In this document: in pieces, positions 1-60,966 of the stretch
How the letters are laid out: the number at the start of each line of letters is the position of its first letter
Numbering within the stretch: the stretch's first letter is position 1
UHGV virus genome: UHGV-0202911
DNA: 60,966 nucleotides
Origin: a virus
Reading direction: 5' to 3' (one strand)
Position numbers and translations under genes: made by a program
Notes under the pieces: model-generated
The model's input: the letters and a program-made list of their open reading frames with translations, nothing else
Told to the model about the DNA's origin: nothing
Databases searched by the model: none

Positions 1-39
1 GTGGGGCACGTCCCCCGTGATTCAGCATCACAGTTTTGC

Positions 40-71
40 GCCCCGGTAGGTTCGCTCCCTACCGGGGCAAC
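40..71 (+). terminator. GC-rich hairpin (gccccggtagg...ctaccggggc) followed by a T-run; would terminate the MuF operon if the genome is circular
   Basis: 11-bp inverted repeat seen directly, with TTTTT downstream. Confidence 0.35.
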
Positions 72-424
72 TGCGTTTTTAGAGGTTCAGCAAGCGAACC
101 ACCACAGCCGCAAGAACGCTCGCCAGCAAGCCAACGAGAACGTCCCGGAGGAAGCGTTTCATGGGGATACCCTCCTTTCGGGAGAGGTTGCCCCACATCC
201 CTATCCTACAAAATCACACCTCCATCCGCAATCAATATCCCCCCGTGTCAGACGATGCGGGGGATTTTTTTGTGCCTTTTCGTATTTCGTACCAACATCA
301 CGTTGTTTTTTCCTCTCCAGCCTCGTCTATTCTGAGCAGTTACGCGGCACGAACCGCAGCGGTGGCGTGAAGCCGAGGCAATGAATCCGGCGTGATGCCG
401 CAACAACGAACCGAGAAGGAAAAG

Positions 425-1252
425 ATGAAACTCAAGCTCGATGACAACGGCAATGCGGTTTTGCAGGAAGGTATCCCTGTATGGGTAGCCGATGACGGCA
501 AAGAAATCCCCTACAATGTCCCCGATCTCGTAGGCAAGCTGTCCGCTGTGAATGCGGAATCCGCCGGACGCCGTAAGGAACTGGATGACCTCAATGCCAA
601 GTTCAAGCTGTTTGAAGGGCTTGATCCGGAGAAGGCTAAGGCCGCCCTTGAAACCGTCGCCAACCTTGAAGCCGGGAAACTCATTGACGCCGGGAAGGTG
701 GAAGAGTTCAAGGCGCAGGTTGATCAGGGATGGAAAGTCAAGCTTGAAGATAAAGACAAGGCTCATGTGAAGGAAATTGAAAAACTCACAGAAGCCTTGG
801 ATAGCAAGAACGCGGCGATTCGTAACCTCGTTGTGCGGGGTGCTTTTGAAGCAAGTACCTTTTTGCGAGAAAAAACTACCCTTCCCGCTGACATGGCCTA
901 TGCCGCTTTCGGCAAACATTTCGAAGTGAAAGAAGAAAACGGCGAACTTAAAGCCGTGGCATCCCTCGACGGTCAGCCCATTTTCAGCCGTTCCAATCCG
1001 GGAACATTCGCTTCTCCGGAAGAGGCTATCGAAGCACTGATCGAAAAGTATCCCTACAAAGAACGCATTTTGCGGGACACCATGCCCGGCGGTTCCGGTG
1101 CGACCAAGCCTAGCTTTGTAAGTGCAGCTAAGAATCCGTGGGCAAAAGAAAGCTGGAACGTAGGGGAACAAATGAAACTTTTTAGCGTTAATCCGGCCCG
1201 CGCCAAAGCGTTGATGCAAGAAGCTGGCGTCCCGATTCCTGCGGGCCTCTAA
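425..1252 (+). CDS. phage head scaffolding protein
   Basis: Lys/Glu-rich coiled-coil protein immediately upstream of the major capsid gene; AAGGAA RBS before the ATG at 425 (the ORF track also offers GTG 392). Confidence 0.55.
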   Translation: MKLKLDDNGNAVLQEGIPVWVADDGKEIPYNVPDLVGKLSAVNAESAGRRKELDDLNAKFKLFEGLDPEKAKAALETVANLEAGKLIDAGKVEEFKAQVDQGWKVKLEDKDKAHVKEIEKLTEALDSKNAAIRNLVVRGAFEASTFLREKTTLPADMAYAAFGKHFEVKEENGELKAVASLDGQPIFSRSNPGTFASPEEAIEALIEKYPYKERILRDTMPGGSGATKPSFVSAAKNPWAKESWNVGEQMKLFSVNPARAKALMQEAGVPIPAGL

Positions 1253-1261
1253 GGAGTATTT

Positions 1262-2290
1262 ATGGCAGTTCAGAGCGGTTCTCAGGTTTCCACTCGTCTC
1301 TCCGATGTACCGATTGTACCGGAGATTGCGACCGCAGCCATCATTCTGCGTTCGCTTAACAGCAATGCGTTCGTCAATTCCGGGGTTATGATCCGTGACC
1401 CGGAAGCCGACGCCTTTTTGACCAACAACCTCGGCGGGAAAACTTTTGCGCCTCGCTATCTCGGCCCGCTTGCCGATGATGAGCCGAACATTTCCTCGGA
1501 TGACCCTTCCGAAAAGTCCACGCCCAAAAAGATTACGGGCGGGAAAAATAAGGCTGTCAGGCAAAGCCTCAACCAGTCGTGGTCTTCGATGGATTTGACC
1601 AATACCTATTTGGGGTTGGACATTACCACGGCGATCACCAATCAGATCGGCGATTACTGGAATACCCAAGAAAACAAAAGACTTTTGGCTTCTCTTAAAG
1701 GGATCATCGCCGCAGATTTGGCGACAGGTAGTCCCGTCATGACCGTAGACGTTACGGGGAAGACGGGCGCTGATGCCCTGTTCAATGCCGAAGCATTTAT
1801 CGATGCTCAAACCACGATGGGGGACATGGCGTCCTCTCTGACTGCTGTAGCCGTACACTCTACTGTGTACGCCACCATGAAAAAACTTAACCTGATTGAC
1901 TTCATCCCCGCTTCTGAGGGGAGGGTGGAAATTCCCACCTATCAAGGCCTTACTGTCATTCAGGATGACGCCATGACCTATGTTCCTGCGGTCACTGGCG
2001 ATTCTCCTTCTCCTGCTAAATATTACACCTACCTGTTCGGACGGGGCGCGGTAGCTCTCGGCGTGGGCACTCCGAAGACCCCCTTTGCTATCCATCGTGA
2101 TGAAGCTGCGGGCAATGGCGGCGGTGAAGAAATCGTTCATTCCCGCCTTGAATGGATCATCCACCCGCAGGGGTTCAGTTTCGGTCTGGAAGAGACGCCT
2201 ACCTTGGCGCAGCTTGAAACGGCAAGCAACTGGACTCGTCAGTATGAGCGCAAGCGCATTGCCCTTGCTGCCCTGATTACGCAGGGCTAG
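1262..2290 (+). CDS. major capsid protein
   Basis: 342 aa, strong RBS (AAGGAG), position after the scaffold gene, composition typical of capsid proteins. Confidence 0.6.
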   Translation: MAVQSGSQVSTRLSDVPIVPEIATAAIILRSLNSNAFVNSGVMIRDPEADAFLTNNLGGKTFAPRYLGPLADDEPNISSDDPSEKSTPKKITGGKNKAVRQSLNQSWSSMDLTNTYLGLDITTAITNQIGDYWNTQENKRLLASLKGIIAADLATGSPVMTVDVTGKTGADALFNAEAFIDAQTTMGDMASSLTAVAVHSTVYATMKKLNLIDFIPASEGRVEIPTYQGLTVIQDDAMTYVPAVTGDSPSPAKYYTYLFGRGAVALGVGTPKTPFAIHRDEAAGNGGGEEIVHSRLEWIIHPQGFSFGLEETPTLAQLETASNWTRQYERKRIALAALITQG

Positions 2291-2301
2291 GAGGCGTCTT
2301 T

Positions 2302-2532
2302 ATGGCGAAAGAAAAAGAATCCCCTGAGCAGCCTGTAGAGGAAAAGATTCCGCCTCAGCAAAGTAAGGAATCAGGTAAAGCCGAGCGCATGAGCGAAAGA
2401 ACACCCAACCAGCAAAATATGTATATTTCTGAACTGTTGCGGAAAAAGGCACAGGGTCAGAGCATGGATGCCTTGCGGGGTGAAAACCAAATGCTCAAAG
2501 CAAAGCTCAAAAGGCTTGAATCAGGACAATAA
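2302..2532 (+). CDS. small coiled-coil protein (possible head decoration or scaffold accessory)
   Basis: AGGAGG RBS; 76 aa; charged. Confidence 0.4.
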   Translation: MAKEKESPEQPVEEKIPPQQSKESGKAERMSERTPNQQNMYISELLRKKAQGQSMDALRGENQMLKAKLKRLESGQ

Positions 2533-2601
2533 GACATCAAGGTCACGAGCACAGGCCCACAGCAACAGCACTCCTTAACGCCTAGCGTCTGAGCTTGACC
2601 A

Positions 2602-2632
2602 CGGGCGGGGCACAGCCTCCCATGTCCCGCCC
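2602..2632 (+). terminator. stem-loop gggcggg...cccgccc after the capsid gene cluster
   Basis: 7-bp GC stem with a 15-nt loop; no clear U-run. Confidence 0.25.
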
Positions 2633-2662
2633 GGAATCAAGAACGGAACAAAGGACAAAGAT

Positions 2663-3031
2663 ATGTCGTATGAAACGGTTGAACTCAATGTCACGAAGCT
2701 TTCCGAGAACAAGTATCGGGACGGGAACAAGGTCTATATCGTCGCCAACTTGATTGAGCGGGCGAAAGAGCTTGAGCCGTTTGACTTGCCCCTGATTGCC
2801 CTCAACGCCAGTTCCAATGTTTGGCACCCCGTTTCTTGCGCGTATGACCTTGCCCGCAAGATGAAGCGAGTTCAGCAAGCCGATCTGAATTGTCCGATTA
2901 TCCTTGATGAATCAGGGTTCGTCATGGACGGATGGCATCGCATCGCAAAGGCTCTTTTTGAAGGCCGGGAAACCATCAAGGCGGTACGGTTTAAAGAAAC
3001 GCCCCCCTGTGACTATATAGAGGCGGAATAA
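2663..3031 (+). CDS. ParB-like nuclease domain protein
   Basis: motif ILDESGFVMDGWHRIAKAL resembles the ParB/Srx DGxHR catalytic motif. Confidence 0.4.
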   Translation: MSYETVELNVTKLSENKYRDGNKVYIVANLIERAKELEPFDLPLIALNASSNVWHPVSCAYDLARKMKRVQQADLNCPIILDESGFVMDGWHRIAKALFEGRETIKAVRFKETPPCDYIEAE

Positions 3032-3032
3032 T

Positions 3033-3599
3033 ATGTCCCTTATCGTTGAAGATGGAACCATGCCCGAAGGCGCAAATACCTACGCTTCAGTAGCAGATGC
3101 GGACGCTTATCTTTTATCCCGTGGTGTTTCTGATTGGGCCGCGCCGCCGTCTTCCGATCTGGAGCCAGATCCGCAGCTTTCAGCTAAAGAAGCCGCCCTC
3201 ATCCGTTCCGCCGATTACCTCAACGGTTTGAAGTGGAAAGGCGAAAAAATTGAGTACGATTGGCCTATGGCGTGGCCCCGCGCCGGAGTACCTACCGGAG
3301 TCAAGAACATTCACGGCGTGATGCAATTCGTCGCTTGTGACACTGTTCCCTCTGCGGTCAAGCGTGCCTGTATCGAACTTGCCGCGCTTTTCATTGCCGG
3401 GGAAGACCCGCTTGCACCCATCGAACGCGGTGGGCGTGTGGCGTCTGAAACCGTTGGGCCTATCTCTACCAGCTATTTTGACGATGCCGCTAGCGAAACC
3501 CTGTATCCTGCCGTTTCCGGCCTTGTATGGGCATTTTTGAGGGAAATTCCCGGTCAATCGGGGAGTATCTCCGGTTTTGCCGAAACGGGGAGGGCATAG
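3033..3599 (+). CDS. head-tail connector (gp6-like)
   Basis: size and position downstream of the capsid gene; N-terminal region typical of gp6/DnaT-like adaptors. Confidence 0.45.
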   Translation: MSLIVEDGTMPEGANTYASVADADAYLLSRGVSDWAAPPSSDLEPDPQLSAKEAALIRSADYLNGLKWKGEKIEYDWPMAWPRAGVPTGVKNIHGVMQFVACDTVPSAVKRACIELAALFIAGEDPLAPIERGGRVASETVGPISTSYFDDAASETLYPAVSGLVWAFLREIPGQSGSISGFAETGRA

Positions 3600-3600
3600 C

Positions 3601-4047
3601 ATGGGATCTTGCATCTACCATCCCGAACTATCACAAGTCCTTTCCCATACCCATATCCCGGTTGAAGGAGGCCCCAAGTACTGGACTGTCTACCTGTGGA
3701 CGAACGGTAAGGCGTTGCAAAAGGCGAGGGATTGCCACGGTGATAAGTGCTCAACCGCCGTCAAGGGACTCACGTGTCCCGAGTCCTTTACCCTGCGCCG
3801 GGATGGAACGGTGGATGCCTCTGATGAACTTGGGGAGATCCATTTCGCGGTGGGTGAATGGGATGAAGAGATTGTTTCCCATGAGTGCCAGCACGCCAGC
3901 CAGCAATGCCGCCGTGTTTTGCAGATAAACCCCGACGCCAGCGTCGATGAAGAGGAACGCCTGTGCTACCTGACAGGGAAGCTCACAAAAGCCGTGTACA
4001 GGTGGCTATGGAGGCTAGACCCTGATATGTGGTGGGTTTACCGATGA
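3601..4047 (+). CDS. hypothetical head-tail joining protein
   Basis: GGGGAGGG RBS; ATG at 3601 directly after the upstream stop. Confidence 0.4.
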   Translation: MGSCIYHPELSQVLSHTHIPVEGGPKYWTVYLWTNGKALQKARDCHGDKCSTAVKGLTCPESFTLRRDGTVDASDELGEIHFAVGEWDEEIVSHECQHASQQCRRVLQINPDASVDEEERLCYLTGKLTKAVYRWLWRLDPDMWWVYR

Positions 4048-4439
4048 ATCCTACAGCACTTGCCAAGAAAGCAGATAAGCAGTTCAGAAAAAATGGACAG
4101 GCCATGACCTTCATTCAAGAGAATGAGAGTGAACAGCCAAATCCAGACACGGGGCAACCCGAAGTCGAGACAATACCAACAGAGTTCTATGGGTTGTGGG
4201 ACACCATCTCTCTACAGGAGATTGGAACGCTCATTCAGGTTGGCGATGCCGTGATTTGGGCTGGAGGCTTGGCAATCCCCAAGCCTGACAATACCGACTG
4301 GATAGATGTTGACGGGGAAGCGTGGAATATCGTTGATGTAGAACCCACAAAACCGGGTTCTATCCCTATCGTGTACAAAATATATGTTCGGAGTGCGGGA
4401 AGTTCAAAGGGATATAAGCGATTAGGGAGAAAAGCCTAA
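4044..4439 (+). CDS. hypothetical head-closure or tail-joining protein
   Basis: ATGA stop-start overlap with the neighbouring gene; morphogenesis-operon context. Confidence 0.4.
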   Translation: MNPTALAKKADKQFRKNGQAMTFIQENESEQPNPDTGQPEVETIPTEFYGLWDTISLQEIGTLIQVGDAVIWAGGLAIPKPDNTDWIDVDGEAWNIVDVEPTKPGSIPIVYKIYVRSAGSSKGYKRLGRKA

Positions 4440-4951
4440 TGCCCGTTGAAGCCTACGAATACCGCATCCAAGAAATCCGTCGCAAGATCAAGGAACTTGA
4501 TTCCGTCATGACGGACGATGTGAACAAGTTTGAGAAGATATTACAGGAGCAAGTTCGGCTCACCATTGAGGGGGAAGCCCTCCTTATTGTCAAGAAAGTA
4601 ATTTCAGAAGTCTTTGTCCGCATCGTCATGCGAACGCCTGTCGATACGGGGCGGGCGAGGGCTTCATGGCAATTCGGCGTCGGAACGGCACCATCGGGGG
4701 TTGCTCCGGACAAAGAGTATCCCGAACTCAAAGATAAAGAAATTTCAGAAACTCAGGTGCGGGCGGCTGTCGCTTCTGCTCTTGAGGAAATATCGGTAGC
4801 TCCTGCATCTGTTTTGTTTATTTCAAACAATCTTGAGTATATCGAAGCGCTAGAGGCGGGATGGTCAAAGAAGCAGGCCCCTGCGGGCATGGTTTCGTTG
4901 ACTCTCAGAGAAATGACCCGGCAACTTGAACAGGAACTTGGAAAAGCATGA
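4439..4951 (+). CDS. HK97 gp10-family tail component
   Basis: motif TPVDTGRARASWQ is characteristic of the HK97 gp10 family. Confidence 0.6.
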   Translation: MPVEAYEYRIQEIRRKIKELDSVMTDDVNKFEKILQEQVRLTIEGEALLIVKKVISEVFVRIVMRTPVDTGRARASWQFGVGTAPSGVAPDKEYPELKDKEISETQVRAAVASALEEISVAPASVLFISNNLEYIEALEAGWSKKQAPAGMVSLTLREMTRQLEQELGKA

Positions 4952-5412
4952 TTAGGCTCGACCTCATACGGAAAGCTTTTGACAACGCCATGCTTGCGCA
5001 GATGAAGGAGCTTTTGCCGGGCACCCCGACACCGTTCGTTTGGTTGGGGCTTAACGTCTCATCAACGCCTGACTTGTCCAAGCTGCATATCATAACGGGT
5101 TTCAATCCGGGGGAATCCTCAACACAAGAACTCGGTGGCCCCGGTTCTCTCGCTATCCGCGACGGCGTGTACATCATCACGCAATCCCTACCGCAGGGAA
5201 TGAACGTTGATGAAGCGTGGAGAATTGCCAGTGGGCTAGAGAGCTATTTTTGGCAATTCATCAGGGAAACCCCCTTTTACACTGGCGAGTGTTGCGTATG
5301 GCTTGATGTGCCCTCTACCGCCAACAGGGGAACGGATCCCGATCAGGGACGTTACCTCATTTCTACAACCATTCCGTGGTATACCGCCTATTCGGGCGGT
5401 GCAAAGGAGTAA
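4948..5412 (+). CDS. tail terminator or tail completion protein
   Basis: position between the gp10-like gene and the major tail gene; 154 aa. Confidence 0.4.
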   Translation: MIRLDLIRKAFDNAMLAQMKELLPGTPTPFVWLGLNVSSTPDLSKLHIITGFNPGESSTQELGGPGSLAIRDGVYIITQSLPQGMNVDEAWRIASGLESYFWQFIRETPFYTGECCVWLDVPSTANRGTDPDQGRYLISTTIPWYTAYSGGAKE

Positions 5413-5415
5413 ACG

Positions 5416-6564
5416 ATGTCGCAGTACTGCCCCTCTGTGCAGAAATCGAACGTCCAACGGGCGTTTGCGATGATTGAGACGGTTCCGGGAGAGTTGGAAA
5501 AACCGACGGCTTCCGGTTTTGTGGCTCCGGCAGGCCGTGGTTCCATTTCTCAAGCCCCCACCTATACCGATTCCCCCGAACTCTCCAATACGCTTGACGT
5601 AGTGAGCCAGTCCAGAGACGCCATGCCGCCCGGCGATTGGTCTTTACCGATGGTGGCGCGGCTTGCTGCCAATGCCGGAGCACCACAGGGCGACGCAATG
5701 TTTCATGCGGCACTTGGCAAGCTTGATACTTCGGTATCCGGCAAGCGCGCCTATAAATTGGATACCTGCCGCCCCACGCTTTCCCTCTGGCTTCAGAATG
5801 ACGAAACCGTACAGTTTATGAGCGGCTGTACCGTGGAGTCCTTGGAATGGGCCGTAGACCGTGACGGATTGACCATCTTTACTTTCTCCGGTCGTGGAAG
5901 AAGGGCGGGGATTGTTGGCGTTGGGGAACTGGCGGAAGCCCCTACTTCCGCTACCGTCAAGCTTGAAACAGGCCAATCGATGGCTTTTTCCATCGGGGGC
6001 TATATCACCAACAGAACCAAACAAGACGGAACAGAGTACCAAATCACCGCCATTGATACGGCTACGGATACTATCGTCCTTGATAGTGCCCCTGCGGAGT
6101 GGGTTGCTGGTGAAGAGATTGGTCCGTGGCTTCCTGCGGCTGACTCCATCGGTAAAGAGGTCGAAAACAATAGCGTCATTTTGCTTATCGACGATGTAGA
6201 AGGGAAAATGCGCCCTTCTACCTTTACCGCGTCCCTTCCGACACAATTCCTTGAAGAGATCGGGGATCAATATCCCGGGGAAAGCGCCGACAACAAACGC
6301 TCCATCACGATGGACATGAGCGTCTATTTCCGCCGTGCCGAGGCTGTACGGTTTGGGCAGGCTCTTGAGGGCAAGACCCTCTCTGTAAAGCTCAAGGCGA
6401 GAAACGAGAATGGCAGTATCGAAGTTGCCATGCCCCGCGTTCGCATTTCTTCGCCTACCATTGGGGAAGACGACGCCGTTTTGACCCTCGACAGTTCGGG
6501 TACGGCTTTGGGGCTTACGGGCGAAGACTCTTTTACCATCACTATTACCAAGGCGGGCATCTAA
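5416..6564 (+). CDS. major tail protein with a C-terminal Ig-like region
   Basis: 382 aa immediately upstream of the chaperone G/GT pair. Confidence 0.5.
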   Translation: MSQYCPSVQKSNVQRAFAMIETVPGELEKPTASGFVAPAGRGSISQAPTYTDSPELSNTLDVVSQSRDAMPPGDWSLPMVARLAANAGAPQGDAMFHAALGKLDTSVSGKRAYKLDTCRPTLSLWLQNDETVQFMSGCTVESLEWAVDRDGLTIFTFSGRGRRAGIVGVGELAEAPTSATVKLETGQSMAFSIGGYITNRTKQDGTEYQITAIDTATDTIVLDSAPAEWVAGEEIGPWLPAADSIGKEVENNSVILLIDDVEGKMRPSTFTASLPTQFLEEIGDQYPGESADNKRSITMDMSVYFRRAEAVRFGQALEGKTLSVKLKARNENGSIEVAMPRVRISSPTIGEDDAVLTLDSSGTALGLTGEDSFTITITKAGI

Positions 6565-6929
6565 TGGCTCTTACTGTGCTCACGAAAAAGTTTGCTTCCC
6601 GTACTTTCAGGCTCGATCTTACCGCTGACGGTTCAGCTTATTTTGTCTGCAAGCCCATTGTTGGCTCAAAGCAGAACGAAATCGCTAAAAAGGTCATGGC
6701 TGAATACGCTTTTGACGCACAGATTGCAGCATTCAAGATACTTCCTGCACTGCTTGAGGCCCATATTGTCGGATGGGAAGGACTGCAAGATGTTTCAGGG
6801 TCTCCAATCCCGTATTCCAAGGAAATGCTTTTGGAAATGTGCGAATATGATTATGAATTTATGGAAGCACAGTTGAACCGCATTCGCCGCATTGCCCGAG
6901 AAGGGCGGTTGGAAGAAGAAAAAAACTGA
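6564..6929 (+). CDS. tail assembly chaperone G
   Basis: 121 aa acidic protein ending at a slippery site. Confidence 0.6.
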   Translation: MALTVLTKKFASRTFRLDLTADGSAYFVCKPIVGSKQNEIAKKVMAEYAFDAQIAAFKILPALLEAHIVGWEGLQDVSGSPIPYSKEMLLEMCEYDYEFMEAQLNRIRRIAREGRLEEEKN

Positions 6930-7273
6930 CGGAGTGGGCCGCGTGGCAATTTGCCGAGCGGCCCACGTGTGACGAATGCCGATGGATTTATAAGGAAAAA
7001 CAGGATTGTTCATCCTGTACCCGTTTTCAACCGCTTTCCCCACGTTCTGAAATCGCCGTGGAACGGTGGGCATTTCTTCGCCAACACGGTGCGGGTATAG
7101 ACACATGGGCGGGAATCCCGCTTCATATCAGGTATGAAGCTCTCCGCGCCGAGTGTGACCATTTCGCTGATTCAGAAGAACTTCTTTGGCGTATTTCCCT
7201 GTTGGACAGGCTGTTTCTGGAAGAACAGGCGAAAAAACGCGAAAAAGAAGAGAAAAAGAAGTCCAAAAAATAA
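6564..7273 (+). CDS. tail assembly chaperone GT fusion, made by a -1 frameshift at 6920..6926
   Basis: the -1 frame stays open from 6857 to 7273; slippery heptamer A_AAA_AAC sits in-frame at the last sense codons; a downstream hairpin is present. Confidence 0.55.
6920..6963 (+). promoter_or_regulatory. programmed -1 ribosomal frameshift signal (slippery A AAA AAC with a stimulatory stem-loop gggccgc...gcggccc)
   Basis: heptamer in the correct frame; 7-bp GC stem about 8 nt downstream. Confidence 0.55.
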
Positions 7274-7324
7274 GGGGGAGTTGGTAGCTCCCCCTCGACC
7301 CGGCGTAGCAGCGCCGGATCACGG

Positions 7325-7366
7325 CCCTATACGGGAATCGCGGCCCCCGTATAGGGTATCCGCGAT
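7325..7366 (+). other. interleaved inverted repeats forming a putative H-type RNA pseudoknot
   Basis: stem A ccctatacggg (7325-35) pairs with cccgtataggg (7346-56); stem B atcgcgg (7337-43) pairs with ccgcgat (7360-66). Confidence 0.35.
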
Positions 7367-7408
7367 CCCTGTCTAACTTGGGAGTGCGGTTAGGGGTATG
7401 ATTATCAT

Positions 7409-7648
7409 ATGCCGCGTCCCCTCCAGATTTGTCCTGTTTGCGACACCTATTCTCTCCGTTGTTCCGAAACTCGTCCTGATGAGACGTATCTAGGGCATTA
7501 TCTTGAAGCCCCACGGCGTTCGATATGGATATGTCGAACCTGCGGGGCTCGTTTTGTGCTTGATACCCCGGAAGGAAAGTTGACCAGAGTTCAGGACAGC
7601 CCGTCTTATTCTTACAGAAACACCTATCCATGTACTATGGATAGGTAA
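7409..7648 (+). CDS. small zinc-ribbon protein
   Basis: CxxC ... CxxC pairing; 79 aa. Confidence 0.35.
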   Translation: MPRPLQICPVCDTYSLRCSETRPDETYLGHYLEAPRRSIWICRTCGARFVLDTPEGKLTRVQDSPSYSYRNTYPCTMDR

Positions 7649-7725
7649 GTAATTATCCATAGTTGAATCATCATGCCTCCAGAAGTTCCGGCATCCCGCC
7701 GGGCAAAAACTTTTGGAGGTTTCTT

Positions 7726-8562
7726 ATGGGTATGGACGGTCTCGTTCCTACTTTTTCCGTCAATGGCGACGGGAACGGCTACAATGGCGGAGGTTGGGGT
7801 GATGCGGTAGGCGCGTTCGCTGGCGCATTGATCGGTTCTTGGTGGGGCAACGGTTGGGGCGGTGGCTTCGGCAATGGCGGCGGGAACGGCGGTTGCTGTG
7901 GTTCCGCCCCCTCCGCCCCCTCGGTGGTCATTGCTGGCGGTGCTGGTGGGTGTGGTTCTACTGCGGAACTTGACGCTTTGACGGGCCTTCAGGCCAGCGT
8001 CAACAGCCTTGGCCTCCAGTCACTTCAAGGCCAGAACACGACCAATATGGCGATGTGTCAGGGATTCTCTGGCGTGGTTGCGGCTGACAATGCCAACACC
8101 GCCAGCCTGATGAACGCCACCACACAGGGCTTTGCGGGCCTGAACACCGCCATCATGACGGGTGATCAGGGGATTCAGCAATCCCTGTGTCAGGGCTTCA
8201 ACGGTCTGAATACCGCCGTGCTGGTCAGCTCCAAAGACGCCGCTCTCCAGAATTGCCAGTCCACCAATCAGCTGACCAACGCCATCGATTCGTGTTGCTG
8301 CACGACCCAACGCACCATTGCAGCGGAAGGTTCGGCTACTCGCGCTCTCGTGTCTCAGCTCGACCGTGAACGTCTCCTGACGCAAATCTGCGATCTCAAG
8401 AGCGAAAATTCCAGCCTGAAGAACCAGAACTTCACGACCGCCGCCATTTCCGCGTTGGGCTCTCAGCTCCGTACCGAAATGCAGCAGAACACCCTGAACA
8501 TCATCGGGCACATGGCGGTTATCCCGCGTCCCACTTCCGGCACTGCTACGGCTGCGGCCTAA
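7726..8562 (+). CDS. Gly/Trp-rich, Cys-containing repeat protein
   Basis: GGAGG RBS; N-terminus GNGYNGGGWGD...WWGNGWGGGFGNGGGNGG; three repeats of about 22 aa containing QGFxGLNTA; C-terminal coiled coil. Confidence 0.5.
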   Translation: MGMDGLVPTFSVNGDGNGYNGGGWGDAVGAFAGALIGSWWGNGWGGGFGNGGGNGGCCGSAPSAPSVVIAGGAGGCGSTAELDALTGLQASVNSLGLQSLQGQNTTNMAMCQGFSGVVAADNANTASLMNATTQGFAGLNTAIMTGDQGIQQSLCQGFNGLNTAVLVSSKDAALQNCQSTNQLTNAIDSCCCTTQRTIAAEGSATRALVSQLDRERLLTQICDLKSENSSLKNQNFTTAAISALGSQLRTEMQQNTLNIIGHMAVIPRPTSGTATAAA

Positions 8563-8575
8563 AGGGGGGTGACCT

Positions 8576-8935
8576 ATGGCTATGCGCTATATGATGGGTT
8601 CGGAACGTGGTGACGGCTACAGCCGTAGCGGGAGCCGTTCTTCCCACGGTGGCGAGTATGGCGGGGGCCGCTATGAAGCGCGCCGCCTTCCCCCGCGCAA
8701 CCGTTACGGGGAGTTCCGCCGCCGTCGCAGCCGCCGGGAATACAATGACGGCATGGGCCGTTATGAGTTCGGTGACGACTACGAAAATCGCCATTACCGC
8801 GAAGACGACTGGGATCGCTACGGTTACGACGAGCGCCGGGAGCCGTACTTTGAAGATGAAGAACGCGAACGCCGTCGCGAACGTCACCGCCGTATGATGG
8901 ATGAATACGGGGATGACGGCGACGGCTATGACTAG
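8576..8935 (+). CDS. Arg/Asp/Glu/Tyr-rich low-complexity protein, probably intrinsically disordered
   Basis: GGGGGTG RBS; 119 aa with repeated RY, GY and DY dipeptides. Confidence 0.45.
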   Translation: MAMRYMMGSERGDGYSRSGSRSSHGGEYGGGRYEARRLPPRNRYGEFRRRRSRREYNDGMGRYEFGDDYENRHYREDDWDRYGYDERREPYFEDEERERRRERHRRMMDEYGDDGDGYD

Positions 8936-9036
8936 ATGAGGCTCAAGGACATCAAGAAGACCTTGAAGAACCTGACCAAGGATCTCGGAGCGGCGGTGAT
9001 TATCTACGGGAAACGCTGATTTTTGAACAGCATACC

Positions 9037-9273
9037 GTGGATAACCCACCCCCGACATGGCCGCCTTATCTAGCGAAGGGCGAATATTGGGGCATCGTTG
9101 AAATGGAATACGGGGAAGCGAAGAAGGCCGTAGAAGGCTTCAAAAACGGCTCCATGTCCATCTGCGATGCCATCAAGGAACTTGGGCACGTCGCTTCTGC
9201 GGCGGCTCAGGCCCGCGCCCATCTGATGAAACTCTCTGAAATGCAAGACCTTCCTGAAAAGGTAAAGGTGTAA
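9037..9273 (+). CDS. hypothetical protein
   Basis: 78-aa ORF in the same orientation within an operon. Confidence 0.3.
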   Translation: MDNPPPTWPPYLAKGEYWGIVEMEYGEAKKAVEGFKNGSMSICDAIKELGHVASAAAQARAHLMKLSEMQDLPEKVKV

Positions 9274-9275
9274 AT

Positions 9276-9818
9276 ATGAGCAATAAGTTACCCCTTCCAG
9301 CGCGTTTCTCTGACGATGCAATGTCGTATTCGCTCGTGTACATTCCCGGGCTCCCTGCGGATACAGATCCCCGGTATTCCGTTGAGCCCAATGTGACCAG
9401 CATGAGGCCCATAGGTCGGAACGTCCAATCCGTGAATATCACGGGAAAAGGCAAGATGATCTTCACATGGGTCTTGATGGAACAGCCCGCCAAACCGGGG
9501 ACAACAACCCCGGCCCGGCAGTATCTCTTCTTCCGGCTCTCGGATAAGCCTATCCCCTTGGATTTGCTCAAGCCGGGAGACATGATTTGCTACGCTGCTA
9601 CGCCAAAACACGTCACTACAGATCCCGCTCAATGCTTTGTCGATTCCCTCTTTGGTCAGGTTTCGGCAGACGCACAGGCGGAACGTCCCCGTGACACGTG
9701 GGCAAGCGAACTGTTCCAGCCCCCACAGGAGCAGGAAGAAACGGAAACGGTCCCTCAATCTGAGATGCGGATTTCTGAACCCAACGGACAGGAAAACCAT
9801 CAGGAGGAAGGGGAATGA
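9276..9818 (+). CDS. hypothetical protein with an acidic C-terminal tail
   Basis: 180 aa; start overlaps the upstream stop. Confidence 0.4.
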   Translation: MSNKLPLPARFSDDAMSYSLVYIPGLPADTDPRYSVEPNVTSMRPIGRNVQSVNITGKGKMIFTWVLMEQPAKPGTTTPARQYLFFRLSDKPIPLDLLKPGDMICYAATPKHVTTDPAQCFVDSLFGQVSADAQAERPRDTWASELFQPPQEQEETETVPQSEMRISEPNGQENHQEEGE

Positions 9819-10048
9819 GCGAAGAAACCACCGTCGACCGCGTCTTTCGGCGCATAGAGCAGGATGTAGAACGTATTCTTGACCGTGAACCGAGTTCACG
9901 GGGTGTCCTTAATCAGGTCATCCAAGAAGGCGCGCCTATGTTCATGGCCTACAAGATGCGTGGTCGTGTCCCTTCGGTTGACGCTCTGGAAAGGGTAGCT
10001 ACCAAGTTGCTTGCCATCGTCGTAGCAACGGAAGAAGCGAGACGATGA
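9815..10048 (+). CDS. hypothetical protein
   Basis: ATGA overlap with the upstream gene. Confidence 0.35.
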   Translation: MSEETTVDRVFRRIEQDVERILDREPSSRGVLNQVIQEGAPMFMAYKMRGRVPSVDALERVATKLLAIVVATEEARR

Positions 10049-10051
10049 ACC

Positions 10052-10083
10052 AACACCCCGGAGGGTTCACATCCTCCGGGGTT
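10052..10083 (+). terminator. intrinsic terminator (ccccggagggttcacatcctccgggg followed by ttctc)
   Basis: perfect 10-bp stem followed by a T-rich tract. Confidence 0.45.
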
Positions 10084-10866
10084 CTCAAGGATATTCGATA
10101 TGCTACAATCATTTTTTTTGATGCGTAGAGTTCCTATACTGGTTCCCCCTTTTGTAAAGACCGCACAGCAAACCGCGTTGGGCGATGAAAAAGCAAAGAG
10201 GGCATCGGTACAATCCCTCTCTTCCCAAAAGGCAATACGGCGTTCTGCAAAGAAAAAGGTCAAAAACAATGCCGACGCCGGATGATTCTGTATCCCCCAA
10301 CGTCTTGAATCGCCCGTATCTGTTATGTGCTCTTTGCGCCCTGTGGATTCCGGGAAAAAGTCAGGAATCTAGGAACAATGACGCGGGGATATGTTCAAGA
10401 AAGAGGTGGCCTGAGATGAAGACAAGGCCGACAGACGGATGCAGGGAAGGTATCAGGCCAATGGGGGCGGCATGACGCAAGACGAGAGAAAGCTTGTTGA
10501 GGTGCTTCTTTCCATCGACGCCGCATTACCTCACGATTTCCCCTTACCCGAAGACGCACCCCGACCAGCATGGTGTCATCTTTTTATGCTGCATTTTGGA
10601 ACGGAAAAAGGCGAATGCTGCGGGATATGCCCGGAATTAAGCGAGGTAATGGTACAAGCCCTTGATAGGGTATATGAGAAATCAGGCTCCTGAATGGAGC
10701 CTTTCTTTTTTCGGAAGACGCAAACTTTCGTACCAGCATCTTCTGGTTTTTTCCTCTCCAGCCGCGTTGACTCTATCTCGATATCCGGTGTCCGGTCGCT
10801 GATGTGGTTTTTCTCTGCTACACATTAGCGACGCGGGCACATCCACATTTAGCAGTGAGATTGTGT

Positions 10867-11643
10867 ATGTCCGAAATGCAGATTTTCGAGAAGGCTGAGT
10901 TTGGGAAGGTTCGGATTGTCGAGCGCGATGGCCAGCCGTGGTTTGTGGCTAAGGACGTGTGCGAGTGTCTGGAACTTACTGATGTGAGCAAAACCATTTC
11001 CCTTTTGGATGACGACGAAAAGGGTACGAACAGTATTCGTACCCCCGGAGGAGAACAGCAAATGCTCGTCGTATCCGAACCAGGCCTGTATTCCCTCATC
11101 CTCCGTTCCCGCAAGCCGGAAGCCAAGGCGTTCAAACGGTGGGTGACTCATGATGTCATCCCCTCCATCCGCAAGCGCGGACTGTACGCCACTCCTCAAA
11201 CCATCGAAGCTATGCTTGCTGACCCCGATACGGCTATCAAGCTGCTTACCTCACTGAAAGAGGAGCGTGCCAAAAGTGCCGCCCTCGCCGCCAAGGTCGA
11301 ACAAGACGCGCCGAAAGTCCTTTTTGCCGATTCCGTTGCGGCTTCCCGTTCGTCCATCCTGATTGGGGACTTGGCAAAGCTTCTGGTACAAAATGGCGTG
11401 AAGATCGGACAGAATCGCCTTTTTGTCTATCTCCGCGAGAAAGGCTTCCTCATCCAGTCCGGCAGCCGAAAGAATACGCCAACGCAGAGAAGTATGGAGA
11501 TGGGGCTGTTTGAGGTTAAGGAATACCTCGTTCATAACCCTGACGGCTCCACGCGAACGCGATTTACCACAAAGGTCACAGGCAAGGGGCAACTCTACTT
11601 CGTCAAAAAATTTCTCTCTGACAATACGCCCGTAGCCGCCTAA
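10867..11643 (+). CDS. phage antirepressor (Bro-N domain plus KilA-C/ANT domain)
   Basis: N-terminal QIFEKAEFGKVRIV...GQPWFVAKDVCECLEL is typical Bro-N; C-terminal LFADSVAASRSSILIGDLAKLL...NRLFVYLREKGFL is typical KilA-C. Confidence 0.65.
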   Translation: MSEMQIFEKAEFGKVRIVERDGQPWFVAKDVCECLELTDVSKTISLLDDDEKGTNSIRTPGGEQQMLVVSEPGLYSLILRSRKPEAKAFKRWVTHDVIPSIRKRGLYATPQTIEAMLADPDTAIKLLTSLKEERAKSAALAAKVEQDAPKVLFADSVAASRSSILIGDLAKLLVQNGVKIGQNRLFVYLREKGFLIQSGSRKNTPTQRSMEMGLFEVKEYLVHNPDGSTRTRFTTKVTGKGQLYFVKKFLSDNTPVAA

Positions 11644-11724
11644 ATTTCCACCTCCCCCCATGCGAAAGCCCTAACCGTCTTGCCCTCCCACGGTTGGGGC
11701 TTTCATGGTAATAACAGGGTAGAA

Positions 11725-12456
11725 TCAAATATTATTCATGATTTTATCAAAAAAGTTCTGGCCAATCTTTTGGGGATAGATTGGCGCTACAATGTCTTCA
11801 GGCAGGGCCACAACACCCATAGCCTCGCGTAATGTGGAAATATGGTTGTCAGGCGTTATTGGAAAATTGTTTTTGTATATTGAAGCCATGCGCATAGCCA
11901 TCAAGTATGATTCAGGCATCCATTTTTGCGCGGACAGAATGATGTTGTCAAAATCTTCTTCAGAATGAGGAGAAAGTAATGCCTCGCAAAGAAAAATCGC
12001 ACCTGCATAGGGACGCTGTACAGGAGCGAATGCGGCAACAAGCTGTTGCCCTATCATTGAGTGAATCAGATCCTTGGGGGTTGAACCTGCATCATTGGGG
12101 ATGGGATTGTACCCTAGCGCCGATACCATGCCATAGATACAGGTATGTTCCCCTATCGGAGCAAGAAGTCCAAGAACGGTATGGACTGGAGATGGTAGAC
12201 CCGTCCTAGCCGCAATGACGGGCCATCCTTGTATGGACAGAACAATATGCATAAGCTCGTGGCATATGATATCTTGAGATGGAATATCTCCGGGAACATA
12301 CTGGAATGTCCATTTACCATCTACGAGTTGTACCCCGCATTGCCTGTATGCTGATTCAAGCGGATGCATGGGGATAGCTTGGATATGATACCCAAGGTAT
12401 GAATCTATCTTATTGAGTAAATATGCTATTTTTTTGTGGTGGATAAAGTTTTCCAT
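11725..12456 (-). CDS. HExxH zinc metallopeptidase-like protein (ImmA/IrrE, M78-like)
   Basis: motif CHELMHIVL at about residue 66; GGGAGG RBS; lies downstream of hicAB. Confidence 0.45.
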   Translation of the reverse strand: MENFIHHKKIAYLLNKIDSYLGYHIQAIPMHPLESAYRQCGVQLVDGKWTFQYVPGDIPSQDIICHELMHIVLSIQGWPVIAARTGLPSPVHTVLGLLAPIGEHTCIYGMVSALGYNPIPNDAGSTPKDLIHSMIGQQLVAAFAPVQRPYAGAIFLCEALLSPHSEEDFDNIILSAQKWMPESYLMAMRMASIYKNNFPITPDNHISTLREAMGVVALPEDIVAPIYPQKIGQNFFDKIMNNI

Positions 12457-12507
12457 TTGAGCCTCCCTATGGGTAATTGCGCATAGAGGCAGGCTTGTGT
12501 CAACGAA

Positions 12508-12537
12508 AAAAGGCGGCTCACATGAACCGCCTTTTGC
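12508..12537 (-). terminator. intrinsic terminator after hicB, read on the minus strand
   Basis: ggcggttcatgtgagccgcc stem followed by a T-run on the minus strand. Confidence 0.5.
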
Positions 12538-12554
12538 TCTTTGGCTTGCTTGTG

Positions 12555-12935
12555 TTATGCGTAGGCTTGTGCGGCCTTGACGAGAAAGGCTGAACGGGTG
12601 AGTCCTCGCGCTTTTGCTTCTCGGTCAATGAGGTTTCGCATGTAGACGGGCATGGAAATGTTGACCGGAACGATATTCTGGTCAAGGAAGTCAAAGTTTA
12701 CGTCCACCAGCATAAGCATACCGCCCTTTGCACTATCCAGTTGAGCCACGGACTCAAAGGAAGAAGGAACGGGAGGGGTTATATCTTCACCTTCCGCCCA
12801 CAGTTCGACGGCTTCCTGAATATTGCCGGGAATCTCGTCCAAGGTATCTGCACCACTGAAACATCCCGGAAAATCAGGCAGAGTGACGCCATAGGCAGAT
12901 TCTGGATCTTTGTGAATAATAGCAATATATTTCAT
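12555..12935 (-). CDS. hicB: HicB-family antitoxin with a C-terminal RHH domain
   Basis: YIAIIHKDPESAYGVTLPDFPGCFSGADTLDEIPGNIQEAVELW fits the HicB fold; C-terminal LTRSAFLVKAAQAY is an RHH motif. Confidence 0.7.
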   Translation of the reverse strand: MKYIAIIHKDPESAYGVTLPDFPGCFSGADTLDEIPGNIQEAVELWAEGEDITPPVPSSFESVAQLDSAKGGMLMLVDVNFDFLDQNIVPVNISMPVYMRNLIDREAKARGLTRSAFLVKAAQAYA

Positions 12936-12970
12936 GATAACCTCGACTGAGGGGCCGAAGCCCCTCCCGG

Positions 12971-13153
12971 TTAGAACTTGATTTTGGATTGTTCCTCAAT
13001 GTTGTGCAGGGTTCCCGGAGGCAAGTCTTTTTTGGGGTGTGGCACTATAACGACTCTCCCGTCCTCATGCCTTAGTTTCATATGGCTTCCCCTTTGGCTC
13101 ACTCGGACGAACCCTTCTTTCTCCAGCCTTTTGAGAACTTCCCTGCTGTTCAT
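12971..13153 (-). CDS. hicA: HicA mRNA interferase toxin
   Basis: EVLKRLEKEGFVRVSQRGSHMKLRHEDGRVVIVPHPKKDLPPGTLHNI matches the HicA/YcfA motifs; start taken at the internal Met (13151-13153). Confidence 0.7.
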   Translation of the reverse strand: MNSREVLKRLEKEGFVRVSQRGSHMKLRHEDGRVVIVPHPKKDLPPGTLHNIEEQSKIKF

Positions 13154-13459
13154 GTCGTTTTTATACGCAACATGCGCAACAAAGTCAAGAAAAAATACGC
13201 ATGTTGCGCATGGAACATTGCTTGTGACAGGGTATGAGAAAAGGCGGCCCCGAAAAGCCACCTCTCCGTGGGCTAGCGATCATAGAAAAAACGGAGAATA
13301 TCCTTAGATTTCAAGGCGTGAAGCCGGGCCAGCGGCGTTCAATCCGTATCGGCCGCGAAATTCCAATAAAATAGATTATTTCATTATATTTAAGCGTGTT
13401 ATGCTTGCACTAACGAAATAAAATGCAAAAAAGAAGGCGGTCGTGATGACCGCCTTTGC

Positions 13460-14023
13460 CTAATTGAAACTCACTTGTGCAGCGTCTAGTGTATCTTGCG
13501 TGATTCGTATGGTGCTATCACAAGCATTTCCTACGCTATAACATGGTGCTCCATCTGGAAGCATCAGAAAAACTTTTTTCCCCTTAGAGCGCACATACTC
13601 AATAGCAGGAATGAGATCTGAATCACATGAGGCAAGATACAGGACATCCCATTTATCTTCTGCCGCACCTAACACGATTTCTATAGCGATTTGCACGTCT
13701 ACAGATTTTTCAGTCTTGAAGGAAAAATCTTTTTTACAGATGGGGCATTTGTTTTTTCTGTGCACAAGCTTGCCAAGCCTGAGTATAACCCCGGACTGTT
13801 GAATCGCTGCAAAGAATTTTTGCTGCTTTATGTAATTTTCGGCATCATGAAGGCTATCCGTAGGGGATGTAAAGAACATCACATCCAACAGGGTTCGCGG
13901 CCCGGAAAGGTTACGCGCAAAAGCCCAAAAATCCAAATGCCCTTTTGATAGGTTGGCTTTTTTAAGATTCTTATAAAAATTAGGGCCATCAAATAAAAAT
14001 ACGGCGCGTTCGGGTGTTTCCAT
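13460..14023 (-). CDS. NYN-domain (PIN-like) ribonuclease with a CxxC zinc ribbon
   Basis: AVFLFDGPNFY matches the NYN motif; CPICKK motif; AGGAAA RBS; sits in an AT-rich island. Confidence 0.55.
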   Translation of the reverse strand: METPERAVFLFDGPNFYKNLKKANLSKGHLDFWAFARNLSGPRTLLDVMFFTSPTDSLHDAENYIKQQKFFAAIQQSGVILRLGKLVHRKNKCPICKKDFSFKTEKSVDVQIAIEIVLGAAEDKWDVLYLASCDSDLIPAIEYVRSKGKKVFLMLPDGAPCYSVGNACDSTIRITQDTLDAAQVSFN

Positions 14024-14200
14024 TAGATTTCCTATTTTACAAAAAAAGAGCCACGCTTTGTTGAATTTTTTCAAACTCCCCAATGCGTGGCGGTTAATTT
14101 ATGTCTTTTACCTATGCTCGTTTTTGTCTACTGTCAAGGGATAATCCTGTTGGACAGTACACCATCAATCTAGATTCCAGCATATCCATGCGGAAACTCC

Positions 14201-14458
14201 TTAAAAGCCAAGCCAGCCGAAGCCCTTAGCCATAATAGCGGCGAGGGCTACCCACCCGCCGATCTGCCACTTGAGCAGGCGGAGTTCCATTTCCTTCATT
14301 TCTTTCTGAATGCGCAATTCAGTTTCGTGCAGATCGCCTTTGGTAGCAACCGCGTTCTTCTGGTTTTCGTCATATTTTTCCAGCGGTTCTATGATAGCGC
14401 GGGCTGCTTCTTCACCTATGGCCTTTTCAAGCCTTTTTCCATCGTCAAACAGCAACAT
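14201..14458 (-). CDS. coiled-coil protein with a C-terminal TM anchor (XhlA/DUF1640-like)
   Basis: coiled-coil N-terminus and a hydrophobic C-terminus (GGWVALAAIMAKGFGWLGF). Confidence 0.3.
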   Translation of the reverse strand: MLLFDDGKRLEKAIGEEAARAIIEPLEKYDENQKNAVATKGDLHETELRIQKEMKEMELRLLKWQIGGWVALAAIMAKGFGWLGF

Positions 14459-14759
14459 GGGAAGAATCCTCCGTCTGCATGGAGTTTATCTGAAATGGGG
14501 CGGATTGCAATCTGTCCCCCTTCCACCGGAGTGCGGACTTTCCCTGTCCCACGTCGAGCAAGGCCAGCGCGTAGGACGTTAGATTGTAGTAGCGCAGGGA
14601 GTTACCCTTGGCATCGGTACGCCGGGCGGCTTTAAATTCCGGGGCTTTCGTGTCGGGAAGGATCACGCGAAGACGTTCGATGTCCCTGAGCACCTGCCCA
14701 TGCTTGCGGTTTGCGACTCGGGCTACTTCGAGAGAGGTTGTGACGTAGGTGCGTTCCAT
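14445..14759 (-). CDS. Rha-family phage regulatory protein
   Basis: N-terminal TSLEVARVANRKHGQVLRDIERL resembles Phage_pRha. Confidence 0.5.
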   Translation of the reverse strand: MERTYVTTSLEVARVANRKHGQVLRDIERLRVILPDTKAPEFKAARRTDAKGNSLRYYNLTSYALALLDVGQGKSALRWKGDRLQSAPFQINSMQTEDSSHVAV

Positions 14760-14761
14760 GC

Positions 14762-15715
14762 CTAAGCCCTCCCATTCCCGTTCAACTGCCTGACGATACC
14801 AAGCAACGAGTATCCGGGATTGCTGTACTGCTCAAGCTGTCGTCCCGGAGCGGTGAGTGCCTTCTTGACGTCATGGTACACGCTCTGGTGCAGGTACCCG
14901 CGCAATGTGTTCTCAGACAGCATATCCGGAACAAGGTACAGTCGGATGTCCGCCCGCTGTTCGAGGGCTTCCGCTACCTTCCAACTTAAGGTGAACACGC
15001 TGTGATGCAGACGCGAAAGAATGCGGTCTACCTCTTCATGCGCCGCCTGAATCTCTTCGATGAACTCCAAGAAAGGCTTTTCGTCTATCACCGGATGCGC
15101 TGCACACGGGGAAGGGAGGGCGGCTTGAGACAATGCCTCTATCTTCCCCGCATTGACCTGCATGGAGAGCAGGAAATCCCGGGCCTCATCCATGCGAGAG
15201 CAGGGGAGCTGCTTGTATTCGGCGATATGGAAGTGGCGGTTGAACCGTGTCCAAATTTCCTTGTATGCCCGACGCTGTACGGCCTTGGGCACCATCCCGG
15301 CCTTGGAGTCCACAATCAGCTTGAGTTCGGCGCGCTGTTCCGGGGAGATCGGGGCTTCATTGAGCGTTACGGGGTGGGCAACGGGCACCCTGTCGCCGTA
15401 CTGCTCTATGACGTCCAGTACCCAACGGCGGAACGCCTTAGCTACGGGCGTGCGGGCGAACATGGCAAGAAGGTGGCAGCCGCGAAGGGAGAAGATGCGG
15501 GTTTCCTGCGGGCCGCCCTCTGTTGGGAGAGTGACCACGGCGGTCATGGCAGGAGTAAATTCGTCGGCGTGGCGGGTATAGAGCTTACGGATGGAAACAT
15601 CAGCGTTTTCACCGTATCCAAGGGCCGTACCAATTTGGTACCCCCTTACCCAAGGCTGCGAATTTTGAGGGATTACGTCGAACTCGACCGAATGAAAGCA
15701 AAGGGACTGAGACAT
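14762..15715 (-). CDS. BRO-N domain protein
   Basis: N-terminal FHSVEFDVIPQNSQPWVRGYQIGTALGY is Bro-N; start taken at the internal Met with a GAGG RBS. Confidence 0.55.
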   Translation of the reverse strand: MSQSLCFHSVEFDVIPQNSQPWVRGYQIGTALGYGENADVSIRKLYTRHADEFTPAMTAVVTLPTEGGPQETRIFSLRGCHLLAMFARTPVAKAFRRWVLDVIEQYGDRVPVAHPVTLNEAPISPEQRAELKLIVDSKAGMVPKAVQRRAYKEIWTRFNRHFHIAEYKQLPCSRMDEARDFLLSMQVNAGKIEALSQAALPSPCAAHPVIDEKPFLEFIEEIQAAHEEVDRILSRLHHSVFTLSWKVAEALEQRADIRLYLVPDMLSENTLRGYLHQSVYHDVKKALTAPGRQLEQYSNPGYSLLGIVRQLNGNGRA

Positions 15716-16058
15716 AGTGAACCTCACAGTTTTTTTGATTGACCTTCCAGAAATAAAAAAGGTCGGGAGCTCAAAACCGCTGTGAGACGGCGGGCATATT
15801 CCCCTTACGGGTATTGTATTAGCCCACTCCCGACCTTTAATGGTCGTTTTATACGCCACATCCTTAGCTTTTTCTATCTTGACAGACAAAAAAAGCCATA
15901 CTTTCGGGGATTGGCATTCCGCTCACAGAGGTGTTTTGAAGCACCGTGGGGATACAACGCCACAGAAACGGGGGAATGTCAAGGTGCGTTGATTGAGTGA
16001 TGAATACAGACTTGACTTTTAGACTTGTGCCAGCGAGGAAGGTTGTGGAGGAATGATT

Positions 16059-17438
16059 ATGATCGGAAAATTACTAAAAAAGATATTTAGCAATGGCAAC
16101 GAAAAAGTCAAAGAAATTTCACGGCTAGATGGTATGTCTTCTATAAAAGAAAGTGTTGTTTGTGAAGAATGCGGACATTCTATACCGCTAAAAAAGGGTG
16201 GTACATTCGACAAGTGCCCGCAATGTGGACATATTCGGATGAAAACATTCAGAGAATTGGGCCTTAATATCGATGAGCTTCCATCTGTTGTTAAAGAACC
16301 GAAAAATACTCACGAAATGAGAGCATTGATAAAATATAAAACTCCATTAAGGGATTATATAAATATTGATTATTCTTCAGTTGATGAAAAAACACAATAT
16401 GAAATGAATTCATTTTTAGATAAATGTGCAGAGATAGAAAAAAATTTTATGAATACTTGCTCTGTACCTTGGTCTACAAGTTCTTTTGAAAAACCTTATG
16501 AAAGAATAGCTATACTTGCTAGAAAGACAAGAAATTATGCTCTTGAAGTAGAAATATGTAAGAGATATATTGAAATTATTAAAGAAGTTGAGGAAATATA
16601 CACTAAATCAAATGTATATGGTCGCCCCGGAACATGCGGGATAAGAAAAAAAATGGATGAAAGAGTTATTAGAGCACAAGAACTTCTTGAAAAACAAAAA
16701 AACAAACCTCAAAATAAACCTTCTCCACGTCCTAAAACTTCGAAAATAAATATCGATAGATCTTTTTTCACCCTGACGTTACAAGAGCAATGTTCTCTAC
16801 TTGGCATTCATTTTAGTAAAATATCTTTAAAATGGGATGATAATAGCAAAAAATACGATTTCGATAAAGTACTCCAAATTAAGAAAGTTGAAGAAGCGGT
16901 AATGCATACCTTGCGGAAAAAGGGGTTCCAAGGGACATTTTACGAGCTTCATCCATTGATGCAAATTATGCAGGCAGGATGCCTTCCCTATCTTGAGGAA
17001 AGCTCAAAAAATCTTTTTGAGGAAAACTATCGGGCACGAACATTTTCCGCTCAAATTGGTATGTATGGTTTGGACAAGGAAAAACTGGCGAACCTAATAA
17101 ATACTTGTTCTCGTGATATTTTATTAGAAAAATGGAAGGAAATTTATGCTGATAGTACTGTTCAGAAATGGTTTCCAGGGATTACGGTAGAAGATATAAA
17201 CGCGTTAATAACAGCGATACCTCAAAAAACTTTTTCTAAAATACTTGATGCCGTACTAAAAGACCCAATTAACAATTCTGTAGGATGGCCCGATATCTTT
17301 GCGTATGATGGAGAAAAATTACGGCTTATTGAAGTGAAAACCACCGACAAATTAAGAGAAAGTCAAAAATATACTTATATAAATATCATTAAAAAGATAG
17401 GGCTACCTGTAGAAGTTATTCAGGTAATAAAAAAATAG
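16059..17438 (+). CDS. zinc-ribbon protein with a MuF C-terminal-like motif and a C-terminal VRR-NUC (PD-(D/E)xK) nuclease domain
   Basis: N-terminal CEEC...CPQCGH; residues MKTFRELGLNIDELPSVVKEP match the MuF C-extein; C-terminal GWPDIFAYDGEKLRLIEVKTTDKLRESQ fits VRR-NUC; AT-rich. Confidence 0.55.
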   Translation: MIGKLLKKIFSNGNEKVKEISRLDGMSSIKESVVCEECGHSIPLKKGGTFDKCPQCGHIRMKTFRELGLNIDELPSVVKEPKNTHEMRALIKYKTPLRDYINIDYSSVDEKTQYEMNSFLDKCAEIEKNFMNTCSVPWSTSSFEKPYERIAILARKTRNYALEVEICKRYIEIIKEVEEIYTKSNVYGRPGTCGIRKKMDERVIRAQELLEKQKNKPQNKPSPRPKTSKINIDRSFFTLTLQEQCSLLGIHFSKISLKWDDNSKKYDFDKVLQIKKVEEAVMHTLRKKGFQGTFYELHPLMQIMQAGCLPYLEESSKNLFEENYRARTFSAQIGMYGLDKEKLANLINTCSRDILLEKWKEIYADSTVQKWFPGITVEDINALITAIPQKTFSKILDAVLKDPINNSVGWPDIFAYDGEKLRLIEVKTTDKLRESQKYTYINIIKKIGLPVEVIQVIKK

Positions 17439-17444
17439 GATCAA

Positions 17445-17476
17445 TAAAGGCGACTCCGTCAGAAGTCGCCTTTATT
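17445..17476. terminator. bidirectional intrinsic terminator between convergent genes
   Basis: aaaggcgactccgtcagaagtcgccttt is a perfect palindrome flanked by A- and T-runs. Confidence 0.6.
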
Positions 17477-17479
17477 GTG

Positions 17480-18016
17480 TTATTCAGTAACGCTAGCCTT
17501 TGCTTTCTTTATACCAAGTAATTGCTCTTTGAGGACTTTTACAATCTCCTGCGCCACGTCATCAAAAACAGTCTTCCATGCCCCGATGGTGTATCCCCCG
17601 CCAGCGGCGATACTGCGATTCACAGGGATTTTAGCCACAAGTACGCCTTCCGGGGTGTAGATTTCGCTTTCGGTAACGAGCTTGGTAGCTCCTGCACCGG
17701 GAAGCATCCAGCGGGCAAAAGCGTTGCCGGGGGAGTATTGCAGAATGGTTGTTTTGATAACGTAATCATTCCCTGCCAAATCCTCTGTGGCGAGTGCAGC
17801 GGTGAGAGAAGATTTCATTGCGTCAGTAAGTACGATTTTGTCGTCCTTCTCTCCAAACACAAATCCAGATTTATCCGTGACTTCGCCTGATTCAAACTTA
17901 GCAGTTTGTGCAACTTTCATGGTCGGGCTGAGTCCTTCAAGGCTTGACTTGGTGGAACACCCGACCATCCCGAAACACATCCCCGCCACAACCAGCGTCA
18001 ATAAAAGTTTTTTCAT
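17480..18016 (-). CDS. lipoprotein (candidate superinfection exclusion factor)
   Basis: GGAGGAG RBS; signal peptide MKKLLLTLVVAGMCFGMVGC containing a lipobox. Confidence 0.6.
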   Translation of the reverse strand: MKKLLLTLVVAGMCFGMVGCSTKSSLEGLSPTMKVAQTAKFESGEVTDKSGFVFGEKDDKIVLTDAMKSSLTAALATEDLAGNDYVIKTTILQYSPGNAFARWMLPGAGATKLVTESEIYTPEGVLVAKIPVNRSIAAGGGYTIGAWKTVFDDVAQEIVKVLKEQLLGIKKAKASVTE

Positions 18017-18139
18017 AACTCCTCCTGCCGATTCCGAACCATACCGGAGTTAGAAAGTCAACAGGTTGTTCATCGTGCGCTCAATAGCGGTTGACATACG
18101 CCGGAAAATGTGGAGGGTGTGGGAAAAAGGGGGAAATTT

Positions 18140-18787
18140 ATGTCTGATGCAGAGAAATGCTGTGTATGTGGTAATAAATTCACTGGATTATTTAAAGCTG
18201 ACAGACCTAGTGATTCTGCCGTACAAGCTCTCAAACAATTAGGAAAAAATGTTGATGATTATTGTCTGCAATGCTTTGTAAAGAAACGTGCAGAAGTAGA
18301 AAACGATATAGAGGCTAATATTGAAGAATTAAAGACAAAATTAAAATCTGTTACAGAAGAAGAATTAGAAAAAATACAAGTTTTCACAACGCCTCCCCCA
18401 GAAGATTGGAAATTTGAAATTAAGGGAATGGTTTCAGGGTATTCTGTTATTGGGACAGGCCCATTTACAGAAATAGCTTCTGCCTTTACTGATTTGTTTG
18501 GACAAGAATCTGTAGCCTATTTTGAAAAAATCCGTACAGGTGAGGCTAGGGCGATTAATGTTGCCAAAATGGAATCCTTAAAAAAAGGAGGAAATGCTTT
18601 ATCAGGAGTAACTTTGACGGTAACAGAGGCCACTCGTGGTAATGGAATGTTAATCATATCATGTGTGGGAACTGCCATAAAACATATTAATGATACTGAG
18701 GAAAAATCTTTATTTCCTCAATTAGTTCTTAAATTGGATGAATTACAAAAAAAATTAGTTTCTTTAAAAATGGCATCGTCAGTTTAA
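18140..18787 (+). CDS. zinc-ribbon protein with a C-terminal YbjQ/UPF0145 (DUF74) domain
   Basis: CCVCGNKF...CLQC motif; GMVSGYSVIGTGPFTEIASAFTDLFG...VTLTVTEATRGNGMLIISCVGTAIK fits the YbjQ fold. Confidence 0.55.
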   Translation: MSDAEKCCVCGNKFTGLFKADRPSDSAVQALKQLGKNVDDYCLQCFVKKRAEVENDIEANIEELKTKLKSVTEEELEKIQVFTTPPPEDWKFEIKGMVSGYSVIGTGPFTEIASAFTDLFGQESVAYFEKIRTGEARAINVAKMESLKKGGNALSGVTLTVTEATRGNGMLIISCVGTAIKHINDTEEKSLFPQLVLKLDELQKKLVSLKMASSV

Positions 18788-18805
18788 AAATTATTTAACA
18801 AAGCC

Positions 18806-18846
18806 CCCTCTGTATTGTAACGTGCGGAGGGGGCTTTGTTTTTTAT
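18806..18846 (+). terminator. intrinsic terminator
   Basis: aaagccccctc...gagggggcttt stem followed by TTTTTT. Confidence 0.55.
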
Positions 18847-18920
18847 TTTATACCAACATTGCCTCGCTTTTTCCCCTCCAGTGATGTTTGCTCATAGGCA
18901 TTCATCCGGGGGTAGAAAAG

Positions 18921-21900
18921 ATGGCAGGCTTTACTCTTCGTTTCAATATTTCGGAAGTCCAAAAGAAATCGAAAGAGGCTCAAAATTCGATTCATGGAGT
19001 AACCGAATCCCTCAAAGAGACAAACAAATTTCTCAAGATAGTACCACGTGAAGCCACTAACGCCGAACGTGCTCTATCTACTTCCATGCAGCAAGCACAA
19101 AATGCTGTCTCTGGGTTGAATGGTTCTCTTGTTTCTCTCAAAAAAACAGCATTGACGGCTCTTTCCGCGATTGGCCTTGAAGAATTTTTGCGCCAGTCAA
19201 TCAAAGGATATGCCGACTATGAAACCGCACTCGTAAACATTGGGAAGGTTTCAGATCAATCTCTCGCTTCGGTAGACAAAAATTTGCGTTCTATCGACTC
19301 CTCTTTAGGGTCATATACTGAGCTTGCGACTGGATACTATCAAGTCCTTTCTGCGGGCGTCACCGATACCGCGAAGTCTCTTGATGTTCTTGAGACGTCT
19401 TCTAAAGCTGCAAAGGCATCGGGGGTTAGTCAGGCCGACACGATTAAAGCTCTGACTTCGCTCATGACAGGGTATACGGGGCAATTGAAGGGTGCTACGG
19501 ACGCGGCAGATACTCTTTTTGCGATTGAACGATATGGGAAAACTTCCGTTCAGGAACTTGTACCGTATATCGGGGAGCTTTCCAGTGTTTCCCGTATTGC
19601 CGGGGTTAACCTCAATAGCCTTGGAGCTTCCCTTTCCATCATTACTCAGACGGCAGGAAGCACCGCTACAGCTTCTACCCAAGTTAAGGCCCTTTTTCTT
19701 GAAACCACCAAGGAAAGCGAAAACCTCAAGAGAGTGTTATCCGATCTTGGAAAAGAAAATTTTCAGGAGCTTTTGCAGTCCAGCGGTGGAGATATTCTCA
19801 AAGCCTTGCAAACCATTTCTAAGCAAGCAGAAAAAACGGGAACTTCTATATCTTCGTTGTTTGGTTCTCAAGAGGCGCAGATAGCCGCAAAGAATCTTAT
19901 CGATCTGGCTTCAGAATACCAAAAGGCTCTAACTGGATTGGAAAATCGATCCGGGACGCTAGCTTCTGCCTTTGGGAGATATACCAAAACCATCAATGGC
20001 CTTACCTCTACAACGCAAAGTTTACTTTCCAACCTTGCCACGGAAATTGGTGAATCTTTCGGAGGCGTCGCTGCTAAAGCTTTAGATCTGTTCAATAACG
20101 GGCTCACGTTCACTACGGAAAACCTTCATTCCCTCCAAGCTGCGACCGCTTCTGTTGTTGCTGGCCTTATTGCGTTGAGGGCTGTACGTCAGGCTGACAC
20201 TCAATCTATTAGGGAAAGGTCTATAGCCTTAACCCAAGAAATCGCTACTGCAAAACAATCTGCCATTCAAAACAAGCAACTAGAATTACAGGCCGCACAA
20301 CAGGCTCTGTCTAGCTATGTTTCCAGCAAAAAAGGTTTTGGCCCTAATTTTTCTTATGCCGCTCCACAGCTACGGCAACAGATGCTTGCTACCGTGGAAG
20401 GATACAAAGAGCAGATAGCTGGAGCAAATGCCGCTATCGCTCAACTCCAAGCTAAATCTGGAGTTTTGGTTTCTAGCACATTGGCAGCCTCTAAAGCCCT
20501 CTCTGGACTTCGCTCTGTTGGCGCGGGGGTACTCAGTTTTTTTGGTGGTCCTTGGGGCGCGGCTTTTACAATTGCGGCTAGTGCGGTTGCCTATCTCGCT
20601 ACACGCCAAAGCGAATCAGAGGCCATTGCCGAAAGGTATAAAGATGTAAACACGCGGGTATCTCAGGCCCTTAAAGAACAGGCAAAGCAGGCTGGAGACG
20701 CCGAAACAAATATAAAAAACCTTTCGGCAACACAAGCTAAATTGGCACAAGAGCAAGCTAAAAGAGATCAGCAAAATTCCCTTACTGCGTTAGCTTTTAT
20801 GGCTAATGCCAATCCGTGGGAATCGTATCTTAATACGAACGGAGAAATAGGCGCGGTTGATAAAATTCGCGGAGTCGTAAGCAATTTTCTTCAAGACGTT
20901 AAAAATGGAAAAGCAGATATCGGCGCAACGGCAAAGGAGATCAGTTTTCTTGGTTCAACATCCGAAGATGCCGCTAAATTTGCACAAGAAGTATTAAATA
21001 CGTTAAAAAACTATGATGCAGCATCAATAACCATACAAAATGCAACTAATAATATAAAAAATCTTACAAATAGCCTCAATCAAGCCTCAAATGCTTCTCA
21101 GGTAACAAAAGCTTCTTTGTTAAGTCTTTCTGGTATTGATGAAGCACTTAAACAAAGTGAATTTATAGCCTTTACGAATCGTCTACCAACTGAGATGCGT
21201 TCAGCTGCGTCTTTTATTAAAAGCTCTGTAAAGAATTTAAATACTGAACAAATTCAGAATGCGTTAAAGGGAAATTTTGAAGGCATTAATCCTGATGATG
21301 CTAAAAAACTACAAAAAATTATTAGCAACCTGAAAACCCCCAAGCTCAAGACATCCACTAAGGGCACTTCTGAAATCGATAATGCCAAGGAAAAGGTGCA
21401 GCAGCTTCGGGAAGAAATAGACCGTCTGAATGGTACTGACGTAAAGGCCAATACTGATCTTTCCAAGACTATCCGAGAAATCGAATCCGTAGGGGCTAAG
21501 GCGAAACTTTCCGGCGATGAAATCAAAAAGCTCAAGACGGATTACGAAACCGCGTTCAAGACCAGCACGTTGAAGGAATTCAACAAAGAACTTCTTCAAG
21601 CTCAGGGGAACACCAAGGAACTCCGCACTATCGAGATTGTGGAAGCCGTCAATGAATGGACTACGCGGCTGAAAGGGCTTGGCCTCACTGAAACAGAGGT
21701 GACGGCGAAAACGAACCAACTCCGCGAAGCTATGAATCTGCAATCCCAGATCAAGGACGCGCAAGCCGCCGCCGACTTCTACCGTGAGCTTGCGCAATTG
21801 TCGGGAAACTATGGGCGTTCTCAGGAATATGTGGACCAGCTTCTTTCGCTACAGGCAGACAACCTGATTCGGAACGTGGGCATCACCCGTGAGCTTGCGG

Positions 21901-22670
21901 ACGAATGGTTGCGGCTCCAGAAAATACAGAATAGCCGGGAAGCATGGGCCGGGGCGTACCGGGCGACGCAAGAGTATTTTTCAGAGGCTACCAACCTCGC
22001 GCAAGGTTTTGAGAACCTGACCACCAATGCCTTTTCGAGCATGGAAGACGCGATAGTGGCGTTCGCTTCTACCGGGAAGCTATCGTTCTCGGACATGGTG
22101 AACTCCATGATTTCCGACCTGATCCGGCTCACTGTGCGGGCGAACATCACCGGGCCTCTGGCTGGTGCGTTGGGTAGTGGACTGAGTAACCTGTTTTCTG
22201 ATTGGTCTACGAACATCAAGTTCAATAATCTTGCTGACTCCATCGTTGCAGGGGCTACCCCGAGCGCACATGGGAATATCCTGTCCGGTGCGGGCATCTC
22301 CTCGTATTCCAACAGTATTGTCAGCGAACCCACGCTGTTCGGTTTTGATAGACTTACTCCTTTCGCCCGTGGCGGAATCATGGGCGAGGCCGGGCCGGAA
22401 GCCGTCATGCCGCTTGTGCGGACTTCCGGCGGCAATCTGGGCGTCCGGGCGGAAGGAGTAGGGACGTCTCCGCAAATCAACATCCAAGTCATCAACCAGA
22501 CGGGCACCGACGCCACCGCCGAAGTCCAGCAACAGCGTAACGCGCAGGGTGGCATTGACGTTGTGGTCATGCTCAAGCGTGAGATGGCGTCTGACATTGC
22601 CCGTGGGGGAGTCCTCGACCAGACGATACGGGGGCGGTACGGCGTCAAGCCTGTGGTGAGGGGGCGCTGA
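18921..22670 (+). CDS. tail tape measure protein
   Basis: 1249 aa, alpha-helical, Ala/Gln/Ser-rich; N-terminus typical of the TP901-family TMP domain. Confidence 0.75.
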   Translation: MAGFTLRFNISEVQKKSKEAQNSIHGVTESLKETNKFLKIVPREATNAERALSTSMQQAQNAVSGLNGSLVSLKKTALTALSAIGLEEFLRQSIKGYADYETALVNIGKVSDQSLASVDKNLRSIDSSLGSYTELATGYYQVLSAGVTDTAKSLDVLETSSKAAKASGVSQADTIKALTSLMTGYTGQLKGATDAADTLFAIERYGKTSVQELVPYIGELSSVSRIAGVNLNSLGASLSIITQTAGSTATASTQVKALFLETTKESENLKRVLSDLGKENFQELLQSSGGDILKALQTISKQAEKTGTSISSLFGSQEAQIAAKNLIDLASEYQKALTGLENRSGTLASAFGRYTKTINGLTSTTQSLLSNLATEIGESFGGVAAKALDLFNNGLTFTTENLHSLQAATASVVAGLIALRAVRQADTQSIRERSIALTQEIATAKQSAIQNKQLELQAAQQALSSYVSSKKGFGPNFSYAAPQLRQQMLATVEGYKEQIAGANAAIAQLQAKSGVLVSSTLAASKALSGLRSVGAGVLSFFGGPWGAAFTIAASAVAYLATRQSESEAIAERYKDVNTRVSQALKEQAKQAGDAETNIKNLSATQAKLAQEQAKRDQQNSLTALAFMANANPWESYLNTNGEIGAVDKIRGVVSNFLQDVKNGKADIGATAKEISFLGSTSEDAAKFAQEVLNTLKNYDAASITIQNATNNIKNLTNSLNQASNASQVTKASLLSLSGIDEALKQSEFIAFTNRLPTEMRSAASFIKSSVKNLNTEQIQNALKGNFEGINPDDAKKLQKIISNLKTPKLKTSTKGTSEIDNAKEKVQQLREEIDRLNGTDVKANTDLSKTIREIESVGAKAKLSGDEIKKLKTDYETAFKTSTLKEFNKELLQAQGNTKELRTIEIVEAVNEWTTRLKGLGLTETEVTAKTNQLREAMNLQSQIKDAQAAADFYRELAQLSGNYGRSQEYVDQLLSLQADNLIRNVGITRELADEWLRLQKIQNSREAWAGAYRATQEYFSEATNLAQGFENLTTNAFSSMEDAIVAFASTGKLSFSDMVNSMISDLIRLTVRANITGPLAGALGSGLSNLFSDWSTNIKFNNLADSIVAGATPSAHGNILSGAGISSYSNSIVSEPTLFGFDRLTPFARGGIMGEAGPEAVMPLVRTSGGNLGVRAEGVGTSPQINIQVINQTGTDATAEVQQQRNAQGGIDVVVMLKREMASDIARGGVLDQTIRGRYGVKPVVRGR

Positions 22671-23047
22671 TGGCATATTCCGAAATCACATGGCCCGTCT
22701 CGCTTCCACAGAGGCCGCTTGTGGATAGTTATGGCGAGACTCCGGACTATGACGTCATCGTGACTGATATGGACGCTGGCCCGAAGCGTCAGCGTAGGCG
22801 GTCGAGCGCGGGCACAGAGTCCCGCTCAGTCAAGTATCTTCTGAAATGGGAACAGAAGGCCACGATGAAGGATTTTCTTGACGGCAACGCCGGGAGGTCC
22901 TTCTGGTGGCCCGACCCGACAGCCGATGTGTACCGCTATGTGCGGGTAAAAGGCGATTCGGAGATCCAGTTTGCCCCCGTTGGCGCACGGCACTGGTATG
23001 TCACCATGACCTTGGAGATATGGCCTTATGTCAGTCGTAACAAGTAG
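22670..23047 (+). CDS. minor tail protein (lambda gpM-like position)
   Basis: ATGA overlap with the TMP stop; 125 aa. Confidence 0.4.
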   Translation: MAYSEITWPVSLPQRPLVDSYGETPDYDVIVTDMDAGPKRQRRRSSAGTESRSVKYLLKWEQKATMKDFLDGNAGRSFWWPDPTADVYRYVRVKGDSEIQFAPVGARHWYVTMTLEIWPYVSRNK

Positions 23048-23546
23048 TGAGTTCAGGAAATGGGCTACGGCTAACGACAGTGCCGATCCGTATATTTTTC
23101 TTTTGGAAATCACGCATCCGTCATTGTCCGCGCCGATCCGGGTATCTTCGGACATGACCGAATTTATCCAGCTTCATGACGAGACGAAAGAGCCGGTTTA
23201 CGGGACTCGGCACAATGGGGTTGTTTACTACGCGCTGCCCTTCAAGTTCACGGTGCCCGACCAGCCGGAAGGAAGTGACCCTATCAAGGCGCAGGTTTCG
23301 ATTGACAATATCGATCGGGAGTATGTGGCGGCTATCCGGAATATGGAATCGGCGGCCTCCTTCACTGTCAAGACAGTCTTTGCCTCTTCCCCGAATGAAG
23401 TACAACAGGAATTTCCAGTGCTCAGAATCACCTCGGCAACTTACAACGCCAGTACGATTGACGCCGAACTCGGGCCTGACGACTACCGGGCGGAACCGTG
23501 CCCGGCGATGAACTTTTATCCTGCGCTCTTTCCGGGGTTGTTCTGA
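23028..23546 (+). CDS. minor tail protein (lambda gpL-like position)
   Basis: 172 aa between the M-like and K-like genes. Confidence 0.4.
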   Translation: MSVVTSSEFRKWATANDSADPYIFLLEITHPSLSAPIRVSSDMTEFIQLHDETKEPVYGTRHNGVVYYALPFKFTVPDQPEGSDPIKAQVSIDNIDREYVAAIRNMESAASFTVKTVFASSPNEVQQEFPVLRITSATYNASTIDAELGPDDYRAEPCPAMNFYPALFPGLF

Positions 23547-23968
23547 TGCAGTGGCATGAAAAATACATCGGCATCCCGTTTGAAAACGGCGGACGTTCCT
23601 TTTTGGGCTGCGATTGCGGCGGGCTGGTTCTGCTCATGCTCAAGACTGAACGGGGCATCCATGCCAAAGATATGCTTGAAGTCTACGAACGGCAGGAGTT
23701 GCACACGCGAGACGGTCAAGAGCGGCTTTCCCACATGATTGGAGACTCACTTTCAGAGTGGGTTCTTCTGCCCAAGGGGACTGAACCCAAGCCATTGGAC
23801 ATGGCCCTATACCGCTACCGTGGGGCCGATTGCCATTGCGCCGCCGTGGTTGATGCCCGGCACATCATACACGTTGAAGAAACGCGGCCTTCCCGGTTGG
23901 CTCCCCTCAAAATGCTCGGCACAGGCTATCAACTCGTAGGGATATATCGGCATGTCGCACTTGTATAA
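23546..23968 (+). CDS. NlpC/P60-family tail peptidase (gpK-like)
   Basis: Cys (LGCDCGGLV) and His (ADCHCAAVVDARHIIH) catalytic elements; ATGA overlap. Confidence 0.55.
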   Translation: MQWHEKYIGIPFENGGRSFLGCDCGGLVLLMLKTERGIHAKDMLEVYERQELHTRDGQERLSHMIGDSLSEWVLLPKGTEPKPLDMALYRYRGADCHCAAVVDARHIIHVEETRPSRLAPLKMLGTGYQLVGIYRHVALV

Positions 23969-26900
23969 CCTTCCCGCCATCCCCGAAGCGTTGCCCGTTC
24001 TGAAAAAGGACGGGGCGTCTTTACGGCTGCGGCCTTCCCCGATGCGAACGAACGTCATCGACAGCCTCATCCCAAGCGGAACCAGCCTCCTTTTCGGACT
24101 GCGCAAGGCTTGCCGGGATGCGGGGATCAGCTACACCACGCTGCGTTATGCCAAGGTGTTCGTCAACGGCGTTCCGGTACCTTATGAAGAGTGGCACTCG
24201 ACGCTTGTGTGCGAGAGGCAGTTCGTTTCCGTCTGTATTCCTTTGGGAAAGGGCGGGGGAAAGAACCCGCTGGCGACTATCTTACAATTGGTTGTCATTG
24301 CTGTTTCCGCCATAGCGACATGGTATGTGGGCGGGGCTGGCGCAGGATGGTTCGGTATTGAAGCTCTCGGAATGGGGGCCGGATGGGGAGCCGTAGCGGG
24401 TGCCGCCGTCATGATGAGCGGCATGTTGCTTGTAAATGCCATAGCGGGTGTTTCCCAACCCAAGCTTGCCGCCGCCGACAACGAAACCGCCGCTAAAGTC
24501 TGGAGCATCGACGGCGCACAGAACCGTGCCGATCCTTACGGCATTGTGCCGCTGGTACTTGGCTTTATCCGATTCGCGCCCCGGTTCGCCGCACAGTATT
24601 ACACCGTCCTTTCCGGGAATGACCAATATGTCCGCTATCTGTATGTTGTAAGTATGGGCAACGTGCAGGTATCCGATTTCCGTATAGGAGACACGCCGTT
24701 CGGAAACTTTCAAGGATCTGAATACCGCATACACCAGAACTGGCAGGGCAGCGGGTTTGCATGGTTCAACCGTGCCGTGTCCGAAGAGTCCATGTCCGTG
24801 TTGCTCAAGAACAGCGTGGGGTGGGTAACACGGATGACGAAGGCCGATACCAACCATATCGCGCTGTTCTTTACTTTCAACGGGTTGAAACGCATCGATA
24901 AGAAAGGCAATTCATACCCCGTATCCGTTGAACTTGAAGTCAGATACCGCCGCGTGGGGTCTTCCGATTGGATTCCTTATGGGGGGACACGCACGACGGG
25001 CGGGGGAACGATAAACCTTTCTCGGAATGCATCCGGCAATTTCAGTATCGGCGTAAATGCCGACGGTTCCCTTTCTGTGAATGGCGGTATGGCGATTGTC
25101 ACGGGAACTCTTGTTGAAAAAAGAGAAATGATTGCTGATGAGGAGCATACCAGATGGTATGCCGTTTATACGTATTCCATTGAAAATATCCAAAGAGTGA
25201 ACGGTTTTGCCGGAACGGTTTCTTCTTCAGCAGGAACTATCTCTATCGGAGCCGGAAGCGTTTTTGTCCCATATCTTGTTTTCTCAGGCCAAACGGTTAC
25301 TACCCAGCGAAAGGGGGTGGAATTTGACGTTCCCGACGGACAGTATGAAGTTTCCGTCCGGCGCGTCACGCCAGATTCAGACAAGGAAACCACCGATCAG
25401 ACGGTCATGGACGAGTGTACATGGACGACGCTGCAAAGCTGGCGCAACCGTCCCGCCGTGGTCTATCAGGGCCGCCCGCTTACGCTCATCGAAGTGCAGC
25501 TCAAGGCTACGGAACAGCTTTCCGGGAACGTCGACGAGTTCAACTGCTATTGCCAGTCCATTGCGCCGATCTGGAACGGGACAAACTGGATAGACCAGCC
25601 CACGAATAACCCCGCATCCCTCGCGCTTCTCGTGGCTACATCGCAATGCACGGGTAAACCCGCGTCGTGGGATGAAATGGACATGGATTCCTATGCTGAT
25701 TTCTATAACTGGTGCCAGCGGTGGGGATGGGCCTATAATGCCGTCCAAACCTCACGCACCACAGCGGGCGAACTCCAGCACAACATCATGGGAGCCGGGC
25801 GAGGCTCTTATGCACTGATAAATGGGCATGGGGTAGTTTGGGACGATCCGGATGCGCCTGTTGTTGAAATCCTGACTCCTCGAAATACATGGGGTTTTTC
25901 AGCAAAGAAGGAATTTTTGACGGAACCCGTGCAGGGTCTTCGTATGCGTTTCTTGAATGAAACTCGGGATTTCCAAGAAGACGAGCGCGTGGTCTATGCT
26001 GATGGCTACAATGAGACAAACGCCACCAATGTCATCGAATGGGAACAAGACGGCGTTACCAATCCCGATCTGATTTGGAAACATGGAAGGTTGCGCCTTG
26101 CGGAACTGAGGCTACGCCCCGAGGTGTATACGCTCAATGCCGAGGCGGAGTCCCTGACACTGCGCCGGGGTGAGCATGTCCGTTGCCAGCACGATGTTAC
26201 GTTATGGGGCATCATTTCCGGGCGTGTCGTAAGCCGTGCTCTCAATAGTGATGGCAACCTTATTTCCATTGATCTTGACGAGTTTTGCACGATGGAAGCG
26301 GGGAAATCCTACGGCATCCGTGTTTCCACTCCCACCAACGTCGACGTGTACTACTCTGTTCAGACTGTTCCCGGCGTATCTCGTACTCTCGCGCTTGCCA
26401 TGCCTATTCCCGCCACTTCATCGGCTCCGGATATTGGGGATTTGGTATCTTTTGGTATCGCTGGACGTACGGATCAGCTTCTAACCGTTTTAAGCATAAC
26501 CCCCTCAGAAGGGTTAACGGCTCAAATTACATTCCAAGACGCGGCAACGAATCTTTACGATGCGCTCACCGGGGAAATACCTCCGTGGGATTCGAATATC
26601 ACGGCCCCTACGCGGTACCAAGCGAATACACCGCCTACGCCTGAACTCACGAATATCGTTTCTGATGAAACCGTACTGACGCAACTTGCCGACGGCACAC
26701 TTTTGCCCCGCATTCTCGTAAACTGGAAGATCGCGGACTCTACTGTGGTGATTGATTCATGGCGCATCATGCACCGTAAGCAAGGAGATTCCGAATGGAT
26801 CAGCGTACCTGAACGCAATACTGGGCAGACATTCAGCTACATATCCGGCGTGCAAGAAGGGGCTATGTACGAGCTGGCGATCATGGCCATGTCCAACATC

Positions 26901-29042
26901 GGCGTCATGTCCCAACAATCGTCTGTCGTTCTTCATAAAGTTGTAGGGAAAACGTCTCTTCCCCCCGACATTGAAAACCTTTCGGCAGTTATCGATATAC
27001 CCGCAGGAATCACTTTGGCATGGGATGAAGTAACCGTCCTTGACCTTTCACATTATGTTGTGACCGGAAGTTTCGGGGGAAAGACTGTTGATAATGCGAT
27101 AACGCTTGCGGCTCCGAAAAAAACAGGAATGCTTTCTTTTTCCGTTGTTGCCGTGGACACTGGAGGAAGAACATCAAAGAATCCTGCGCAAATAACAATC
27201 GAAGTCAAAAGTCCAGCCGTGCCGGACATTGGAGGGGAACTTAGAACCGACGGACTGTATGTGCAATGGCAGGACTGCAAGACCACATGGCCTATCCATC
27301 ATTACAATATATTTGATATATATAACAATATAAATGAGATAGTGAACTCTACGGCATGGTTGATGCCCCCACGTCCCGAAGGGGATTACACGTTCAAAGT
27401 AATCGCTGTGGACATCTTCCAAAACGAATCTCCGGCAGGATACGGGAGCGTTCACGTTGGGCCGATTTATCCGCCCAAGCCCGTCATCACGATAGACAGC
27501 ACTGATATGGTCATATCGTGGCCTACGGTAGAGTCAGCGTTTCCCATTGAATCATATGAAATTGTTTTTGTTGATGGAACATTCGTAGCCAAGACGAAGG
27601 CCACTTCATATCGATTCCCGGCACCAAAGGCAGGGACATGGGAATATCGAGTCCGTGCGATAGACGTAGCGGGGAATGTATCAGGGTGGGGTGAAGCTGC
27701 ATATGTCGTCACCAAACCAGAGCCTCCGCAGGTGACTGCGGTTCTTGACGGCGAAGGCATCACTGTACGCTGGAAGGCGACGACTAACCTTCTTCCCATC
27801 GTCGCGTGGGATTTAGTTCGGCAGTGGGAAGAAACTCGGGATGATGGGGTGATCGTTACCAGAGAGGAAGATTATGGACGTCTTGACATCGATTGTCTGA
27901 CCGTTCCAGCCGTATCCGTTGGGATGCATTGGTTCATGGTCAGGGCCGTAGATAGTGCTGGAAATATTTCAGGATGGGGAGATTGCGATTTCACGGTCAT
28001 TGCACCGGGAAAAGTACAGTTCGAAAACTGTGCCACAGTTGACAACAACGTCATGTTGTATTGGACGGAACCGGATAGGATATTTTTCCCCATTCGTGAA
28101 TACATCTTTTCAGAAATCGATGAGGACGGCTATGATATGGAGATCGGGCGGATTGATGCACTGTTTGCCTCTTCTTTTGAAACCGTTTCAGGAGAATATA
28201 TCTATGGCATAACCCCTGTTGATGTGGGGGGGAACCGGGGAACAATGTCGTCAATCAAGATGACTGTCAGCCAGCCGCCTGACTTCGTATTCTACCATAA
28301 CCTCGATTCTCTCTTTAACGGCGCGAAGACCAACTTTGTGCTGGACGGGCGCGGCAGCATGATCGGCCCCGTGCCCGATGAGACATGGGAAGAAAATCTT
28401 ACACGAGCAACACAGGTAGCTGGCAAGGACGTCGAGACATGGCAACAAAAGATTGACGAAGGATTCACGACATGGATGGCCCCGGTTGCTGCATCCGGAA
28501 CCTATATCGAAACTGTGGATGTAGGCAAACTCGTACCCTCAACCAAGATTACGGTCACCATCTCCTCCCGCACGTTGAGCGGCAATCCCGCCTTTGCCTG
28601 CAAGATCGAGGTGAGCCAAGACAACGCTACATGGCGGACCATTTCGGATAACGCCACAGTCGTCTTCGCTACGCAGTTCCGCTATGTCCGATACACCATC
28701 ACAGTTACGGGCGGCATGACGGCGATCTCGAACATCAACTACTCCCTTGATGTGAAAAGAAAAATGGATTTCGGGCGAATAGATGTAACGGCAACGGACA
28801 ACGGTACCGGATGGATCTCGGAGACAGAGACCCCCATGCTCACGGGCAAGTGGGTCGATTTCAATGTCAATTTTATCGATGTTGAAAGCCTGCCCAAACC
28901 TAATATCGTCAATAATGAAAACCTTACCGCGTTTACAGTGTTCGAGGATACAGAAAACCCCAAGGGATTCCGCATATTCGTAAAAGACAAAAACGGCAAT
29001 CGAGCCGATGGAACTGTGGATTGGGCCGCATATGGCGTTTAA
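23952..29042 (+). CDS. tail tip protein: gpI-like N-terminal region fused to a gpJ-like host specificity protein with FN3-like repeats
   Basis: Gly-rich hydrophobic segment followed by PLVLGF, reminiscent of lambda gpI; then about 1500 aa with repeated beta-sandwich-like modules. Confidence 0.6.
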   Translation: MSHLYNLPAIPEALPVLKKDGASLRLRPSPMRTNVIDSLIPSGTSLLFGLRKACRDAGISYTTLRYAKVFVNGVPVPYEEWHSTLVCERQFVSVCIPLGKGGGKNPLATILQLVVIAVSAIATWYVGGAGAGWFGIEALGMGAGWGAVAGAAVMMSGMLLVNAIAGVSQPKLAAADNETAAKVWSIDGAQNRADPYGIVPLVLGFIRFAPRFAAQYYTVLSGNDQYVRYLYVVSMGNVQVSDFRIGDTPFGNFQGSEYRIHQNWQGSGFAWFNRAVSEESMSVLLKNSVGWVTRMTKADTNHIALFFTFNGLKRIDKKGNSYPVSVELEVRYRRVGSSDWIPYGGTRTTGGGTINLSRNASGNFSIGVNADGSLSVNGGMAIVTGTLVEKREMIADEEHTRWYAVYTYSIENIQRVNGFAGTVSSSAGTISIGAGSVFVPYLVFSGQTVTTQRKGVEFDVPDGQYEVSVRRVTPDSDKETTDQTVMDECTWTTLQSWRNRPAVVYQGRPLTLIEVQLKATEQLSGNVDEFNCYCQSIAPIWNGTNWIDQPTNNPASLALLVATSQCTGKPASWDEMDMDSYADFYNWCQRWGWAYNAVQTSRTTAGELQHNIMGAGRGSYALINGHGVVWDDPDAPVVEILTPRNTWGFSAKKEFLTEPVQGLRMRFLNETRDFQEDERVVYADGYNETNATNVIEWEQDGVTNPDLIWKHGRLRLAELRLRPEVYTLNAEAESLTLRRGEHVRCQHDVTLWGIISGRVVSRALNSDGNLISIDLDEFCTMEAGKSYGIRVSTPTNVDVYYSVQTVPGVSRTLALAMPIPATSSAPDIGDLVSFGIAGRTDQLLTVLSITPSEGLTAQITFQDAATNLYDALTGEIPPWDSNITAPTRYQANTPPTPELTNIVSDETVLTQLADGTLLPRILVNWKIADSTVVIDSWRIMHRKQGDSEWISVPERNTGQTFSYISGVQEGAMYELAIMAMSNIGVMSQQSSVVLHKVVGKTSLPPDIENLSAVIDIPAGITLAWDEVTVLDLSHYVVTGSFGGKTVDNAITLAAPKKTGMLSFSVVAVDTGGRTSKNPAQITIEVKSPAVPDIGGELRTDGLYVQWQDCKTTWPIHHYNIFDIYNNINEIVNSTAWLMPPRPEGDYTFKVIAVDIFQNESPAGYGSVHVGPIYPPKPVITIDSTDMVISWPTVESAFPIESYEIVFVDGTFVAKTKATSYRFPAPKAGTWEYRVRAIDVAGNVSGWGEAAYVVTKPEPPQVTAVLDGEGITVRWKATTNLLPIVAWDLVRQWEETRDDGVIVTREEDYGRLDIDCLTVPAVSVGMHWFMVRAVDSAGNISGWGDCDFTVIAPGKVQFENCATVDNNVMLYWTEPDRIFFPIREYIFSEIDEDGYDMEIGRIDALFASSFETVSGEYIYGITPVDVGGNRGTMSSIKMTVSQPPDFVFYHNLDSLFNGAKTNFVLDGRGSMIGPVPDETWEENLTRATQVAGKDVETWQQKIDEGFTTWMAPVAASGTYIETVDVGKLVPSTKITVTISSRTLSGNPAFACKIEVSQDNATWRTISDNATVVFATQFRYVRYTITVTGGMTAISNINYSLDVKRKMDFGRIDVTATDNGTGWISETETPMLTGKWVDFNVNFIDVESLPKPNIVNNENLTAFTVFEDTENPKGFRIFVKDKNGNRADGTVDWAAYGV

Positions 29043-29053
29043 GGAGTATGACT

Positions 29054-30712
29054 ATGGCTATTTCATGGAGCGCAGCAGTTGCGCTTGCAAACAAAATTGC
29101 TTCGGATGTCCCCGCCATCAAAACCATGCTCGACGCGCTGGCGAACATGGATTTCACGGGGATTACTAACCTTCCCGAGAATGCAAAACGGATATTCTCA
29201 GTGACGGGCGGCGTGCAGATACAGAAATATGCCTCGAACGCATGGGCAACGGTGGGCAAGCTCATGCATGACGTGGACACTGTTGACGGCAAACATGCGG
29301 CGACCGGGACCACCGCGAACACCATCCCCGTGCGCGATTCCAGCGGAAAACTTCCCGGAGATATCACAGGTAATGCAAGTACAGCTTCTAAAGCATCAGA
29401 TCTTGCCGATAACTATGTTGTACCCGTCGCTAAAGGTGGGACAGAAGCGTCAACGGCGGCAGAGGCAAGAAAAAATCTCGGAGTGGTGCTTGGGACGACT
29501 TCGGCACCGGGTCTTGTAAAGCCGGACGGGATAACTGCAAAGGTCACAGAAGACGGAACCATCACCGTGAAAAATGTGGCGATAGGGGGAGACCTCGAGG
29601 ATCTGGCGAGTGCGCGGGGACAGATTGGGCCCGCAAGAGAACTTGGAAACAACGTAGATTTTAATACCGTCACTGAGGCAGGTCTTTATCTGATAAATGC
29701 CACAGGGAGCGTGAACGCCCCTCGGGAAAATCAGGCTTTCTTTTTGCAGGTGGTTCGAAGTGTTAAAGGGGCAATCACCAAAAATTTGTTTCAGATTGCT
29801 TACAATTATTCGTCTGTAGCCGACTTGGTTTTTATCCGCCAGTATAGAATGGCGAGTTCATCTTGGTCTGTCTGGACGCAGTTCATCACATCTTCCCAGG
29901 TCGGCGACGGCCTCACTGTCAACAACGGCATCATCTCCGTCCCCGAATACGAGGGCGCGACGGCATCGGCAGCCGGGACAAGCGGCCTTGTTCCGCCCGC
30001 AGCCGCCGGGCAACAGGAAAGCTTCCTGACCGGAGGCGGGGAGTACAAGCCAGCGCTTTCGACTAGCGGTGGGACGGTGACCGGCAATCTTTCAATCAAG
30101 AATCTTCTTGATCTCATCAATGCTGCTCCAGCTACGGAACAAGAGCTTGGGCTTTTCATGCTCGACAAGAATGGAACGCTCATGGGTGCCCATGATTTTG
30201 TACATAATATTAATAATATCAAAGCCGCTCAGATGTATGCTCGAAACAGCAGCGGTTTGATTTCTTCGCTTGGCGTTTATGTCGAAGAAGACGGAACGCG
30301 GTACATTTTGTCGTCACACAACATAATCATAACGAGCGATGTCGAGATTGGACGGTTATATGCTGACGGGGTGAGGCTCATAACATTTTCGGGAACAAAA
30401 AGCAGCCCCGGCCTTATGATGCGTTACTCTCCGGACACCGGAGAACTCTATCTTGACGGTAGGGCGGTGCACGGAAAAGCTGATAGCGCCGGAAGCGCGA
30501 ATGCGTTGACGGGAATGGACATGATCATCGCGCGGACAACGTATACGTTACCGGGGTACGGTACGTGGAAATATAGTTTTACTATTTATGATTCCACTAA
30601 ATTTTATGACCAAGTGGTCGGCGAAAGCCCAGGTGGTACAACTTTTTCTCCGGTGCAGATGGGGTGGCCGGAGGGTTCTTTTATGGATGGATTAGCCTTC
30701 AGGAGCGCATAA
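29054..30712 (+). CDS. tail fiber protein
   Basis: AAGGAG RBS; motif VAKGGTEASTAAEARKNLGV is typical of phage tail fibers. Confidence 0.6.
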   Translation: MAISWSAAVALANKIASDVPAIKTMLDALANMDFTGITNLPENAKRIFSVTGGVQIQKYASNAWATVGKLMHDVDTVDGKHAATGTTANTIPVRDSSGKLPGDITGNASTASKASDLADNYVVPVAKGGTEASTAAEARKNLGVVLGTTSAPGLVKPDGITAKVTEDGTITVKNVAIGGDLEDLASARGQIGPARELGNNVDFNTVTEAGLYLINATGSVNAPRENQAFFLQVVRSVKGAITKNLFQIAYNYSSVADLVFIRQYRMASSSWSVWTQFITSSQVGDGLTVNNGIISVPEYEGATASAAGTSGLVPPAAAGQQESFLTGGGEYKPALSTSGGTVTGNLSIKNLLDLINAAPATEQELGLFMLDKNGTLMGAHDFVHNINNIKAAQMYARNSSGLISSLGVYVEEDGTRYILSSHNIIITSDVEIGRLYADGVRLITFSGTKSSPGLMMRYSPDTGELYLDGRAVHGKADSAGSANALTGMDMIIARTTYTLPGYGTWKYSFTIYDSTKFYDQVVGESPGGTTFSPVQMGWPEGSFMDGLAFRSA

Positions 30713-30713
30713 G

Positions 30714-31130
30714 ATGAAAGATTACGGAAAAATCATCTATCGAACTGAAACTCGGTCGTATGTCGTTGGTAAACTGTGCATCCCCAACCCCAAGGACGGT
30801 AGCGTCCCCGAAGAGATCCGCGACGCTTTTGCCCCGCAGTGGGCTGATGTCGATGCTTACGCAAAAGCGCATCCGGACATGGTGACGGAAGAGCAGGCAT
30901 ACGTCCCGCCCGTACCGACAGTAGAAGATCTCGCGGCTCGCGTACACGCCGAGCGTGATAGACGCATTACCGCAACCGATTACCTTGTCATGCCGGACTA
31001 TCCGATCTCACAAGAAAAGCTTGAAGAGATCAAGGTGTACCGCCAAGCGTTGCGTGATCTGCCCGAACAACTGGGCTTTCCGTGGAACGGGCCGGATGAT
31101 CCGGCCTGCCCGTGGCCTGTGGAACCATAG
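30714..31130 (+). CDS. tail fiber assembly protein (Tfa-like chaperone)
   Basis: ATDYLVMPDYPISQEKLEEIKVYRQALRDLPEQ is typical of Tfa/gpU. Confidence 0.55.
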   Translation: MKDYGKIIYRTETRSYVVGKLCIPNPKDGSVPEEIRDAFAPQWADVDAYAKAHPDMVTEEQAYVPPVPTVEDLAARVHAERDRRITATDYLVMPDYPISQEKLEEIKVYRQALRDLPEQLGFPWNGPDDPACPWPVEP

Positions 31131-31184
31131 CCGTTGCAAAAATCATAGGCATGGCTAGACTCTTTAGAAAAAAGGAGGAAGGCC

Positions 31185-31415
31185 ATGCCACTACCCATGC
31201 CCGAAGAAGAGGAAAACTTGCGTTGCCCACACGGTGAGCGCGTTCAAGCCCTGATGCTGTGTTCTCTGGATTGTGCCGTGTCGGGTGCTCATCCCGACAG
31301 AAAGGCAAAAGCCGATGGTCGGTTCATCATCACGCCGTGGTGGTGCCTGAACAAATGCAGGTGGCTGCCAGAGCACCGGGATGAGATCCGATTCGTGGCG
31401 AAGAAGTCGGATTGA
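31185..31415 (+). CDS. small Cys-rich protein
   Basis: AGGAGG RBS; 76 aa. Confidence 0.35.
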   Translation: MPLPMPEEEENLRCPHGERVQALMLCSLDCAVSGAHPDRKAKADGRFIITPWWCLNKCRWLPEHRDEIRFVAKKSD

Positions 31416-31469
31416 AGACACAAAAAAATCCCCATCCCGGCGCGAACCGAGAGGGGGATTTTTTTGGAC

Positions 31470-31692
31470 ACATATTCTGACACATATTTAGAGTGCTTTT
31501 GCCACATTTTGACACATTTTGCTGAGGCTTAATATAATAAATTCAATATGTTAATATGTAAACAATGCCCTGTACATGGGAATCATGCTTAAAACAACAG
31601 TGTGTAAAAGTTGTTTGTTAACCATTGGTTATTGACGAACTGAACATCCATCTTTAAGTTGCCACATATTTTCTGCCACATATTTAGGTTCA
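31470..31692. repeat. candidate attP region with arm-type direct repeats (GACACATAT and GCCACATATTT families)
   Basis: five or more copies of (G/T)(A/C)CACAT(A/T)TT within 220 nt next to the integrase gene. Confidence 0.4.
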
Positions 31693-32723
31693 GGGATAGC
31701 CTCAATTGCGGCAATTTTTTGAGAGTTGAGGACGTGCTGATAGTGTTTCAAAACCATTGTAAGGCTGGCGTGCCCCATGAGCTTTGCAACCGTCCCGATG
31801 TCTGCACCTGCGGCGATAGCTTCGGTAGCAAAGGCATGTCTTAGATCGTAGGGACGTATCTTTCTTGATATTCCAGCACGCCTGAGAGCGGCTTTCCAAC
31901 CCTCATGTATGGTTCTAATGGGCTTTCCTCTGAAATGGATAACTTGATTGACTCCTAATTCTTTATCAGCATCACGCCACGACCGCAATTCATCTATCAA
32001 TGTTTTTCTTATCGGGATATCACGGATGGGTTCTTTTCTATTTTTCTTTGCAGCATGTAGATGAATCACACTATTTTCAATGTCTACATCGGACCATTTT
32101 AAACTGAAAAGCTCTGATGGACCTACTCTAATACCCATTTGTGAACCAAGTATGATCACGCGCCGCACATGCTCATTGGCGTGTGCGAATATCAAGGCAA
32201 TTTCATGTTGTGTCGGTGGTACAAAATGTTCATATTCAACATGCGGCAAAGTTGGGATTCTTGGCATTTCTCTGATGAGTTCATTTTGATATGCCCATCT
32301 AATTATGGAAATAACCGGACTTACATAACGCCTGATAGTTGCTGTTTTGATTCTGCGTGATAGAAAATACTCGACGAGGGTTTTAAGTTTTGTACTATCA
32401 ATCTCATGAATGGGTATATCACACATGAATGGCATAGCCGGTTTCATATTTGCCAAATGTCTGTTTAATGCCTTTTCCGAAAAGTGTTTTTCTTTTAGAA
32501 ATAAATAATATACGGACTCAAATGTGTGTTCCTGATTCGTCTCAGAAACTTCGTCCTTACGGAATGAATCTCTTTCATACTTAAGCTGATACTTCTTGAG
32601 GGCATCTTGCTTCTTTGCTTCCTCCTCCGTTTCGACGTAAAGTGATTCTCGCTTGAGGGTGAACGGGTTGTTCCAGTACACTTCCCACGGCTTTCTACGG
32701 CCTTTCCTCTGTCTGATAGCCAT
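31629..32723 (-). CDS. int: tyrosine integrase
   Basis: C-terminal RPYDLRHAFAT and HASLTMVLKHYQHV catalytic motifs; AGGAGG RBS. Confidence 0.8.
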   Translation of the reverse strand: MAIRQRKGRRKPWEVYWNNPFTLKRESLYVETEEEAKKQDALKKYQLKYERDSFRKDEVSETNQEHTFESVYYLFLKEKHFSEKALNRHLANMKPAMPFMCDIPIHEIDSTKLKTLVEYFLSRRIKTATIRRYVSPVISIIRWAYQNELIREMPRIPTLPHVEYEHFVPPTQHEIALIFAHANEHVRRVIILGSQMGIRVGPSELFSLKWSDVDIENSVIHLHAAKKNRKEPIRDIPIRKTLIDELRSWRDADKELGVNQVIHFRGKPIRTIHEGWKAALRRAGISRKIRPYDLRHAFATEAIAAGADIGTVAKLMGHASLTMVLKHYQHVLNSQKIAAIEAIPEPKYVAENMWQLKDGCSVRQ

Positions 32724-32762
32724 ACTGAATAGCCTCCTGAGCAAAGGAGGCCGCTCCAGCTG

Positions 32763-33062
32763 CTACTGGACGGCCCCCATATTGAACTCTGCTAAAAGTT
32801 CCTTGGCGGATTTTCCGATGACGCACCCTGATGTTTTGGTCTGTCTTCGTCGCCTTGGAACTCCTGCCTTTGCCTGAGCCTCAGCATGTAATGTGTCGAT
32901 CACCGTCATAACGGCCCGACGATGCCAGCGCAAGCCGTTTCCGCGTCCACGTCCCAGATCGACAGGCTGCACGCCGTGGGAGCGTAGCAAGTTGAGTGAA
33001 CGTGTAATCCCCATTCCCATGAGTTCGGATGCCTGTTCTGTAGTCAAAAGTGTTGGCTCCAT
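32763..33062 (-). CDS. xis: excisionase / AlpA-like HTH
   Basis: LTTEQASELMGMGITRSLNLLRSHG fits the HTH_17 family; adjacent to int. Confidence 0.55.
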   Translation of the reverse strand: MEPTLLTTEQASELMGMGITRSLNLLRSHGVQPVDLGRGRGNGLRWHRRAVMTVIDTLHAEAQAKAGVPRRRRQTKTSGCVIGKSAKELLAEFNMGAVQ

Positions 33063-33073
33063 TTTCTTTCCTC

Positions 33074-33568
33074 CTACGCGGCCCGCTCGTACACCCGTGT
33101 CCCGATCTCAGCTATCTGCGGGTCGACCTTTTCGAGCGCATTGCACAGCGTGGTCAGCGTTTTGAGCAGGTTGTGCCAATGAAGGCCCCGGAAGTAGGCG
33201 GGGCAGGTGTTCCGGCAGTCCTCAAGGAAGGTCAGCCCGGCCCACATCCCGGCGGCCCATTGCGTCCAGCGGGAAGCATCGGCGGCAGCCGCCTGAATGT
33301 CCCCAACGTGCCCTGCAAGGATATGGAACCGGGCATCCAGATCCCGTTTCGCGCCTGCGGAGAGCCTGCGCTTCTGCGTGTCGTCCGCGCATCGGTCGAT
33401 CCAGCGGTTGACCTTCTCGACTTGTCTGCCAAGGTCGCCAAGCTGCGCCAGCATTTCCGGCTTGAGGAAAGAAATCGCCACGGTGATCATGGACAGGGCC
33501 AGAACACAGCGGGTGTGCTGGATGGCCTCGTTTGGGTACGGGATTACGGGGTTGGTGGGTCTTCGCAT
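33074..33568 (-). CDS. hypothetical early protein
   Basis: GGAGAAG RBS and internal Met; hairpin upstream. Confidence 0.4.
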   Translation of the reverse strand: MRRPTNPVIPYPNEAIQHTRCVLALSMITVAISFLKPEMLAQLGDLGRQVEKVNRWIDRCADDTQKRRLSAGAKRDLDARFHILAGHVGDIQAAAADASRWTQWAAGMWAGLTFLEDCRNTCPAYFRGLHWHNLLKTLTTLCNALEKVDPQIAEIGTRVYERAA

Positions 33569-33603
33569 GTTCTTCTCCAGAAAAAGAAAAGCCCCTTTCG
33601 GGG

Positions 33604-34074
33604 CTACTTCGGTTCGCGGGGTTCGGGTATATACCTCATATTCCATGCGTCGCGCATATCTTTGGCGCTATGCCATCCGATAGATCTGACAATATGCGAT
33701 GCTATGCCCAGCCATTCTGCATGGTATGGTGGAGCCCCGATATATCGACCATGGTAGATTACAGTCGGAAGTTTCCCGGTGAAGGGGCATGGAAGCAAGC
33801 CAAGGTCGCCCCATACGACGCCCTTTTCACCTTCGGGCTCATCTGGCAACGCAACACGCCATTCTAGTCCTTTGGGTATATGCCATTTCCACCCGTCCCA
33901 TTTCGCACAACTCGGACAATAAATATCAGGTTGGCATAGGGGGGAAAAGATTTTATCCGACCATTCCGGCTGCATAACCAGCCCCAGAATCTCCTGTGCG
34001 GGGATACGCCAGCGGTATACTATCTTGGCATCCGTAGGGCGCTGTTCGCTCCACAACGTCCAGCTATCCATCAT
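33604..34074 (-). CDS. DUF551-like protein (C-terminal motif IPEPREPK)
   Basis: GGAGGA RBS; Trp-rich; paralogous C-terminus shared with the next gene. Confidence 0.4.
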   Translation of the reverse strand: MMDSWTLWSEQRPTDAKIVYRWRIPAQEILGLVMQPEWSDKIFSPLCQPDIYCPSCAKWDGWKWHIPKGLEWRVALPDEPEGEKGVVWGDLGLLPCPFTGKLPTVIYHGRYIGAPPYHAEWLGIASHIVRSIGWHSAKDMRDAWNMRYIPEPREPK

Positions 34075-34435
34075 GTCCTCCTTGTTCCTTCGGTTCGCGT
34101 GGTTCGGGGATGGGGCCAGCCCATTGGTCATATCCGTCTGGTACTCCGAATTCTGCCCACACCTCAGGCCACACCTTCCTGACAACGGCATATTCCGGAT
34201 AGGATTTATGTCTGCACCAATACCATCCCGGCACCTTCGGCGGCTCGGTCGTCCACGTCAGCGCTCGGGGGATGGAATTCCATTGCCTGATCGCATATTC
34301 CGCGTCGACCTTTGGAGCGCAAGGGCCGCACATCCCGCACGCGTGACAGAATCCGTAGGCTCTCGTATCTACTCTCATGACCACATCGGAAGCCCCACAC
34401 GCCGGGCACGGTAGCAACGTCAGTTCTTCGGACAT
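34064..34435 (-). CDS. Lar-like (restriction alleviation) zinc ribbon fused to a DUF551-like domain
   Basis: N-terminal LLPCPACGASDVV...CHACG resembles the Lar family; C-terminal WAGPIPEPREPK. Confidence 0.45.
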   Translation of the reverse strand: MSEELTLLPCPACGASDVVMRVDTRAYGFCHACGMCGPCAPKVDAEYAIRQWNSIPRALTWTTEPPKVPGWYWCRHKSYPEYAVVRKVWPEVWAEFGVPDGYDQWAGPIPEPREPKEQGGHDG

Positions 34436-34656
34436 GATTCCTCCAGCTTGACACGTGGAATTAAAATATCTGCGCTGATTCCCAGAAGTTCACGGAGTAT
34501 TGCGATTTCTCTCTTGGACGGGCATCTCTTTCCTGTCAGCAGATCAGAAGCGGTTCCCCGACTTTTCAGATACTTTGCCAGTTCAGACTGAGAAACGCCG
34601 AGATGTACCATCGCAGTTCTGATGAGTCTTGCTGTGAACAAGGCGTCCTCGTTCAT
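34420..34656 (-). CDS. XRE-family HTH regulator
   Basis: LGVSQSELAKYL...AILRELLGI matches an HTH motif. Confidence 0.5.
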   Translation of the reverse strand: MNEDALFTARLIRTAMVHLGVSQSELAKYLKSRGTASDLLTGKRCPSKREIAILRELLGISADILIPRVKLEESCPKN

Positions 34657-34943
34657 CTCCCTTCCTCCATGGCCTCGCGTGCGGCTTCCCGTACATCTTC
34701 AGGCAACGGCGGATTCATAGCACCGGAATCGATCTCGGGCAGTAAATCAATGTCGATATATGCGTTTGCAAGCCATATGCTGAGGACATCCGCCTCCAGC
34801 TCCAGCCTTTCTTTCTCCGCCTCGACTTCTTCCAGTGCATCAAGTAACCGAATGGTGAAGTCCGCATGGGCCGCATCAAAGCATGTGTATGGTGATGCCA
34901 ATCTTTCGCGCCATTGGTCGCGCTCCGTTTTTGTTGGGTTCAT
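34653..34943 (-). CDS. hypothetical acidic protein
   Basis: compact operon with 4-nt stop-start overlaps. Confidence 0.3.
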   Translation of the reverse strand: MNPTKTERDQWRERLASPYTCFDAAHADFTIRLLDALEEVEAEKERLELEADVLSIWLANAYIDIDLLPEIDSGAMNPPLPEDVREAAREAMEEGR

Positions 34944-34944
34944 A

Positions 34945-35220
34945 TCATTTTTCTCCCTTTAGTGCCTTGTAAATACGGACGACAACTTCTTGCAGTTCTG
35001 TTTTTTCATTCTGGGCATGTTCCAATTCCCGGCACAGCCTGAAAACCGTAACCGCAGGCCCCATCTCGTCGAGCGCCCCGGGATCTCCGAGCATGTCGCC
35101 AATGGCGGCGGAACGGATGCGGGCGAGTTCTTCGGTGGTGATCATTCTTTCGGCTCCGTAGCTTGATATGCGTCTTGAAGGACTTCTTCCGCCGCCCTTA
35201 TCACCCATTCTCCTGAGCAA
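34945..35220 (-). CDS. hypothetical protein
   Basis: operon context. Confidence 0.3.
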   Translation of the reverse strand: MLRRMGDKGGGRSPSRRISSYGAERMITTEELARIRSAAIGDMLGDPGALDEMGPAVTVFRLCRELEHAQNEKTELQEVVVRIYKALKGEK

Positions 35221-35486
35221 GAAACCTCACCGCTTGCCTCTTCGGATAAGTATTTCACCATCTCGATCAGCCTCGGCACGGCGTTGCACGCGGCGACGAT
35301 GTATGCGGCGTTATCCGGTTCTGTGGACATGTATTTCATCCTGCAGATGATGCGCTCTTCTTTATCGGTGATGTAGTATTCTTCTTCATCCTCTCCAAAA
35401 AAGAGTTTCTTCCTGAGATAATAGGGCGGCATGATCGCCGCCTTCCTCAGCCGTTCAAGCTCGTCAAGCCATTCTTGTGCGGTCAT
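35142..35486 (-). CDS. hypothetical protein
   Basis: operon context. Confidence 0.3.
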   Translation of the reverse strand: MTAQEWLDELERLRKAAIMPPYYLRKKLFFGEDEEEYYITDKEERIICRMKYMSTEPDNAAYIVAACNAVPRLIEMVKYLSEEASGEVSCSGEWVIRAAEEVLQDAYQATEPKE

Positions 35487-35805
35487 CCGCTATGTCCTCC
35501 CACATTTGATCAGTAACAAGACAACACCACCCGTCTGGTGTAGGCCAAAACGGGCAACAGCCATTTTCCACTGGGCACGCACCACGGCGGCATCGCTCGG
35601 CAAGCTGTGTTGGGGTGAAGTCTTTGTACTCTGGCAGTACGTCCTCATTATACCAATCAGCTGGAGTGATTTTTCGGCATCCCTTCATCATCTTGCAGTG
35701 CTCACCGCCTCCCGCAGGACACCCGGACTGTCCCTCGCTGTGCGCGCATAGATAAGCGCGTATCAGAGCCCGCTTGGAATACTTTTCAAGATCTTCTATC
35801 TTCAT
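35464..35805 (-). CDS. Cys-rich protein (paralog of the next gene; shared IARAY(M/L)C motif)
   Basis: nine Cys; N-terminal similarity to the protein at 35802..36017. Confidence 0.35.
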   Translation of the reverse strand: MKIEDLEKYSKRALIRAYLCAHSEGQSGCPAGGGEHCKMMKGCRKITPADWYNEDVLPEYKDFTPTQLAERCRRGACPVENGCCPFWPTPDGWCCLVTDQMWEDIADDRTRMA

Positions 35806-36017
35806 CCTCTTTTCTCCCGCTCACTGTTCAGCACTTCTTCCCAAGCTTGAGGCGTTACGTCTGAACACCACACTTCTTTCATGGGGCAATTTTCTGTTTC
35901 TTCGCCATATAGTAGCGGGCATCGAGTATAAACCGATGCACTGATTTTGCACATATACGCCCGCGCGATTGCCTCTTTTGAGCACTGCATAATGGATTCA
36001 AGGGAGGTTTCACTCAT
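35802..36017 (-). CDS. Cys-rich small protein
   Basis: paralogous N-terminus. Confidence 0.35.
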   Translation of the reverse strand: MSETSLESIMQCSKEAIARAYMCKISASVYTRCPLLYGEETENCPMKEVWCSDVTPQAWEEVLNSEREKRG

Positions 36018-36354
36018 TGTCCATCTCCTTCTCAGCTTGCAAATGTGCCATTCTCATTCTGCACCAGTCCCCGCAGCCTTTGCCCTTGAAATGCTTGGCA
36101 GGACAGAACATCGTCATCCCGTGGGCACACGGTACGTCTTCAATGTCGAGATGGAGTGCAATCATCTTTGCTCTCGCCTCGAACTCGGCGGCGTCGCGGT
36201 AGTCAGATGCAAGTGTGTACGCGCTCGTTTCAAATTTCTCCCTATCGGCGCACCAAAAGCAGATGCCTCCAACGCCGCTGACTTCATAATGTACGCAACG
36301 GCTGCATCTAATTTTTCGGTTCTCCAGCCACTTCCTTTCCTTATCCGTCAGCAT
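36010..36354 (-). CDS. Cys-rich protein
   Basis: CSRCVHY...CFWC...CAHG...CPAKH..CGDWC motifs. Confidence 0.35.
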   Translation of the reverse strand: MLTDKERKWLENRKIRCSRCVHYEVSGVGGICFWCADREKFETSAYTLASDYRDAAEFEARAKMIALHLDIEDVPCAHGMTMFCPAKHFKGKGCGDWCRMRMAHLQAEKEMDNE

Positions 36355-36459
36355 ATTTTACCCCGCGCGTTGTTCATGCAGCCGCGCCCCTGCACACCAT
36401 CCAGACCACCCACACGAAGAAGGCGACCCACACCCACGTGAGCCGCCTTTCCCATTTCG

Positions 36460-36729
36460 TCATTCCGCCTTTTCCAGTAGCGCAACATGAGGTCGGTAGA
36501 ACTTTCCTACGCCACCAGTTTTTGATGGGACGCGAACGATATAGGACACATGATCCCGAGGGTAGCCAAGATGAGGTGCCTTTCTCCCATATTTCTCAGC
36601 TACCCTCGTGGCATATATCTGAGGATTCCCGCCCGCAGGTATGACGGATTCAACAATCCCCTTTTTTTCTTTCCAAAAGCCATTTGCGGAAGAAGCCCAC
36701 TGTACCGTATCGCCAACCTTGAAGTTTTC
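36460..36729 (-). CDS. hypothetical protein
   Basis: starts MENFKVGDTVQW. Confidence 0.3.
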   Translation of the reverse strand, partial: ENFKVGDTVQWASSANGFWKEKKGIVESVIPAGGNPQIYATRVAEKYGRKAPHLGYPRDHVSYIVRVPSKTGGVGKFYRPHVALLEKAE

Positions 36730-37013
36730 CATATTACTCTGCCTTTTCCGTCCATTTATCGCAGATTGCCAGAGCACCAGTCTTCCAGCCATTGAGCGTA
36801 CAGCGGGAACCGTCAAAGTACGATGTACCGTAGTATCCCTTTTTCTCAATGCGCTCGACATGCTTGCAATTCGCGCAATTCTTTGTCGGCGCATGTTTCT
36901 GCCAGTTTACGCTATTTTTTGTGATTCTTGGCATATCATCCCGCGTGATTCGTATGCGCGGCCCACGGTTTGGGGTATGAAAAGCCCCGCCGGGGGAGGG
37001 CGGGGCGGGGTGG

Positions 37014-37655
37014 TTAGAAGGGTGGTTCATCATAGGGAAAAGGCTGACCGTAGGTATTGGCTTCCGGTGGGGTCTGATTCTTCCCCTTTTCCGCTTCTCC
37101 GGTTACAGGGCCGTCAGTGATAAATTCCTTACCTGATTTGATCTGTACATATTCTTCTTTGTCCGGGGTGATGATCGATGTGATATAGTTGTTCCAGTAC
37201 TTTTTCCCGTCCTTTTCGTAAAACTCTTTGCTGATACCGAGTTTTGCGGGAAATTCCATATCTTGCATATCCGTCCACTCGGCAAGCTGACGTCCTCGTA
37301 TCGAACGATCGTCAGTGGCTTTTGGGTTGATTCCCCGATGGGCTTCAATAATGGCTCGTATCTGTGCTCCTGAGCGATTGCAGGTGGTGGTTTGCCCCTC
37401 GTTCAAGCGGATGTTCTGATACCCTGCGGGAAGCCACAGATTATCGTACCATTCCACACCATCATAAAGTCCGCCTACAACGGTAAACTTGCACCACAGG
37501 CCAAGAAGCCCTGACTTTGCCTGAGCCACCCACGGAGTATCTTGGAGCCCATATTTGGGCGTTTCTACGCTGATGCGAACCATGACCTTGCTCCCGGCAG
37601 GAACAGGCCCGTAATTGCGGTTTTTTTGTTCAGATTCCATATTGAGATCAAGCAT
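37014..37655 (-). CDS. phage protein, possibly a DUF669-like partner of the AAA_24 ATPase
   Basis: immediately downstream of the ATPase and overlapping its stop. Confidence 0.35.
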   Translation of the reverse strand: MLDLNMESEQKNRNYGPVPAGSKVMVRISVETPKYGLQDTPWVAQAKSGLLGLWCKFTVVGGLYDGVEWYDNLWLPAGYQNIRLNEGQTTTCNRSGAQIRAIIEAHRGINPKATDDRSIRGRQLAEWTDMQDMEFPAKLGISKEFYEKDGKKYWNNYITSIITPDKEEYVQIKSGKEFITDGPVTGEAEKGKNQTPPEANTYGQPFPYDEPPF

Positions 37656-38484
37656 GGTAGGCGCCCTCCGTGGCGGTTAAGAGTTGTTCATGGAATGCGG
37701 CCCATGTCGGGTCGTTTCCGATAAAGATTTCCGGTTCCAGAGGCCAGCGGCTTTTGGCCTGATATGCCGGGCGCTCTGCCGTGTAGATGACGCGGTCGCC
37801 GCTTCCGGTGGCCTTTGCCTTTTCTCCTTCCCTCTTTGTGACGCGGGCCTTGTAGTTCAGGAACAGGAGCATTTCAGCCCATTCCATCCAGAGTGCCGCA
37901 CCACGCTTGTGGAGCTTGAGGGAATACCGCTGATACGGATCGGAGTCCGGCGGATCGATGGTCACAGGCACGGCATGAGCGATGGTAACAATGTTCATGT
38001 CGCGCAAGGTACGAAGCTTTTCGAGCTTGGCTTGAATTGCCCGCCACACGTCATCAACCTTGACGTATCCCTTACCGTATCCAAAATCCTCAATGTTTTC
38101 CTTTCCTTCCTTGGTGCATACGTACTGCCATACAAGCGGCTCCATCCAGTCGAGAGAGTCGATGATCAATGTCTTGAACTGGTGAATCCCGCGCAGTGCG
38201 GCTATTGCAGCGTCAAGGTCTTGAAGACTGGTGATGAGATTTGGAAACGTGGGGATGTCCAGTGCGGCGGCCCCGTTCTCCGTCCTGAGTAGGATGGGAG
38301 AAGGGAACGTCCCTGCGAACGTTGTCTTTCCGATGCCGGGAACCCCGTAGAGGACAATCTTCATCGGCTGGAATCCTTTGCTGCTTACGATAGCGGAAAG
38401 GTCAAAGGGGTTCACGAGTTCGCTTGCGTCGCATCCCAGGAAGCTCGCTGCCTGCACCGCCTGTTCTTGGGTTGTCTGTGCCAT
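37648..38484 (-). CDS. AAA_24-family (Sak4-like) recombination ATPase
   Basis: Walker A MKIVLYGVPGIGKTT; about 278 aa, typical of phage AAA_24. Confidence 0.6.
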   Translation of the reverse strand: MAQTTQEQAVQAASFLGCDASELVNPFDLSAIVSSKGFQPMKIVLYGVPGIGKTTFAGTFPSPILLRTENGAAALDIPTFPNLITSLQDLDAAIAALRGIHQFKTLIIDSLDWMEPLVWQYVCTKEGKENIEDFGYGKGYVKVDDVWRAIQAKLEKLRTLRDMNIVTIAHAVPVTIDPPDSDPYQRYSLKLHKRGAALWMEWAEMLLFLNYKARVTKREGEKAKATGSGDRVIYTAERPAYQAKSRWPLEPEIFIGNDPTWAAFHEQLLTATEGAYHA

Positions 38485-38497
38485 TGTTTTTCTCCGG

Positions 38498-38989
38498 TTA
38501 AAGTAAGGCCCCGGAACAACCGGGGCCTTCATTGCATTCTTCGACATCATCTTGCCAACAAGCGGCATCATGCGCCTTGATGAACTCGATTGCCGCCTTG
38601 TACGATTTCCCATGTTGAGAATCACCGTGTTCTTTTTCAACCTTCGCGGCAAATTCTTCGAGCGTACCGTAGAAGCAACCACAACGGACGTGGACAGTCC
38701 GTTCGGTCTTGGTCACATATGTGATTCCCTGTCGGGAACCGATAGGACCAAAGGATAGAATTTTACCTGCGGCACCCCACAGGTCGGCACCCCGCAGGTC
38801 GGCACCCCACAGGTCGGCATCCCGCAGGTCGGCACCCCGCAGGTTGGCATCCCGCAGGTCGGCATCCCACAGGTTGGCATCCCGCAGGTCGGCATCCCGC
38901 AGATCGGCCTTTTCACCGCCTTCTTCATTTTGCAGCCATTTTGCATGACGCTGTAAAACTTCTATTTCTTTTTTCGTGAGTTCGCGCAT
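38498..38989 (-). CDS. pentapeptide-repeat protein (Qnr/MfpA-like DNA-mimic fold) with a unique C-terminal domain
   Basis: nine tandem A(D/N)LR(D/G) pentapeptides; GAGGTGG RBS. Confidence 0.65.
38771..38905. repeat. 15-bp tandem repeat x9 (gcaycccrcaggtyg) that encodes the pentapeptide repeats
   Basis: counted directly in the sequence. Confidence 0.85.
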
Positions 38990-39262
38990 AGTTCCACCTC
39001 AATATGTTATTAAAAATGCCCCTTTCCGGGGCCGTAGTATTCGGGTTCATCGGGAATCGTGCGGTCTACGCCTTCGCGTTCATCGGGGAACATGTCTACT
39101 TCTGGTTTCATCACATCCCCCTCACCCATTCGCATGAGCCGATGAAGATCGCCACAACCACGAGGACCACGCCCAACGCCCACGGAGGGGGCGCCAAACG
39201 CTCGCGCTGAGGTGGCATTGGGAACCGCTTCTTGCCGGGAGGGGTTACGTACACTTCCTTGA

Positions 39263-39445
39263 TCATGCCGCCACCTCCATCTTTCTCAGCCATTGTTCCG
39301 CTGCCTCGCGCACGCTGGCCTTTTTTGACTTGTCACGAATGCGTTCAAGACGTTCCCGGAGCGTTGTGCCTTTGCGCTTCCCGGTGAGCACAGGATGGCT
39401 ACGGGTAAAGTCGTCTGCGTGAGATATGGTCATAGTCATATTCAT
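39263..39445 (-). CDS. hypothetical small protein
   Basis: basic C-terminus. Confidence 0.3.
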   Translation of the reverse strand: MNMTMTISHADDFTRSHPVLTGKRKGTTLRERLERIRDKSKKASVREAAEQWLRKMEVAA

Positions 39446-39523
39446 CTCTTTCTCTCCTGCGTTGAAGTCTGGATCGGCGTCCCAATCCCGTTTCCTGCCC
39501 CGGAATCCGGGGCAAGTGCGGGG

Positions 39524-39748
39524 CTAGGCTCCATACTTTTTTATGTAGCAATCTCTACATAAATATGGAGAATTGTAGGTTATCGCGATGTTCGATTCAT
39601 CAATATACTGTACGGGGTTCGGTTCTTTGCATCCGCATTCTTCGCATCTTCCGGCATAGTTCCGTGGCTTGCCGTACTTGTTCAGCAATCGCAGCTGTTT
39701 TTGCTGGTCACGAAAAATACGCCGCTGCATCCTTTCCATCGCGTTCAT
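39524..39748 (-). CDS. small zinc-ribbon protein
   Basis: CEECGC...CRDC motifs. Confidence 0.35.
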   Translation of the reverse strand: MNAMERMQRRIFRDQQKQLRLLNKYGKPRNYAGRCEECGCKEPNPVQYIDESNIAITYNSPYLCRDCYIKKYGA

Positions 39749-39752
39749 TTAT

Positions 39753-39962
39753 TTATCCTTTCCGGTTCGTGCTTTTTGAGAGGCTAGCCGTCTTCACTAG
39801 TGCATGTTCAAAGCCGGGCTTGAATCGGCTCTTCCCGTTGTCCGCCCAATACCACCCGCGCGGTGCAGTCATCGCCTTTTCGTTCCTTCTCCAGCCCTCT
39901 GGAAGTTTTTCAAGCTTTGCAACTTTTGGGTCGCCTAGCAGCGAAAAAACGTCATGGTTCTT
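39753..39962 (-). CDS. hypothetical small protein
   Basis: internal Met start MKNHDVF. Confidence 0.3.
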   Translation of the reverse strand, partial: KNHDVFSLLGDPKVAKLEKLPEGWRRNEKAMTAPRGWYWADNGKSRFKPGFEHALVKTASLSKSTNRKG

Positions 39963-40160
39963 CATGTTGTTTCTCTCCTTTGATTTCCTTGTCTCAACAA
40001 AACCCCGGCAGAATCCGGGGTTCAATGAACCAAGGCTATCCATTCCTTCTTCCTTCTCTTCCCCGGCTTGCTTTATCCGCCGGGGGCTCAGGCTTGCCGC
40101 TGGTGTCCAGCTTGGGGCCTTCATCGCGCTGATTGTCAAAGAACCGTGCGTCGCTATGAG

Positions 40161-40391
40161 CTACCAAGCCCTACACAGCGTCGCCGGGAAATCGATTCCG
40201 GGGCGCACGCCGAAGTATTCCGGCGTCCATTCGGCATCGTCATCATCCCAAGGTTCAGCCTGAGCCTCTTCTTCGCCGGGAAAGTCGCTGATGTACTGGC
40301 GGGCATCTTCGAGGCAGTCGAGATGTTCGACTTCGATTGCTCCGGTTGATGTCACGGTCAGAACCGTGCAGGGCGTAGAAAAAGCGGTCAT
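40161..40391 (-). CDS. hypothetical acidic protein
   Basis: 76 aa. Confidence 0.3.
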   Translation of the reverse strand: MTAFSTPCTVLTVTSTGAIEVEHLDCLEDARQYISDFPGEEEAQAEPWDDDDAEWTPEYFGVRPGIDFPATLCRAW

Positions 40392-40468
40392 GGCGTTCTC
40401 CTTTGGTCTTGCCGGGCTTGAATCCCAATCCCGGTTGCTACCCCGAAGAATCGGGGCAGGGGCCGGGG

Positions 40469-40650
40469 CTAGGCGGCTAGTTCGTATCCGTGTTTCTTCA
40501 TCCAGCGTTCAGCACCTTTCACGCTTGAAAAGTATTTCCAGTTTCCGGGGTATTCAGCGCAAACCTCGCCATAGCCGTTGATGCTCCAGATGCGCCCTTG
40601 GTTGTCTCCGTTCGTCCAATGCTGTTCGATTCTTTCCATTTCCTGAGCGT
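40469..40650 (-). CDS. hypothetical small protein
   Basis: Trp-rich. Confidence 0.3.
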
Positions 40651-40704
40651 TCATTCTGCTTTCTCCTTTGTGGCGGGGTTCGTTCCCCGTCTCGTTGAAA
40701 ACAG

Positions 40705-40756
40705 AATGCATGAATTTCATTCTATCGTCAAGCATAAAAATGCATGAATTTCATTT
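40705..40756. repeat. two exact 17-nt direct repeats AATGCATGAATTTCATT (operator-like, near-palindromic)
   Basis: seen directly; related copies occur at 42064-42129. Confidence 0.6.
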
Positions 40757-40870
40757 TTTATCACCCAACAAAAAAGCCCGTTTACCGGGCTATACTGGGA
40801 AAAGTTTGCTCAGGGCATGAAAAAAGCCCGCTGGTGAGCGGGCTAAGAGAGCGAGGGGGTATGTTGATTG

Positions 40871-41725
40871 CTACGACTCATATGGGATGAAATCAATAAC
40901 CTCAAGAATCGTTCTCTCTGTCGTTGCCCTCTGCGTTTGTCGACGTTGTACCGTTCTCAAAGTCACAAATAAGCAATCTCCGCTACCGAAACGGTATTTG
41001 TGGTCTTTAACATCTTGCAGAAAGGTTTCATCTTCAATGGTTGCGGAAAATTCGAGGCCGCCATCGCCTTCGTAAAACCTCCAGTTCTTGGCAGAACCGT
41101 TATTACTGGAAGTAATAACCTCAAGTTGAACCTGTGCTGTATTATCGCTAATGACCGTACCCGACTCAATTTTCATATATCTTCGGTCATCTTTTGTTAT
41201 TGTTTCTTGCAACGACTTATTACCAATCAATATTTTGTCGAAACCTTCATCATCCAATACTGATGTTAGTCTGTCCACACTATTTTTTATTCCCTTGTTG
41301 GCAAACAGATTGATGGTGCAATTGTTGAATGTGTTCCGTTCTCCCATCGTATTTTGGATAAAACTTTCCTGTTCACCCGGTTTGACAATCTCAACATCTT
41401 TACCTTTCGCCCAACGGTAAAGCTGAACAGTGTTCACTACAGAAGATAGAACACTTCCACATGAGCCTGATACAATAGGCAACACGGCAGCTGCAGACTG
41501 CTGCATATATTCGAGAACCAATTCAATCTCAAAACTTCCAGCGTGGAAGCCTCCTCTTACTCGCATGTCAAGATCTACAGTCCGACCATTGGCAATCTTG
41601 TTTGTTTGCTCTGCCAGTGATTTGAAGGCAATCAACGCTTCGGCAACTGCCCCAATATGCATCTCATGCCTTTCGACTGCAGCTCCGTCAAAGTCGATCT
41701 TGAATGACTCATGCATTACTTCCAT
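40871..41725 (-). CDS. hypothetical 284-aa protein of lower GC (candidate moron or defense gene)
   Basis: flanked by ATTTCAT repeat clusters; no recognisable domain. Confidence 0.45.
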   Translation of the reverse strand: MEVMHESFKIDFDGAAVERHEMHIGAVAEALIAFKSLAEQTNKIANGRTVDLDMRVRGGFHAGSFEIELVLEYMQQSAAAVLPIVSGSCGSVLSSVVNTVQLYRWAKGKDVEIVKPGEQESFIQNTMGERNTFNNCTINLFANKGIKNSVDRLTSVLDDEGFDKILIGNKSLQETITKDDRRYMKIESGTVISDNTAQVQLEVITSSNNGSAKNWRFYEGDGGLEFSATIEDETFLQDVKDHKYRFGSGDCLFVTLRTVQRRQTQRATTERTILEVIDFIPYES

Positions 41726-41727
41726 AT

Positions 41728-42033
41728 TTACTTCCCCGTCGCTTTGACCGCCTTCAACCGTTCTGACGCACGCTTAAGAGTTTCATTAAGCGTCCAGCCC
41801 AACGCCTCACTTAAATTCATGATATCGGGCAGTCTAAGCTTCTGCTTATTTCGATATTTTCCGGTTCCTTGCCCTACGAATATAGCTTGAACTTTCGTAC
41901 GTTTGCCGACCATGAAGCTGAACGCAATCTTTCCGACAGCTTCATCAGTCAGCCCAAGCTTGTCCTTTTGTTCCTTGAGAACGTCCCGAATCGCTTCCTC
42001 AAAATCGTCCATTTCCTGCTGAGATGTGAACAT
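41728..42033 (-). CDS. HTH regulator
   Basis: AAGGAGA RBS before MFTSQQ; C-terminal LSEALGWTLNETLKRASERL resembles an HTH. Confidence 0.4.
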   Translation of the reverse strand: MFTSQQEMDDFEEAIRDVLKEQKDKLGLTDEAVGKIAFSFMVGKRTKVQAIFVGQGTGKYRNKQKLRLPDIMNLSEALGWTLNETLKRASERLKAVKATGK

Positions 42034-42063
42034 AGGGCTTTTCTCCTTATGCTCTCTGTCTAG

Positions 42064-42129
42064 CATGGAAATTTCATTTTGTTTCGTTTGGTGTAATTTC
42101 ATGCTTGACAATTAGAATGAATTTCATAC
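42064..42129. repeat. three copies of the (A)ATTTCAT motif on the promoter side of the 40871..42033 cassette
   Basis: ggaaatttcat, gtaatttcatgc and gaatgaatttcatac. Confidence 0.5.
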
Positions 42130-42672
42130 ATAGTCAACCCACAGGGCACGCCCAACCGCCCCGCGAAGAAGCGAACAGGAGGGAGTAGGCCACCGCTCAA
42201 GGGGCGGTATCACTGGACGGTATTCAGACGGTGGCGGTGATGTCTCATGAAATCCCCCGGAACCACGTAGCGAGTGCCGGGGTGTCCAGAGACGAAAGTG
42301 GAGAAGGGACAATCTCGCAAGACGGCGCATCAGCCGGAAAGCTCCAAGGTCACAGCGTGATGTCCGCGTGTGGCTGCCGAAGCGATAGGGACGGCTCCAT
42401 ACCGGAACCTGTCGAGGCAATGTCCTGCCCACGTGTGATAGCGGGTAAGGGCGAGACTTTGCCTTTGCTCCTGAGACTCACCACCCGGAACTCAGGGAAA
42501 GCTCAGATGCCTTTCTGCCTTCTGGCTCTAGGCACTTCCTGAACTCTTCGCCTACCGAGAACTAGGGTCAGGGCGGTTCCCGCCCTCTTGCCGGAATGGG
42601 GAGGGTGGGAAAGATGAAAAAAGGGGAACGGAATCTCAAAAGACGTTTTCAATTCTTTTTGAGATTCCGTGA
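42130..42672. ncRNA. GC-rich non-coding block with extensive self-complementarity, ending in a 12-bp hairpin (candidate structured RNA)
   Basis: no credible ORF on either strand; many short inverted repeats; terminal hairpin ggaatctcaaaag...cttttgagattcc. Confidence 0.2.
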
Positions 42673-42950
42673 AGTATGAAAAACAACGCTGAAACAGGAC
42701 ATTTTACTCTGTGCGTAGCCTGTCCACGAAGTTTATGGGCAATTTATAAGCGATTTATGGGATTTTATGAGTTTTAAGAATATCAACTTTTTCAATATGA
42801 TACACTGTTTTATCTTCTAAATAAGCTCATTTTAATAATCGTTCTTTGACAATCAGCCCCCATAACCCGCCCAGTCCGGTGGTAGTGTCATCGGTGGCAT
42901 GGCGGATAGGGAAACGCGTTTGCAAGGCTGTTTGGACCGGAGCGCGAAAC

Positions 42951-43280
42951 TTAACTTGAATAGGCGCTGCACATAGCAAAATGTCCTTCTGTTGCGTCCT
43001 TGGCATTTGAGTATGTCCTGTATTTGAGGCCTTCCCCACTGTGCTGAGGACATCCACAATCCATATAACCATCTACTTCAAAAACAATAGTTTCAAAAAA
43101 GCTGTCTTTATTAGCCCCTAAAGTCTCCCGTTCTCCTTTAGCCCCGAATGGGTAATAGTCTCCTACAGTGCTAATAAGCATTTCTTTACCATCATGAACA
43201 ACTACCGTACTCAAATGAAACAAACATTTATTCCCGACTATGAGATGACAAGCATGACCGTAATGCTTCCATTTTTTCAC
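42951..43280 (-). CDS. hypothetical protein in an AT-rich island
   Basis: 109-aa ORF; plausible composition. Confidence 0.3.
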   Translation of the reverse strand: MKKWKHYGHACHLIVGNKCLFHLSTVVVHDGKEMLISTVGDYYPFGAKGERETLGANKDSFFETIVFEVDGYMDCGCPQHSGEGLKYRTYSNAKDATEGHFAMCSAYSS

Positions 43281-43795
43281 ATTTCACCTCCAAACTTCAT
43301 GGGCGGGCGGCATCGAACCACCCGCCCACATGCGGTTACTGCCCAGAGGAGAGGTCTGGGACTTCACAGGTTACATTAACGGCTCGGCTATGACCGATGC
43401 ATAGGGAACACCGGGAGTCGCCAAGTCCTAGACCTGCGGCTAGACGCAAACAACCTTATCCACGCTCTAGCATGGTTCGGGAGTACGATTTCTCGCGCTC
43501 CCTTTCATGCTGGCGGTCGAACTGTCGAAAGGTCAGCTTACCGCCTGATGTAACAGTTTGTTTTGATTGTTCATCCTGATATGGTCGGTCAACAGGAAAC
43601 CTTGCGCCCTTTCGGGGTACGTCACTCTTCATGACGCCTTTTCTCGCACCATACCCCCGAAGGGCACCTTGTCCTTTGCCTTCTGAATCGGAACGCCGTT
43701 CCGTGTTGATGCAGGGAAATGAAGTTGGCTGACATCTCACCATCTTGAGGGCTAATGTTTATCCCCGCATCACAGGGAACGGCGATAGTTGAACT

Positions 43796-43870
43796 TGGCA
43801 GCCGGGGACGGGATCGAACCGCCGATCACAGGGTCAAAGCCTGTTGCCGTAACCGCTTGGCTACCCGGCT
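43796..43870 (-). tRNA. tRNA-Gln (anticodon TTG)
   Basis: cloverleaf folds by hand: acceptor AGCCGGG/CCCGGCT, anticodon loop CTTTGAC, T-loop GGTTCGATCC, 3' CCA. Confidence 0.6.
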
Positions 43871-44091
43871 GTGTTTGTGGCTTCATAGCTGGCCCGGAGA
43901 CGTACTCCGGGCCTTGGCGCGAACTATCTTAATTATATATGATTACTACTACATACGCTGGCCTTTTCAGCGCGTAGCGGGATCATATTGGCAATTAAGA
44001 GAGCTTCGCCTAGCAAAAGGGACATAGGAACCTCTCTTGCGGGCCTTGTCGGGCCAGCTATAAAGCCACAAACGCTCTTCACTTTTCAATC

Positions 44092-44179
44092 TGGCGGACG
44101 GGATGGGATTCGAACCCACGGATGCTTTCACATCGGCGGTTTTCAAGACCGCTGCCTTAGTCCTCTCGGCTACCCGTCC
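44092..44179 (-). tRNA. tRNA-Ser (anticodon TGA) with a long variable arm
   Basis: acceptor GGACGGG/CCCGTCC, anticodon loop CTTGAAA, long variable arm, T-loop GGTTCGAATCC, 3' CCA. Confidence 0.6.
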
Positions 44180-44214
44180 ATGAGCGGTTTGCCCGCTCCT
44201 AACATGCCTAATCA

Positions 44215-44302
44215 GGAGGGAAGGAAAGGGATTTGAACCCTTGGAGGAGCTTATCCCTCTACGGTTTTCACCGCTGCAATCGGCCTCTCTGCCATCCTTC
44301 CC
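44215..44302 (-). tRNA. tRNA-like element; anticodon arm does not fold canonically (possible pseudo-tRNA)
   Basis: acceptor GGGAAGG/CCTTCCC and T-arm AAGGG-TTCAAAT-CCCTT are present; no CCA; no 7-nt anticodon loop found. Confidence 0.3.
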
Positions 44303-44492
44303 GCTCTACTACTTCTTCGCCTCACCAGTCTCACGGGCCTCTTTCGAGCTTTCCGGACGGCCTCTTGCTCCGCCCACCGTATCGCTACGGCCTTCATGCC
44401 GCCCAAAATGGCTTCCTCCGCCCGGGGCTTGTGGCTACTTTCCGGCTGGTGTGCCGGGCGTGTTCGCCTTCCCCGGGCGTCGTGAAGAGATA

Positions 44493-44505
44493 ATACCTAA
44501 AGGTA
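44493..44505. promoter_or_regulatory. third copy of the operator ATACCTAAAGGTA
   Basis: exact match to the 46223 site. Confidence 0.35.
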
Positions 44506-44554
44506 CGATTGAAAGTCAAGATAAAAATTCATATAGGTATATTTTGGGTACAAA

Positions 44555-44575
44555 AAAGCCCCTTTCGGGGCAAAT
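44555..44575 (-). terminator. intrinsic terminator for the gene at 44576..44899
   Basis: gccccgaaaggggc stem followed by a T-run on the minus strand. Confidence 0.5.
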
Positions 44576-44899
<324 letters not shown>

Positions 44900-45062
44900 G
44901 GGGATGCTCCTTTGAGTGAGTTTAATTATTAATCATGTGATACATATTATACGGCTTGCTGATCTATTAGATAAGATGTTATACTCTTTATATCTTGATG
45001 ATAATAATGGATGAATGCACAACCAATAAAAAAGCCCGCATGTAGCGGGCAGGAGTGTAGTA

Positions 45063-45343
45063 TGGAAAGGAATAATGAAGATCGTATTGTTTCTTTGTTG
45101 GAAGATATTAAGAATATTTTACTCTCTCAGAGAGATTTGTACTTATACTATAACACGCAAGAATATCATCATTCCATTTTCGGAAAAGAACAAGATAAAT
45201 CATATGTATTGCATACAATGTACCCGGAACCTTTCGGTATATTGACACAACGCGGTAAAATTCCTGCCCCTTTATTTATGCAACCTTTTTTTGAAAACGC
45301 ACTAGAAAATATAACTAAATTTTACAATAAGGATAAAGAATAA
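45063..45343 (+). CDS. hypothetical protein (AT-rich)
   Basis: AGGAG RBS. Confidence 0.35.
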
Positions 45344-45728
45344 TATTGTACGTATTAAATCCACAAAACCATGATCGTTTTATTTTTATCTCTATTTCAT
45401 ATTTACATTTACCATCTGATAATAAACAATTAAATTTATATTTTTGATTTTTATATAAAACTTTTTGAATATTTTTTACATTTCCAATTTTTATGTGCTC
45501 TTTAAATTGTCCAGTGTTTGGGTCCATTTCTTCTGAATTTTCGATAATATCGAATCCCTTAATAGATATGGCTTTACATATAGTTATAGGTTTTGAAGAA
45601 GTATTATATAGAGTTTCCTTATCTTCAAGAATCAAACCTATATTCTGATTTGCTTTGAATGTAAGGTATACTGTAGCACAAGCTGTTACTATTCCAGCAA
45701 CATCAGCAATCGTTATACTATAAGACAT
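45315..45728 (-). CDS. hypothetical protein with an N-terminal TM helix
   Basis: AT-rich; hydrophobic N-terminus. Confidence 0.35.
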   Translation of the reverse strand: MSYSITIADVAGIVTACATVYLTFKANQNIGLILEDKETLYNTSSKPITICKAISIKGFDIIENSEEMDPNTGQFKEHIKIGNVKNIQKVLYKNQKYKFNCLLSDGKCKYEIEIKIKRSWFCGFNTYNIILYPYCKI

Positions 45729-45732
45729 AATA

Positions 45733-46155
45733 TTATTCCCCGCCCTGTGCGGGGTTTTCTTTACTCATTTGGCGAATTTTTATTAGAAGATCAATTTTCT
45801 CATTAGTAAGATTTTCGATCTGCTTTTGCGCAAGTCTATTTTCCCCCTCAAGCCTTAAATTTTCTTGAGACAACTTTTCCATAGATATTTCAAGTTCGTG
45901 AATCCTTTTATTCTTTGCATCAATATCTTTAGAAAAATCTCCCTCTACTTCCCAAGGGAAAATTACCTTGACCCCTACCGCGTCGAATACAGCACCTACG
46001 TTTTTCAGCGTAGGGTTGTTTCGCTCTCCGGTATACCATCGAGAAAGATTAGGTGCAGCTATTCCCGTAATTGCTGAAAGCTCCGCCTGCTTGCCGCGAT
46101 CCTGTAGGATCATCTTCAAATTTCGCATAATACGTTCGTACATGTTTTCATTCAT
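45733..46155 (-). CDS. CI-like repressor (XRE HTH plus C-terminal coiled coil)
   Basis: QAELSAITGIAAPNLSRWYTGERNNP fits an HTH; divergent from the cro-like gene. Confidence 0.6.
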   Translation of the reverse strand: MNENMYERIMRNLKMILQDRGKQAELSAITGIAAPNLSRWYTGERNNPTLKNVGAVFDAVGVKVIFPWEVEGDFSKDIDAKNKRIHELEISMEKLSQENLRLEGENRLAQKQIENLTNEKIDLLIKIRQMSKENPAQGGE

Positions 46156-46159
46156 TTTT

Positions 46160-46240
46160 TTATGCTACCAAAAGGTATTAATCCTTCAATGCCGTATAGG
46201 AATAATTTTCTTGATCTATAAAATACCTAAAGGTATAATA
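46160..46240. promoter_or_regulatory. divergent promoter and operator region: operators TACCAAAAGGTA (46166-77) and ATACCTAAAGGTAT (46223-36); promoter TTGATC-N17-TATAAT ending at 46239
   Basis: palindromic TACC-N4-GGTA sites; the -10 hexamer TATAAT abuts the ATG. Confidence 0.5.
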
Positions 46241-46245
46241 TGCCT

Positions 46246-46497
46246 ATGAAAGCGCAAATTGTAACCGAATTAGATTTTTTTCTGAATAAATACAATATGT
46301 CAGCAAGAAAGCTAGCGATTGCTGCTGGACTTCTTCCCAACACGCTTACGCGGCTTCTTTCCGGCAAGCGTCATGATATGCGGTCTGAAAACGCCGACAG
46401 ACTCCGCGCCGCCATGCGTCGCCTTGAGTGCGAACTTAGGCCCACAGCCACGGCTGAAACTCCCAACAAACGCAAAGAGGTGTCTTGCAATGGGTAG
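46246..46497 (+). CDS. Cro-like HTH regulator
   Basis: ARKLAIAAGLLPNTLTRLLSGKR fits an HTH; possibly translated from a leaderless mRNA. Confidence 0.5.
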   Translation: MKAQIVTELDFFLNKYNMSARKLAIAAGLLPNTLTRLLSGKRHDMRSENADRLRAAMRRLECELRPTATAETPNKRKEVSCNG

Positions 46498-46743
46498 CGC
46501 CTTGATAGGAATTGTTGTGGCCCTTGTTATGCTCGTCGTCTTTGCCCCTACCGACTAACCGCGCCGCGCATCTCTGTACCACCTCTTCCGGTTCTGGGTA
46601 CTCCGCTACTCGGTAGCTTTTCCAGAAAATGGAGCCACGAAAGAGGATGCGGACACGCCAGACGGGTCCGCGCCGGGTGAGGAGCAGGTGAACGGTTTCC
46701 ATGCCCCCATTAGAGCATGGGGATACACCAAGGAAAATGATCG

Positions 46744-47187
46744 ATGAATACCCAAGATTATAACACGTTGACCGAAGTCATTGAGGCCATGATCGATGAA
46801 GGCAAAAAGCCGATCAAAGCTATCGCCGCCGAGATCAGCAAGCCGTACCCGACCCTCAAGCGTGAGCTGAACCCGGCTGACGATGGCGCGAAGCTTGGGG
46901 CGGACGTACTACTCGGCATTATGGCCTCCTGTGGCTCCATCGCTCCGCTTGAATGGCTGGCGGACAGGCTCGGCTATGTCGTGAAGCCCAAGGAATGGGC
47001 AGAGCCAGACAAGCCGACTTGGGAGGGAGAATCCGTGGACGATACCATATGCTGCGGGAAGATGGTCATGCTCATGCAGGAAAAAGCGCATCCGTCCATC
47101 GTCTCCAAGGCTGCGGAAGAATGGAAGGACGAGATAGACCAGACGAACACTCGGTATAGGCGAGATTACAACCAAGCGAGGCAGTAA
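46744..47187 (+). CDS. hypothetical regulatory protein
   Basis: AAGGAAA RBS. Confidence 0.4.
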   Translation: MNTQDYNTLTEVIEAMIDEGKKPIKAIAAEISKPYPTLKRELNPADDGAKLGADVLLGIMASCGSIAPLEWLADRLGYVVKPKEWAEPDKPTWEGESVDDTICCGKMVMLMQEKAHPSIVSKAAEEWKDEIDQTNTRYRRDYNQARQ

Positions 47188-47189
47188 CT

Positions 47190-47681
47190 ATGCAAAAATG
47201 CCAGCTTTGCGGTCGGTGGTTCAAAGGGAAAAAGGCGGATCATGTCTGCGAGATTGATCGCGTCTATGAAGAGCGAGAGTGCGTGATCTGCCACACGATG
47301 TTTATTCCGGCAGGACACAACCAGATCTGTTGCTCGGAAAGCTGCCTAAAAGCAAAGAAGAGTCTGGATGGTGCCGAGCGGGTGCGTCAGTTCAGAGAGA
47401 AGGAAAAAGAGGATAGGCAGACAAGGCGTTGTGCCATATGTGAGGAAGAATTTATCCCGCGTAGTCACAACCAATTGGTATGTGAAAAGCAATCATGTAG
47501 GGCAGAATACAAGAAGCGGTATGATGCGGCCCGATACAAAGGGGATTTTACTCCTGCACCTTGGTACGGGCAATTCTGTATGCCCGATCCGTATCAAGGG
47601 AAGAGGCTGTACTTCGACGGGCTGCATAGCGTCCGGGGGAGTATGCCGGGAAGGGCCGCAGATCCGGTTCTGGGGTTTTGA
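47190..47681 (+). CDS. Cys-rich protein with repeated C.IC...FIP..HNQ..C modules
   Basis: two or three internal zinc-ribbon-like repeats. Confidence 0.4.
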   Translation: MQKCQLCGRWFKGKKADHVCEIDRVYEERECVICHTMFIPAGHNQICCSESCLKAKKSLDGAERVRQFREKEKEDRQTRRCAICEEEFIPRSHNQLVCEKQSCRAEYKKRYDAARYKGDFTPAPWYGQFCMPDPYQGKRLYFDGLHSVRGSMPGRAADPVLGF

Positions 47682-48104
47682 TATGGCGCTCCATTGCCGT
47701 CACCGCCTCCCTACGCCGCAAGCCGCAGGGTACGAGACGAAAGAGGCATTGCTGGAGGCTATCAGCGCATTTCCGCACTTGAGGCCATGCCCAAAAGCCA
47801 ACTGGTGGTGGCTCGACAAGAAGCGATGCCAGAAGTGCCGGAACAGGGTTGAAGTGAAACTTGAAGGGGGGAAGGAAAATGGAAAGGCTTACACCGCTCC
47901 GGGCAATTCGTGAAAAGTGCCTTATGTGCAAGAAAACCACGGACAAGGTTATGAGGTGCAAAGAGACAGAATGCCCGCTACATGAGTTTAGATTCGGAAA
48001 GAACCCTGCAAAAGCTCATCCTTGCGACAAGACATACTAGCCAAAAGAAAAGGCCCGATGCGGGAACACCGGGCCAAACATAAAACCAACTCAATGGGTG
48101 AATT

Positions 48105-49055
48105 ATGGACGAAACATTCCGTAAAGTCAATGACGAAAGAGGTTATTTTAAAGTTTGGCGCAAGGTTGAGGACAACAAGTCTTGGAGCCGGGGCGCGCTA
48201 TATCGTGGGCTCATGATCACTATTCTCCAAAAAGCAAACTGGAAAAAAGGCTACTTCCACGGGTACGAAATACAGCCCGGACAAATGGCTTTTTCAGGTT
48301 CATGCCTTGCCTCTGAACTGAATATTCCCCGTCCATCGGTTGTTCGTATGTTGGGGATCTTGGAGTCAGACGGGTTCATACAGCGCTCAAACATGAACAA
48401 CAGATATACACTAATTACGGTTGTAAATTGGAATAGTTACCAAGCGAATGATGAAGAGCGTGAACAACCAATGAGCAATCAGCGGTCAATCGATGGTCGA
48501 CCAGTGAACACTATCAAAGAATTAAAGAAAGAAAGAATAAATACAGGGTGTGTGCTTAACGCGTGCGCGCGCGTTGAACGCTCGGAGGAAAATCAGGAGA
48601 CGGAAAACATCCCTTCCCGTCAGCCCTCGTTGGCCTTTGACGAGTTCTTCGAAGCCTACCCGGTGCAGCATCGTGGCGGAAGGATTGAGGCCGAAAAAGC
48701 ATGGGTAGCGCTTGAGGCAAAACGTGTTCTTCCCGGTCTTCCCAAACTCTTCGATGCGCTTGCGGTGTGGGAAGATTCTCCGGACTGGAAAGAGCAGGGA
48801 GGACGGTATGTGCCCACGCTTGAAAACTTCCTTGCCCGTGAATACTGGCTGAGAGTCCCAAAAGACCGTACGGCGCGCTCCAGCCCCGGATTTCAAGAGC
48901 GTCCAAAGGCGAACACAGTGGCACAGAAACAAGCACAAGATAACGACGATATGGCGAAAATGCTTTTACAGACAAGGAGGGCTCAACATGCACAACCCGG
49001 ACTTCATGCTTCAACTGCTGGTCAATCTGGCGCTGCATTACCCGCAGGCAGGTAG
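48105..49055 (+). CDS. replication initiator / replisome organizer (winged-helix N-terminus)
   Basis: position in the replication module; an internal AT-rich plus palindromic segment (48480-48600) is a candidate ori. Confidence 0.45.
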   Translation: MDETFRKVNDERGYFKVWRKVEDNKSWSRGALYRGLMITILQKANWKKGYFHGYEIQPGQMAFSGSCLASELNIPRPSVVRMLGILESDGFIQRSNMNNRYTLITVVNWNSYQANDEEREQPMSNQRSIDGRPVNTIKELKKERINTGCVLNACARVERSEENQETENIPSRQPSLAFDEFFEAYPVQHRGGRIEAEKAWVALEAKRVLPGLPKLFDALAVWEDSPDWKEQGGRYVPTLENFLAREYWLRVPKDRTARSSPGFQERPKANTVAQKQAQDNDDMAKMLLQTRRAQHAQPGLHASTAGQSGAALPAGR

Positions 49056-49416
49056 GACGCCCGCCCAGTTGCAGATTTTGGCTGAGGATTGGGCCGAAGA
49101 TCTCTCGGAGTTTTCTCCCTGTGTGGTGGAAAAGGCCGTAAAGCGATACCGCTGCAATTCGGCTTACTTCCCGACTGTGGCCGACATCTGGGCACATTGC
49201 GACGAATTGCGGCGGGGAGAAACGGCGCAGGCCGATGCACTGGCACTTCCTGAGCAAACAAAGACGTTCGATGAGCGTTGCGAAGAGGGCGCCGACTGGT
49301 GCGCGAAGATTCTCGCCAACCTGCGGGGGAAGATGGACGCCCGGAAGTATGGAAGGCCGGATATGCCCTTGAACGAACAGCTTGCCAATCTCCGGGCGTT
49401 GGGGGTGGAGCAGTGA
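48988..49416 (+). CDS. replication-associated protein
   Basis: operon context. Confidence 0.35.
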   Translation: MHNPDFMLQLLVNLALHYPQAGRTPAQLQILAEDWAEDLSEFSPCVVEKAVKRYRCNSAYFPTVADIWAHCDELRRGETAQADALALPEQTKTFDERCEEGADWCAKILANLRGKMDARKYGRPDMPLNEQLANLRALGVEQ

Positions 49417-49692
49417 GTACAGCGCAAAACCCGATAATGTCGGCTGCATGGGCGGACTTCATCATGTGGTGCGAGAAACAGCCCCAAACAGTAGCCGTGT
49501 TCAATGCCGAAACAGGCCGGGCATACATGAAGCCGAAATCGCCCATCGAAGCCATGATTGACGACGCTACAGGCAAAGCTGAGGACGACGCTTTCGCTTT
49601 CGCCCGGTGGGTTACTGAAAACCATTGGGGCATGGAATATGCCCCGGAGGCATTCCGCGAAGAATGCGAGAGAAGAGCCAGGGAGGAAGGAA

Positions 49693-49941
49693 ATGGCAGA
49701 GCCTAAGCTGGAGTGGAAAAAGGATTTTTACACTGTCCGTAAAGGTGAAGAAAGATTCAAATGTGAATACGGGGTGATACATAAGCTAGAAGAGGGTGAA
49801 AAGTGGAGGTTTGAGGTCGGTGGCGTGAATTACGTTATGAAATCTTTAGATGCCACTCCCGAAGCTGTAAAAATGGCATTCGAAAGAAGACTTAGAAACT
49901 ACGCAAAGGAAATTCTCGAAAAGCTGGGGGATGAAGCGTGA
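49693..49941 (+). CDS. hypothetical protein
   Basis: GGAAGGAA RBS. Confidence 0.35.
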   Translation: MAEPKLEWKKDFYTVRKGEERFKCEYGVIHKLEEGEKWRFEVGGVNYVMKSLDATPEAVKMAFERRLRNYAKEILEKLGDEA

Positions 49942-50363
49942 TTTCCTTCCGTCTCGACTGCATCCCCACGGCACAGGCCCGAGTCCGGCACACCGTCCGT
50001 TGTGGGCACAGCGTGGCTTACAAGTCTGCCGGGCAGAAGAGCGCGGAAGCCGTGCTTGACGATCTCCTTTCTGCGCACGCCCCGAAAAAGCCTCTAGACG
50101 GGCCTCTCGTGCTCGAATTCATCGCGGGGATGCCAATGCCTGCATCAACCCCGAAAAAGCAACGAGAGGCCATGTTGCGCGGCGAAATCGCCCATACGAA
50201 GAAACCGGACCTCGACAACATGGCGAAGCAGCTCAAGGACGCCATGTCGCGCACCGGGTTTTGGGGTGATGACAGGCAGGTGGTGTCCCTGCGTTGCTCG
50301 AAATGCTACGCCGCTGTCCCGCACTGGGAGGTGGCTGTGTACACACAGGAGGAAACGCAATGA
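49938..50363 (+). CDS. rusA: RusA-family Holliday junction resolvase
   Basis: KKPDLDNMAKQLKDAMS...GDDRQVVSL fits the RusA motifs. Confidence 0.6.
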   Translation: MISFRLDCIPTAQARVRHTVRCGHSVAYKSAGQKSAEAVLDDLLSAHAPKKPLDGPLVLEFIAGMPMPASTPKKQREAMLRGEIAHTKKPDLDNMAKQLKDAMSRTGFWGDDRQVVSLRCSKCYAAVPHWEVAVYTQEETQ

Positions 50364-50644
50364 AAGAACGGAAATTGCTGTGCGGGTGGAAGGCCATCAC
50401 AGCCTACACCCGAGTTAGCCGCCTCCTCATGATCCGCTACGCCTACCCCGTCCACGACTGCGACAGGTCCGCTAACCACGGGTACGGCGTATGCGCTTAC
50501 ACCGACGAGCTTGACGCGCACAGGGAGGCTATCAAGCATGGGAAAGCCTAGCGGAAGCAGGTTGTGGGCGTATGGGTGCGTTGGCGTCGTGTTGATTATC
50601 GCGGCTGCGGTTGGGGTCATAAGCAAGGCAATGGGGTGGTAATC

Positions 50645-51112
50645 ATGGAAAATCTTTGTGGTTTGGCAAGTGGGAAAGTAAAACCCATGACAATCAAATT
50701 CAAACGCCTTCATCCTGACGCCGTGACCCCGAAACAGGGGTCGGAATGGGCTGCGGGGTTCGACATTACCGCGATCAGCCGCAAATGGCTTCCCGATGAA
50801 GCCTGTTACGAATACGGTACCGGGCTTGCTATTGAAGTCCCCAAAGGATTCGCCGCCCTCCTGTTTCCCCGTTCGTCCATTTTCCGGGTTCCGCTCCAGC
50901 TCTCCAATTCCGTGGGCGTGATTGACGCTGATTACCGTGGGGAAATCAAGGCAAAGTTCAGGCGTACCGATGGAGGCGAGCCGCTTTACCAGCCCGGTGA
51001 CCGCATCGGACAGCTTGTTATCATCCCCATTCCGTCAGTCCAGTATATCGAAGCAAAGGAACTTTCACCCTCCAAGCGTGGAACAAACGGCTACGGAAGC
51101 ACGGGAAGGTAA
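50645..51112 (+). CDS. dut: dUTPase
   Basis: AGFDI, RSS and GVIDADYRGE motifs. Confidence 0.75.
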   Translation: MENLCGLASGKVKPMTIKFKRLHPDAVTPKQGSEWAAGFDITAISRKWLPDEACYEYGTGLAIEVPKGFAALLFPRSSIFRVPLQLSNSVGVIDADYRGEIKAKFRRTDGGEPLYQPGDRIGQLVIIPIPSVQYIEAKELSPSKRGTNGYGSTGR

Positions 51113-51114
51113 GC

Positions 51115-51654
51115 ATGAGAAAACGCGCCAAGCTGGACTTTGAACGCAGGGGCGGGTTGACCGCTATTGACGATGCGGCCTTTGCCCGGATTCTCCCTAT
51201 CATCCACCAGTACATGCCCCGCATCCATCTTTCCATGTCTGCCATTGAAATCAGGGCGCATCTGGACGCTATTCTGTATCTGTCCGTTTTCTACTGTCCT
51301 TGGCGCAAAATCAAGAACTACCGCTCCATCTATCGCTTTTATCGGCGGTTGCGCAGCCGTGGCGCGCTTACCATCATTCAAGTCAAAATAGGACGTTCTA
51401 CTCCCCTCGAAATCATCCGTCCACGTAAGGAAGCCCGGACTGAGCCCAGAAAGCGCAAGTGCCCGCCGTGCCCCAAGTGCCATGAGGACGCAATGGTGTG
51501 TTATCACACCAAGAAAAAATATGACGATGATGGGAACATCCGCATGATTGTCAGGTACTCAAAGTGCTCTGCCTGTGGGCATACCTCCGTTTTCATTGAG
51601 ACGAAAAACAACAAATGGTGGAATAATCCAAACTTCGTACCAACATGCTGTTGA
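51115..51654 (+). CDS. DUF4096-like HTH fused to a TFIIS/Ogr-Delta-type C4 zinc ribbon (candidate late-gene activator)
   Basis: ILYLSVFYCPWRKI...YRFYRRL resembles DUF4096; CPPCPKC...(26 aa)...CSACGH. Confidence 0.45.
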   Translation: MRKRAKLDFERRGGLTAIDDAAFARILPIIHQYMPRIHLSMSAIEIRAHLDAILYLSVFYCPWRKIKNYRSIYRFYRRLRSRGALTIIQVKIGRSTPLEIIRPRKEARTEPRKRKCPPCPKCHEDAMVCYHTKKKYDDDGNIRMIVRYSKCSACGHTSVFIETKNNKWWNNPNFVPTCC

Positions 51655-51702
51655 TTTTTCTCCTCCAGAAGCTCCTAGTATCCAGAAATAGGAGCTTTTC
51701 TT

Positions 51703-52086
51703 ATGCAAATTTCTCTTCGCCATTTCTCCCCGGATGAATTCCGTTGCAAGGACGGATGCGGTGGCGGCATTGAGCACATGAATCAAGACTTGCTCATGAT
51801 GCTTGATGAAGTTCGAGATCGTGCTGGTATCCCGCTGGTATTGTCTTCCGCCTACCGTTGTCCGGCGCACAATCAGGCAGTCGGTGGAGTAGACGATTCC
51901 GCCCATACCCGTGGGTACGCCGTAGATATCAAGTGCATCAACTCGCACACCCGTTTCCTGATTCTCCAAGCTGCGCTTGAAGTCGGATTCCGGCGCATCG
52001 AACTGGCCCCCACATGGGTTCATCTCGACAACGATTCGAACAAGCCGCAGGACGTCGCCTTTTACCAGCATGGAGGCAAATACTGA
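51703..52086 (+). CDS. endolysin, peptidase M15 family
   Basis: SAYRCPAHNQAVGGVDDSAHTRGYAVDI fits Peptidase_M15_3. Confidence 0.7.
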   Translation: MQISLRHFSPDEFRCKDGCGGGIEHMNQDLLMMLDEVRDRAGIPLVLSSAYRCPAHNQAVGGVDDSAHTRGYAVDIKCINSHTRFLILQAALEVGFRRIELAPTWVHLDNDSNKPQDVAFYQHGGKY

Positions 52087-52376
52087 TGGAAACCACCGTG
52101 ATTGACTTCATTCTGTCTACCTTGGCGCAGCTTTCTGCACAGTATCCCGACGCGGCATGGATCATCACCGCCCTGAGCGTGCTCATGACTGTGTGCGGCC
52201 TATGCGCCGTAGCCACCGTATGGATGCCCGTACCCAAAAAAACAACCGGGGCCTATGCCGCCGTATATCGGTGGGTTCATGCCTTTGCAGCGCATTTTGG
52301 ACAGAACAAGGGGGCCGTGGCTGACGGGAAGTCCCCCGCCGTACAGTCTGAAGTTAAGGCCGTGACCGGGAAGTGA
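52086..52376 (+). CDS. holin-like membrane protein
   Basis: two hydrophobic helices; ATGA overlap with the endolysin. Confidence 0.4.
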   Translation: METTVIDFILSTLAQLSAQYPDAAWIITALSVLMTVCGLCAVATVWMPVPKKTTGAYAAVYRWVHAFAAHFGQNKGAVADGKSPAVQSEVKAVTGK

Positions 52377-52380
52377 GGGC

Positions 52381-52674
52381 ATGTGTCGAACATTACCGCC
52401 GTCATTCTGTCCTTCCTGCAACTTGCTTTACGCCTTCTTGATACGGTGGATAAAGCCGCTGCTGACGATTTTCGGCGGTCTGTTGCTCTTGATGCTTCTG
52501 GGGTGCTCGTCAGCAAATTGGGCGGAAAGAACACAGATACCGTCTACGCCCATACTGGCGAGCATCCGAAAAGTGAATCTTGATGGAATCGATGGCGTGT
52601 GGATGGATTCAAGAGATGCCGGGACTCTCGCCCAATGGATCAATGACGTGGAACAGGTCAAAGCAAGGTATTAA
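52381..52674 (+). CDS. spanin-like lipoprotein (o-spanin candidate); overlaps a TM-containing ORF in another frame at 52383..52583
   Basis: lipobox LLGCSS preceded by a basic/hydrophobic signal peptide if translation starts at an internal TTG. Confidence 0.35.
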   Translation: MCRTLPPSFCPSCNLLYAFLIRWIKPLLTIFGGLLLLMLLGCSSANWAERTQIPSTPILASIRKVNLDGIDGVWMDSRDAGTLAQWINDVEQVKARY

Positions 52675-52685
52675 TATGGCTGGTT

Positions 52686-53012
52686 ATGCTGGAAAAAATT
52701 ATCGCGGATTTTTCCCGTGCTATCGACCTGCTTTCGGGCGGAATTACTTGGATCATTCTTGGGGCTGTAGGCGGTGTAGCCGTGGAATGGGAAACCGCTA
52801 GGGCATATCATCGTGAGATGAGGGTGAGCGACATCCTCGCCTCGTGGGTTATTGGCATTTGCTTTGGTGCCATGACTTGGGTGTGTGCCGCAAATTCATC
52901 CGAAGGTATACGTATGGTTTACACGGTTTCGTCTGCTATGTTCGGACATGGTTGCGGGCCTCTTATCAAGAGAAATATCAAGGGAATCATAGAAAATCTC
53001 GGCAAGAAATAG
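52686..53012 (+). CDS. membrane protein (holin-like, two or three TM helices)
   Basis: hydrophobic helices. Confidence 0.4.
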   Translation: MLEKIIADFSRAIDLLSGGITWIILGAVGGVAVEWETARAYHREMRVSDILASWVIGICFGAMTWVCAANSSEGIRMVYTVSSAMFGHGCGPLIKRNIKGIIENLGKK

Positions 53013-53071
53013 CCTCATCTTGCCCTGCCCAAGGTTTTCATGCGGGGCCGATAGCGGAGTTGGAAAAATGG

Positions 53072-53488
53072 ATGGACACTTACGCCTTGCAACGGGTTAT
53101 CCTGAAAATGGATTTGCTGCCCGGTGAACGCTATGTCGGAATGGTGCTTGCACTGCATCTCAATCAAAAAACGGAAACCATCCAAGTCCGTCAGAAGACG
53201 CTCATTGAGGAGACAGGCTATTCACGGAACACGGTACAAAAAGCCCTTCAACGCCTGATAGCTTCCGGGGTGTTCATCTCTCAGCAAACAGGACGCGCTG
53301 CGGTTCTTGCGCTTGGAAATAATACTGGAAATATGGATACCCCAAATACTGGGCATCAGCTACCCCAAAAATTGGGGTATCGGCGCAAACGGAAAGGAGC
53401 ACCTTTTGATTTGGACACGTCGCTCAGTACGCGAATCGAAGAACTGAACAAGCGCGATGAAAAACGGTTCCAGAGGGAACAGAAATAG
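53072..53488 (+). CDS. HTH DNA-binding protein
   Basis: IEETGYSRNTVQKALQRLIASG fits a winged HTH. Confidence 0.4.
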   Translation: MDTYALQRVILKMDLLPGERYVGMVLALHLNQKTETIQVRQKTLIEETGYSRNTVQKALQRLIASGVFISQQTGRAAVLALGNNTGNMDTPNTGHQLPQKLGYRRKRKGAPFDLDTSLSTRIEELNKRDEKRFQREQK

Positions 53489-53690
53489 GTTTCTTGCCCC
53501 TCGTTATGTGAGTGGGTTTGAAATATCGGCAGAGGCAAAGCTTTACACATCAACAAAGGAGTTTGACATATGGGCGCTCGTGCAAGGGCTCTTGCGGCTA
53601 CCCGTAGGCAGATGGCGGCGGGAAGACGGGCCGGACGTGGGGGCGGTACAGCCGCTTCCCGGGCTGGCGGTGGCAGGGCTGGAACCTGAT

Positions 53691-54440
53691 TTAATAATCC
53701 TCAACGAGGGCTAGCAGGGCTTTGTCAGGCTTGGCAACAGCCCTCAGCCCGAACGGAACTACAGGAACATCAAGGGATATGCCGAATTTCTTTTCTACCG
53801 CGTTGCACACGTCTTCTACGTGTATGAACTTTCCTTCCGGAAGGGCAAGCTTCTTGCGGGCGGCTTCCATGTCTTTCTCGGAAGGGAAGCATACGGCGAT
53901 CCAAGTGCGGTCTTCGGTATATCCCTGCATCTTTTCTTGTGTCCGCTTCACTTCCGCCCGGAGCTTTGAGTATTTTTCGGCGTTGGTGGGTTCAGCCTTT
54001 GCAGCTACAGGGGCTTCCCGTTTGGCGAAAGGGTTTTCCCGCTTGTATTCGGAGAGTGAAGTTCCTTTCTTCTCTTTCAGAAGTTCGAGCGAGCCTATGA
54101 AAGCTTCCCCCGTCCAGTACTGCTCACCGTGCCGTGTCAGGCTCAAGGCTTTTCGGAAAGCTTCACGCTGTGCGAAGCTTTCAAAAGCTATCGTAAAGAA
54201 AAAACGCGAATCAATGCCGTACGGTCCTTTATTCTCTCCGGCATCAGAAGCGCGAAAAGCCTTGAGCACAATCTCAAGCTCTTTGAGGGCGTCCGCGCTC
54301 ACATTTCCCGAGTATTTGAGCCCGTCGAGCGGGTTTTTCATGGTTACATGCCGGGTATTACGGTCTGCCATTGTTGCGGGCTTGTTGTATTTGTTTAGGA
54401 ACATCTCAATTTCCTCCCTTGGCAAGGTGTCGTTCATATC
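53691..54440 (-). CDS. hypothetical protein, co-oriented with the PAPS-reductase-like gene
   Basis: 249 aa; overlaps the upstream gene. Confidence 0.4.
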   Translation of the reverse strand, partial: DMNDTLPREEIEMFLNKYNKPATMADRNTRHVTMKNPLDGLKYSGNVSADALKELEIVLKAFRASDAGENKGPYGIDSRFFFTIAFESFAQREAFRKALSLTRHGEQYWTGEAFIGSLELLKEKKGTSLSEYKRENPFAKREAPVAAKAEPTNAEKYSKLRAEVKRTQEKMQGYTEDRTWIAVCFPSEKDMEAARKKLALPEGKFIHVEDVCNAVEKKFGISLDVPVVPFGLRAVAKPDKALLALVEDY

Positions 54441-55113
54441 TCCATACCTCAGCCTCAAGCATGGGGAACCATTCCAGAAGCCGGGCATAGTCTCGCGGGG
54501 AATGCTTTTTCAGCCCCCACGAGTAGAGCAGTACAGGGCCGTCAAAGGTGCGCCCGAAAAATTCGTATTCTTTGGAAAGCTTCACCCCGTCCGTCTTCAG
54601 CTCTTCAAGCAACCGCGCCTTGTTCCAGTCCCAGATAGGGCTCAAAACCTTTCTTTTGTCATCAACGGGGCCGTGCTTTTTGAAGTAGCTACCGCGCATG
54701 ATGGAATCCGCCGCCCTCAGCCCAAGGGCCACATAGCAAGATTTTTCAGGAAACCCGCAGTCGTTTTCAACACAGCGGTGCAAGTCGTCTTTGGTAAAGC
54801 GGGGGAGTTCAAGATGTTCAATCGTCCAACACCGTTGGGGGGCCTGTGCCGTACAGCTTGTGAGCATATCGTACAGCATAGGATGCGGGTATTGCCGGAT
54901 TTTACCCACCCGCTTTTCACATCTGGATAGGTATTCATCAATGATTTCAAGGCCGGGAACGATATAGTAATAGAAGGGCGTCACGTTGAAATGGTCACGA
55001 ATGGCGATCCATGTCCCCCATGCATCCTTCCCGCCTGAAAAAGATAGCAACACATTGTTCTCATATGTTTTTTCTTGAACGTGGGCGATCATTTCGTCAA
55101 AGGTGGTGATCAT
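54406..55113 (-). CDS. PAPS reductase-like PP-loop protein
   Basis: LLSFSGGKDAWGTWIAI contains the PP-loop SGGKDS-type motif. Confidence 0.6.
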   Translation of the reverse strand: MITTFDEMIAHVQEKTYENNVLLSFSGGKDAWGTWIAIRDHFNVTPFYYYIVPGLEIIDEYLSRCEKRVGKIRQYPHPMLYDMLTSCTAQAPQRCWTIEHLELPRFTKDDLHRCVENDCGFPEKSCYVALGLRAADSIMRGSYFKKHGPVDDKRKVLSPIWDWNKARLLEELKTDGVKLSKEYEFFGRTFDGPVLLYSWGLKKHSPRDYARLLEWFPMLEAEVWRYERHLAKGGN

Positions 55114-55576
55114 GGCAACCTCCAAAGCTGATAAGCCAGTAAAGCATAAAACGGCAAAAAAAGATACTACAAAAAAGATCAAAGTCTGCCGTAGGCCGTC
55201 TCTTAACGCTATACTAAAAGCAATTGAAGGGACAGGAGGCATTATTGTAAGAATAGCTGAAAAGCTTAGTGTGTCTCGACAAGCCGTTTATGACTACATA
55301 GATAGATATGATGAAGTGAGACAGGCTATCCAAAATGAGAAAGATACAATACTTGATGTCTGCGAAGAAGGTCTTTTTTCTATGATTTATGGTGGAGACT
55401 TTGAGGCGATAAAGTATTATCTTGAACGAAAGGGAAAGTGCAGAGGGTACGGGGGGCAAGACAGGTTTGGGAAGGGTCCGGATGATGAAGTGGGCATGGA
55501 CAAGCCCGAGTCCGGTGTCCTTGTGACTCCCGGCTTGCTTTCGGAGGACGCATGGGAAACAGCAGCCCAAAAGTAA
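55112..55576 (+). CDS. terS: terminase small subunit (HTH)
   Basis: AGGTGG RBS; HTH SVSRQAVYDYI; directly upstream of terL. Confidence 0.55.
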   Translation: MATSKADKPVKHKTAKKDTTKKIKVCRRPSLNAILKAIEGTGGIIVRIAEKLSVSRQAVYDYIDRYDEVRQAIQNEKDTILDVCEEGLFSMIYGGDFEAIKYYLERKGKCRGYGGQDRFGKGPDDEVGMDKPESGVLVTPGLLSEDAWETAAQK

Positions 55577-56943
55577 TCTGGAAGCCGAACAGCAAGGCCC
55601 AAACCCTTTTCCTTTCGTGTCCCTATTCAGAAATCCTGTTTGGTGGTTCTCGTGGACCGGGGAAAACGGATTCGTTGCTGATGGATTACATCCAGTTCGT
55701 AGGTTTGGGATTTGGACCCTCATGGAAAGGGATTATTTTCCGGCAAACCTATAAGCAACTTGAAGAAATCGTTAGCAAATCAAAAAGGTTTTATCCCGCT
55801 ATTGTCCCCGGTGCCCAGTGGAGGGGGTCGGCTATGGAATGGGTATTCCCGAAAGGGGAAACCTTGAAGCTGCGCCATGCCAAGCGCCCGGCTGACATGG
55901 AGAACTACCAAGGGCATGAATATCCTTTTGTCGGGTTTGACGAGCTTTGCAACCTGCCATCACAGGAAGTTTACGAGAAGGCCAAAGGGTTCTGCCGTTC
56001 TAGCGATCCCAATGTTCCTAAGATGATTCGTTGCACAGCCAACCCTCTTGGGCCGGGCCATCTTTGGGTTAAGCGATATTTCATTGACCCCGCACCAGCT
56101 TTGACCCCGATTGTCGAGTCACATGGGGGTAAGCGTGTATTCATTCCCGCTACCATTTACGACAACAAGAATCTTGTGGAGGCAGACCCCGATTATCTGC
56201 GACGTCTTGAGTCCATCGCTGATGATAGCTTGCGCCGGGCATGGCTCAATGGGGATTGGAATGTCGTAGCGGGCTCTTTCTTCGGAGATGTGTGGTCAGC
56301 CTCACGCAATATTGTAAAGCCTTTCAATATTCCTAGGAATTGGTATTGCTTCCGCTCGTTTGACTGGGGGAGTTCGCATCCCTTCTCAGTAGGGTGGTGG
56401 GCCATTGCTGACGGGACACAGGCCCCGGATGGCGTTTTCTACCCCCGTGGGGCATTCATCCGTTTTGCTGAGTGGTATGGTGCCAAACGTGGCTCCAATG
56501 GCATGGTAGTCCCCAATGAGGGGCTCAGGATGTCCAGCAAGCACGTAGCGCAGGGCATCCGTGAACGTGAACGGAAGATGTCCGAGGCTATGGGGATTCG
56601 TATCAATCCCGGCCCTGCCGATCCTGCTATCTACGCTAGTACTGACGGCCCAAGCGTAGCCGACAATATGGCTTCTGAGGGGATTAAGTGGGTTCGGGCC
56701 GACAATTCCCGCGTCACAGGATGGCAGCAAATGCGGGAGCGGATATGGCAGGAGGGGGAAGAACCCATGCTGTATGTATTCAATACCTGTACCGAACTGA
56801 TCCGAACTCTTCCCGCTGCGCCGAGGGATGAACATATCCCGGATGACATTGATACGGAATTTGAAGACCACGCGCTTGATGAATGCAGGTACGCGGTAAT
56901 GTTTAAGAAGCGTGAAGTCTTTTTTGGCAGTTCAATGGGCTAG
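55552..56943 (+). CDS. terL: terminase large subunit
   Basis: Walker A GGSRGPGKTDS; nuclease C-terminal domain. Confidence 0.8.
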   Translation: MGNSSPKVIWKPNSKAQTLFLSCPYSEILFGGSRGPGKTDSLLMDYIQFVGLGFGPSWKGIIFRQTYKQLEEIVSKSKRFYPAIVPGAQWRGSAMEWVFPKGETLKLRHAKRPADMENYQGHEYPFVGFDELCNLPSQEVYEKAKGFCRSSDPNVPKMIRCTANPLGPGHLWVKRYFIDPAPALTPIVESHGGKRVFIPATIYDNKNLVEADPDYLRRLESIADDSLRRAWLNGDWNVVAGSFFGDVWSASRNIVKPFNIPRNWYCFRSFDWGSSHPFSVGWWAIADGTQAPDGVFYPRGAFIRFAEWYGAKRGSNGMVVPNEGLRMSSKHVAQGIRERERKMSEAMGIRINPGPADPAIYASTDGPSVADNMASEGIKWVRADNSRVTGWQQMRERIWQEGEEPMLYVFNTCTELIRTLPAAPRDEHIPDDIDTEFEDHALDECRYAVMFKKREVFFGSSMG

Positions 56944-56953
56944 GAGAAAATAT

Positions 56954-58411
56954 ATGGCTGACAACACTGAGTATAGCAAAAAACACCCGGATTATTCCGA
57001 GTCATACCAACGCCGGGGGCTGGCCCTTGACCTGTATGAAGGCGGCAGGCGTGTGGAGGAAAACCCCGCGTATCTTATCCGGCACCCGTACGAGACGCAA
57101 AAGCAGTATGATATCCGGTTCCAGCGGGCCACCTACCGCAATTTTGCGGCCCCTATTGTTGACGTGTTCGCCAGCTTCATCAACGAGGGGAGGCCCCAGC
57201 GCGTATTGCCCGCCAAGCTTGAGGATATGCAGGAAAACGTTGACCGTCTCGGCACCAAGGCCAATACCTTCTTTGCCGATGTGACGCGCCTTGCCGCTGC
57301 CGGGGGCATCAGATTTGTGCAGGTTGATGCGGAGCCTCAGGCGGGCGTTACCCAAGCTGAGGCGGAAGAGGCCGGGCGCAGGCAGTGGCCTTATTTCATC
57401 TCCCTTGATCCCACGGACGTATGGGATTGGGAAATCGGCGCGGACGGTTTGGATTGGGTTGTTATCCACGGCGCAGGTATGGAGGGGAATGCCCCATTCA
57501 CCAAGGGTACGCGCTACGAAACCTTGACCGTGTGGACGCGGACGGAATGGACGCGCTACAGGCGGGAAACGGATTCCACGGCAAAGGCAGCGACCAGCCT
57601 CGGGTGGAAAGAATACGACAAAGGGATAAACCCTTCCGGGGTGGTCCCCGTAGTGCCGTTTACGTTTGAAGATACGGCGGGTTCCATCATGTCCGGCGTC
57701 CCGGCAACGGATGACGTTCTTTCGCTTGTTCTTCGCATTTACAGGCGCGATTCCGAACTGGATAAGATGCTGTTCGACCGGGCCGTCCCTCTGCTCAACG
57801 TCAATGGCCTAAGCAAAGAGGACTGGGCAGATTTTGTCGTGGGAAGCTCTAACGCCCTCATGAGCACGGACCCAGGCGGCATCACCGCGCAGTATGTGGA
57901 ATCCACGGGAACCTCCTTTTCGGCGCAGACTGAATTTTTGACCCGTGACGAGAACTCGGTGCGTGAAATCGCGCTCCGCATGATCCGCCCGCAGTCCGGG
58001 GTAGGGGAGTCCGCCGAATCCAAACAGATTGACCGTCAACAGCTTGATACACAGCTTGCGAACTTTGCCCGCAGGTGTGCCAATGCTGAGGCGCAGTGCT
58101 GGAAAATCGCGGCCCGATGGATGCGACTGGACGATCGCGACATTTCCACGCCCTATACTGAGAATTACGATGTAGAGGCCGCAGGGGATGCAATTGTGTC
58201 TGCGCTGGTATCCCTGAACTCGCAAGCTATCATCTCCAAGCAAACCATCAGGGACACATCCGCAGTCAAGAAGATGATGCCCGAGGGATGGAAACCAGAA
58301 GAGGAAGAGACGCGGTTGCAGCAAGAGCTTGGAAGCACGAGGGGAGCTTCTGGAACTTTGCGTTTGCCGAATATTCTTGGAGGGACGGGAACGCAAGGCA
58401 TGAATATTTAA
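56954..58411 (+). CDS. portal protein
   Basis: 486 aa between terL and MuF. Confidence 0.65.
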   Translation: MADNTEYSKKHPDYSESYQRRGLALDLYEGGRRVEENPAYLIRHPYETQKQYDIRFQRATYRNFAAPIVDVFASFINEGRPQRVLPAKLEDMQENVDRLGTKANTFFADVTRLAAAGGIRFVQVDAEPQAGVTQAEAEEAGRRQWPYFISLDPTDVWDWEIGADGLDWVVIHGAGMEGNAPFTKGTRYETLTVWTRTEWTRYRRETDSTAKAATSLGWKEYDKGINPSGVVPVVPFTFEDTAGSIMSGVPATDDVLSLVLRIYRRDSELDKMLFDRAVPLLNVNGLSKEDWADFVVGSSNALMSTDPGGITAQYVESTGTSFSAQTEFLTRDENSVREIALRMIRPQSGVGESAESKQIDRQQLDTQLANFARRCANAEAQCWKIAARWMRLDDRDISTPYTENYDVEAAGDAIVSALVSLNSQAIISKQTIRDTSAVKKMMPEGWKPEEEETRLQQELGSTRGASGTLRLPNILGGTGTQGMNI

Positions 58412-58497
58412 AGATAAAGGTACGGTTCGCGCCGTGCCTTTTTACTTCCAATGGGTTGTGATGTTTGGTAGAATGGCGGGTATAGGGAGGATAAAAA

Positions 58498-58805
58498 TGA
58501 AAGAGCTTACCAAAGTTGAACGTGAACCTTACCGTAAGGCTATTGAAGACGCCGTGATGAATCTTTGTGCCGCATGTAGTAATGCTCTTGCACAAGGCTT
58601 AGATGTAGACATTAATATTCAACATTTAACTGATTTCGATCCGCTGAAAGGGCCTATCCGTGGTATCACTTCAAACAGAATTATAACCGCAAACCATAAA
58701 ATGCCCATTGAAGAAATAGTAAGCCCTTACTCTCCACCGTCAGTAAAAATAGATATTGAAGGGTGTAATAGAGATGATATTGATCTTCGAGAGGCTGCAA
58801 AATAA
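58498..58805 (+). CDS. hypothetical small protein (AT-rich insert between portal and MuF)
   Basis: GGGAGG RBS. Confidence 0.4.
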
Positions 58806-58808
58806 AGA

Positions 58809-60887
58809 ATGAATACCCAAGACCTCGCTGAACTCTATCTTCTCTCCCGTTCCCTTTGGTGGCAGCATGAACTCGGCTTGCTTTCCGATCAGGCCGTGTC
58901 GGAACTCATCAAAGTGCTGCGTTCGGCACGTGCCGGAATCGTGGCGCAAATCGAAGCCGAAGCACAAGGTCTGGCCTCCATTTCGGAGTGGACGAGGGAA
59001 AGGAATGACCAGATTTCCGCATGGATTGACGATGTTCTTGCGGGCACATCGGCAAGCGTCACCAGCTACATTTCCGAAGCGTCCGTAGGCGTGGCCCTTG
59101 CGTCCGTGGCGACGTACAACAGCATCCTGTCTTTTGACGGGAAAGCAAAGGCGGTAAAGCTGGTTGAAGGGCTCACACGGGAACAGGTGAAGCAATTCTT
59201 CCAAGACCAGCCCCTAGGCGGGAAATTACTTTCCGACTGGGTGGGCAATGCCTTCTCGACCGGGGCGCGGGATTCCATTCTGGACGCCATCCGCGAGGGC
59301 GTGGTCATGGGTGAGGGATACCGCAAGCTCGTCAAACGCGTCATGACGGCGGCTGATGCGGGATTCTCCATTACTCAACGCGAGGCCACAACCTTAGTCC
59401 GAACGTACGTTCAGAGTGCAAATACGGGCGCACAAGAAGCGGTTTACGAGCAGAATGAGGGAATAATCAAGGGATACAAGCGCGTTGAGACGCTCGATAA
59501 CCGTACATGCCGAATCTGTGCGTTGGCAGATGGAGCCGTGTATGGGAAAAACGAGAAACGTCCAGAATTACCTGCTCACCCCAACTGTGTCATAGGTGAA
59601 ACGTCCATCTTTGCCCCTGACTATATCGCTGCATTTGTCACCTCCTATAGCGGCCCGGTATTCGAGATTACTTTTTCCAACGGCACACGGGTCACCACTA
59701 CCGGAAATCACATGTTCTTGACAGACAAGGGCTTCACCCCCGCGAAGTCTTTGAACAAGGGAGAAAATGTATTCTGCGGCTCCGGAAAAGTCGTCTCTGG
59801 TGGAGTTTTTCCCCCAGATAATAATGGGCAACCAACCAGAATTGATAAGATAGTCGATGCGTTTTCTAAATCTGAGGGAGTGAGTTCCGTAAGAGTGCCA
59901 ACATCCCCCGAATATCTCCACGGCGATGGGGAATTCTGTCAAGGCTATATCGATGTTATAGCGCCCGATTGCCTTTTGAGGGGTGATCACGAGACCTTTT
60001 TCAATGAGTTTTTGGGCGAGAATTTTTTCTCCAAAGCTCTTGATAAGACCTTTTCTTTCGATACCAAGCGCTATTTTCCTCCTATGTTCTTCGGATTGTG
60101 GCTTGCCTCTAACTGCCATATGAGCGGCAGAAGTATTCTTGATGTTTTCCTGTCTGGTTCTACCGGATGCCATCATCCTGTTGGCCTCAGTATTAGTCCT
60201 TCTGGAAACGCCTGCTTCAATGAGAATAGATTTAATGACGATTCTCTCGGTATTATACCTTCTTGCAAGTTCCCTTTCAGAAGTTCCATTAACATACGAA
60301 AAAATAAGTTCTTCTCTGGGGATTCTTTCTCCAATTTTTCCGGTGGGCAATCCCATTTCCTTGATACGCCTAATAATAGTATTGGTAGAAACGCCGAATT
60401 CCTTAGCTATTTGAGAAAAGCGTTCATAAGCAAAATACCGTTTACACAAGTCGTCGGTATCAATATCCGTTCTTTTTTTGGGCATATGTATGACCTCCAA
60501 ACAATAAGTTCATTATATCAAGTGAACGGAATAGTTACAAGCAATTGCCGAGGCGTATATGTACCGATCTTGAAAACATTTCGAGAGATTGGGTTGAATA
60601 TAGACGAACTTGAGGAAGTTGCGAGGCCGTGGACTATCCGAGAGCAGGGGCCGATAGGTACGGGCGGTCGAAAAATCCTGAACTTCGGCACCACGAAAGA
60701 GAATTTCGGCGGCTGGTGGGAATCCCTCTCGGCAGAAGACAAGCTGAAAACCAGTGTCGGACCAGTGCGTGGAAGGTTGCTTCAAGAGGGACTAGTGCGA
60801 TGGGAAGACCTGAGCGATAAGCGCACAGGGTTGCCGTACACGCTGGAACAGTTGGGGTTTGATGAACAGGGAAATCCGTTGCGCTAG
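58809..60887 (+). CDS. head morphogenesis protein (MuF/SPP1 gp7 family) interrupted by an in-frame intein
   Basis: extein ...RTCRICALADGAVYGKNEKRPELPAHPN|C..intein..N|CRGVYVP reconstitutes the MuF HPNC(R) motif. Confidence 0.7.
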   Translation: MNTQDLAELYLLSRSLWWQHELGLLSDQAVSELIKVLRSARAGIVAQIEAEAQGLASISEWTRERNDQISAWIDDVLAGTSASVTSYISEASVGVALASVATYNSILSFDGKAKAVKLVEGLTREQVKQFFQDQPLGGKLLSDWVGNAFSTGARDSILDAIREGVVMGEGYRKLVKRVMTAADAGFSITQREATTLVRTYVQSANTGAQEAVYEQNEGIIKGYKRVETLDNRTCRICALADGAVYGKNEKRPELPAHPNCVIGETSIFAPDYIAAFVTSYSGPVFEITFSNGTRVTTTGNHMFLTDKGFTPAKSLNKGENVFCGSGKVVSGGVFPPDNNGQPTRIDKIVDAFSKSEGVSSVRVPTSPEYLHGDGEFCQGYIDVIAPDCLLRGDHETFFNEFLGENFFSKALDKTFSFDTKRYFPPMFFGLWLASNCHMSGRSILDVFLSGSTGCHHPVGLSISPSGNACFNENRFNDDSLGIIPSCKFPFRSSINIRKNKFFSGDSFSNFSGGQSHFLDTPNNSIGRNAEFLSYLRKAFISKIPFTQVVGINIRSFFGHMYDLQTISSLYQVNGIVTSNCRGVYVPILKTFREIGLNIDELEEVARPWTIREQGPIGTGGRKILNFGTTKENFGGWWESLSAEDKLKTSVGPVRGRLLQEGLVRWEDLSDKRTGLPYTLEQLGFDEQGNPLR
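59568..60485 (-). CDS. homing-endonuclease-like protein (HTH and NUMOD-like motifs plus a DUF559/Vsr-like PD-(D/E)xK nuclease) encoded antisense inside the intein
   Basis: GGAGGT RBS 5 nt before the ATG; HTHs QIAKEFGVSTNTIIRRI and ERELARRYNTERIVIKS; GKPQSEEHRRKI (NUMOD3-like); NIDIALTEFPIAVEIFGGCWH (DUF559-like). Confidence 0.6.
   Translation of the reverse strand: MPKKRTDIDTDDLCKRYFAYERFSQIAKEFGVSTNTIIRRIKEMGLPTGKIGERIPREELIFSYVNGTSERELARRYNTERIVIKSILIEAGVSRRTNTEANRMMASGRTRQENIKNTSAAHMAVRGKPQSEEHRRKIALGIERKGLIKSFGEKILAQKLIEKGLVITPQKAIGRYNIDIALTEFPIAVEIFGGCWHSYGTHSLRFRKRIDYLINSGWLPIIIWGKNSTRDDFSGAAEYIFSLVQRLRGGEALVCQEHVISGSGDPCAVGKSNLEYRAAIGGDKCSDIVRGKDGRFTYDTVGVSR
59586..60545 (+). mobile_element. 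intein, 320 aa (Hint blocks A, B, F and G present; no in-frame endonuclease domain recognisable)
   Basis: block A CVIGETSI; block B TTGNHMF; block F HMYDLQTI...; block G NGIVTSN followed by +1 Cys; length is a multiple of 3. Confidence 0.65.
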
Positions 60888-60966
60888 TGGCTCTTGACCT
60901 TCCCAACAGGAAAATTTATCTTCTAGAGAAGAAGGGCGGCAAGTGCGCTAACACTCACCGCCCCGT

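Follow-up and report, generated by a model that had tools for sequence, protein, structure and literature searches.

Why should a phage nuclease gene carry what looks like a piece of the MuF protein? The question is raised by ORF461, a gene in the virus genome UHGV-0202911, which was analysed as one stretch of 60,966 nucleotides (hereafter the window). An earlier note on this DNA had described a VRR-NUC nuclease sharing a conserved motif with MuF, and had proposed that it is a virion-packaged effector. The phage is a temperate siphophage, and its host is probably Bilophila or Desulfovibrio.

Gene and genomic context

The features that set out the locus are the following.

16053..17438, plus strand: ORF461, FAN1-like nuclease gene and single-gene AT-rich island, 461 aa (from the open reading frame list and the sequence)
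17442..17477: strong hairpin with a 14-16 bp stem, candidate bidirectional terminator between the convergent ORF461 and DUF4410 lipoprotein genes
17480..18016, minus strand: DUF4410 lipoprotein gene, convergent with ORF461
18797-18840: second terminator-like hairpin, separating the island from the tape-measure gene
58809..60887, plus strand: resident MuF gene, following the portal gene (56912..58411)

The probable start codon is at 16059, giving 459 aa, because the sequence GGAGGA lies 7 nt before the second ATG and because the identical 459-aa database protein, P0001, starts with MIGK. The GC content of the gene is 32.9%, compared to 50.5% for the window, and the dip is co-extensive with the gene. 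ORF461 is an individually acquired AT-rich cassette in an accessory island that splits the tail genes, in agreement with the horizontal acquisition proposed in the earlier note. It is located between the tail-tube region and the tape-measure gene and not adjacent to the portal gene; on the circular map, some 16 kb separate it from the portal-MuF pair. A complete MuF is retained by the phage. A scan of the 163-nt upstream spacer gave no sigma-70-like promoter above shuffled expectation, although host promoters may differ.

Domain architecture and identity of the nuclease

An AlphaFold model made with 8 sequences was poor at the N-terminus (pLDDT ~55), and a model made with 108 sequences was used instead. 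The protein divides as follows, all on the plus strand.

16062..16088: amphipathic N-terminal leader GKLLKKIFS, residues 4-12, predicted helix of low pLDDT
16149..16241: four-Cys zinc ribbon, residues 33-63 (C37, C40, C55, C58), four short strands, pLDDT 86-91
16242..16283: MuF-type post-knuckle motif KTFRELGLNIDELP, residues 64-77 (from BLASTP against the window MuF, the MuF1 consensus, and HMM and shuffle controls)
16386..16703: four-helix TPR-like repeat domain, residues 112-217, confident in the predicted model
16704..16751: disordered Lys/Pro-rich linker, residues 218-233, pLDDT <50 at 223-232
16752..17435: nuclease module, residues 234-461, a QC-helix/beta unit and a VRR-NUC PD-(D/E)xK core with a helical insertion

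Residues after the leader are disordered up to residue 32. A leader of the type M-G-x-F/L-K-K-I-F is found in the zinc-module-bearing family members and in the mini-MuFs P0009 and P0022, and is missing from stand-alone nuclease modules. The four zinc-ribbon cysteines are invariant across the family, and residues 33-61 match Pfam zinc-ribbon models weakly. Despite the four-helix repeat, Pfam gave no TPR match; nor did it detect a SAP or UBZ domain, and the MuF-type zinc ribbon stands at the corresponding position. At the locus L017, the gene is naturally split at the Lys/Pro-rich linker into two overlapping reading frames.

The VRR-NUC nuclease that had been read at the C-terminus is present and intact. 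Pfam VRR_NUC (PF08774) matches residues 381-458 with 30.0 bits, against a gathering cut-off of 23.8, and the PD-(D/E)xK signature can be followed through G411-W-P-D414, E427-V-K429 and Q438. The predicted catalytic residues are E280, D414, E427, K429 and Q438, and near-invariance among 108 homologues extends to Q246, C247, E280, E298, GWPD 411-414, E427, K429, D432 and Q438. The module is modelled with pLDDT of 95-99. In a Foldseek search of the PDB, the best 23 matches were all FAN1 (E 4e-9 to 3e-6), and FAN1 was the sole full-length structural match; the predicted VRR-NUC core with helical insertion has a fold like that of the solved FAN1 structures. When the family profile was compared to PDB sequences, FAN1 again came top, with an E-value of 0.027 and over the nuclease core only (profile positions 367-454). 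The nuclease-only label is thereby refined: going by the model, the whole enzyme is FAN1-like, combining a helical-repeat domain with a VRR-NUC domain that has a helical insertion. FAN1 enzymes are 5' flap endonucleases and 5'-3' exonucleases, and FAN1-like cutting of 5' flaps would be expected of ORF461.

The zinc ribbon and motif shared with MuF

In the resident MuF, the corresponding segment is interrupted by an intein of 320 aa (59586..60545), which leaves these two pieces on the plus strand.

59508..59585: end of the N-extein, with the first knuckle CRIC and the H-P-N of the second, residues 234-259 (from translation and intein mapping)
60546..60629: start of the C-extein, with the +1 Cys that completes HPNC, then RGVYVPILKTFREIGLNIDELEEVARP; motif core at 60573-60611

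The intein position places the motif 9 residues into the C-extein, where the earlier note had located it. An intein-less allele also exists (P0008) and reads HPNCRGVYVPILKIFRELGLNIDELEEVARPW. Pfam Phage_Mu_F covers MuF residues 156-260.

BLASTP aligned MuF residues 588-606 with ORF461 residues 63-81 at 13/19 identical positions (E 5e-5), and the core KTFRELGLNIDEL of ORF461 (nt 16242-16280) agrees with KTFREIGLNIDEL of MuF (nt 60573-60611) at 12 of 13, so the 20-aa motif described in the earlier note is upheld. At the DNA level, the two cores are identical at 28/39 nt and 4/13 codons, with 8 synonymous differences and a longest exact run of 10 nt. That eight of the 12 shared residues use different codons indicates that the identity of the motif is held by selection; a DNA repeat is ruled out as its source, and the peptide-level homology claimed in the earlier note stands. 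Each motif comes after a CxxC...(C/H)xxC arrangement, and in both families it follows at once, and without a shift of register, on the second zinc knuckle, which is CxxC in ORF461 and not HxxC as in MuF. The motif is net acidic as read from the sequence, so a direct contact with DNA is unlikely.

Profile comparison shows that the similarity reaches beyond the 20-mer. Using hhalign, the ORF461 family and independent MuFs were aligned over 52 columns with 95.3% probability (E 2.1e-8), taking in both knuckles, as well as the motif. An early comparison with few sequences aligned a 23-column motif alone, and the result became convincing only once the larger family from an exhaustive search was used; with the window clade removed from both sides, few sequences were left and they gave a weak match, at an E-value of 0.024. 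An HMM built from 14 MuFs of unrelated phages was also run against the six-frame translation of the window, where it scored MuF at 34.3, ORF461 at 18.4 and the next segment at 10.1 bits. ORF461 (E 7e-5 among 1175 segments) was the sole non-MuF match in the window. A pan-MuF1 segment, KSWRELG(F/I)DIDE(L)P after HxxCR(C/S), recurs in unrelated phages, and by this comparison the motif is not private to the UHGV-0202911 phage but common to MuF1 proteins generally.

In short, sequence comparison indicates that the zinc ribbon and KTFRELGLNIDELP of ORF461 are homologous to the last and most conserved part of MuF (the SPP1 gp7 family). This portion amounts to only about 50 residues, with the rest of the MuF domain missing. 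The MuF models Pfam PF04233 and TIGR01641 match the window MuF and P0022, but not ORF461, and we therefore reject ORF461 as a MuF family member proper. A sequence search of the PDB found no MuF structure.

A MuF-nuclease fusion and the spread of the family

A metagenomic protein, P0022, joins a MuF C-half and an ORF461-type nuclease module in a single polypeptide. Its residues 24-182 are 42% identical to the spliced MuF of the window (E 3e-40) and its residues 230-446 are 40% identical to ORF461 (E 3e-46), and it matches TIGR01641. Judged from these alignments, P0022 supports an evolutionary link between ORF461 and MuF-nuclease effectors, which the earlier note had suggested. P0022, a singleton, comes from a contig of 1.5 kb on which GC drops across the fusion junction; a protein database search using it as query found no second MuF-nuclease fusion, and a search of the JGI metagenomes gave no match. 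The nuclease-less mini-MuF P0009 has the same kind of leader as ORF461.

The nuclease module is mostly stand-alone, with hundreds of copies of 220-350 aa, and in one case (P0116) it is fused to an RNase_T/DnaQ-type exonuclease. The N-terminal module is tied to this one nuclease and not to varied cargo. Full-length ORF461-type proteins are rare, at about 20 representatives among 1.8 billion. A tblastn search of 50,697 deposited phage genomes gave no match to ORF461, nor did PHROGs; PADLOC gave none for ORF461 itself, NCBIfam gave a weak zinc-ribbon match only, and among the BFVD viral structures there were small VRR-NUC domains but no full-length match. One distant VRR-NUC locus was found in IMG/VR. 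The scan of GTDB genomes returned only one distant match and, in a Bilophila MAG, a 65-codon remnant, and the reduction of the gene to a remnant indicates that it is dispensable.

Loci of the family always lie in accessory islands, with HicAB, antirepressors, DUF2442/DUF4160, an AAA ATPase or an NYN protein, the last of which matches the PADLOC candidate HEC-09. In every locus examined, the adjoining gene encodes a lipoprotein, a secreted protein or a membrane protein, and these neighbours belong to unrelated families. We sought a conserved downstream partner or immunity gene among the loci and found none, as the neighbours are not homologous to each other. In the window, as in L001-L004, L016 and L022, the gene is located among virion genes and shares its strand with the tail genes that follow, but in the prophage L014 it lies on the strand opposite the tail genes.

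Packaged in the virion or acting in the cell

We hold it highly probable that ORF461 is, by sequence and fold, an intact FAN1-type structure-specific PD-(D/E)xK nuclease, and that its homology to the MuF module is real. What the enzyme does with that module is a more tentative matter. The MuF-derived module hints that the nuclease rides in the virion or docks on the partner of MuF. The portal directs gp7 to the procapsid, and the same route of delivery has been proposed for MuF-fused toxins, of which more than half are nucleases (PMC5576092, PMC6316719, PMC5512222); incorporation of 80alpha gp44 depends on the portal crown (PMC12889711). The ORF461 family would then descend from, or have swapped modules with, MuF-nuclease fusions, of which P0022 would be the fused form. 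The retained module would let the nuclease bind whichever phage-specific partner the resident MuF binds, with the portal or the procapsid interior as the most plausible candidates. A few copies of the nuclease would enter the head and leave it together with the DNA, and the phage would then benefit from the cutting of branched or 5'-flap structures, or of DNA ends, in the cell just infected.

Several observations favour this account of a packaged and ejected nuclease. The motif of ORF461 matches that of the resident MuF lineage at 12/13 positions and those of other MuFs at only 5-9/13, which, with the codon differences, hints at a shared partner. We also count the P0022 fusion, the mini-MuF P0009 with its leader of the same kind, and the position among virion genes on the tail-gene strand. 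Against it we count the small extent of the MuF portion and the failure of both MuF models to match it; the appearance of a moron, with 33% GC and two hairpins; the neighbouring antirepressors, HicB, NYN/HEC-09 and lipoproteins, the opposite strand in L014 and the lack of an immunity gene; the tie of the N-terminal module to one nuclease, which is the reverse of polymorphic-toxin logic; and the singleton status of P0022 on its short contig, along with the weak profile match when the window clade is removed. The account as a whole therefore stays somewhat short of probable in our estimation, and the docking and packaging step taken by itself is put as tentatively or a shade more so. A broader form, in which the MuF zinc-ribbon/KSWRELG segment would suffice by itself for docking on the portal or procapsid interior and could be transferred between proteins, appears fairly unlikely. 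On that broader form, siphophages could load separately encoded cargo, such as a FAN1-like nuclease, into heads in trans, and competition with the resident MuF for one site would make the motif co-evolve with it. We found no mapping of portal binding to the zinc-knuckle/KSWRELG segment in the gp7/gp44 literature, and no observation that bears out the signal for capsid incorporation, protease processing or portal interaction that the earlier note had suggested.

The same surroundings suit a moron nuclease that acts in the cell. It would have expression signals of its own, be made in the lysogen or soon after infection, and serve superinfection exclusion or defence; its targets might be, for example, DNA ends entering the cell or the intermediates formed when related phages replicate. 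Its zinc ribbon would be a sensor or decoy for a head-assembly protein, or a structural or nucleic-acid-binding domain at the place of the FAN1 SAP/NTD. The single-gene cassette with its 3' hairpin, the constant residence in accessory islands, the unrelated lipoprotein, secreted or membrane neighbours (typical of exclusion hot spots), the reversed strand in L014, the dispensability of the gene and the mostly stand-alone module, once fused to a DnaQ-type exonuclease, all speak for such a role. However, it leaves unexplained why the motif tracks the resident MuF, as well as the architectures of P0022 and P0009, and a sensor of the phage's own head machinery would fire on induction. PADLOC does not recognise ORF461 itself and no sigma-70-like promoter was detected upstream, though host promoters may differ. 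On balance, we consider a cell-acting moron nuclease somewhat unlikely.

An improbable third account is that ORF461 is a housekeeping FAN1-like flap/branch nuclease of the phage, trimming replication or recombination intermediates, or branched concatemers, ahead of headful packaging or in the course of it, with the MuF-type module bringing the enzyme to the portal-terminase vertex and the enzyme itself not packaged. Most VRR-NUC subfamilies, FAN1/KIAA1018 included, occur in DNA-metabolism contexts (PMC9635880); a predicted FAN1 fold with intact active site, the exonuclease fusion in P0116 and a MuF-like module suited to the packaging vertex are consistent with this. The gene nevertheless sits outside the replication module, has foreign composition and is readily lost, and both its rarity and the lack of a match in deposited phage genomes are at odds with a housekeeping role.

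That the motif was copied recently from the resident MuF gene into ORF461 in this phage lineage, by gene conversion over a short patch or by recombination, and has no function of its own there, is very improbable and largely refuted. ORF461 of the window is indeed 3-4 positions nearer to its own MuF than to any other MuF. However, the KTFRELGLNIDELP motif and the zinc ribbon are conserved in P0004, P0006, P0015, P0018, P0025, P0034 and P0119, distant family members of 29-39% identity from other phages, and P0015 equals the window protein in its score against unrelated MuFs; the nucleotide divergence and short exact run given above also disagree with conversion, and the GC of the patch equals that of the remaining gene. 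Chance resemblance, or a common low-complexity linker as the earlier note had allowed for, has a negligible probability and is rejected: the exact match is short (13-19 residues) and its 32 bits are insignificant at the scale of a whole database of 5.8 billion sequences, but the best of 20,000 shuffled N-termini scored 16.9 and the second 10.6, compared to 20.4-21.7 for real ones, and the six-frame control, the common register after the second knuckle, the 52-column alignment and the P0022 fusion all contradict it.

Significance

MuF-fused toxins are widespread in temperate gut phages, and their entry into the virion, and the way it occurs, are stated as not demonstrated (PMC10083569). The ORF461 family isolates a MuF module of about 50 residues on an otherwise unrelated, well-folded enzyme, and offers a comparison set in the fused P0022, the nuclease-less P0009 and the two-gene split at L017. 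This makes it possible to ask directly whether the module alone binds the portal and puts cargo into heads. If the docking-module reading is true, the segment would be the capsid-targeting determinant of MuF-type effectors and a portable head-packaging tag; if the enzyme is instead a cell-acting moron nuclease, prophage defence islands would gain a new single-gene nuclease whose recognition domain is a fragment of a head protein. The FAN1 architecture, found in eukaryotic and bacterial crosslink repair, is extended into phage accessory islands, and one may ask which DNA structure it would profit a phage to cut, either as it enters the cell or in the lysogen.

Comparison with known systems

The enzyme is nearest to FAN1/KIAA1018, represented by human FAN1 and Pseudomonas aeruginosa PaFAN1 (PDB 4R89/5Y7G), though sequence similarity is marginal at the E-value of 0.027. 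ORF461 is about 100 residues shorter than PaFAN1, has no detected SAP domain or NTD, begins with a MuF-type zinc ribbon and not a UBZ, and is encoded in a phage accessory island, whereas FAN1 belongs to a chromosomal repair context. The T6SS VRR-Nuc effectors TseV1-4 (Hespanhol et al. 2022, PMC9635880) are structure-specific VRR-NUC nucleases that have a delivery domain at the N-terminus and are delivered as weapons. They belong to a Plu1493-like clade, with a PAAR N-terminus and DUF3396 immunity genes; ORF461 has none of these and is closer to the FAN1 clade, so we reject the identification with TseV-type effectors.

The source of the shared module is the family of SPP1 gp7 and 80alpha gp44, which are low-copy, head-internal, recruited by the portal, co-ejected with DNA, and DNA-binding (PMC6316719, PMC7290940, PMC12889711). 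ORF461 lacks their helical N-terminal two-thirds, and gp44 binds DNA through a basic C-terminal tail, not through a zinc ribbon. The JBD30 "minor capsid protein" was dropped as a relevant comparison, as it is a decoration protein.

In MuF polymorphic toxins, the MuF domain is followed at the C-terminus by a toxin domain, in many cases a nuclease (Jamet et al. 2017, PMC5576092; Zhang et al. 2012, PMC3482391). ORF461 resembles them in having a MuF-derived element N-terminal to a nuclease in a temperate phage, and the KSWRELG motif is also present in P0162 and P0165, which are canonical MuF toxins. It differs in that only the last ~50 MuF residues are present, on a separate gene with no downstream immunity gene, and so falls outside the definition of Jamet et al. 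(2017), namely a complete MuF domain, a C-terminal toxin and a small downstream immunity gene. Unlike in those toxins, it is the N-terminus that varies in the ORF461 family, and the toxin is not the variable part. We found no report of VRR-NUC or FAN1-like cargo together with MuF, and one paper that mentions both terms.

Finally, proteins packaged into heads in trans, namely the T4 internal proteins and Alt (via a capsid-targeting sequence), P1 Dar and the polyvalent proteins (PMC5512222), have no sequence kinship to ORF461 but share the concept, with the MuF zinc ribbon as the putative targeting element: an enzyme is encoded apart from the structural proteins, a short element targets it to the capsid, and injection follows.

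A predicted FAN1-type nuclease in an AT-rich gene

ORF461 is a 461-aa open reading frame (16053..17438, +) in the ORF list of the window. Its second ATG lies at 16059, with a GGAGGA box 7 nt upstream, and the identical database protein P0001 begins there, so the real product is probably 459 aa long. GC content is 32.9%, against 50.5% for the window, and the dip matches the extent of the gene (33-34% over 16001-17500, 50% over the following 500 bases). The Pfam model VRR_NUC matches residues 381-458 at 30.0 bits (curated cut-off 23.8 bits), and residues 33-61 give weak matches to zinc-ribbon models. An earlier note, made from the sequence alone, had described a gene in an AT-rich island with a VRR-NUC domain and a MuF-like motif, and all of these are confirmed.

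An AlphaFold model made from 108 homologues has a mean pLDDT of 87 and comprises the following parts:

Residues 4-12: short amphipathic leader helix (low confidence)
Up to residue 32: disorder
Residues 33-63: four-stranded, four-Cys zinc ribbon (pLDDT 86-91)
Residues 64-70: first half of the motif, packed (pLDDT about 85)
Residues 71-90: looser stretch
Residues 112-217: four long TPR-like helices
Residues 218-233: disordered Lys/Pro linker
Residues 234-461: very confident C-terminal module (pLDDT 95-99)

Among the 108 homologues Q246, C247, E280, E298, G411-W-P-D414, E427, K429, D432 and Q438 are near-invariant, which indicates an intact PD-(D/E)xK site, and the protein is predicted to be a FAN1-like nuclease, presumably a structure-specific one. 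ORF461 showed no sign of a SAP, NTD or UBZ domain, and the MuF-type zinc ribbon sits at the end where these would be.

The N-terminal module is homologous to a segment of MuF

The resident MuF gene (58809..60887) holds a 320-aa intein at 59586..60545 (CVIGETS...IVTSN, with C following), so the partner motif falls in the C-extein, where the earlier note had placed it. The MuF allele P0008 has no intein and matches the spliced extein at 96% identity. In BLASTP of the two window proteins, ORF461 residues 63-81 align with MuF 588-606 (13/19 identical, E 5e-5), and the cores, KTFRELGLNIDEL and KTFREIGLNIDEL, share 12/13 residues. At the DNA level the core is identical at 28/39 nt, with a longest exact run of 10 nt, 4/13 identical codons and 8 synonymous differences. 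A DNA repeat is therefore rejected, and the similarity is one of peptides, as had been proposed.

The motif segment is, by sequence, a conserved part of MuF. In MuFs of unrelated phages the second zinc knuckle is followed by the consensus HxxCR(C/S)xxxxP(V/I)xKSWRELG(F/I)DIDE(L/I/M)PxGTRAS, carried for example by Pasteurella Pm86, by Pseudomonas YMC11/02/R656 and by a dozen MuFs from metagenomes, among them canonical MuF toxins bearing an ADP-ribosyltransferase or deamidase domain. An HMM of 14 MuFs from unrelated phages, none of the window lineage, was run against 1175 six-frame window segments; it scored MuF at 34.3 bits, ORF461 at 18.4 bits (E 7e-5) and the third-best segment at 10.1 bits. 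The family N-termini of P0001, P0002 and P0015 scored 20.4-21.7 bits and five other members 4-8 bits, while the top scores of 20,000 shuffles were 16.9 and then 10.6. An earlier profile test, which left out the window clade and had no more than four and three sequences, gave a weak match (E 0.024), though in the same register. With the N-modules of eight ORF461-family sequences, extra members coming from the exhaustive search described below, and ten independent MuFs, profile-profile comparison gave 95.3% probability and E 2.1e-8 over 52 columns that take in both zinc knuckles and the motif. The claimed homology thus holds well beyond the 20-mer, and chance or a low-complexity linker is rejected by the six-frame, shuffle and profile results. 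Recent gene conversion from MuF is also ruled out, since distant relatives in other phages carry the module (P0004, TTWREIGVEASELP; P0015, CPNCNCKYLPTWRELGINKDEV; P0119, P0034, P0025, P0018 and P0006) and the GC of the motif patch equals that of the remaining gene.

The C-terminal domain of the window MuF closes with a weaker repeat of the motif, YTLEQLGFDEQG (60846..60887), and that of the ORF461 relative P0022 with YTLQELGFDIDES (residues 172-185; 35% against the ORF461 motif in BLASTP, E 0.10). These may be repeats of a short docking-type motif.

Antisense to the intein runs a 310-aa ORF (59568..60500, -), over which the 320-codon sense frame remains open; its product combines HTH repeats with a Vsr/MTES_1575-like endonuclease domain. 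In P0163, another MuF with an intein, the insertion site differs and falls within the first zinc knuckle; the antisense ORF there (contig L026, 10751..11563, -) is homologous to that of the window (24% identity, E 5e-15), and both start MEVIHM. For actinobacteriophages, a recent preprint describes VSR-like homing endonucleases encoded antisense within full inteins (bioRxiv 10.1101/2025.01.02.630785), and these ORFs would extend them to MuF genes of Desulfovibrionaceae phages.

Fused, split and stand-alone forms

A word-indexed search of 5.8 billion proteins gave 7 ORF461 relatives, and an exhaustive profile search of 1.84 billion representatives gave 766 matches (E <= 1e-3). The majority, at 220-350 aa, cover profile positions ~230-455 only, so the nuclease module is a widespread stand-alone unit; alternative N-termini also occur, such as an RNase_T/DnaQ exonuclease (P0116). 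About a dozen representatives have every part, from the leader through zinc ribbon, motif and TPR-like domain to the nuclease. As the longest of the 766 matches has 542 aa, no full-length MuF-nuclease fusion was seen among them.

P0022 (449 aa) is a candidate fusion of shorter extent. Its residues 24-182 are 42% identical to 206-365 of the spliced window MuF (E 3e-40), spanning TLDN-CxxC, HxxCRC, KSWRELGIDIDDLEEVARPW and the entire MuF C-terminal domain, and residues 230-446 are 40% identical to ORF461 243-460 (E 3e-46), with a Pro/Lys linker between the two parts. The N-terminal half matches both TIGR01641 and PF04233-bearing MuF proteins. P0022 is a singleton, and on its contig of 1562 nt the GC drops from ~0.47 to ~0.32 at the junction; no shared sequence accounting for chimeric assembly was seen. 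The protein supports an evolutionary link between ORF461 and MuF. P0009 (231 aa, another sample) is a similarly truncated MuF C-half without nuclease. Like leaders begin P0022 (MFKKIINFF), P0009 (MGLLKKIISFF) and the ORF461 family (MIGKLLKKIFS), and are missing from the stand-alone nuclease modules. At locus L017 the halves are separate, overlapping genes: P0025 (207 aa) comprises zinc ribbon, motif and TPR-like domain, and the adjoining 224-aa nuclease is 35% identical to ORF461 243-460 (E 3e-50).

Genomic context

The window is a temperate siphophage, circularly permuted as presented:

55552: terminase
56912: portal
58809: MuF
392: scaffold
1262: major head protein
3033-5412: connectors
5416: tail protein
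~7100-18850: accessory island, 11.7 kb
18888: tape measure
Thereafter: lambda-like M/L/K/J tail-tip genes
31629 (-): integrase

The island contains ANT/Bro-N and Rha antirepressors, HicB, an NYN protein, ORF461 and a YbjQ-domain protein. A Bro-N/ORF6C gene is divergent from ORF461 and a DUF4410 lipoprotein gene convergent. A hairpin of 14-16 bp (17442-17477) lies 3' of ORF461, and a very strong, terminator-like one (18797-18840) stands ahead of the tape-measure gene; the sequence upstream of ORF461 showed no sigma-70-like promoter.

The NYN-domain protein (207 aa, 13460..14083, -) is a hit to HEC-09, a candidate defence family in PADLOC (E 4e-26); HicB (12555..12935, -) and two antirepressor genes lie close by. 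The YbjQ_1-domain protein (225 aa, 18110..18787, +), with a Cys-rich N-terminus, lies directly 5' of the tape measure, in the usual tail-chaperone position and before the second hairpin. Further sharp AT-rich patches, at 18001..19000 (37-38% GC over this gene) and at 45001..46000 (31.6%), suggest several independently acquired cassettes.

In loci L001-L004 (nuclease 86% identical) the order is Bro-N (-), nuclease (+), membrane protein (+) and tape measure (+). The accessory region of L001 also encodes a 350-aa Cas_Csy3 (type I-F Cas7) homologue (2396..3448, -), with no other cas genes listed nearby. L022 (nuclease P0021) has HicAB, a P22_AR_N/ORF6C antirepressor (-), the nuclease (+), DUF2442/DUF4160 genes and more + genes, which lack Pfam matches and are possibly tail genes. 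L016 has an AAA_16 ATPase, the nuclease, a secreted protein and then a 1058-aa protein. In the prophage L014 (702-kb contig) the nuclease gene is flanked by gpK-like and GpJ genes and runs antiparallel to the tail genes; Bro-N and a gene for a YecR lipoprotein are its neighbours here too. In every locus examined the nuclease gene has beside it a gene for a lipoprotein, a secreted protein or a membrane protein, from families unrelated to one another, which could be a moron hot-spot effect or functional pairing:

Window: 17480..18016 (-, DUF4410)
L001: 11467..12039
L014: 11752..12141
L015: 3382..3783
L016: 4248..4763
L017: 354..962
L018: 797..1474

In an uncultured Bilophila MAG (L019, 3354..3722, +) the last ~65 nuclease codons alone remain (87% identical) and abut high-GC sequence, with endolysin-like and terminase genes alongside. 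This deletion remnant points to Bilophila as host genus, so the host is probably in Desulfovibrionaceae, and the nuclease gene is dispensable.

A possible route into the head

The interpretation in the earlier note is supported in part: the homology and the evolutionary link hold, and packaging is a proposal. We tentatively favour a reading in which the module still makes a contact specific to MuF, the simplest partner being the portal or procapsid interior, and would thereby carry a few molecules of the nuclease into the head, from which they would be co-ejected. The MuF origin of the zinc-ribbon/motif domain, its fused, nuclease-less and two-gene forms, and the position of the gene among virion genes, mostly in the same orientation, speak for this. 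The ORF461 motif shares 12/13 residues, including derived T, F and L-N states, with the resident MuF lineage and 5-9/13 with other MuFs, while the codons differ at 8/12 of the shared residues; such a pattern suggests selection by a phage-specific partner common to both proteins. A DNA contact is unlikely, as the motif is net acidic. Delivery models have been published for MuF toxins and polyvalent proteins (PMC5576092, PMC5512222, PMC6316719), and incorporation of 80alpha gp44 depends on the portal crown (PMC12889711). Against packaging, ORF461 holds just ~50 MuF residues, to which portal binding is not mapped in the literature found; nuclease constancy with variable N-termini is the reverse of polymorphic toxins; and there is no immunity gene.

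The moron-like composition, the terminators and the opposite-strand gene of L014 also weigh against packaging. The main alternative, which we consider somewhat less likely, is a moron nuclease acting in the cell, where it would serve exclusion or defence and its MuF fragment would be a sensor, a decoy or a structural domain. A third and unlikely option is that of a housekeeping flap nuclease working at the packaging vertex.

Comparison with known systems

A combination of MuF with VRR-NUC or FAN1-like cargo was not found in the literature, one paper naming both terms being left aside, and tblastn against 50,697 deposited phage genome records gave no ORF461 gene. A TseV-type effector is rejected. 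ORF461 is not a canonical MuF toxin, having neither a complete MuF domain nor an immunity gene, and is not a member of the MuF family, as it fails both HMMs, is not beside the portal gene and lacks the N-terminal domain; it does contain a homologue of the terminal zinc-ribbon segment of MuF. It resembles FAN1 in predicted fold and active site, but lacks the SAP/NTD domain and has marginal sequence similarity, and is not classed as FAN1. ORF461 is thus a predicted, intact FAN1-type nuclease bearing a domain otherwise known only from the head-internal MuF. It places the FAN1 architecture in phage accessory islands, and offers, in a compact module, a testable candidate for the part that targets MuF-type effectors to the capsid.

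Follow-up and report, generated by a model that had tools for sequence, protein, structure and literature searches.

An intein in a phage MuF gene with a Vsr-like homing endonuclease gene on the opposite strand

The MuF gene of the virus genome UHGV-0202911 (60,966 nucleotides, analysed as a whole and called the window below) very probably carries a self-contained mobile element of about 1 kb, which consists of an intein on the + strand and, antisense to it, a self-expressed homing endonuclease gene. We put the probability of this reading at roughly 85%. The intein would be translated within the MuF precursor and then excise, rejoining HPN to CRG and restoring the conserved MuF motif. The nuclease gene would bring its own expression signals, namely a promoter-like site, a Shine-Dalgarno sequence and a start codon that lie antisense within intein blocks G and F, and the nuclease would presumably cut intein-less MuF genes near the sequence that encodes HPN|CRG, either in co-infected cells or within a lysogen, whereupon recombinational repair would copy intein and nuclease gene as one. 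Since MuF production needs an open + frame, the nuclease gene would have been purged of the codons TTA, CTA and TCA.

The MuF gene and its intein

The source of the window is an uncultured siphovirus-like phage, whose TerL is nearest (45% identity) to those of Xanthomonas and Stenotrophomonas siphoviruses, and its MuF is an SPP1 gp7-like head-morphogenesis protein. The gene is interrupted at its HPN|CRG motif by a class-1 intein of 320 amino acids. The features of the + strand are as follows.

58809..60887, + strand: MuF/gp7-like head-morphogenesis precursor ORF, 692 aa with the stop included, without internal stop
58809..59585, + strand: N-extein, ending in ...PELPAHPN, aligned with the intein-less alleles P0051, P0055 and P0065
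59586..60545, + strand: class-1 intein, 960 nt, 320 aa, from Cys1 to the terminal Asn, assigned by catalytic residues and profile matches
59697..59723, + strand: intein block B, TTGNHMFLT (T39 and H42 of TxxH), whose antisense reading is the conserved nuclease motif QEHVI
59802..60410, + strand: stop-free filler joining the two splicing lobes, opposite the body of the nuclease gene, pLDDT 22-34
60432..60545, + strand: intein C-lobe with block F (GHMYDLQT, 60480-60503) and block G (NGIVTSN, 60525-60545), aligned to solved inteins
60546..60887, + strand: C-extein, beginning with the +1 Cys (CRGVYVP...); C580, R581 and G582 are invariant, intein-less alleles included

The exteins form one MuF protein. 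In P0051, P0055 and P0065 the motif HP[NRE]CRG is unbroken. The Pfam family Phage_Mu_F matches the unspliced precursor at aa 156-260; when the protein is spliced in silico the match improves to 37.6 bits, covers the junction and extends over profile positions 2-110 of 112. The GC content of the insert is 0.38-0.47 versus 0.55-0.60 in the flanks. A search of 58300-60966 against Rfam (E up to 1) gave no match, which leaves the insert without resemblance to group I or group II introns or other known RNA families.

The intein starts with CVIGETSI, carries TTGNHMF at aa 38-44 and ends in ...MYDLQT...NGIVTSN, followed by Cys; its penultimate residue is Ser, not His. The block A nucleophile Cys is encoded at 59586-59588, and this C1 is invariant in 28 mini-inteins. 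Within the TxxH of block B, H42 is invariant among the aligned mini-inteins and T39 is at least 90% conserved. Across 19 homologs C260, T298, N300, H301, Y561, N579 and C580 (precursor numbering) are invariant, and D562 and L563 are conserved in 90% or more. The fold of this part was judged by sequence profile against the PDB, the precursor model being too poor there (pLDDT 27-76). The profile of the mini-intein family matched 43 solved Hint/intein chains, the best with E = 4e-9. As a single sequence the intein matched Pfam Intein_splicing with E = 7e-7 and 29.6 bits, which is under the gathering cut-off of 35.8 bits. Judged by sequence, block A, block B, blocks F and G, the profile similarity and the in-frame insertion with intein-less alleles assign it to the class-1 Hint inteins. 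The canonical in-frame 960-nt intein that the initial annotation had placed before the Cys of the MuF HPN|C motif is thereby confirmed.

The MuF intein would be expected to excise itself and join HPN to CRG, because its catalytic residues are conserved and cultured phages carry the element. An SPP1-type gp7 protein is not an absolute requirement for all phages, so that the viable cultured carriers support splicing only indirectly.

The antisense nuclease gene and its signals

The opposite strand carries an uninterrupted gene together with its putative expression signals.

59568..60485, - strand: antisense homing endonuclease gene, 305 aa plus TAA (ATG at 60485-60483, TAA at 59570-59568)
60180..60449, - strand: N-terminal tandem helix-turn-helix (HTH) DNA-binding region of the nuclease, aa 13-102, by profile match to 2lvs
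59718..60020, - strand: Vsr-like nuclease domain, aa 156-256; the intein N-lobe lies opposite the final ~20 residues
60493..60498, - strand: Shine-Dalgarno sequence of the nuclease gene, GGAGGT, opposite GAC CTC, the codons for Asp-Leu in block F
60512..60540, - strand: putative sigma-70-like promoter, TTGTAA - 17 nt - TGaTATAAT, opposite codons of block G

According to profile matches and a structure model, the minus ORF encodes a tandem HTH region and a Vsr-like nuclease, perhaps of the EDxHD type. The profile of the N-terminal region matched 2lvs, a tandem HTH, with E = 8e-6, as well as resolvase HTH domains, and Pfam HTH matches were weak. The nuclease domain matched Pfam MTES_1575 with E = 5e-6, under the Pfam cut-off, and in the profile comparison with structures it matched 3hrl (E = 1e-4). 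The structure model has a mean pLDDT of 85.6, and Foldseek related it to Vsr (1cw0, 1vsr) and to I-Bth0305I (3r3p) with a probability of 1.00 and TM scores of 0.55-0.72. Homologs of the nuclease number 36, with identity down to 28%. In the family alignment E153, D179, E190 and R209 do not vary, and 26 of 28 sequences have H197; among these, E153, D179, E190 and H197 are candidate residues of a composite EDxHD catalytic motif. The window ORF is intact and keeps all family-invariant residues. Two HTH motifs and a Vsr-like core had been read from the sequence at the outset, and both hold. The NUMOD3-like motif proposed along with them found no support, as Pfam gave no NUMOD profile match in the nuclease.

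I-Bth0305I is the prototype of the EDxHD homing endonucleases (Taylor et al. 2011, PMC3239194; PDB 3r3p), with the motif residues D196, N208, H213 and D222. Like the window nuclease, it joins an N-terminal double HTH/NUMOD-type region to a C-terminal Vsr-fold nuclease (Foldseek TM 0.70-0.72). It differs in residing in a group I intron of recA, and the similarity in sequence is marginal (profile E = 0.04).

The position of the gene within the intein, with GGAGGT and start codon inside block F and the stop codon 16 nt upstream of the intein, had been noted in the initial annotation and was reproduced. GGAGGT precedes the ATG by 7 nt, and the ATG is antisense to the His codon CAT. Of 40 distinct full-length relatives, 39 have the nuclease start exactly 20 codons before the terminal intein Asn, preceded by GGAG[GA]T. 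The putative promoter agrees with the consensus at 10 of 12 positions and has an extended -10; the scan yielded 3 sites versus 1.9 expected in shuffles. Relatives of the SSN subfamily carry TTGACA-17-TATAAT at the equivalent position, and the window site may well function as a promoter.

The intein codons that hold these signals are largely fixed among synonymous choices in the relatives. At the start and Shine-Dalgarno sequence these are CTC (24/27), CAT (21/21) and CAA (21/21), and at the promoter Ser TCA (25/29), Ser AGY (28/29) and Leu TTA (16/21). Going by these codon counts, synonymous-codon fixation in the intein creates the ATG, GGAG, TATAAT and TTGACA of the nuclease gene. A change of the His codon from CAT to CAC would abolish the nuclease start and leave the intein protein unchanged.

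Coding and selection on the two strands

Intein and nuclease frames are exactly codon-aligned, with position 1 of either frame being position 3 of the other. The + frame is open only because the nuclease gene, with 19 Leu and 21 Ser codons, never uses TTA, CTA or TCA. The chance of such an absence is about 0.005 under the codon usage of the window and about 1e-5 under the base composition of the ORF. The initial annotation had named stops in the + frame of related sequences among the findings that would refute it. None was found: all 133 of 133 related loci (116 distinct) keep this frame open along the full length of the nuclease match, including 29 with a GC content below 0.50. In the N-exteins of the same loci antisense-stop codons occur at 0.018 per codon, so that about 0.4% of 300-codon stretches would be open by chance.

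These figures weigh against regarding MuF as a pseudogene or fractured gene which was split by a free-standing nuclease gene and whose long + ORF is fortuitous. Genes of the latter kind do exist. Dassa et al. 2009 (PMC2677866) described fractured genes in which a free-standing gene for a Vsr-like endonuclease separates the two parts of a split intein. They resemble the window in being phage genes, in combining an intein with a separately translated Vsr-like nuclease and in their likely origin, the invasion of an intein by a free-standing gene. Moreover, gene callers split the host gene around the nuclease on several metagenomic contigs. However, the host gene of the fractured loci consists of two separately translated ORFs joined by trans-splicing, whereas the window has a single ORF of 692 aa with a contiguous intein and an antisense nuclease. 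It holds no stop and neither start nor ribosome binding site for the C-terminal half, and the catalytic residues of the intein are invariant. In view of the frame being open in every locus, we regard a pseudogene or fractured gene as very improbable.

Codon positions indicate which frame is selected. In substitution counts pooled over pairs that lack phylogenetic independence, nuclease aa 19-234 show 0.275, 0.190 and 0.499 differences per site at positions 1, 2 and 3, the third being the fastest; opposite the intein N-lobe the values in the nuclease frame are 0.224, 0.019 and 0.155. Substitutions of the middle region thus pile up at position 1 of the + frame. Amino acid identity in the middle is 0.67 in the nuclease frame versus 0.42 in the + frame of the same pairs, and over the intein N-lobe 0.78 in the nuclease frame versus 0.84-0.88 in the intein frame. 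For the pair of window and L001 alone, the shift in codon-position bias was not significant by Fisher's test (p = 0.24). The substitution pattern points to the nuclease frame as the selected one in the middle, where the + frame (~650 nt) is merely stop-free. Amino acid constraint on both strands, as far as the alignments tell, is confined to the intein N-lobe and, more weakly, the last ~20 intein codons. The early estimate of about 900 nt coding on both strands accordingly stands for these two parts and falls for the middle.

In the + frame an unstructured linker without amino acid constraint connects the splicing lobes. No Pfam family matches it and its pLDDT is 22-34, in keeping with the initial view that no in-frame endonuclease lies there. 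One might still take the + frame as truly coding in the middle and the minus ORF as the by-product of an in-frame domain, as some + frame motifs (HGDG, IDIIAP) are conserved. These motifs, however, mirror the nuclease core (AVE, YNIDIA) in antisense, and a domain on the + strand is at odds with the missing Pfam match, the low pLDDT, the first codon position being the fastest and the confident Vsr-fold model obtained from the minus frame. We consider it extremely improbable.

True co-encoding is seen for the intein N-lobe together with the final part of the nuclease domain. In the relatives the nuclease stop always lies in the interval from intein codon 30 to 10 codons before the first intein codon, and the ORF always spans at least intein codons 31-66. 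That it always runs through the whole N-lobe was considered and rejected, since recomputed stops reach intein codon 30; tblastn passes the real nuclease stop and overestimates the extent of the ORF in relatives, as similarity continues in the sequence antisense to the conserved N-lobe.

Mobility, distribution and known systems

Among close relatives of the window, L136 has the intein-plus allele and L133-L135 have empty alleles. In spliced pairwise alignments the intein is identical between the window and its sister phage L136 at 957 of 960 positions (99.7%), while the exteins match at 699/777 and 315/342 (90-92% identical overall). The nearest differences outside the intein are at 59564 upstream and 60551 downstream, leaving a tract of 59565-60550 that is identical except for three substitutions inside the intein. 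This tract begins with a short flank of its own.

59565..59585, not assigned to a strand: upstream flank co-travelling with the element, includes the nuclease stop; half of the presumed homing site

In this flank of 21 nt an intein-less allele differs from the window by 6 synonymous changes. The intein-less P0051 is 92% identical over the alignment and 95% in the best local segment, and the phages are syntenic. The insertion site of the intein-less MuF in L133 reads GAACTCCCCGCACATCCAAAT|TGCCGAGGAATATGG. Given a near-identical intein in the diverged exteins of L136 and near-identical intein-less alleles, the element looks recently mobile. The nuclease probably cleaves intein-less MuF alleles site-specifically, as suggested by the 99.7% identical intein in exteins of about 90% identity and by the coexisting empty alleles.

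Intein and nuclease gene could also be two independent selfish elements in loose association. Vsr-like nucleases are known as free-standing genes and also from group I introns (Dassa 2009, Taylor 2011), and a free-standing gene invading an intein is the likely origin. Against this, all 133 relatives found share both the intein and its insertion site in MuF, promoter, ribosome binding site, start and stop of the nuclease are inside the intein or within 30 nt of it, and the tract shared with L136 is almost exactly intein plus nuclease. No free-standing members of this nuclease clade were seen among the relatives found. A loose association of two independent elements is very unlikely.

Somewhat less remote, although still improbable, is a relic in which the intein splices, the nuclease is inactive or unexpressed, inheritance is vertical and the minus ORF decays. 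Such decay is seen in some relatives: a nonsense codon near aa 172 interrupts the nuclease of L010/L011 and N-terminal stops that of L036, the + frame remaining open in each; vertical-looking patterns were also reported for some VSR-intein clusters (bioRxiv 10.1101/2025.01.02.630785). The window nuclease with its family-invariant residues intact, the coexistence of intein-less alleles, an almost unchanged intein between exteins that differ by 8-10%, and wobble-position substitutions that indicate purifying selection on the nuclease frame instead favour a mobile element with a working nuclease.

The relatives came from a protein-level search, as blastn of the MuF gene DNA against GenBank phages found no similarity. 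IMG/VR yielded more than 559 hits. The best GenBank matches of the window nuclease by tblastn (30-33% identity) are in Vivi2, Fosterous, Affeca, Angelicage and Malisha, Gordonia phages that are among those of the 2025 preprint discussed below. Cultured, viable carriers of the same arrangement include Vivi2, 1N2-2, Aaphi23, Jerseyvirus BPS11Q3 and P. aeruginosa CF74b, and nearly all of the 133 loci have the context HP[NR]|C ... [SH]N|CRC in common. In every GenBank record inspected the nuclease gene is unannotated; the carriers concerned include Salmonella Jerseyviruses and phages of Pseudomonas, Klebsiella, Vibrio and Aggregatibacter. We rate it as somewhat better than an even chance that the antisense state is a stable and ancient one in a very large family of MuF NC|RC inteins, spread over phages and prophages of many bacterial phyla, with a cassette of -35, -10, Shine-Dalgarno sequence and ATG held in blocks F and G by fixed synonymous codons and with the Vsr-like end co-encoded with the N-lobe including block B. 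To our knowledge and in the literature searched, the wide spread, the embedded cassette and the N-lobe co-encoding of these inteins have not been published.

The antisense arrangement in MuF inteins, which the initial annotation had presented as a new type of composite selfish element, was already described in 2025 for actinobacteriophages, and the window is a further case. Gosselin, Arsenault & Gogarten (bioRxiv 10.1101/2025.01.02.630785) reported antisense 'VSR -1 ORF' inteins in Gordonia phages, whose minor capsid genes of the MuF-like kind harbour them. The host family, the insertion site (xxN|CRC), the class-1 intein, the -1 antisense frame and the HTH plus Vsr-like nuclease are the same, and the window, with its MuF-like host gene, -1 antisense nuclease ORF and contiguous intein, fits their definition. 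Their inteins are from actinobacteriophages, whereas the TerL of the window phage is nearest to Xanthomonas and Stenotrophomonas siphoviruses. The preprint does not contain the expression signals in blocks F and G, the evidence from codon positions or the distribution outside PhagesDB, which are given here. Still earlier precedents are antisense LAGLIDADG endonuclease genes in inteins such as the Synechocystis DnaX intein (Gorbalenya 1998, Gogarten 2002). The DnaX intein likewise has an endonuclease ORF opposite a contiguous intein with an open frame; it differs in the LAGLIDADG instead of the Vsr-like type, in the host gene and in showing no homology.

An element of about 1 kb that pairs a splicing domain with a complete endonuclease gene, self-expressed from the opposite strand, would be among the most compact selfish elements, and one in which the most conserved intein residues double as transcription and translation signals of the nuclease. 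It indicates that true two-strand coding can persist through deep divergence. Annotation pipelines overlook such antisense nuclease genes, and inteins of this kind may be mistaken for decaying inteins or mini-inteins. The window, the intein-plus L136 and the empty L133-L135 are close relatives and offer a ready experimental system. For intein evolution the arrangement bears on the 'splicing first' view, in which free-standing endonuclease genes invade mini-inteins.

The MuF intein and its antisense nuclease gene

The initial annotation described an intein in the MuF (SPP1 gp7-like) gene with an antisense homing-endonuclease gene in its interior. This anatomy is correct: both open reading frames (ORFs), the ribosome-binding site, the codon alignment and the splicing motifs were located, the + frame matching solved inteins and the minus frame Vsr and I-Bth0305I.

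Features of the element
58809-60887, + strand: MuF precursor ORF, 692 aa, uninterrupted
59586-60545, + strand: intein, 320 aa
60485-59568, - strand: nuclease ORF, 305 aa, ATG at 60485, TAA at 59570-59568
60540-60512, - strand: promoter-like site, TTGTAA - 17 nt - TGaTATAAT

Pfam places a Phage_Mu_F domain at precursor aa 156-260 and a weak Intein_splicing match over aa 273-566. The intein begins with CVIGETSI, carries TTGNHMFLT at its residues 38-46 and ends in GHMYDLQTISSLYQVNGIVTSN, followed by Cys. All 19 homologous precursors retain Cys1, the Thr and His of block B, the block F Tyr, the terminal Asn and the +1 Cys, and the block F Asp and Leu are at least 90% conserved. A profile of the two splicing lobes (28 sequences) matches 43 solved Hint/intein structures and no other kind, with the MJ0781 intein on top (2jmz, E = 4e-9), followed by the Mtu RecA, Pho RadA, NrdJ-1 and DnaB inteins. 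After in-silico removal of the intein the Phage_Mu_F match rises to 37.6 bits and crosses the junction. Between the lobes, the + frame matches no Pfam family and is modelled with a pLDDT of 22-34. The GC content of the insert is 0.38-0.47 as compared to 0.55-0.60 in its surroundings, and no Rfam family matched the insert region.

The nuclease ATG is preceded at 7 nt by GGAGGT, and the two frames are in exact codon alignment. The + frame is open only because none of the 19 Leu and 21 Ser codons of the minus gene is TTA, CTA or TCA, an avoidance with a chance of P ~0.005 under the codon usage of the window and ~1e-5 under the ORF's own composition. The nuclease has 36 homologs, with identity down to 28%, and Pfam matches to MTES_1575 and HTH. 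Its family profile matches the tandem HTH structure 2lvs, the DUF559-type nuclease 3hrl (E = 1e-4) and I-Bth0305I (3r3p, E = 0.04), the last characterised by Taylor et al. 2011 (PMC3239194). The structural model is confident (pLDDT 85.6), and its best PDB matches are Vsr (1cw0, 1vsr) and I-Bth0305I (prob 1.00, TM 0.55-0.72). No variation is seen at E153, D179, E190 or R209, and almost none at H197. The tail (aa 257-305; 59568-59717, - strand), antisense to the intein N-lobe, differs in length between relatives and is modelled as beta strands (pLDDT 64-88), which could be a true fold or covariation carried over from the intein on the opposite strand.

Selection on the two frames and embedded expression signals

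About 900 nt had been proposed to code on both strands, which holds for the lobes and fails for the stretch between them. Differences per site were counted in 13 sequence pairs sharing 70-85% of their nucleotides, the pairs not being independent. In the middle (nuclease aa 19-234) they amount to 0.275, 0.190 and 0.499 at nuclease codon positions 1, 2 and 3, as expected where selection acts on the nuclease frame. Opposite the N-lobe they are 0.224, 0.019 and 0.155, a pattern of constraint on both frames with the intein wobble as the fastest position. For the window and L001 taken alone, the codon-position shift is not significant. Amino acid identity agrees: the nuclease frame is the better conserved in the middle (0.67, + frame 0.42), and the + frame over the N-lobe (0.84-0.88, nuclease frame 0.78). 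Over most of the ~900 nt there is therefore one genuine gene opposite a linker that is kept free of stops, and only the intein lobes truly code on both strands.

The predicted expression signals of the nuclease gene are written into blocks F and G. In 39/40 distinct full-length relatives the start codon lies exactly 20 codons ahead of the intein terminal Asn, antisense to the block F His, with GGAG[GA]T antisense to Asp-Leu. Synonymous codons are nearly fixed in a 29-member subfamily ending in SSN, whose antisense strand reads TTGACA - 17 nt - TATAAT, then GGAGG, then ATG; we infer a promoter role for these TTGACA/TATAAT-type sites. Every nuclease stop lies no further into the intein than codon 30 and no more than 10 codons upstream of it, and therefore the complete nuclease gene travels inside the intein or at most 30 nt from it.

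Codon use in the SSN subfamily and its antisense reading
His (block F): CAT 21/21; ATG start
Leu (YDL): CTC 24/27; GGAG, Shine-Dalgarno
Gln: CAA 21/21; TTG upstream of Shine-Dalgarno
Leu (SLY): TTA 16/21; TATAAT
Ser (SLY): TCA 19/19; TATAAT
Ser(-2): TCA 25/29; TTGACA
Ser(-1): AGY 28/29; TTGACA

Distribution, mobility and decay

Three metagenomic relatives (nuclease identity 75%, 49% and 41%) all have an open antisense frame and a homologous intein. By tblastn the nuclease matches 126 GenBank phage records, including 62 from Salmonella, 15 Pseudomonas, 14 Gordonia, 8 Klebsiella and 6 Escherichia; the Salmonella matches are partial (nuclease aa ~58-215), and BPS11Q3 is the sole Salmonella record inspected. 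Five records were inspected: Gordonia Vivi2 (L005), Idiomarinaceae 1N2-2 (L006), Aaphi23 (L007), Jerseyvirus BPS11Q3 (L137) and P. aeruginosa CF74b (L138). In all five the match is antisense within a gene annotated as MuF, head morphogenesis or hypothetical, the insertion site is xN|C ... N|C[RK]x, and the nuclease is unannotated though its ORF is intact.

A pattern scan found >559 IMG/VR contigs, 80 of which were retained, and 45 bacterial genome or MAG contigs from many phyla. The codon-aligned antisense frame is open over the entire nuclease match in 133/133 loci (116 distinct), 29 of them with GC < 0.50. N-exteins of these genes contain 0.018 antisense stops per codon, which predicts ~0.4% of 300-codon stretches to be open by chance. 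Almost all loci share the MuF context HP[NR]|C..GET ... [SH]N|CRC. In a Frankiales MAG contig (L130) the intein ends in ...VHN|C, yet an intact HPRCRC motif lies ~45 residues downstream in the host frame; this may be a different intein site or a second MuF-like motif in the protein. Another contig (L004) carries a separate DUF559 (Vsr-like) gene at 4220-4588, ~1.4 kb from the element.

The precursor of the sister phage L136 is 97% identical to that of the window, with 957/960 identical positions in the intein, 699/777 in the N-extein and 315/342 in the C-extein; the identity extends 21 nt ahead of the intein and 5 nt past its end. In the syntenic phages L133-L135 the MuF allele lacks the intein; HPNCRG is intact there and the exteins are 92-95% identical. 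Recent homing would be expected to leave such a near-identical intein in diverged exteins alongside empty alleles. Nonsense codons interrupt the nuclease frame in L010/L011 (aa ~172) and L036 (aa ~28-37), the + frame still being open; these are apparently decaying endonuclease genes inside still-contiguous inteins, which fits the decay phase of the homing cycle.

Between the portal and MuF genes, the window has a 123-aa ORF (58434-58805, + strand) of GC 0.375-0.43, against 0.55-0.60 in the flanks, with no Pfam family. In L133 the same slot is occupied by a P22_AR_N antirepressor on the opposite strand, in L136 by four small ORFs; it resembles a site of variable moron insertion. A tRNA cluster (43796-44302, - strand) comprises tRNA-Gln(ttg), tRNA-Ser(tga) and an 88-nt tRNA-like gene, to which ARAGORN assigns an undetermined, two-base anticodon.

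Relation to described inteins

The element had been put forward as a new type, which did not stand. Antisense LAGLIDADG and VSR-like endonuclease genes are known in full inteins of actinobacteriophages (Gosselin, Arsenault & Gogarten, bioRxiv 10.1101/2025.01.02.630785, version 2025-10-20), the LAGLIDADG cases being credited there to Gorbalenya 1998 and Gogarten 2002, and the same kind is already present in their Gordonia phage set. Their Supplemental Table 1 lists Vivi2 gp14, Angelicage gp15, Affeca gp15, Fosterous gp12 and Malisha gp5 as 'minor capsid, MuF-like ... VSR -1 ORF'; these five phages are the top GenBank matches of the window nuclease. The survey covers PhagesDB only, and its main text is silent on promoters, ribosome-binding sites and start codons. 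Dassa et al. 2009 (PMC2677866) described split inteins whose halves flank a Vsr-like nuclease. Unlike the cases of Gosselin et al., the window is not an actinobacteriophage, its TerL being 45% identical to Xanthomonas and Stenotrophomonas siphovirus TerLs.

The element is real and a newly found, non-actinobacteriophage case of a kind already described. Added here are the wide reach of the family, evidence at the codon level that selection acts on each strand, a predicted expression cassette embedded in blocks F and G, and matched filled and empty alleles usable experimentally.
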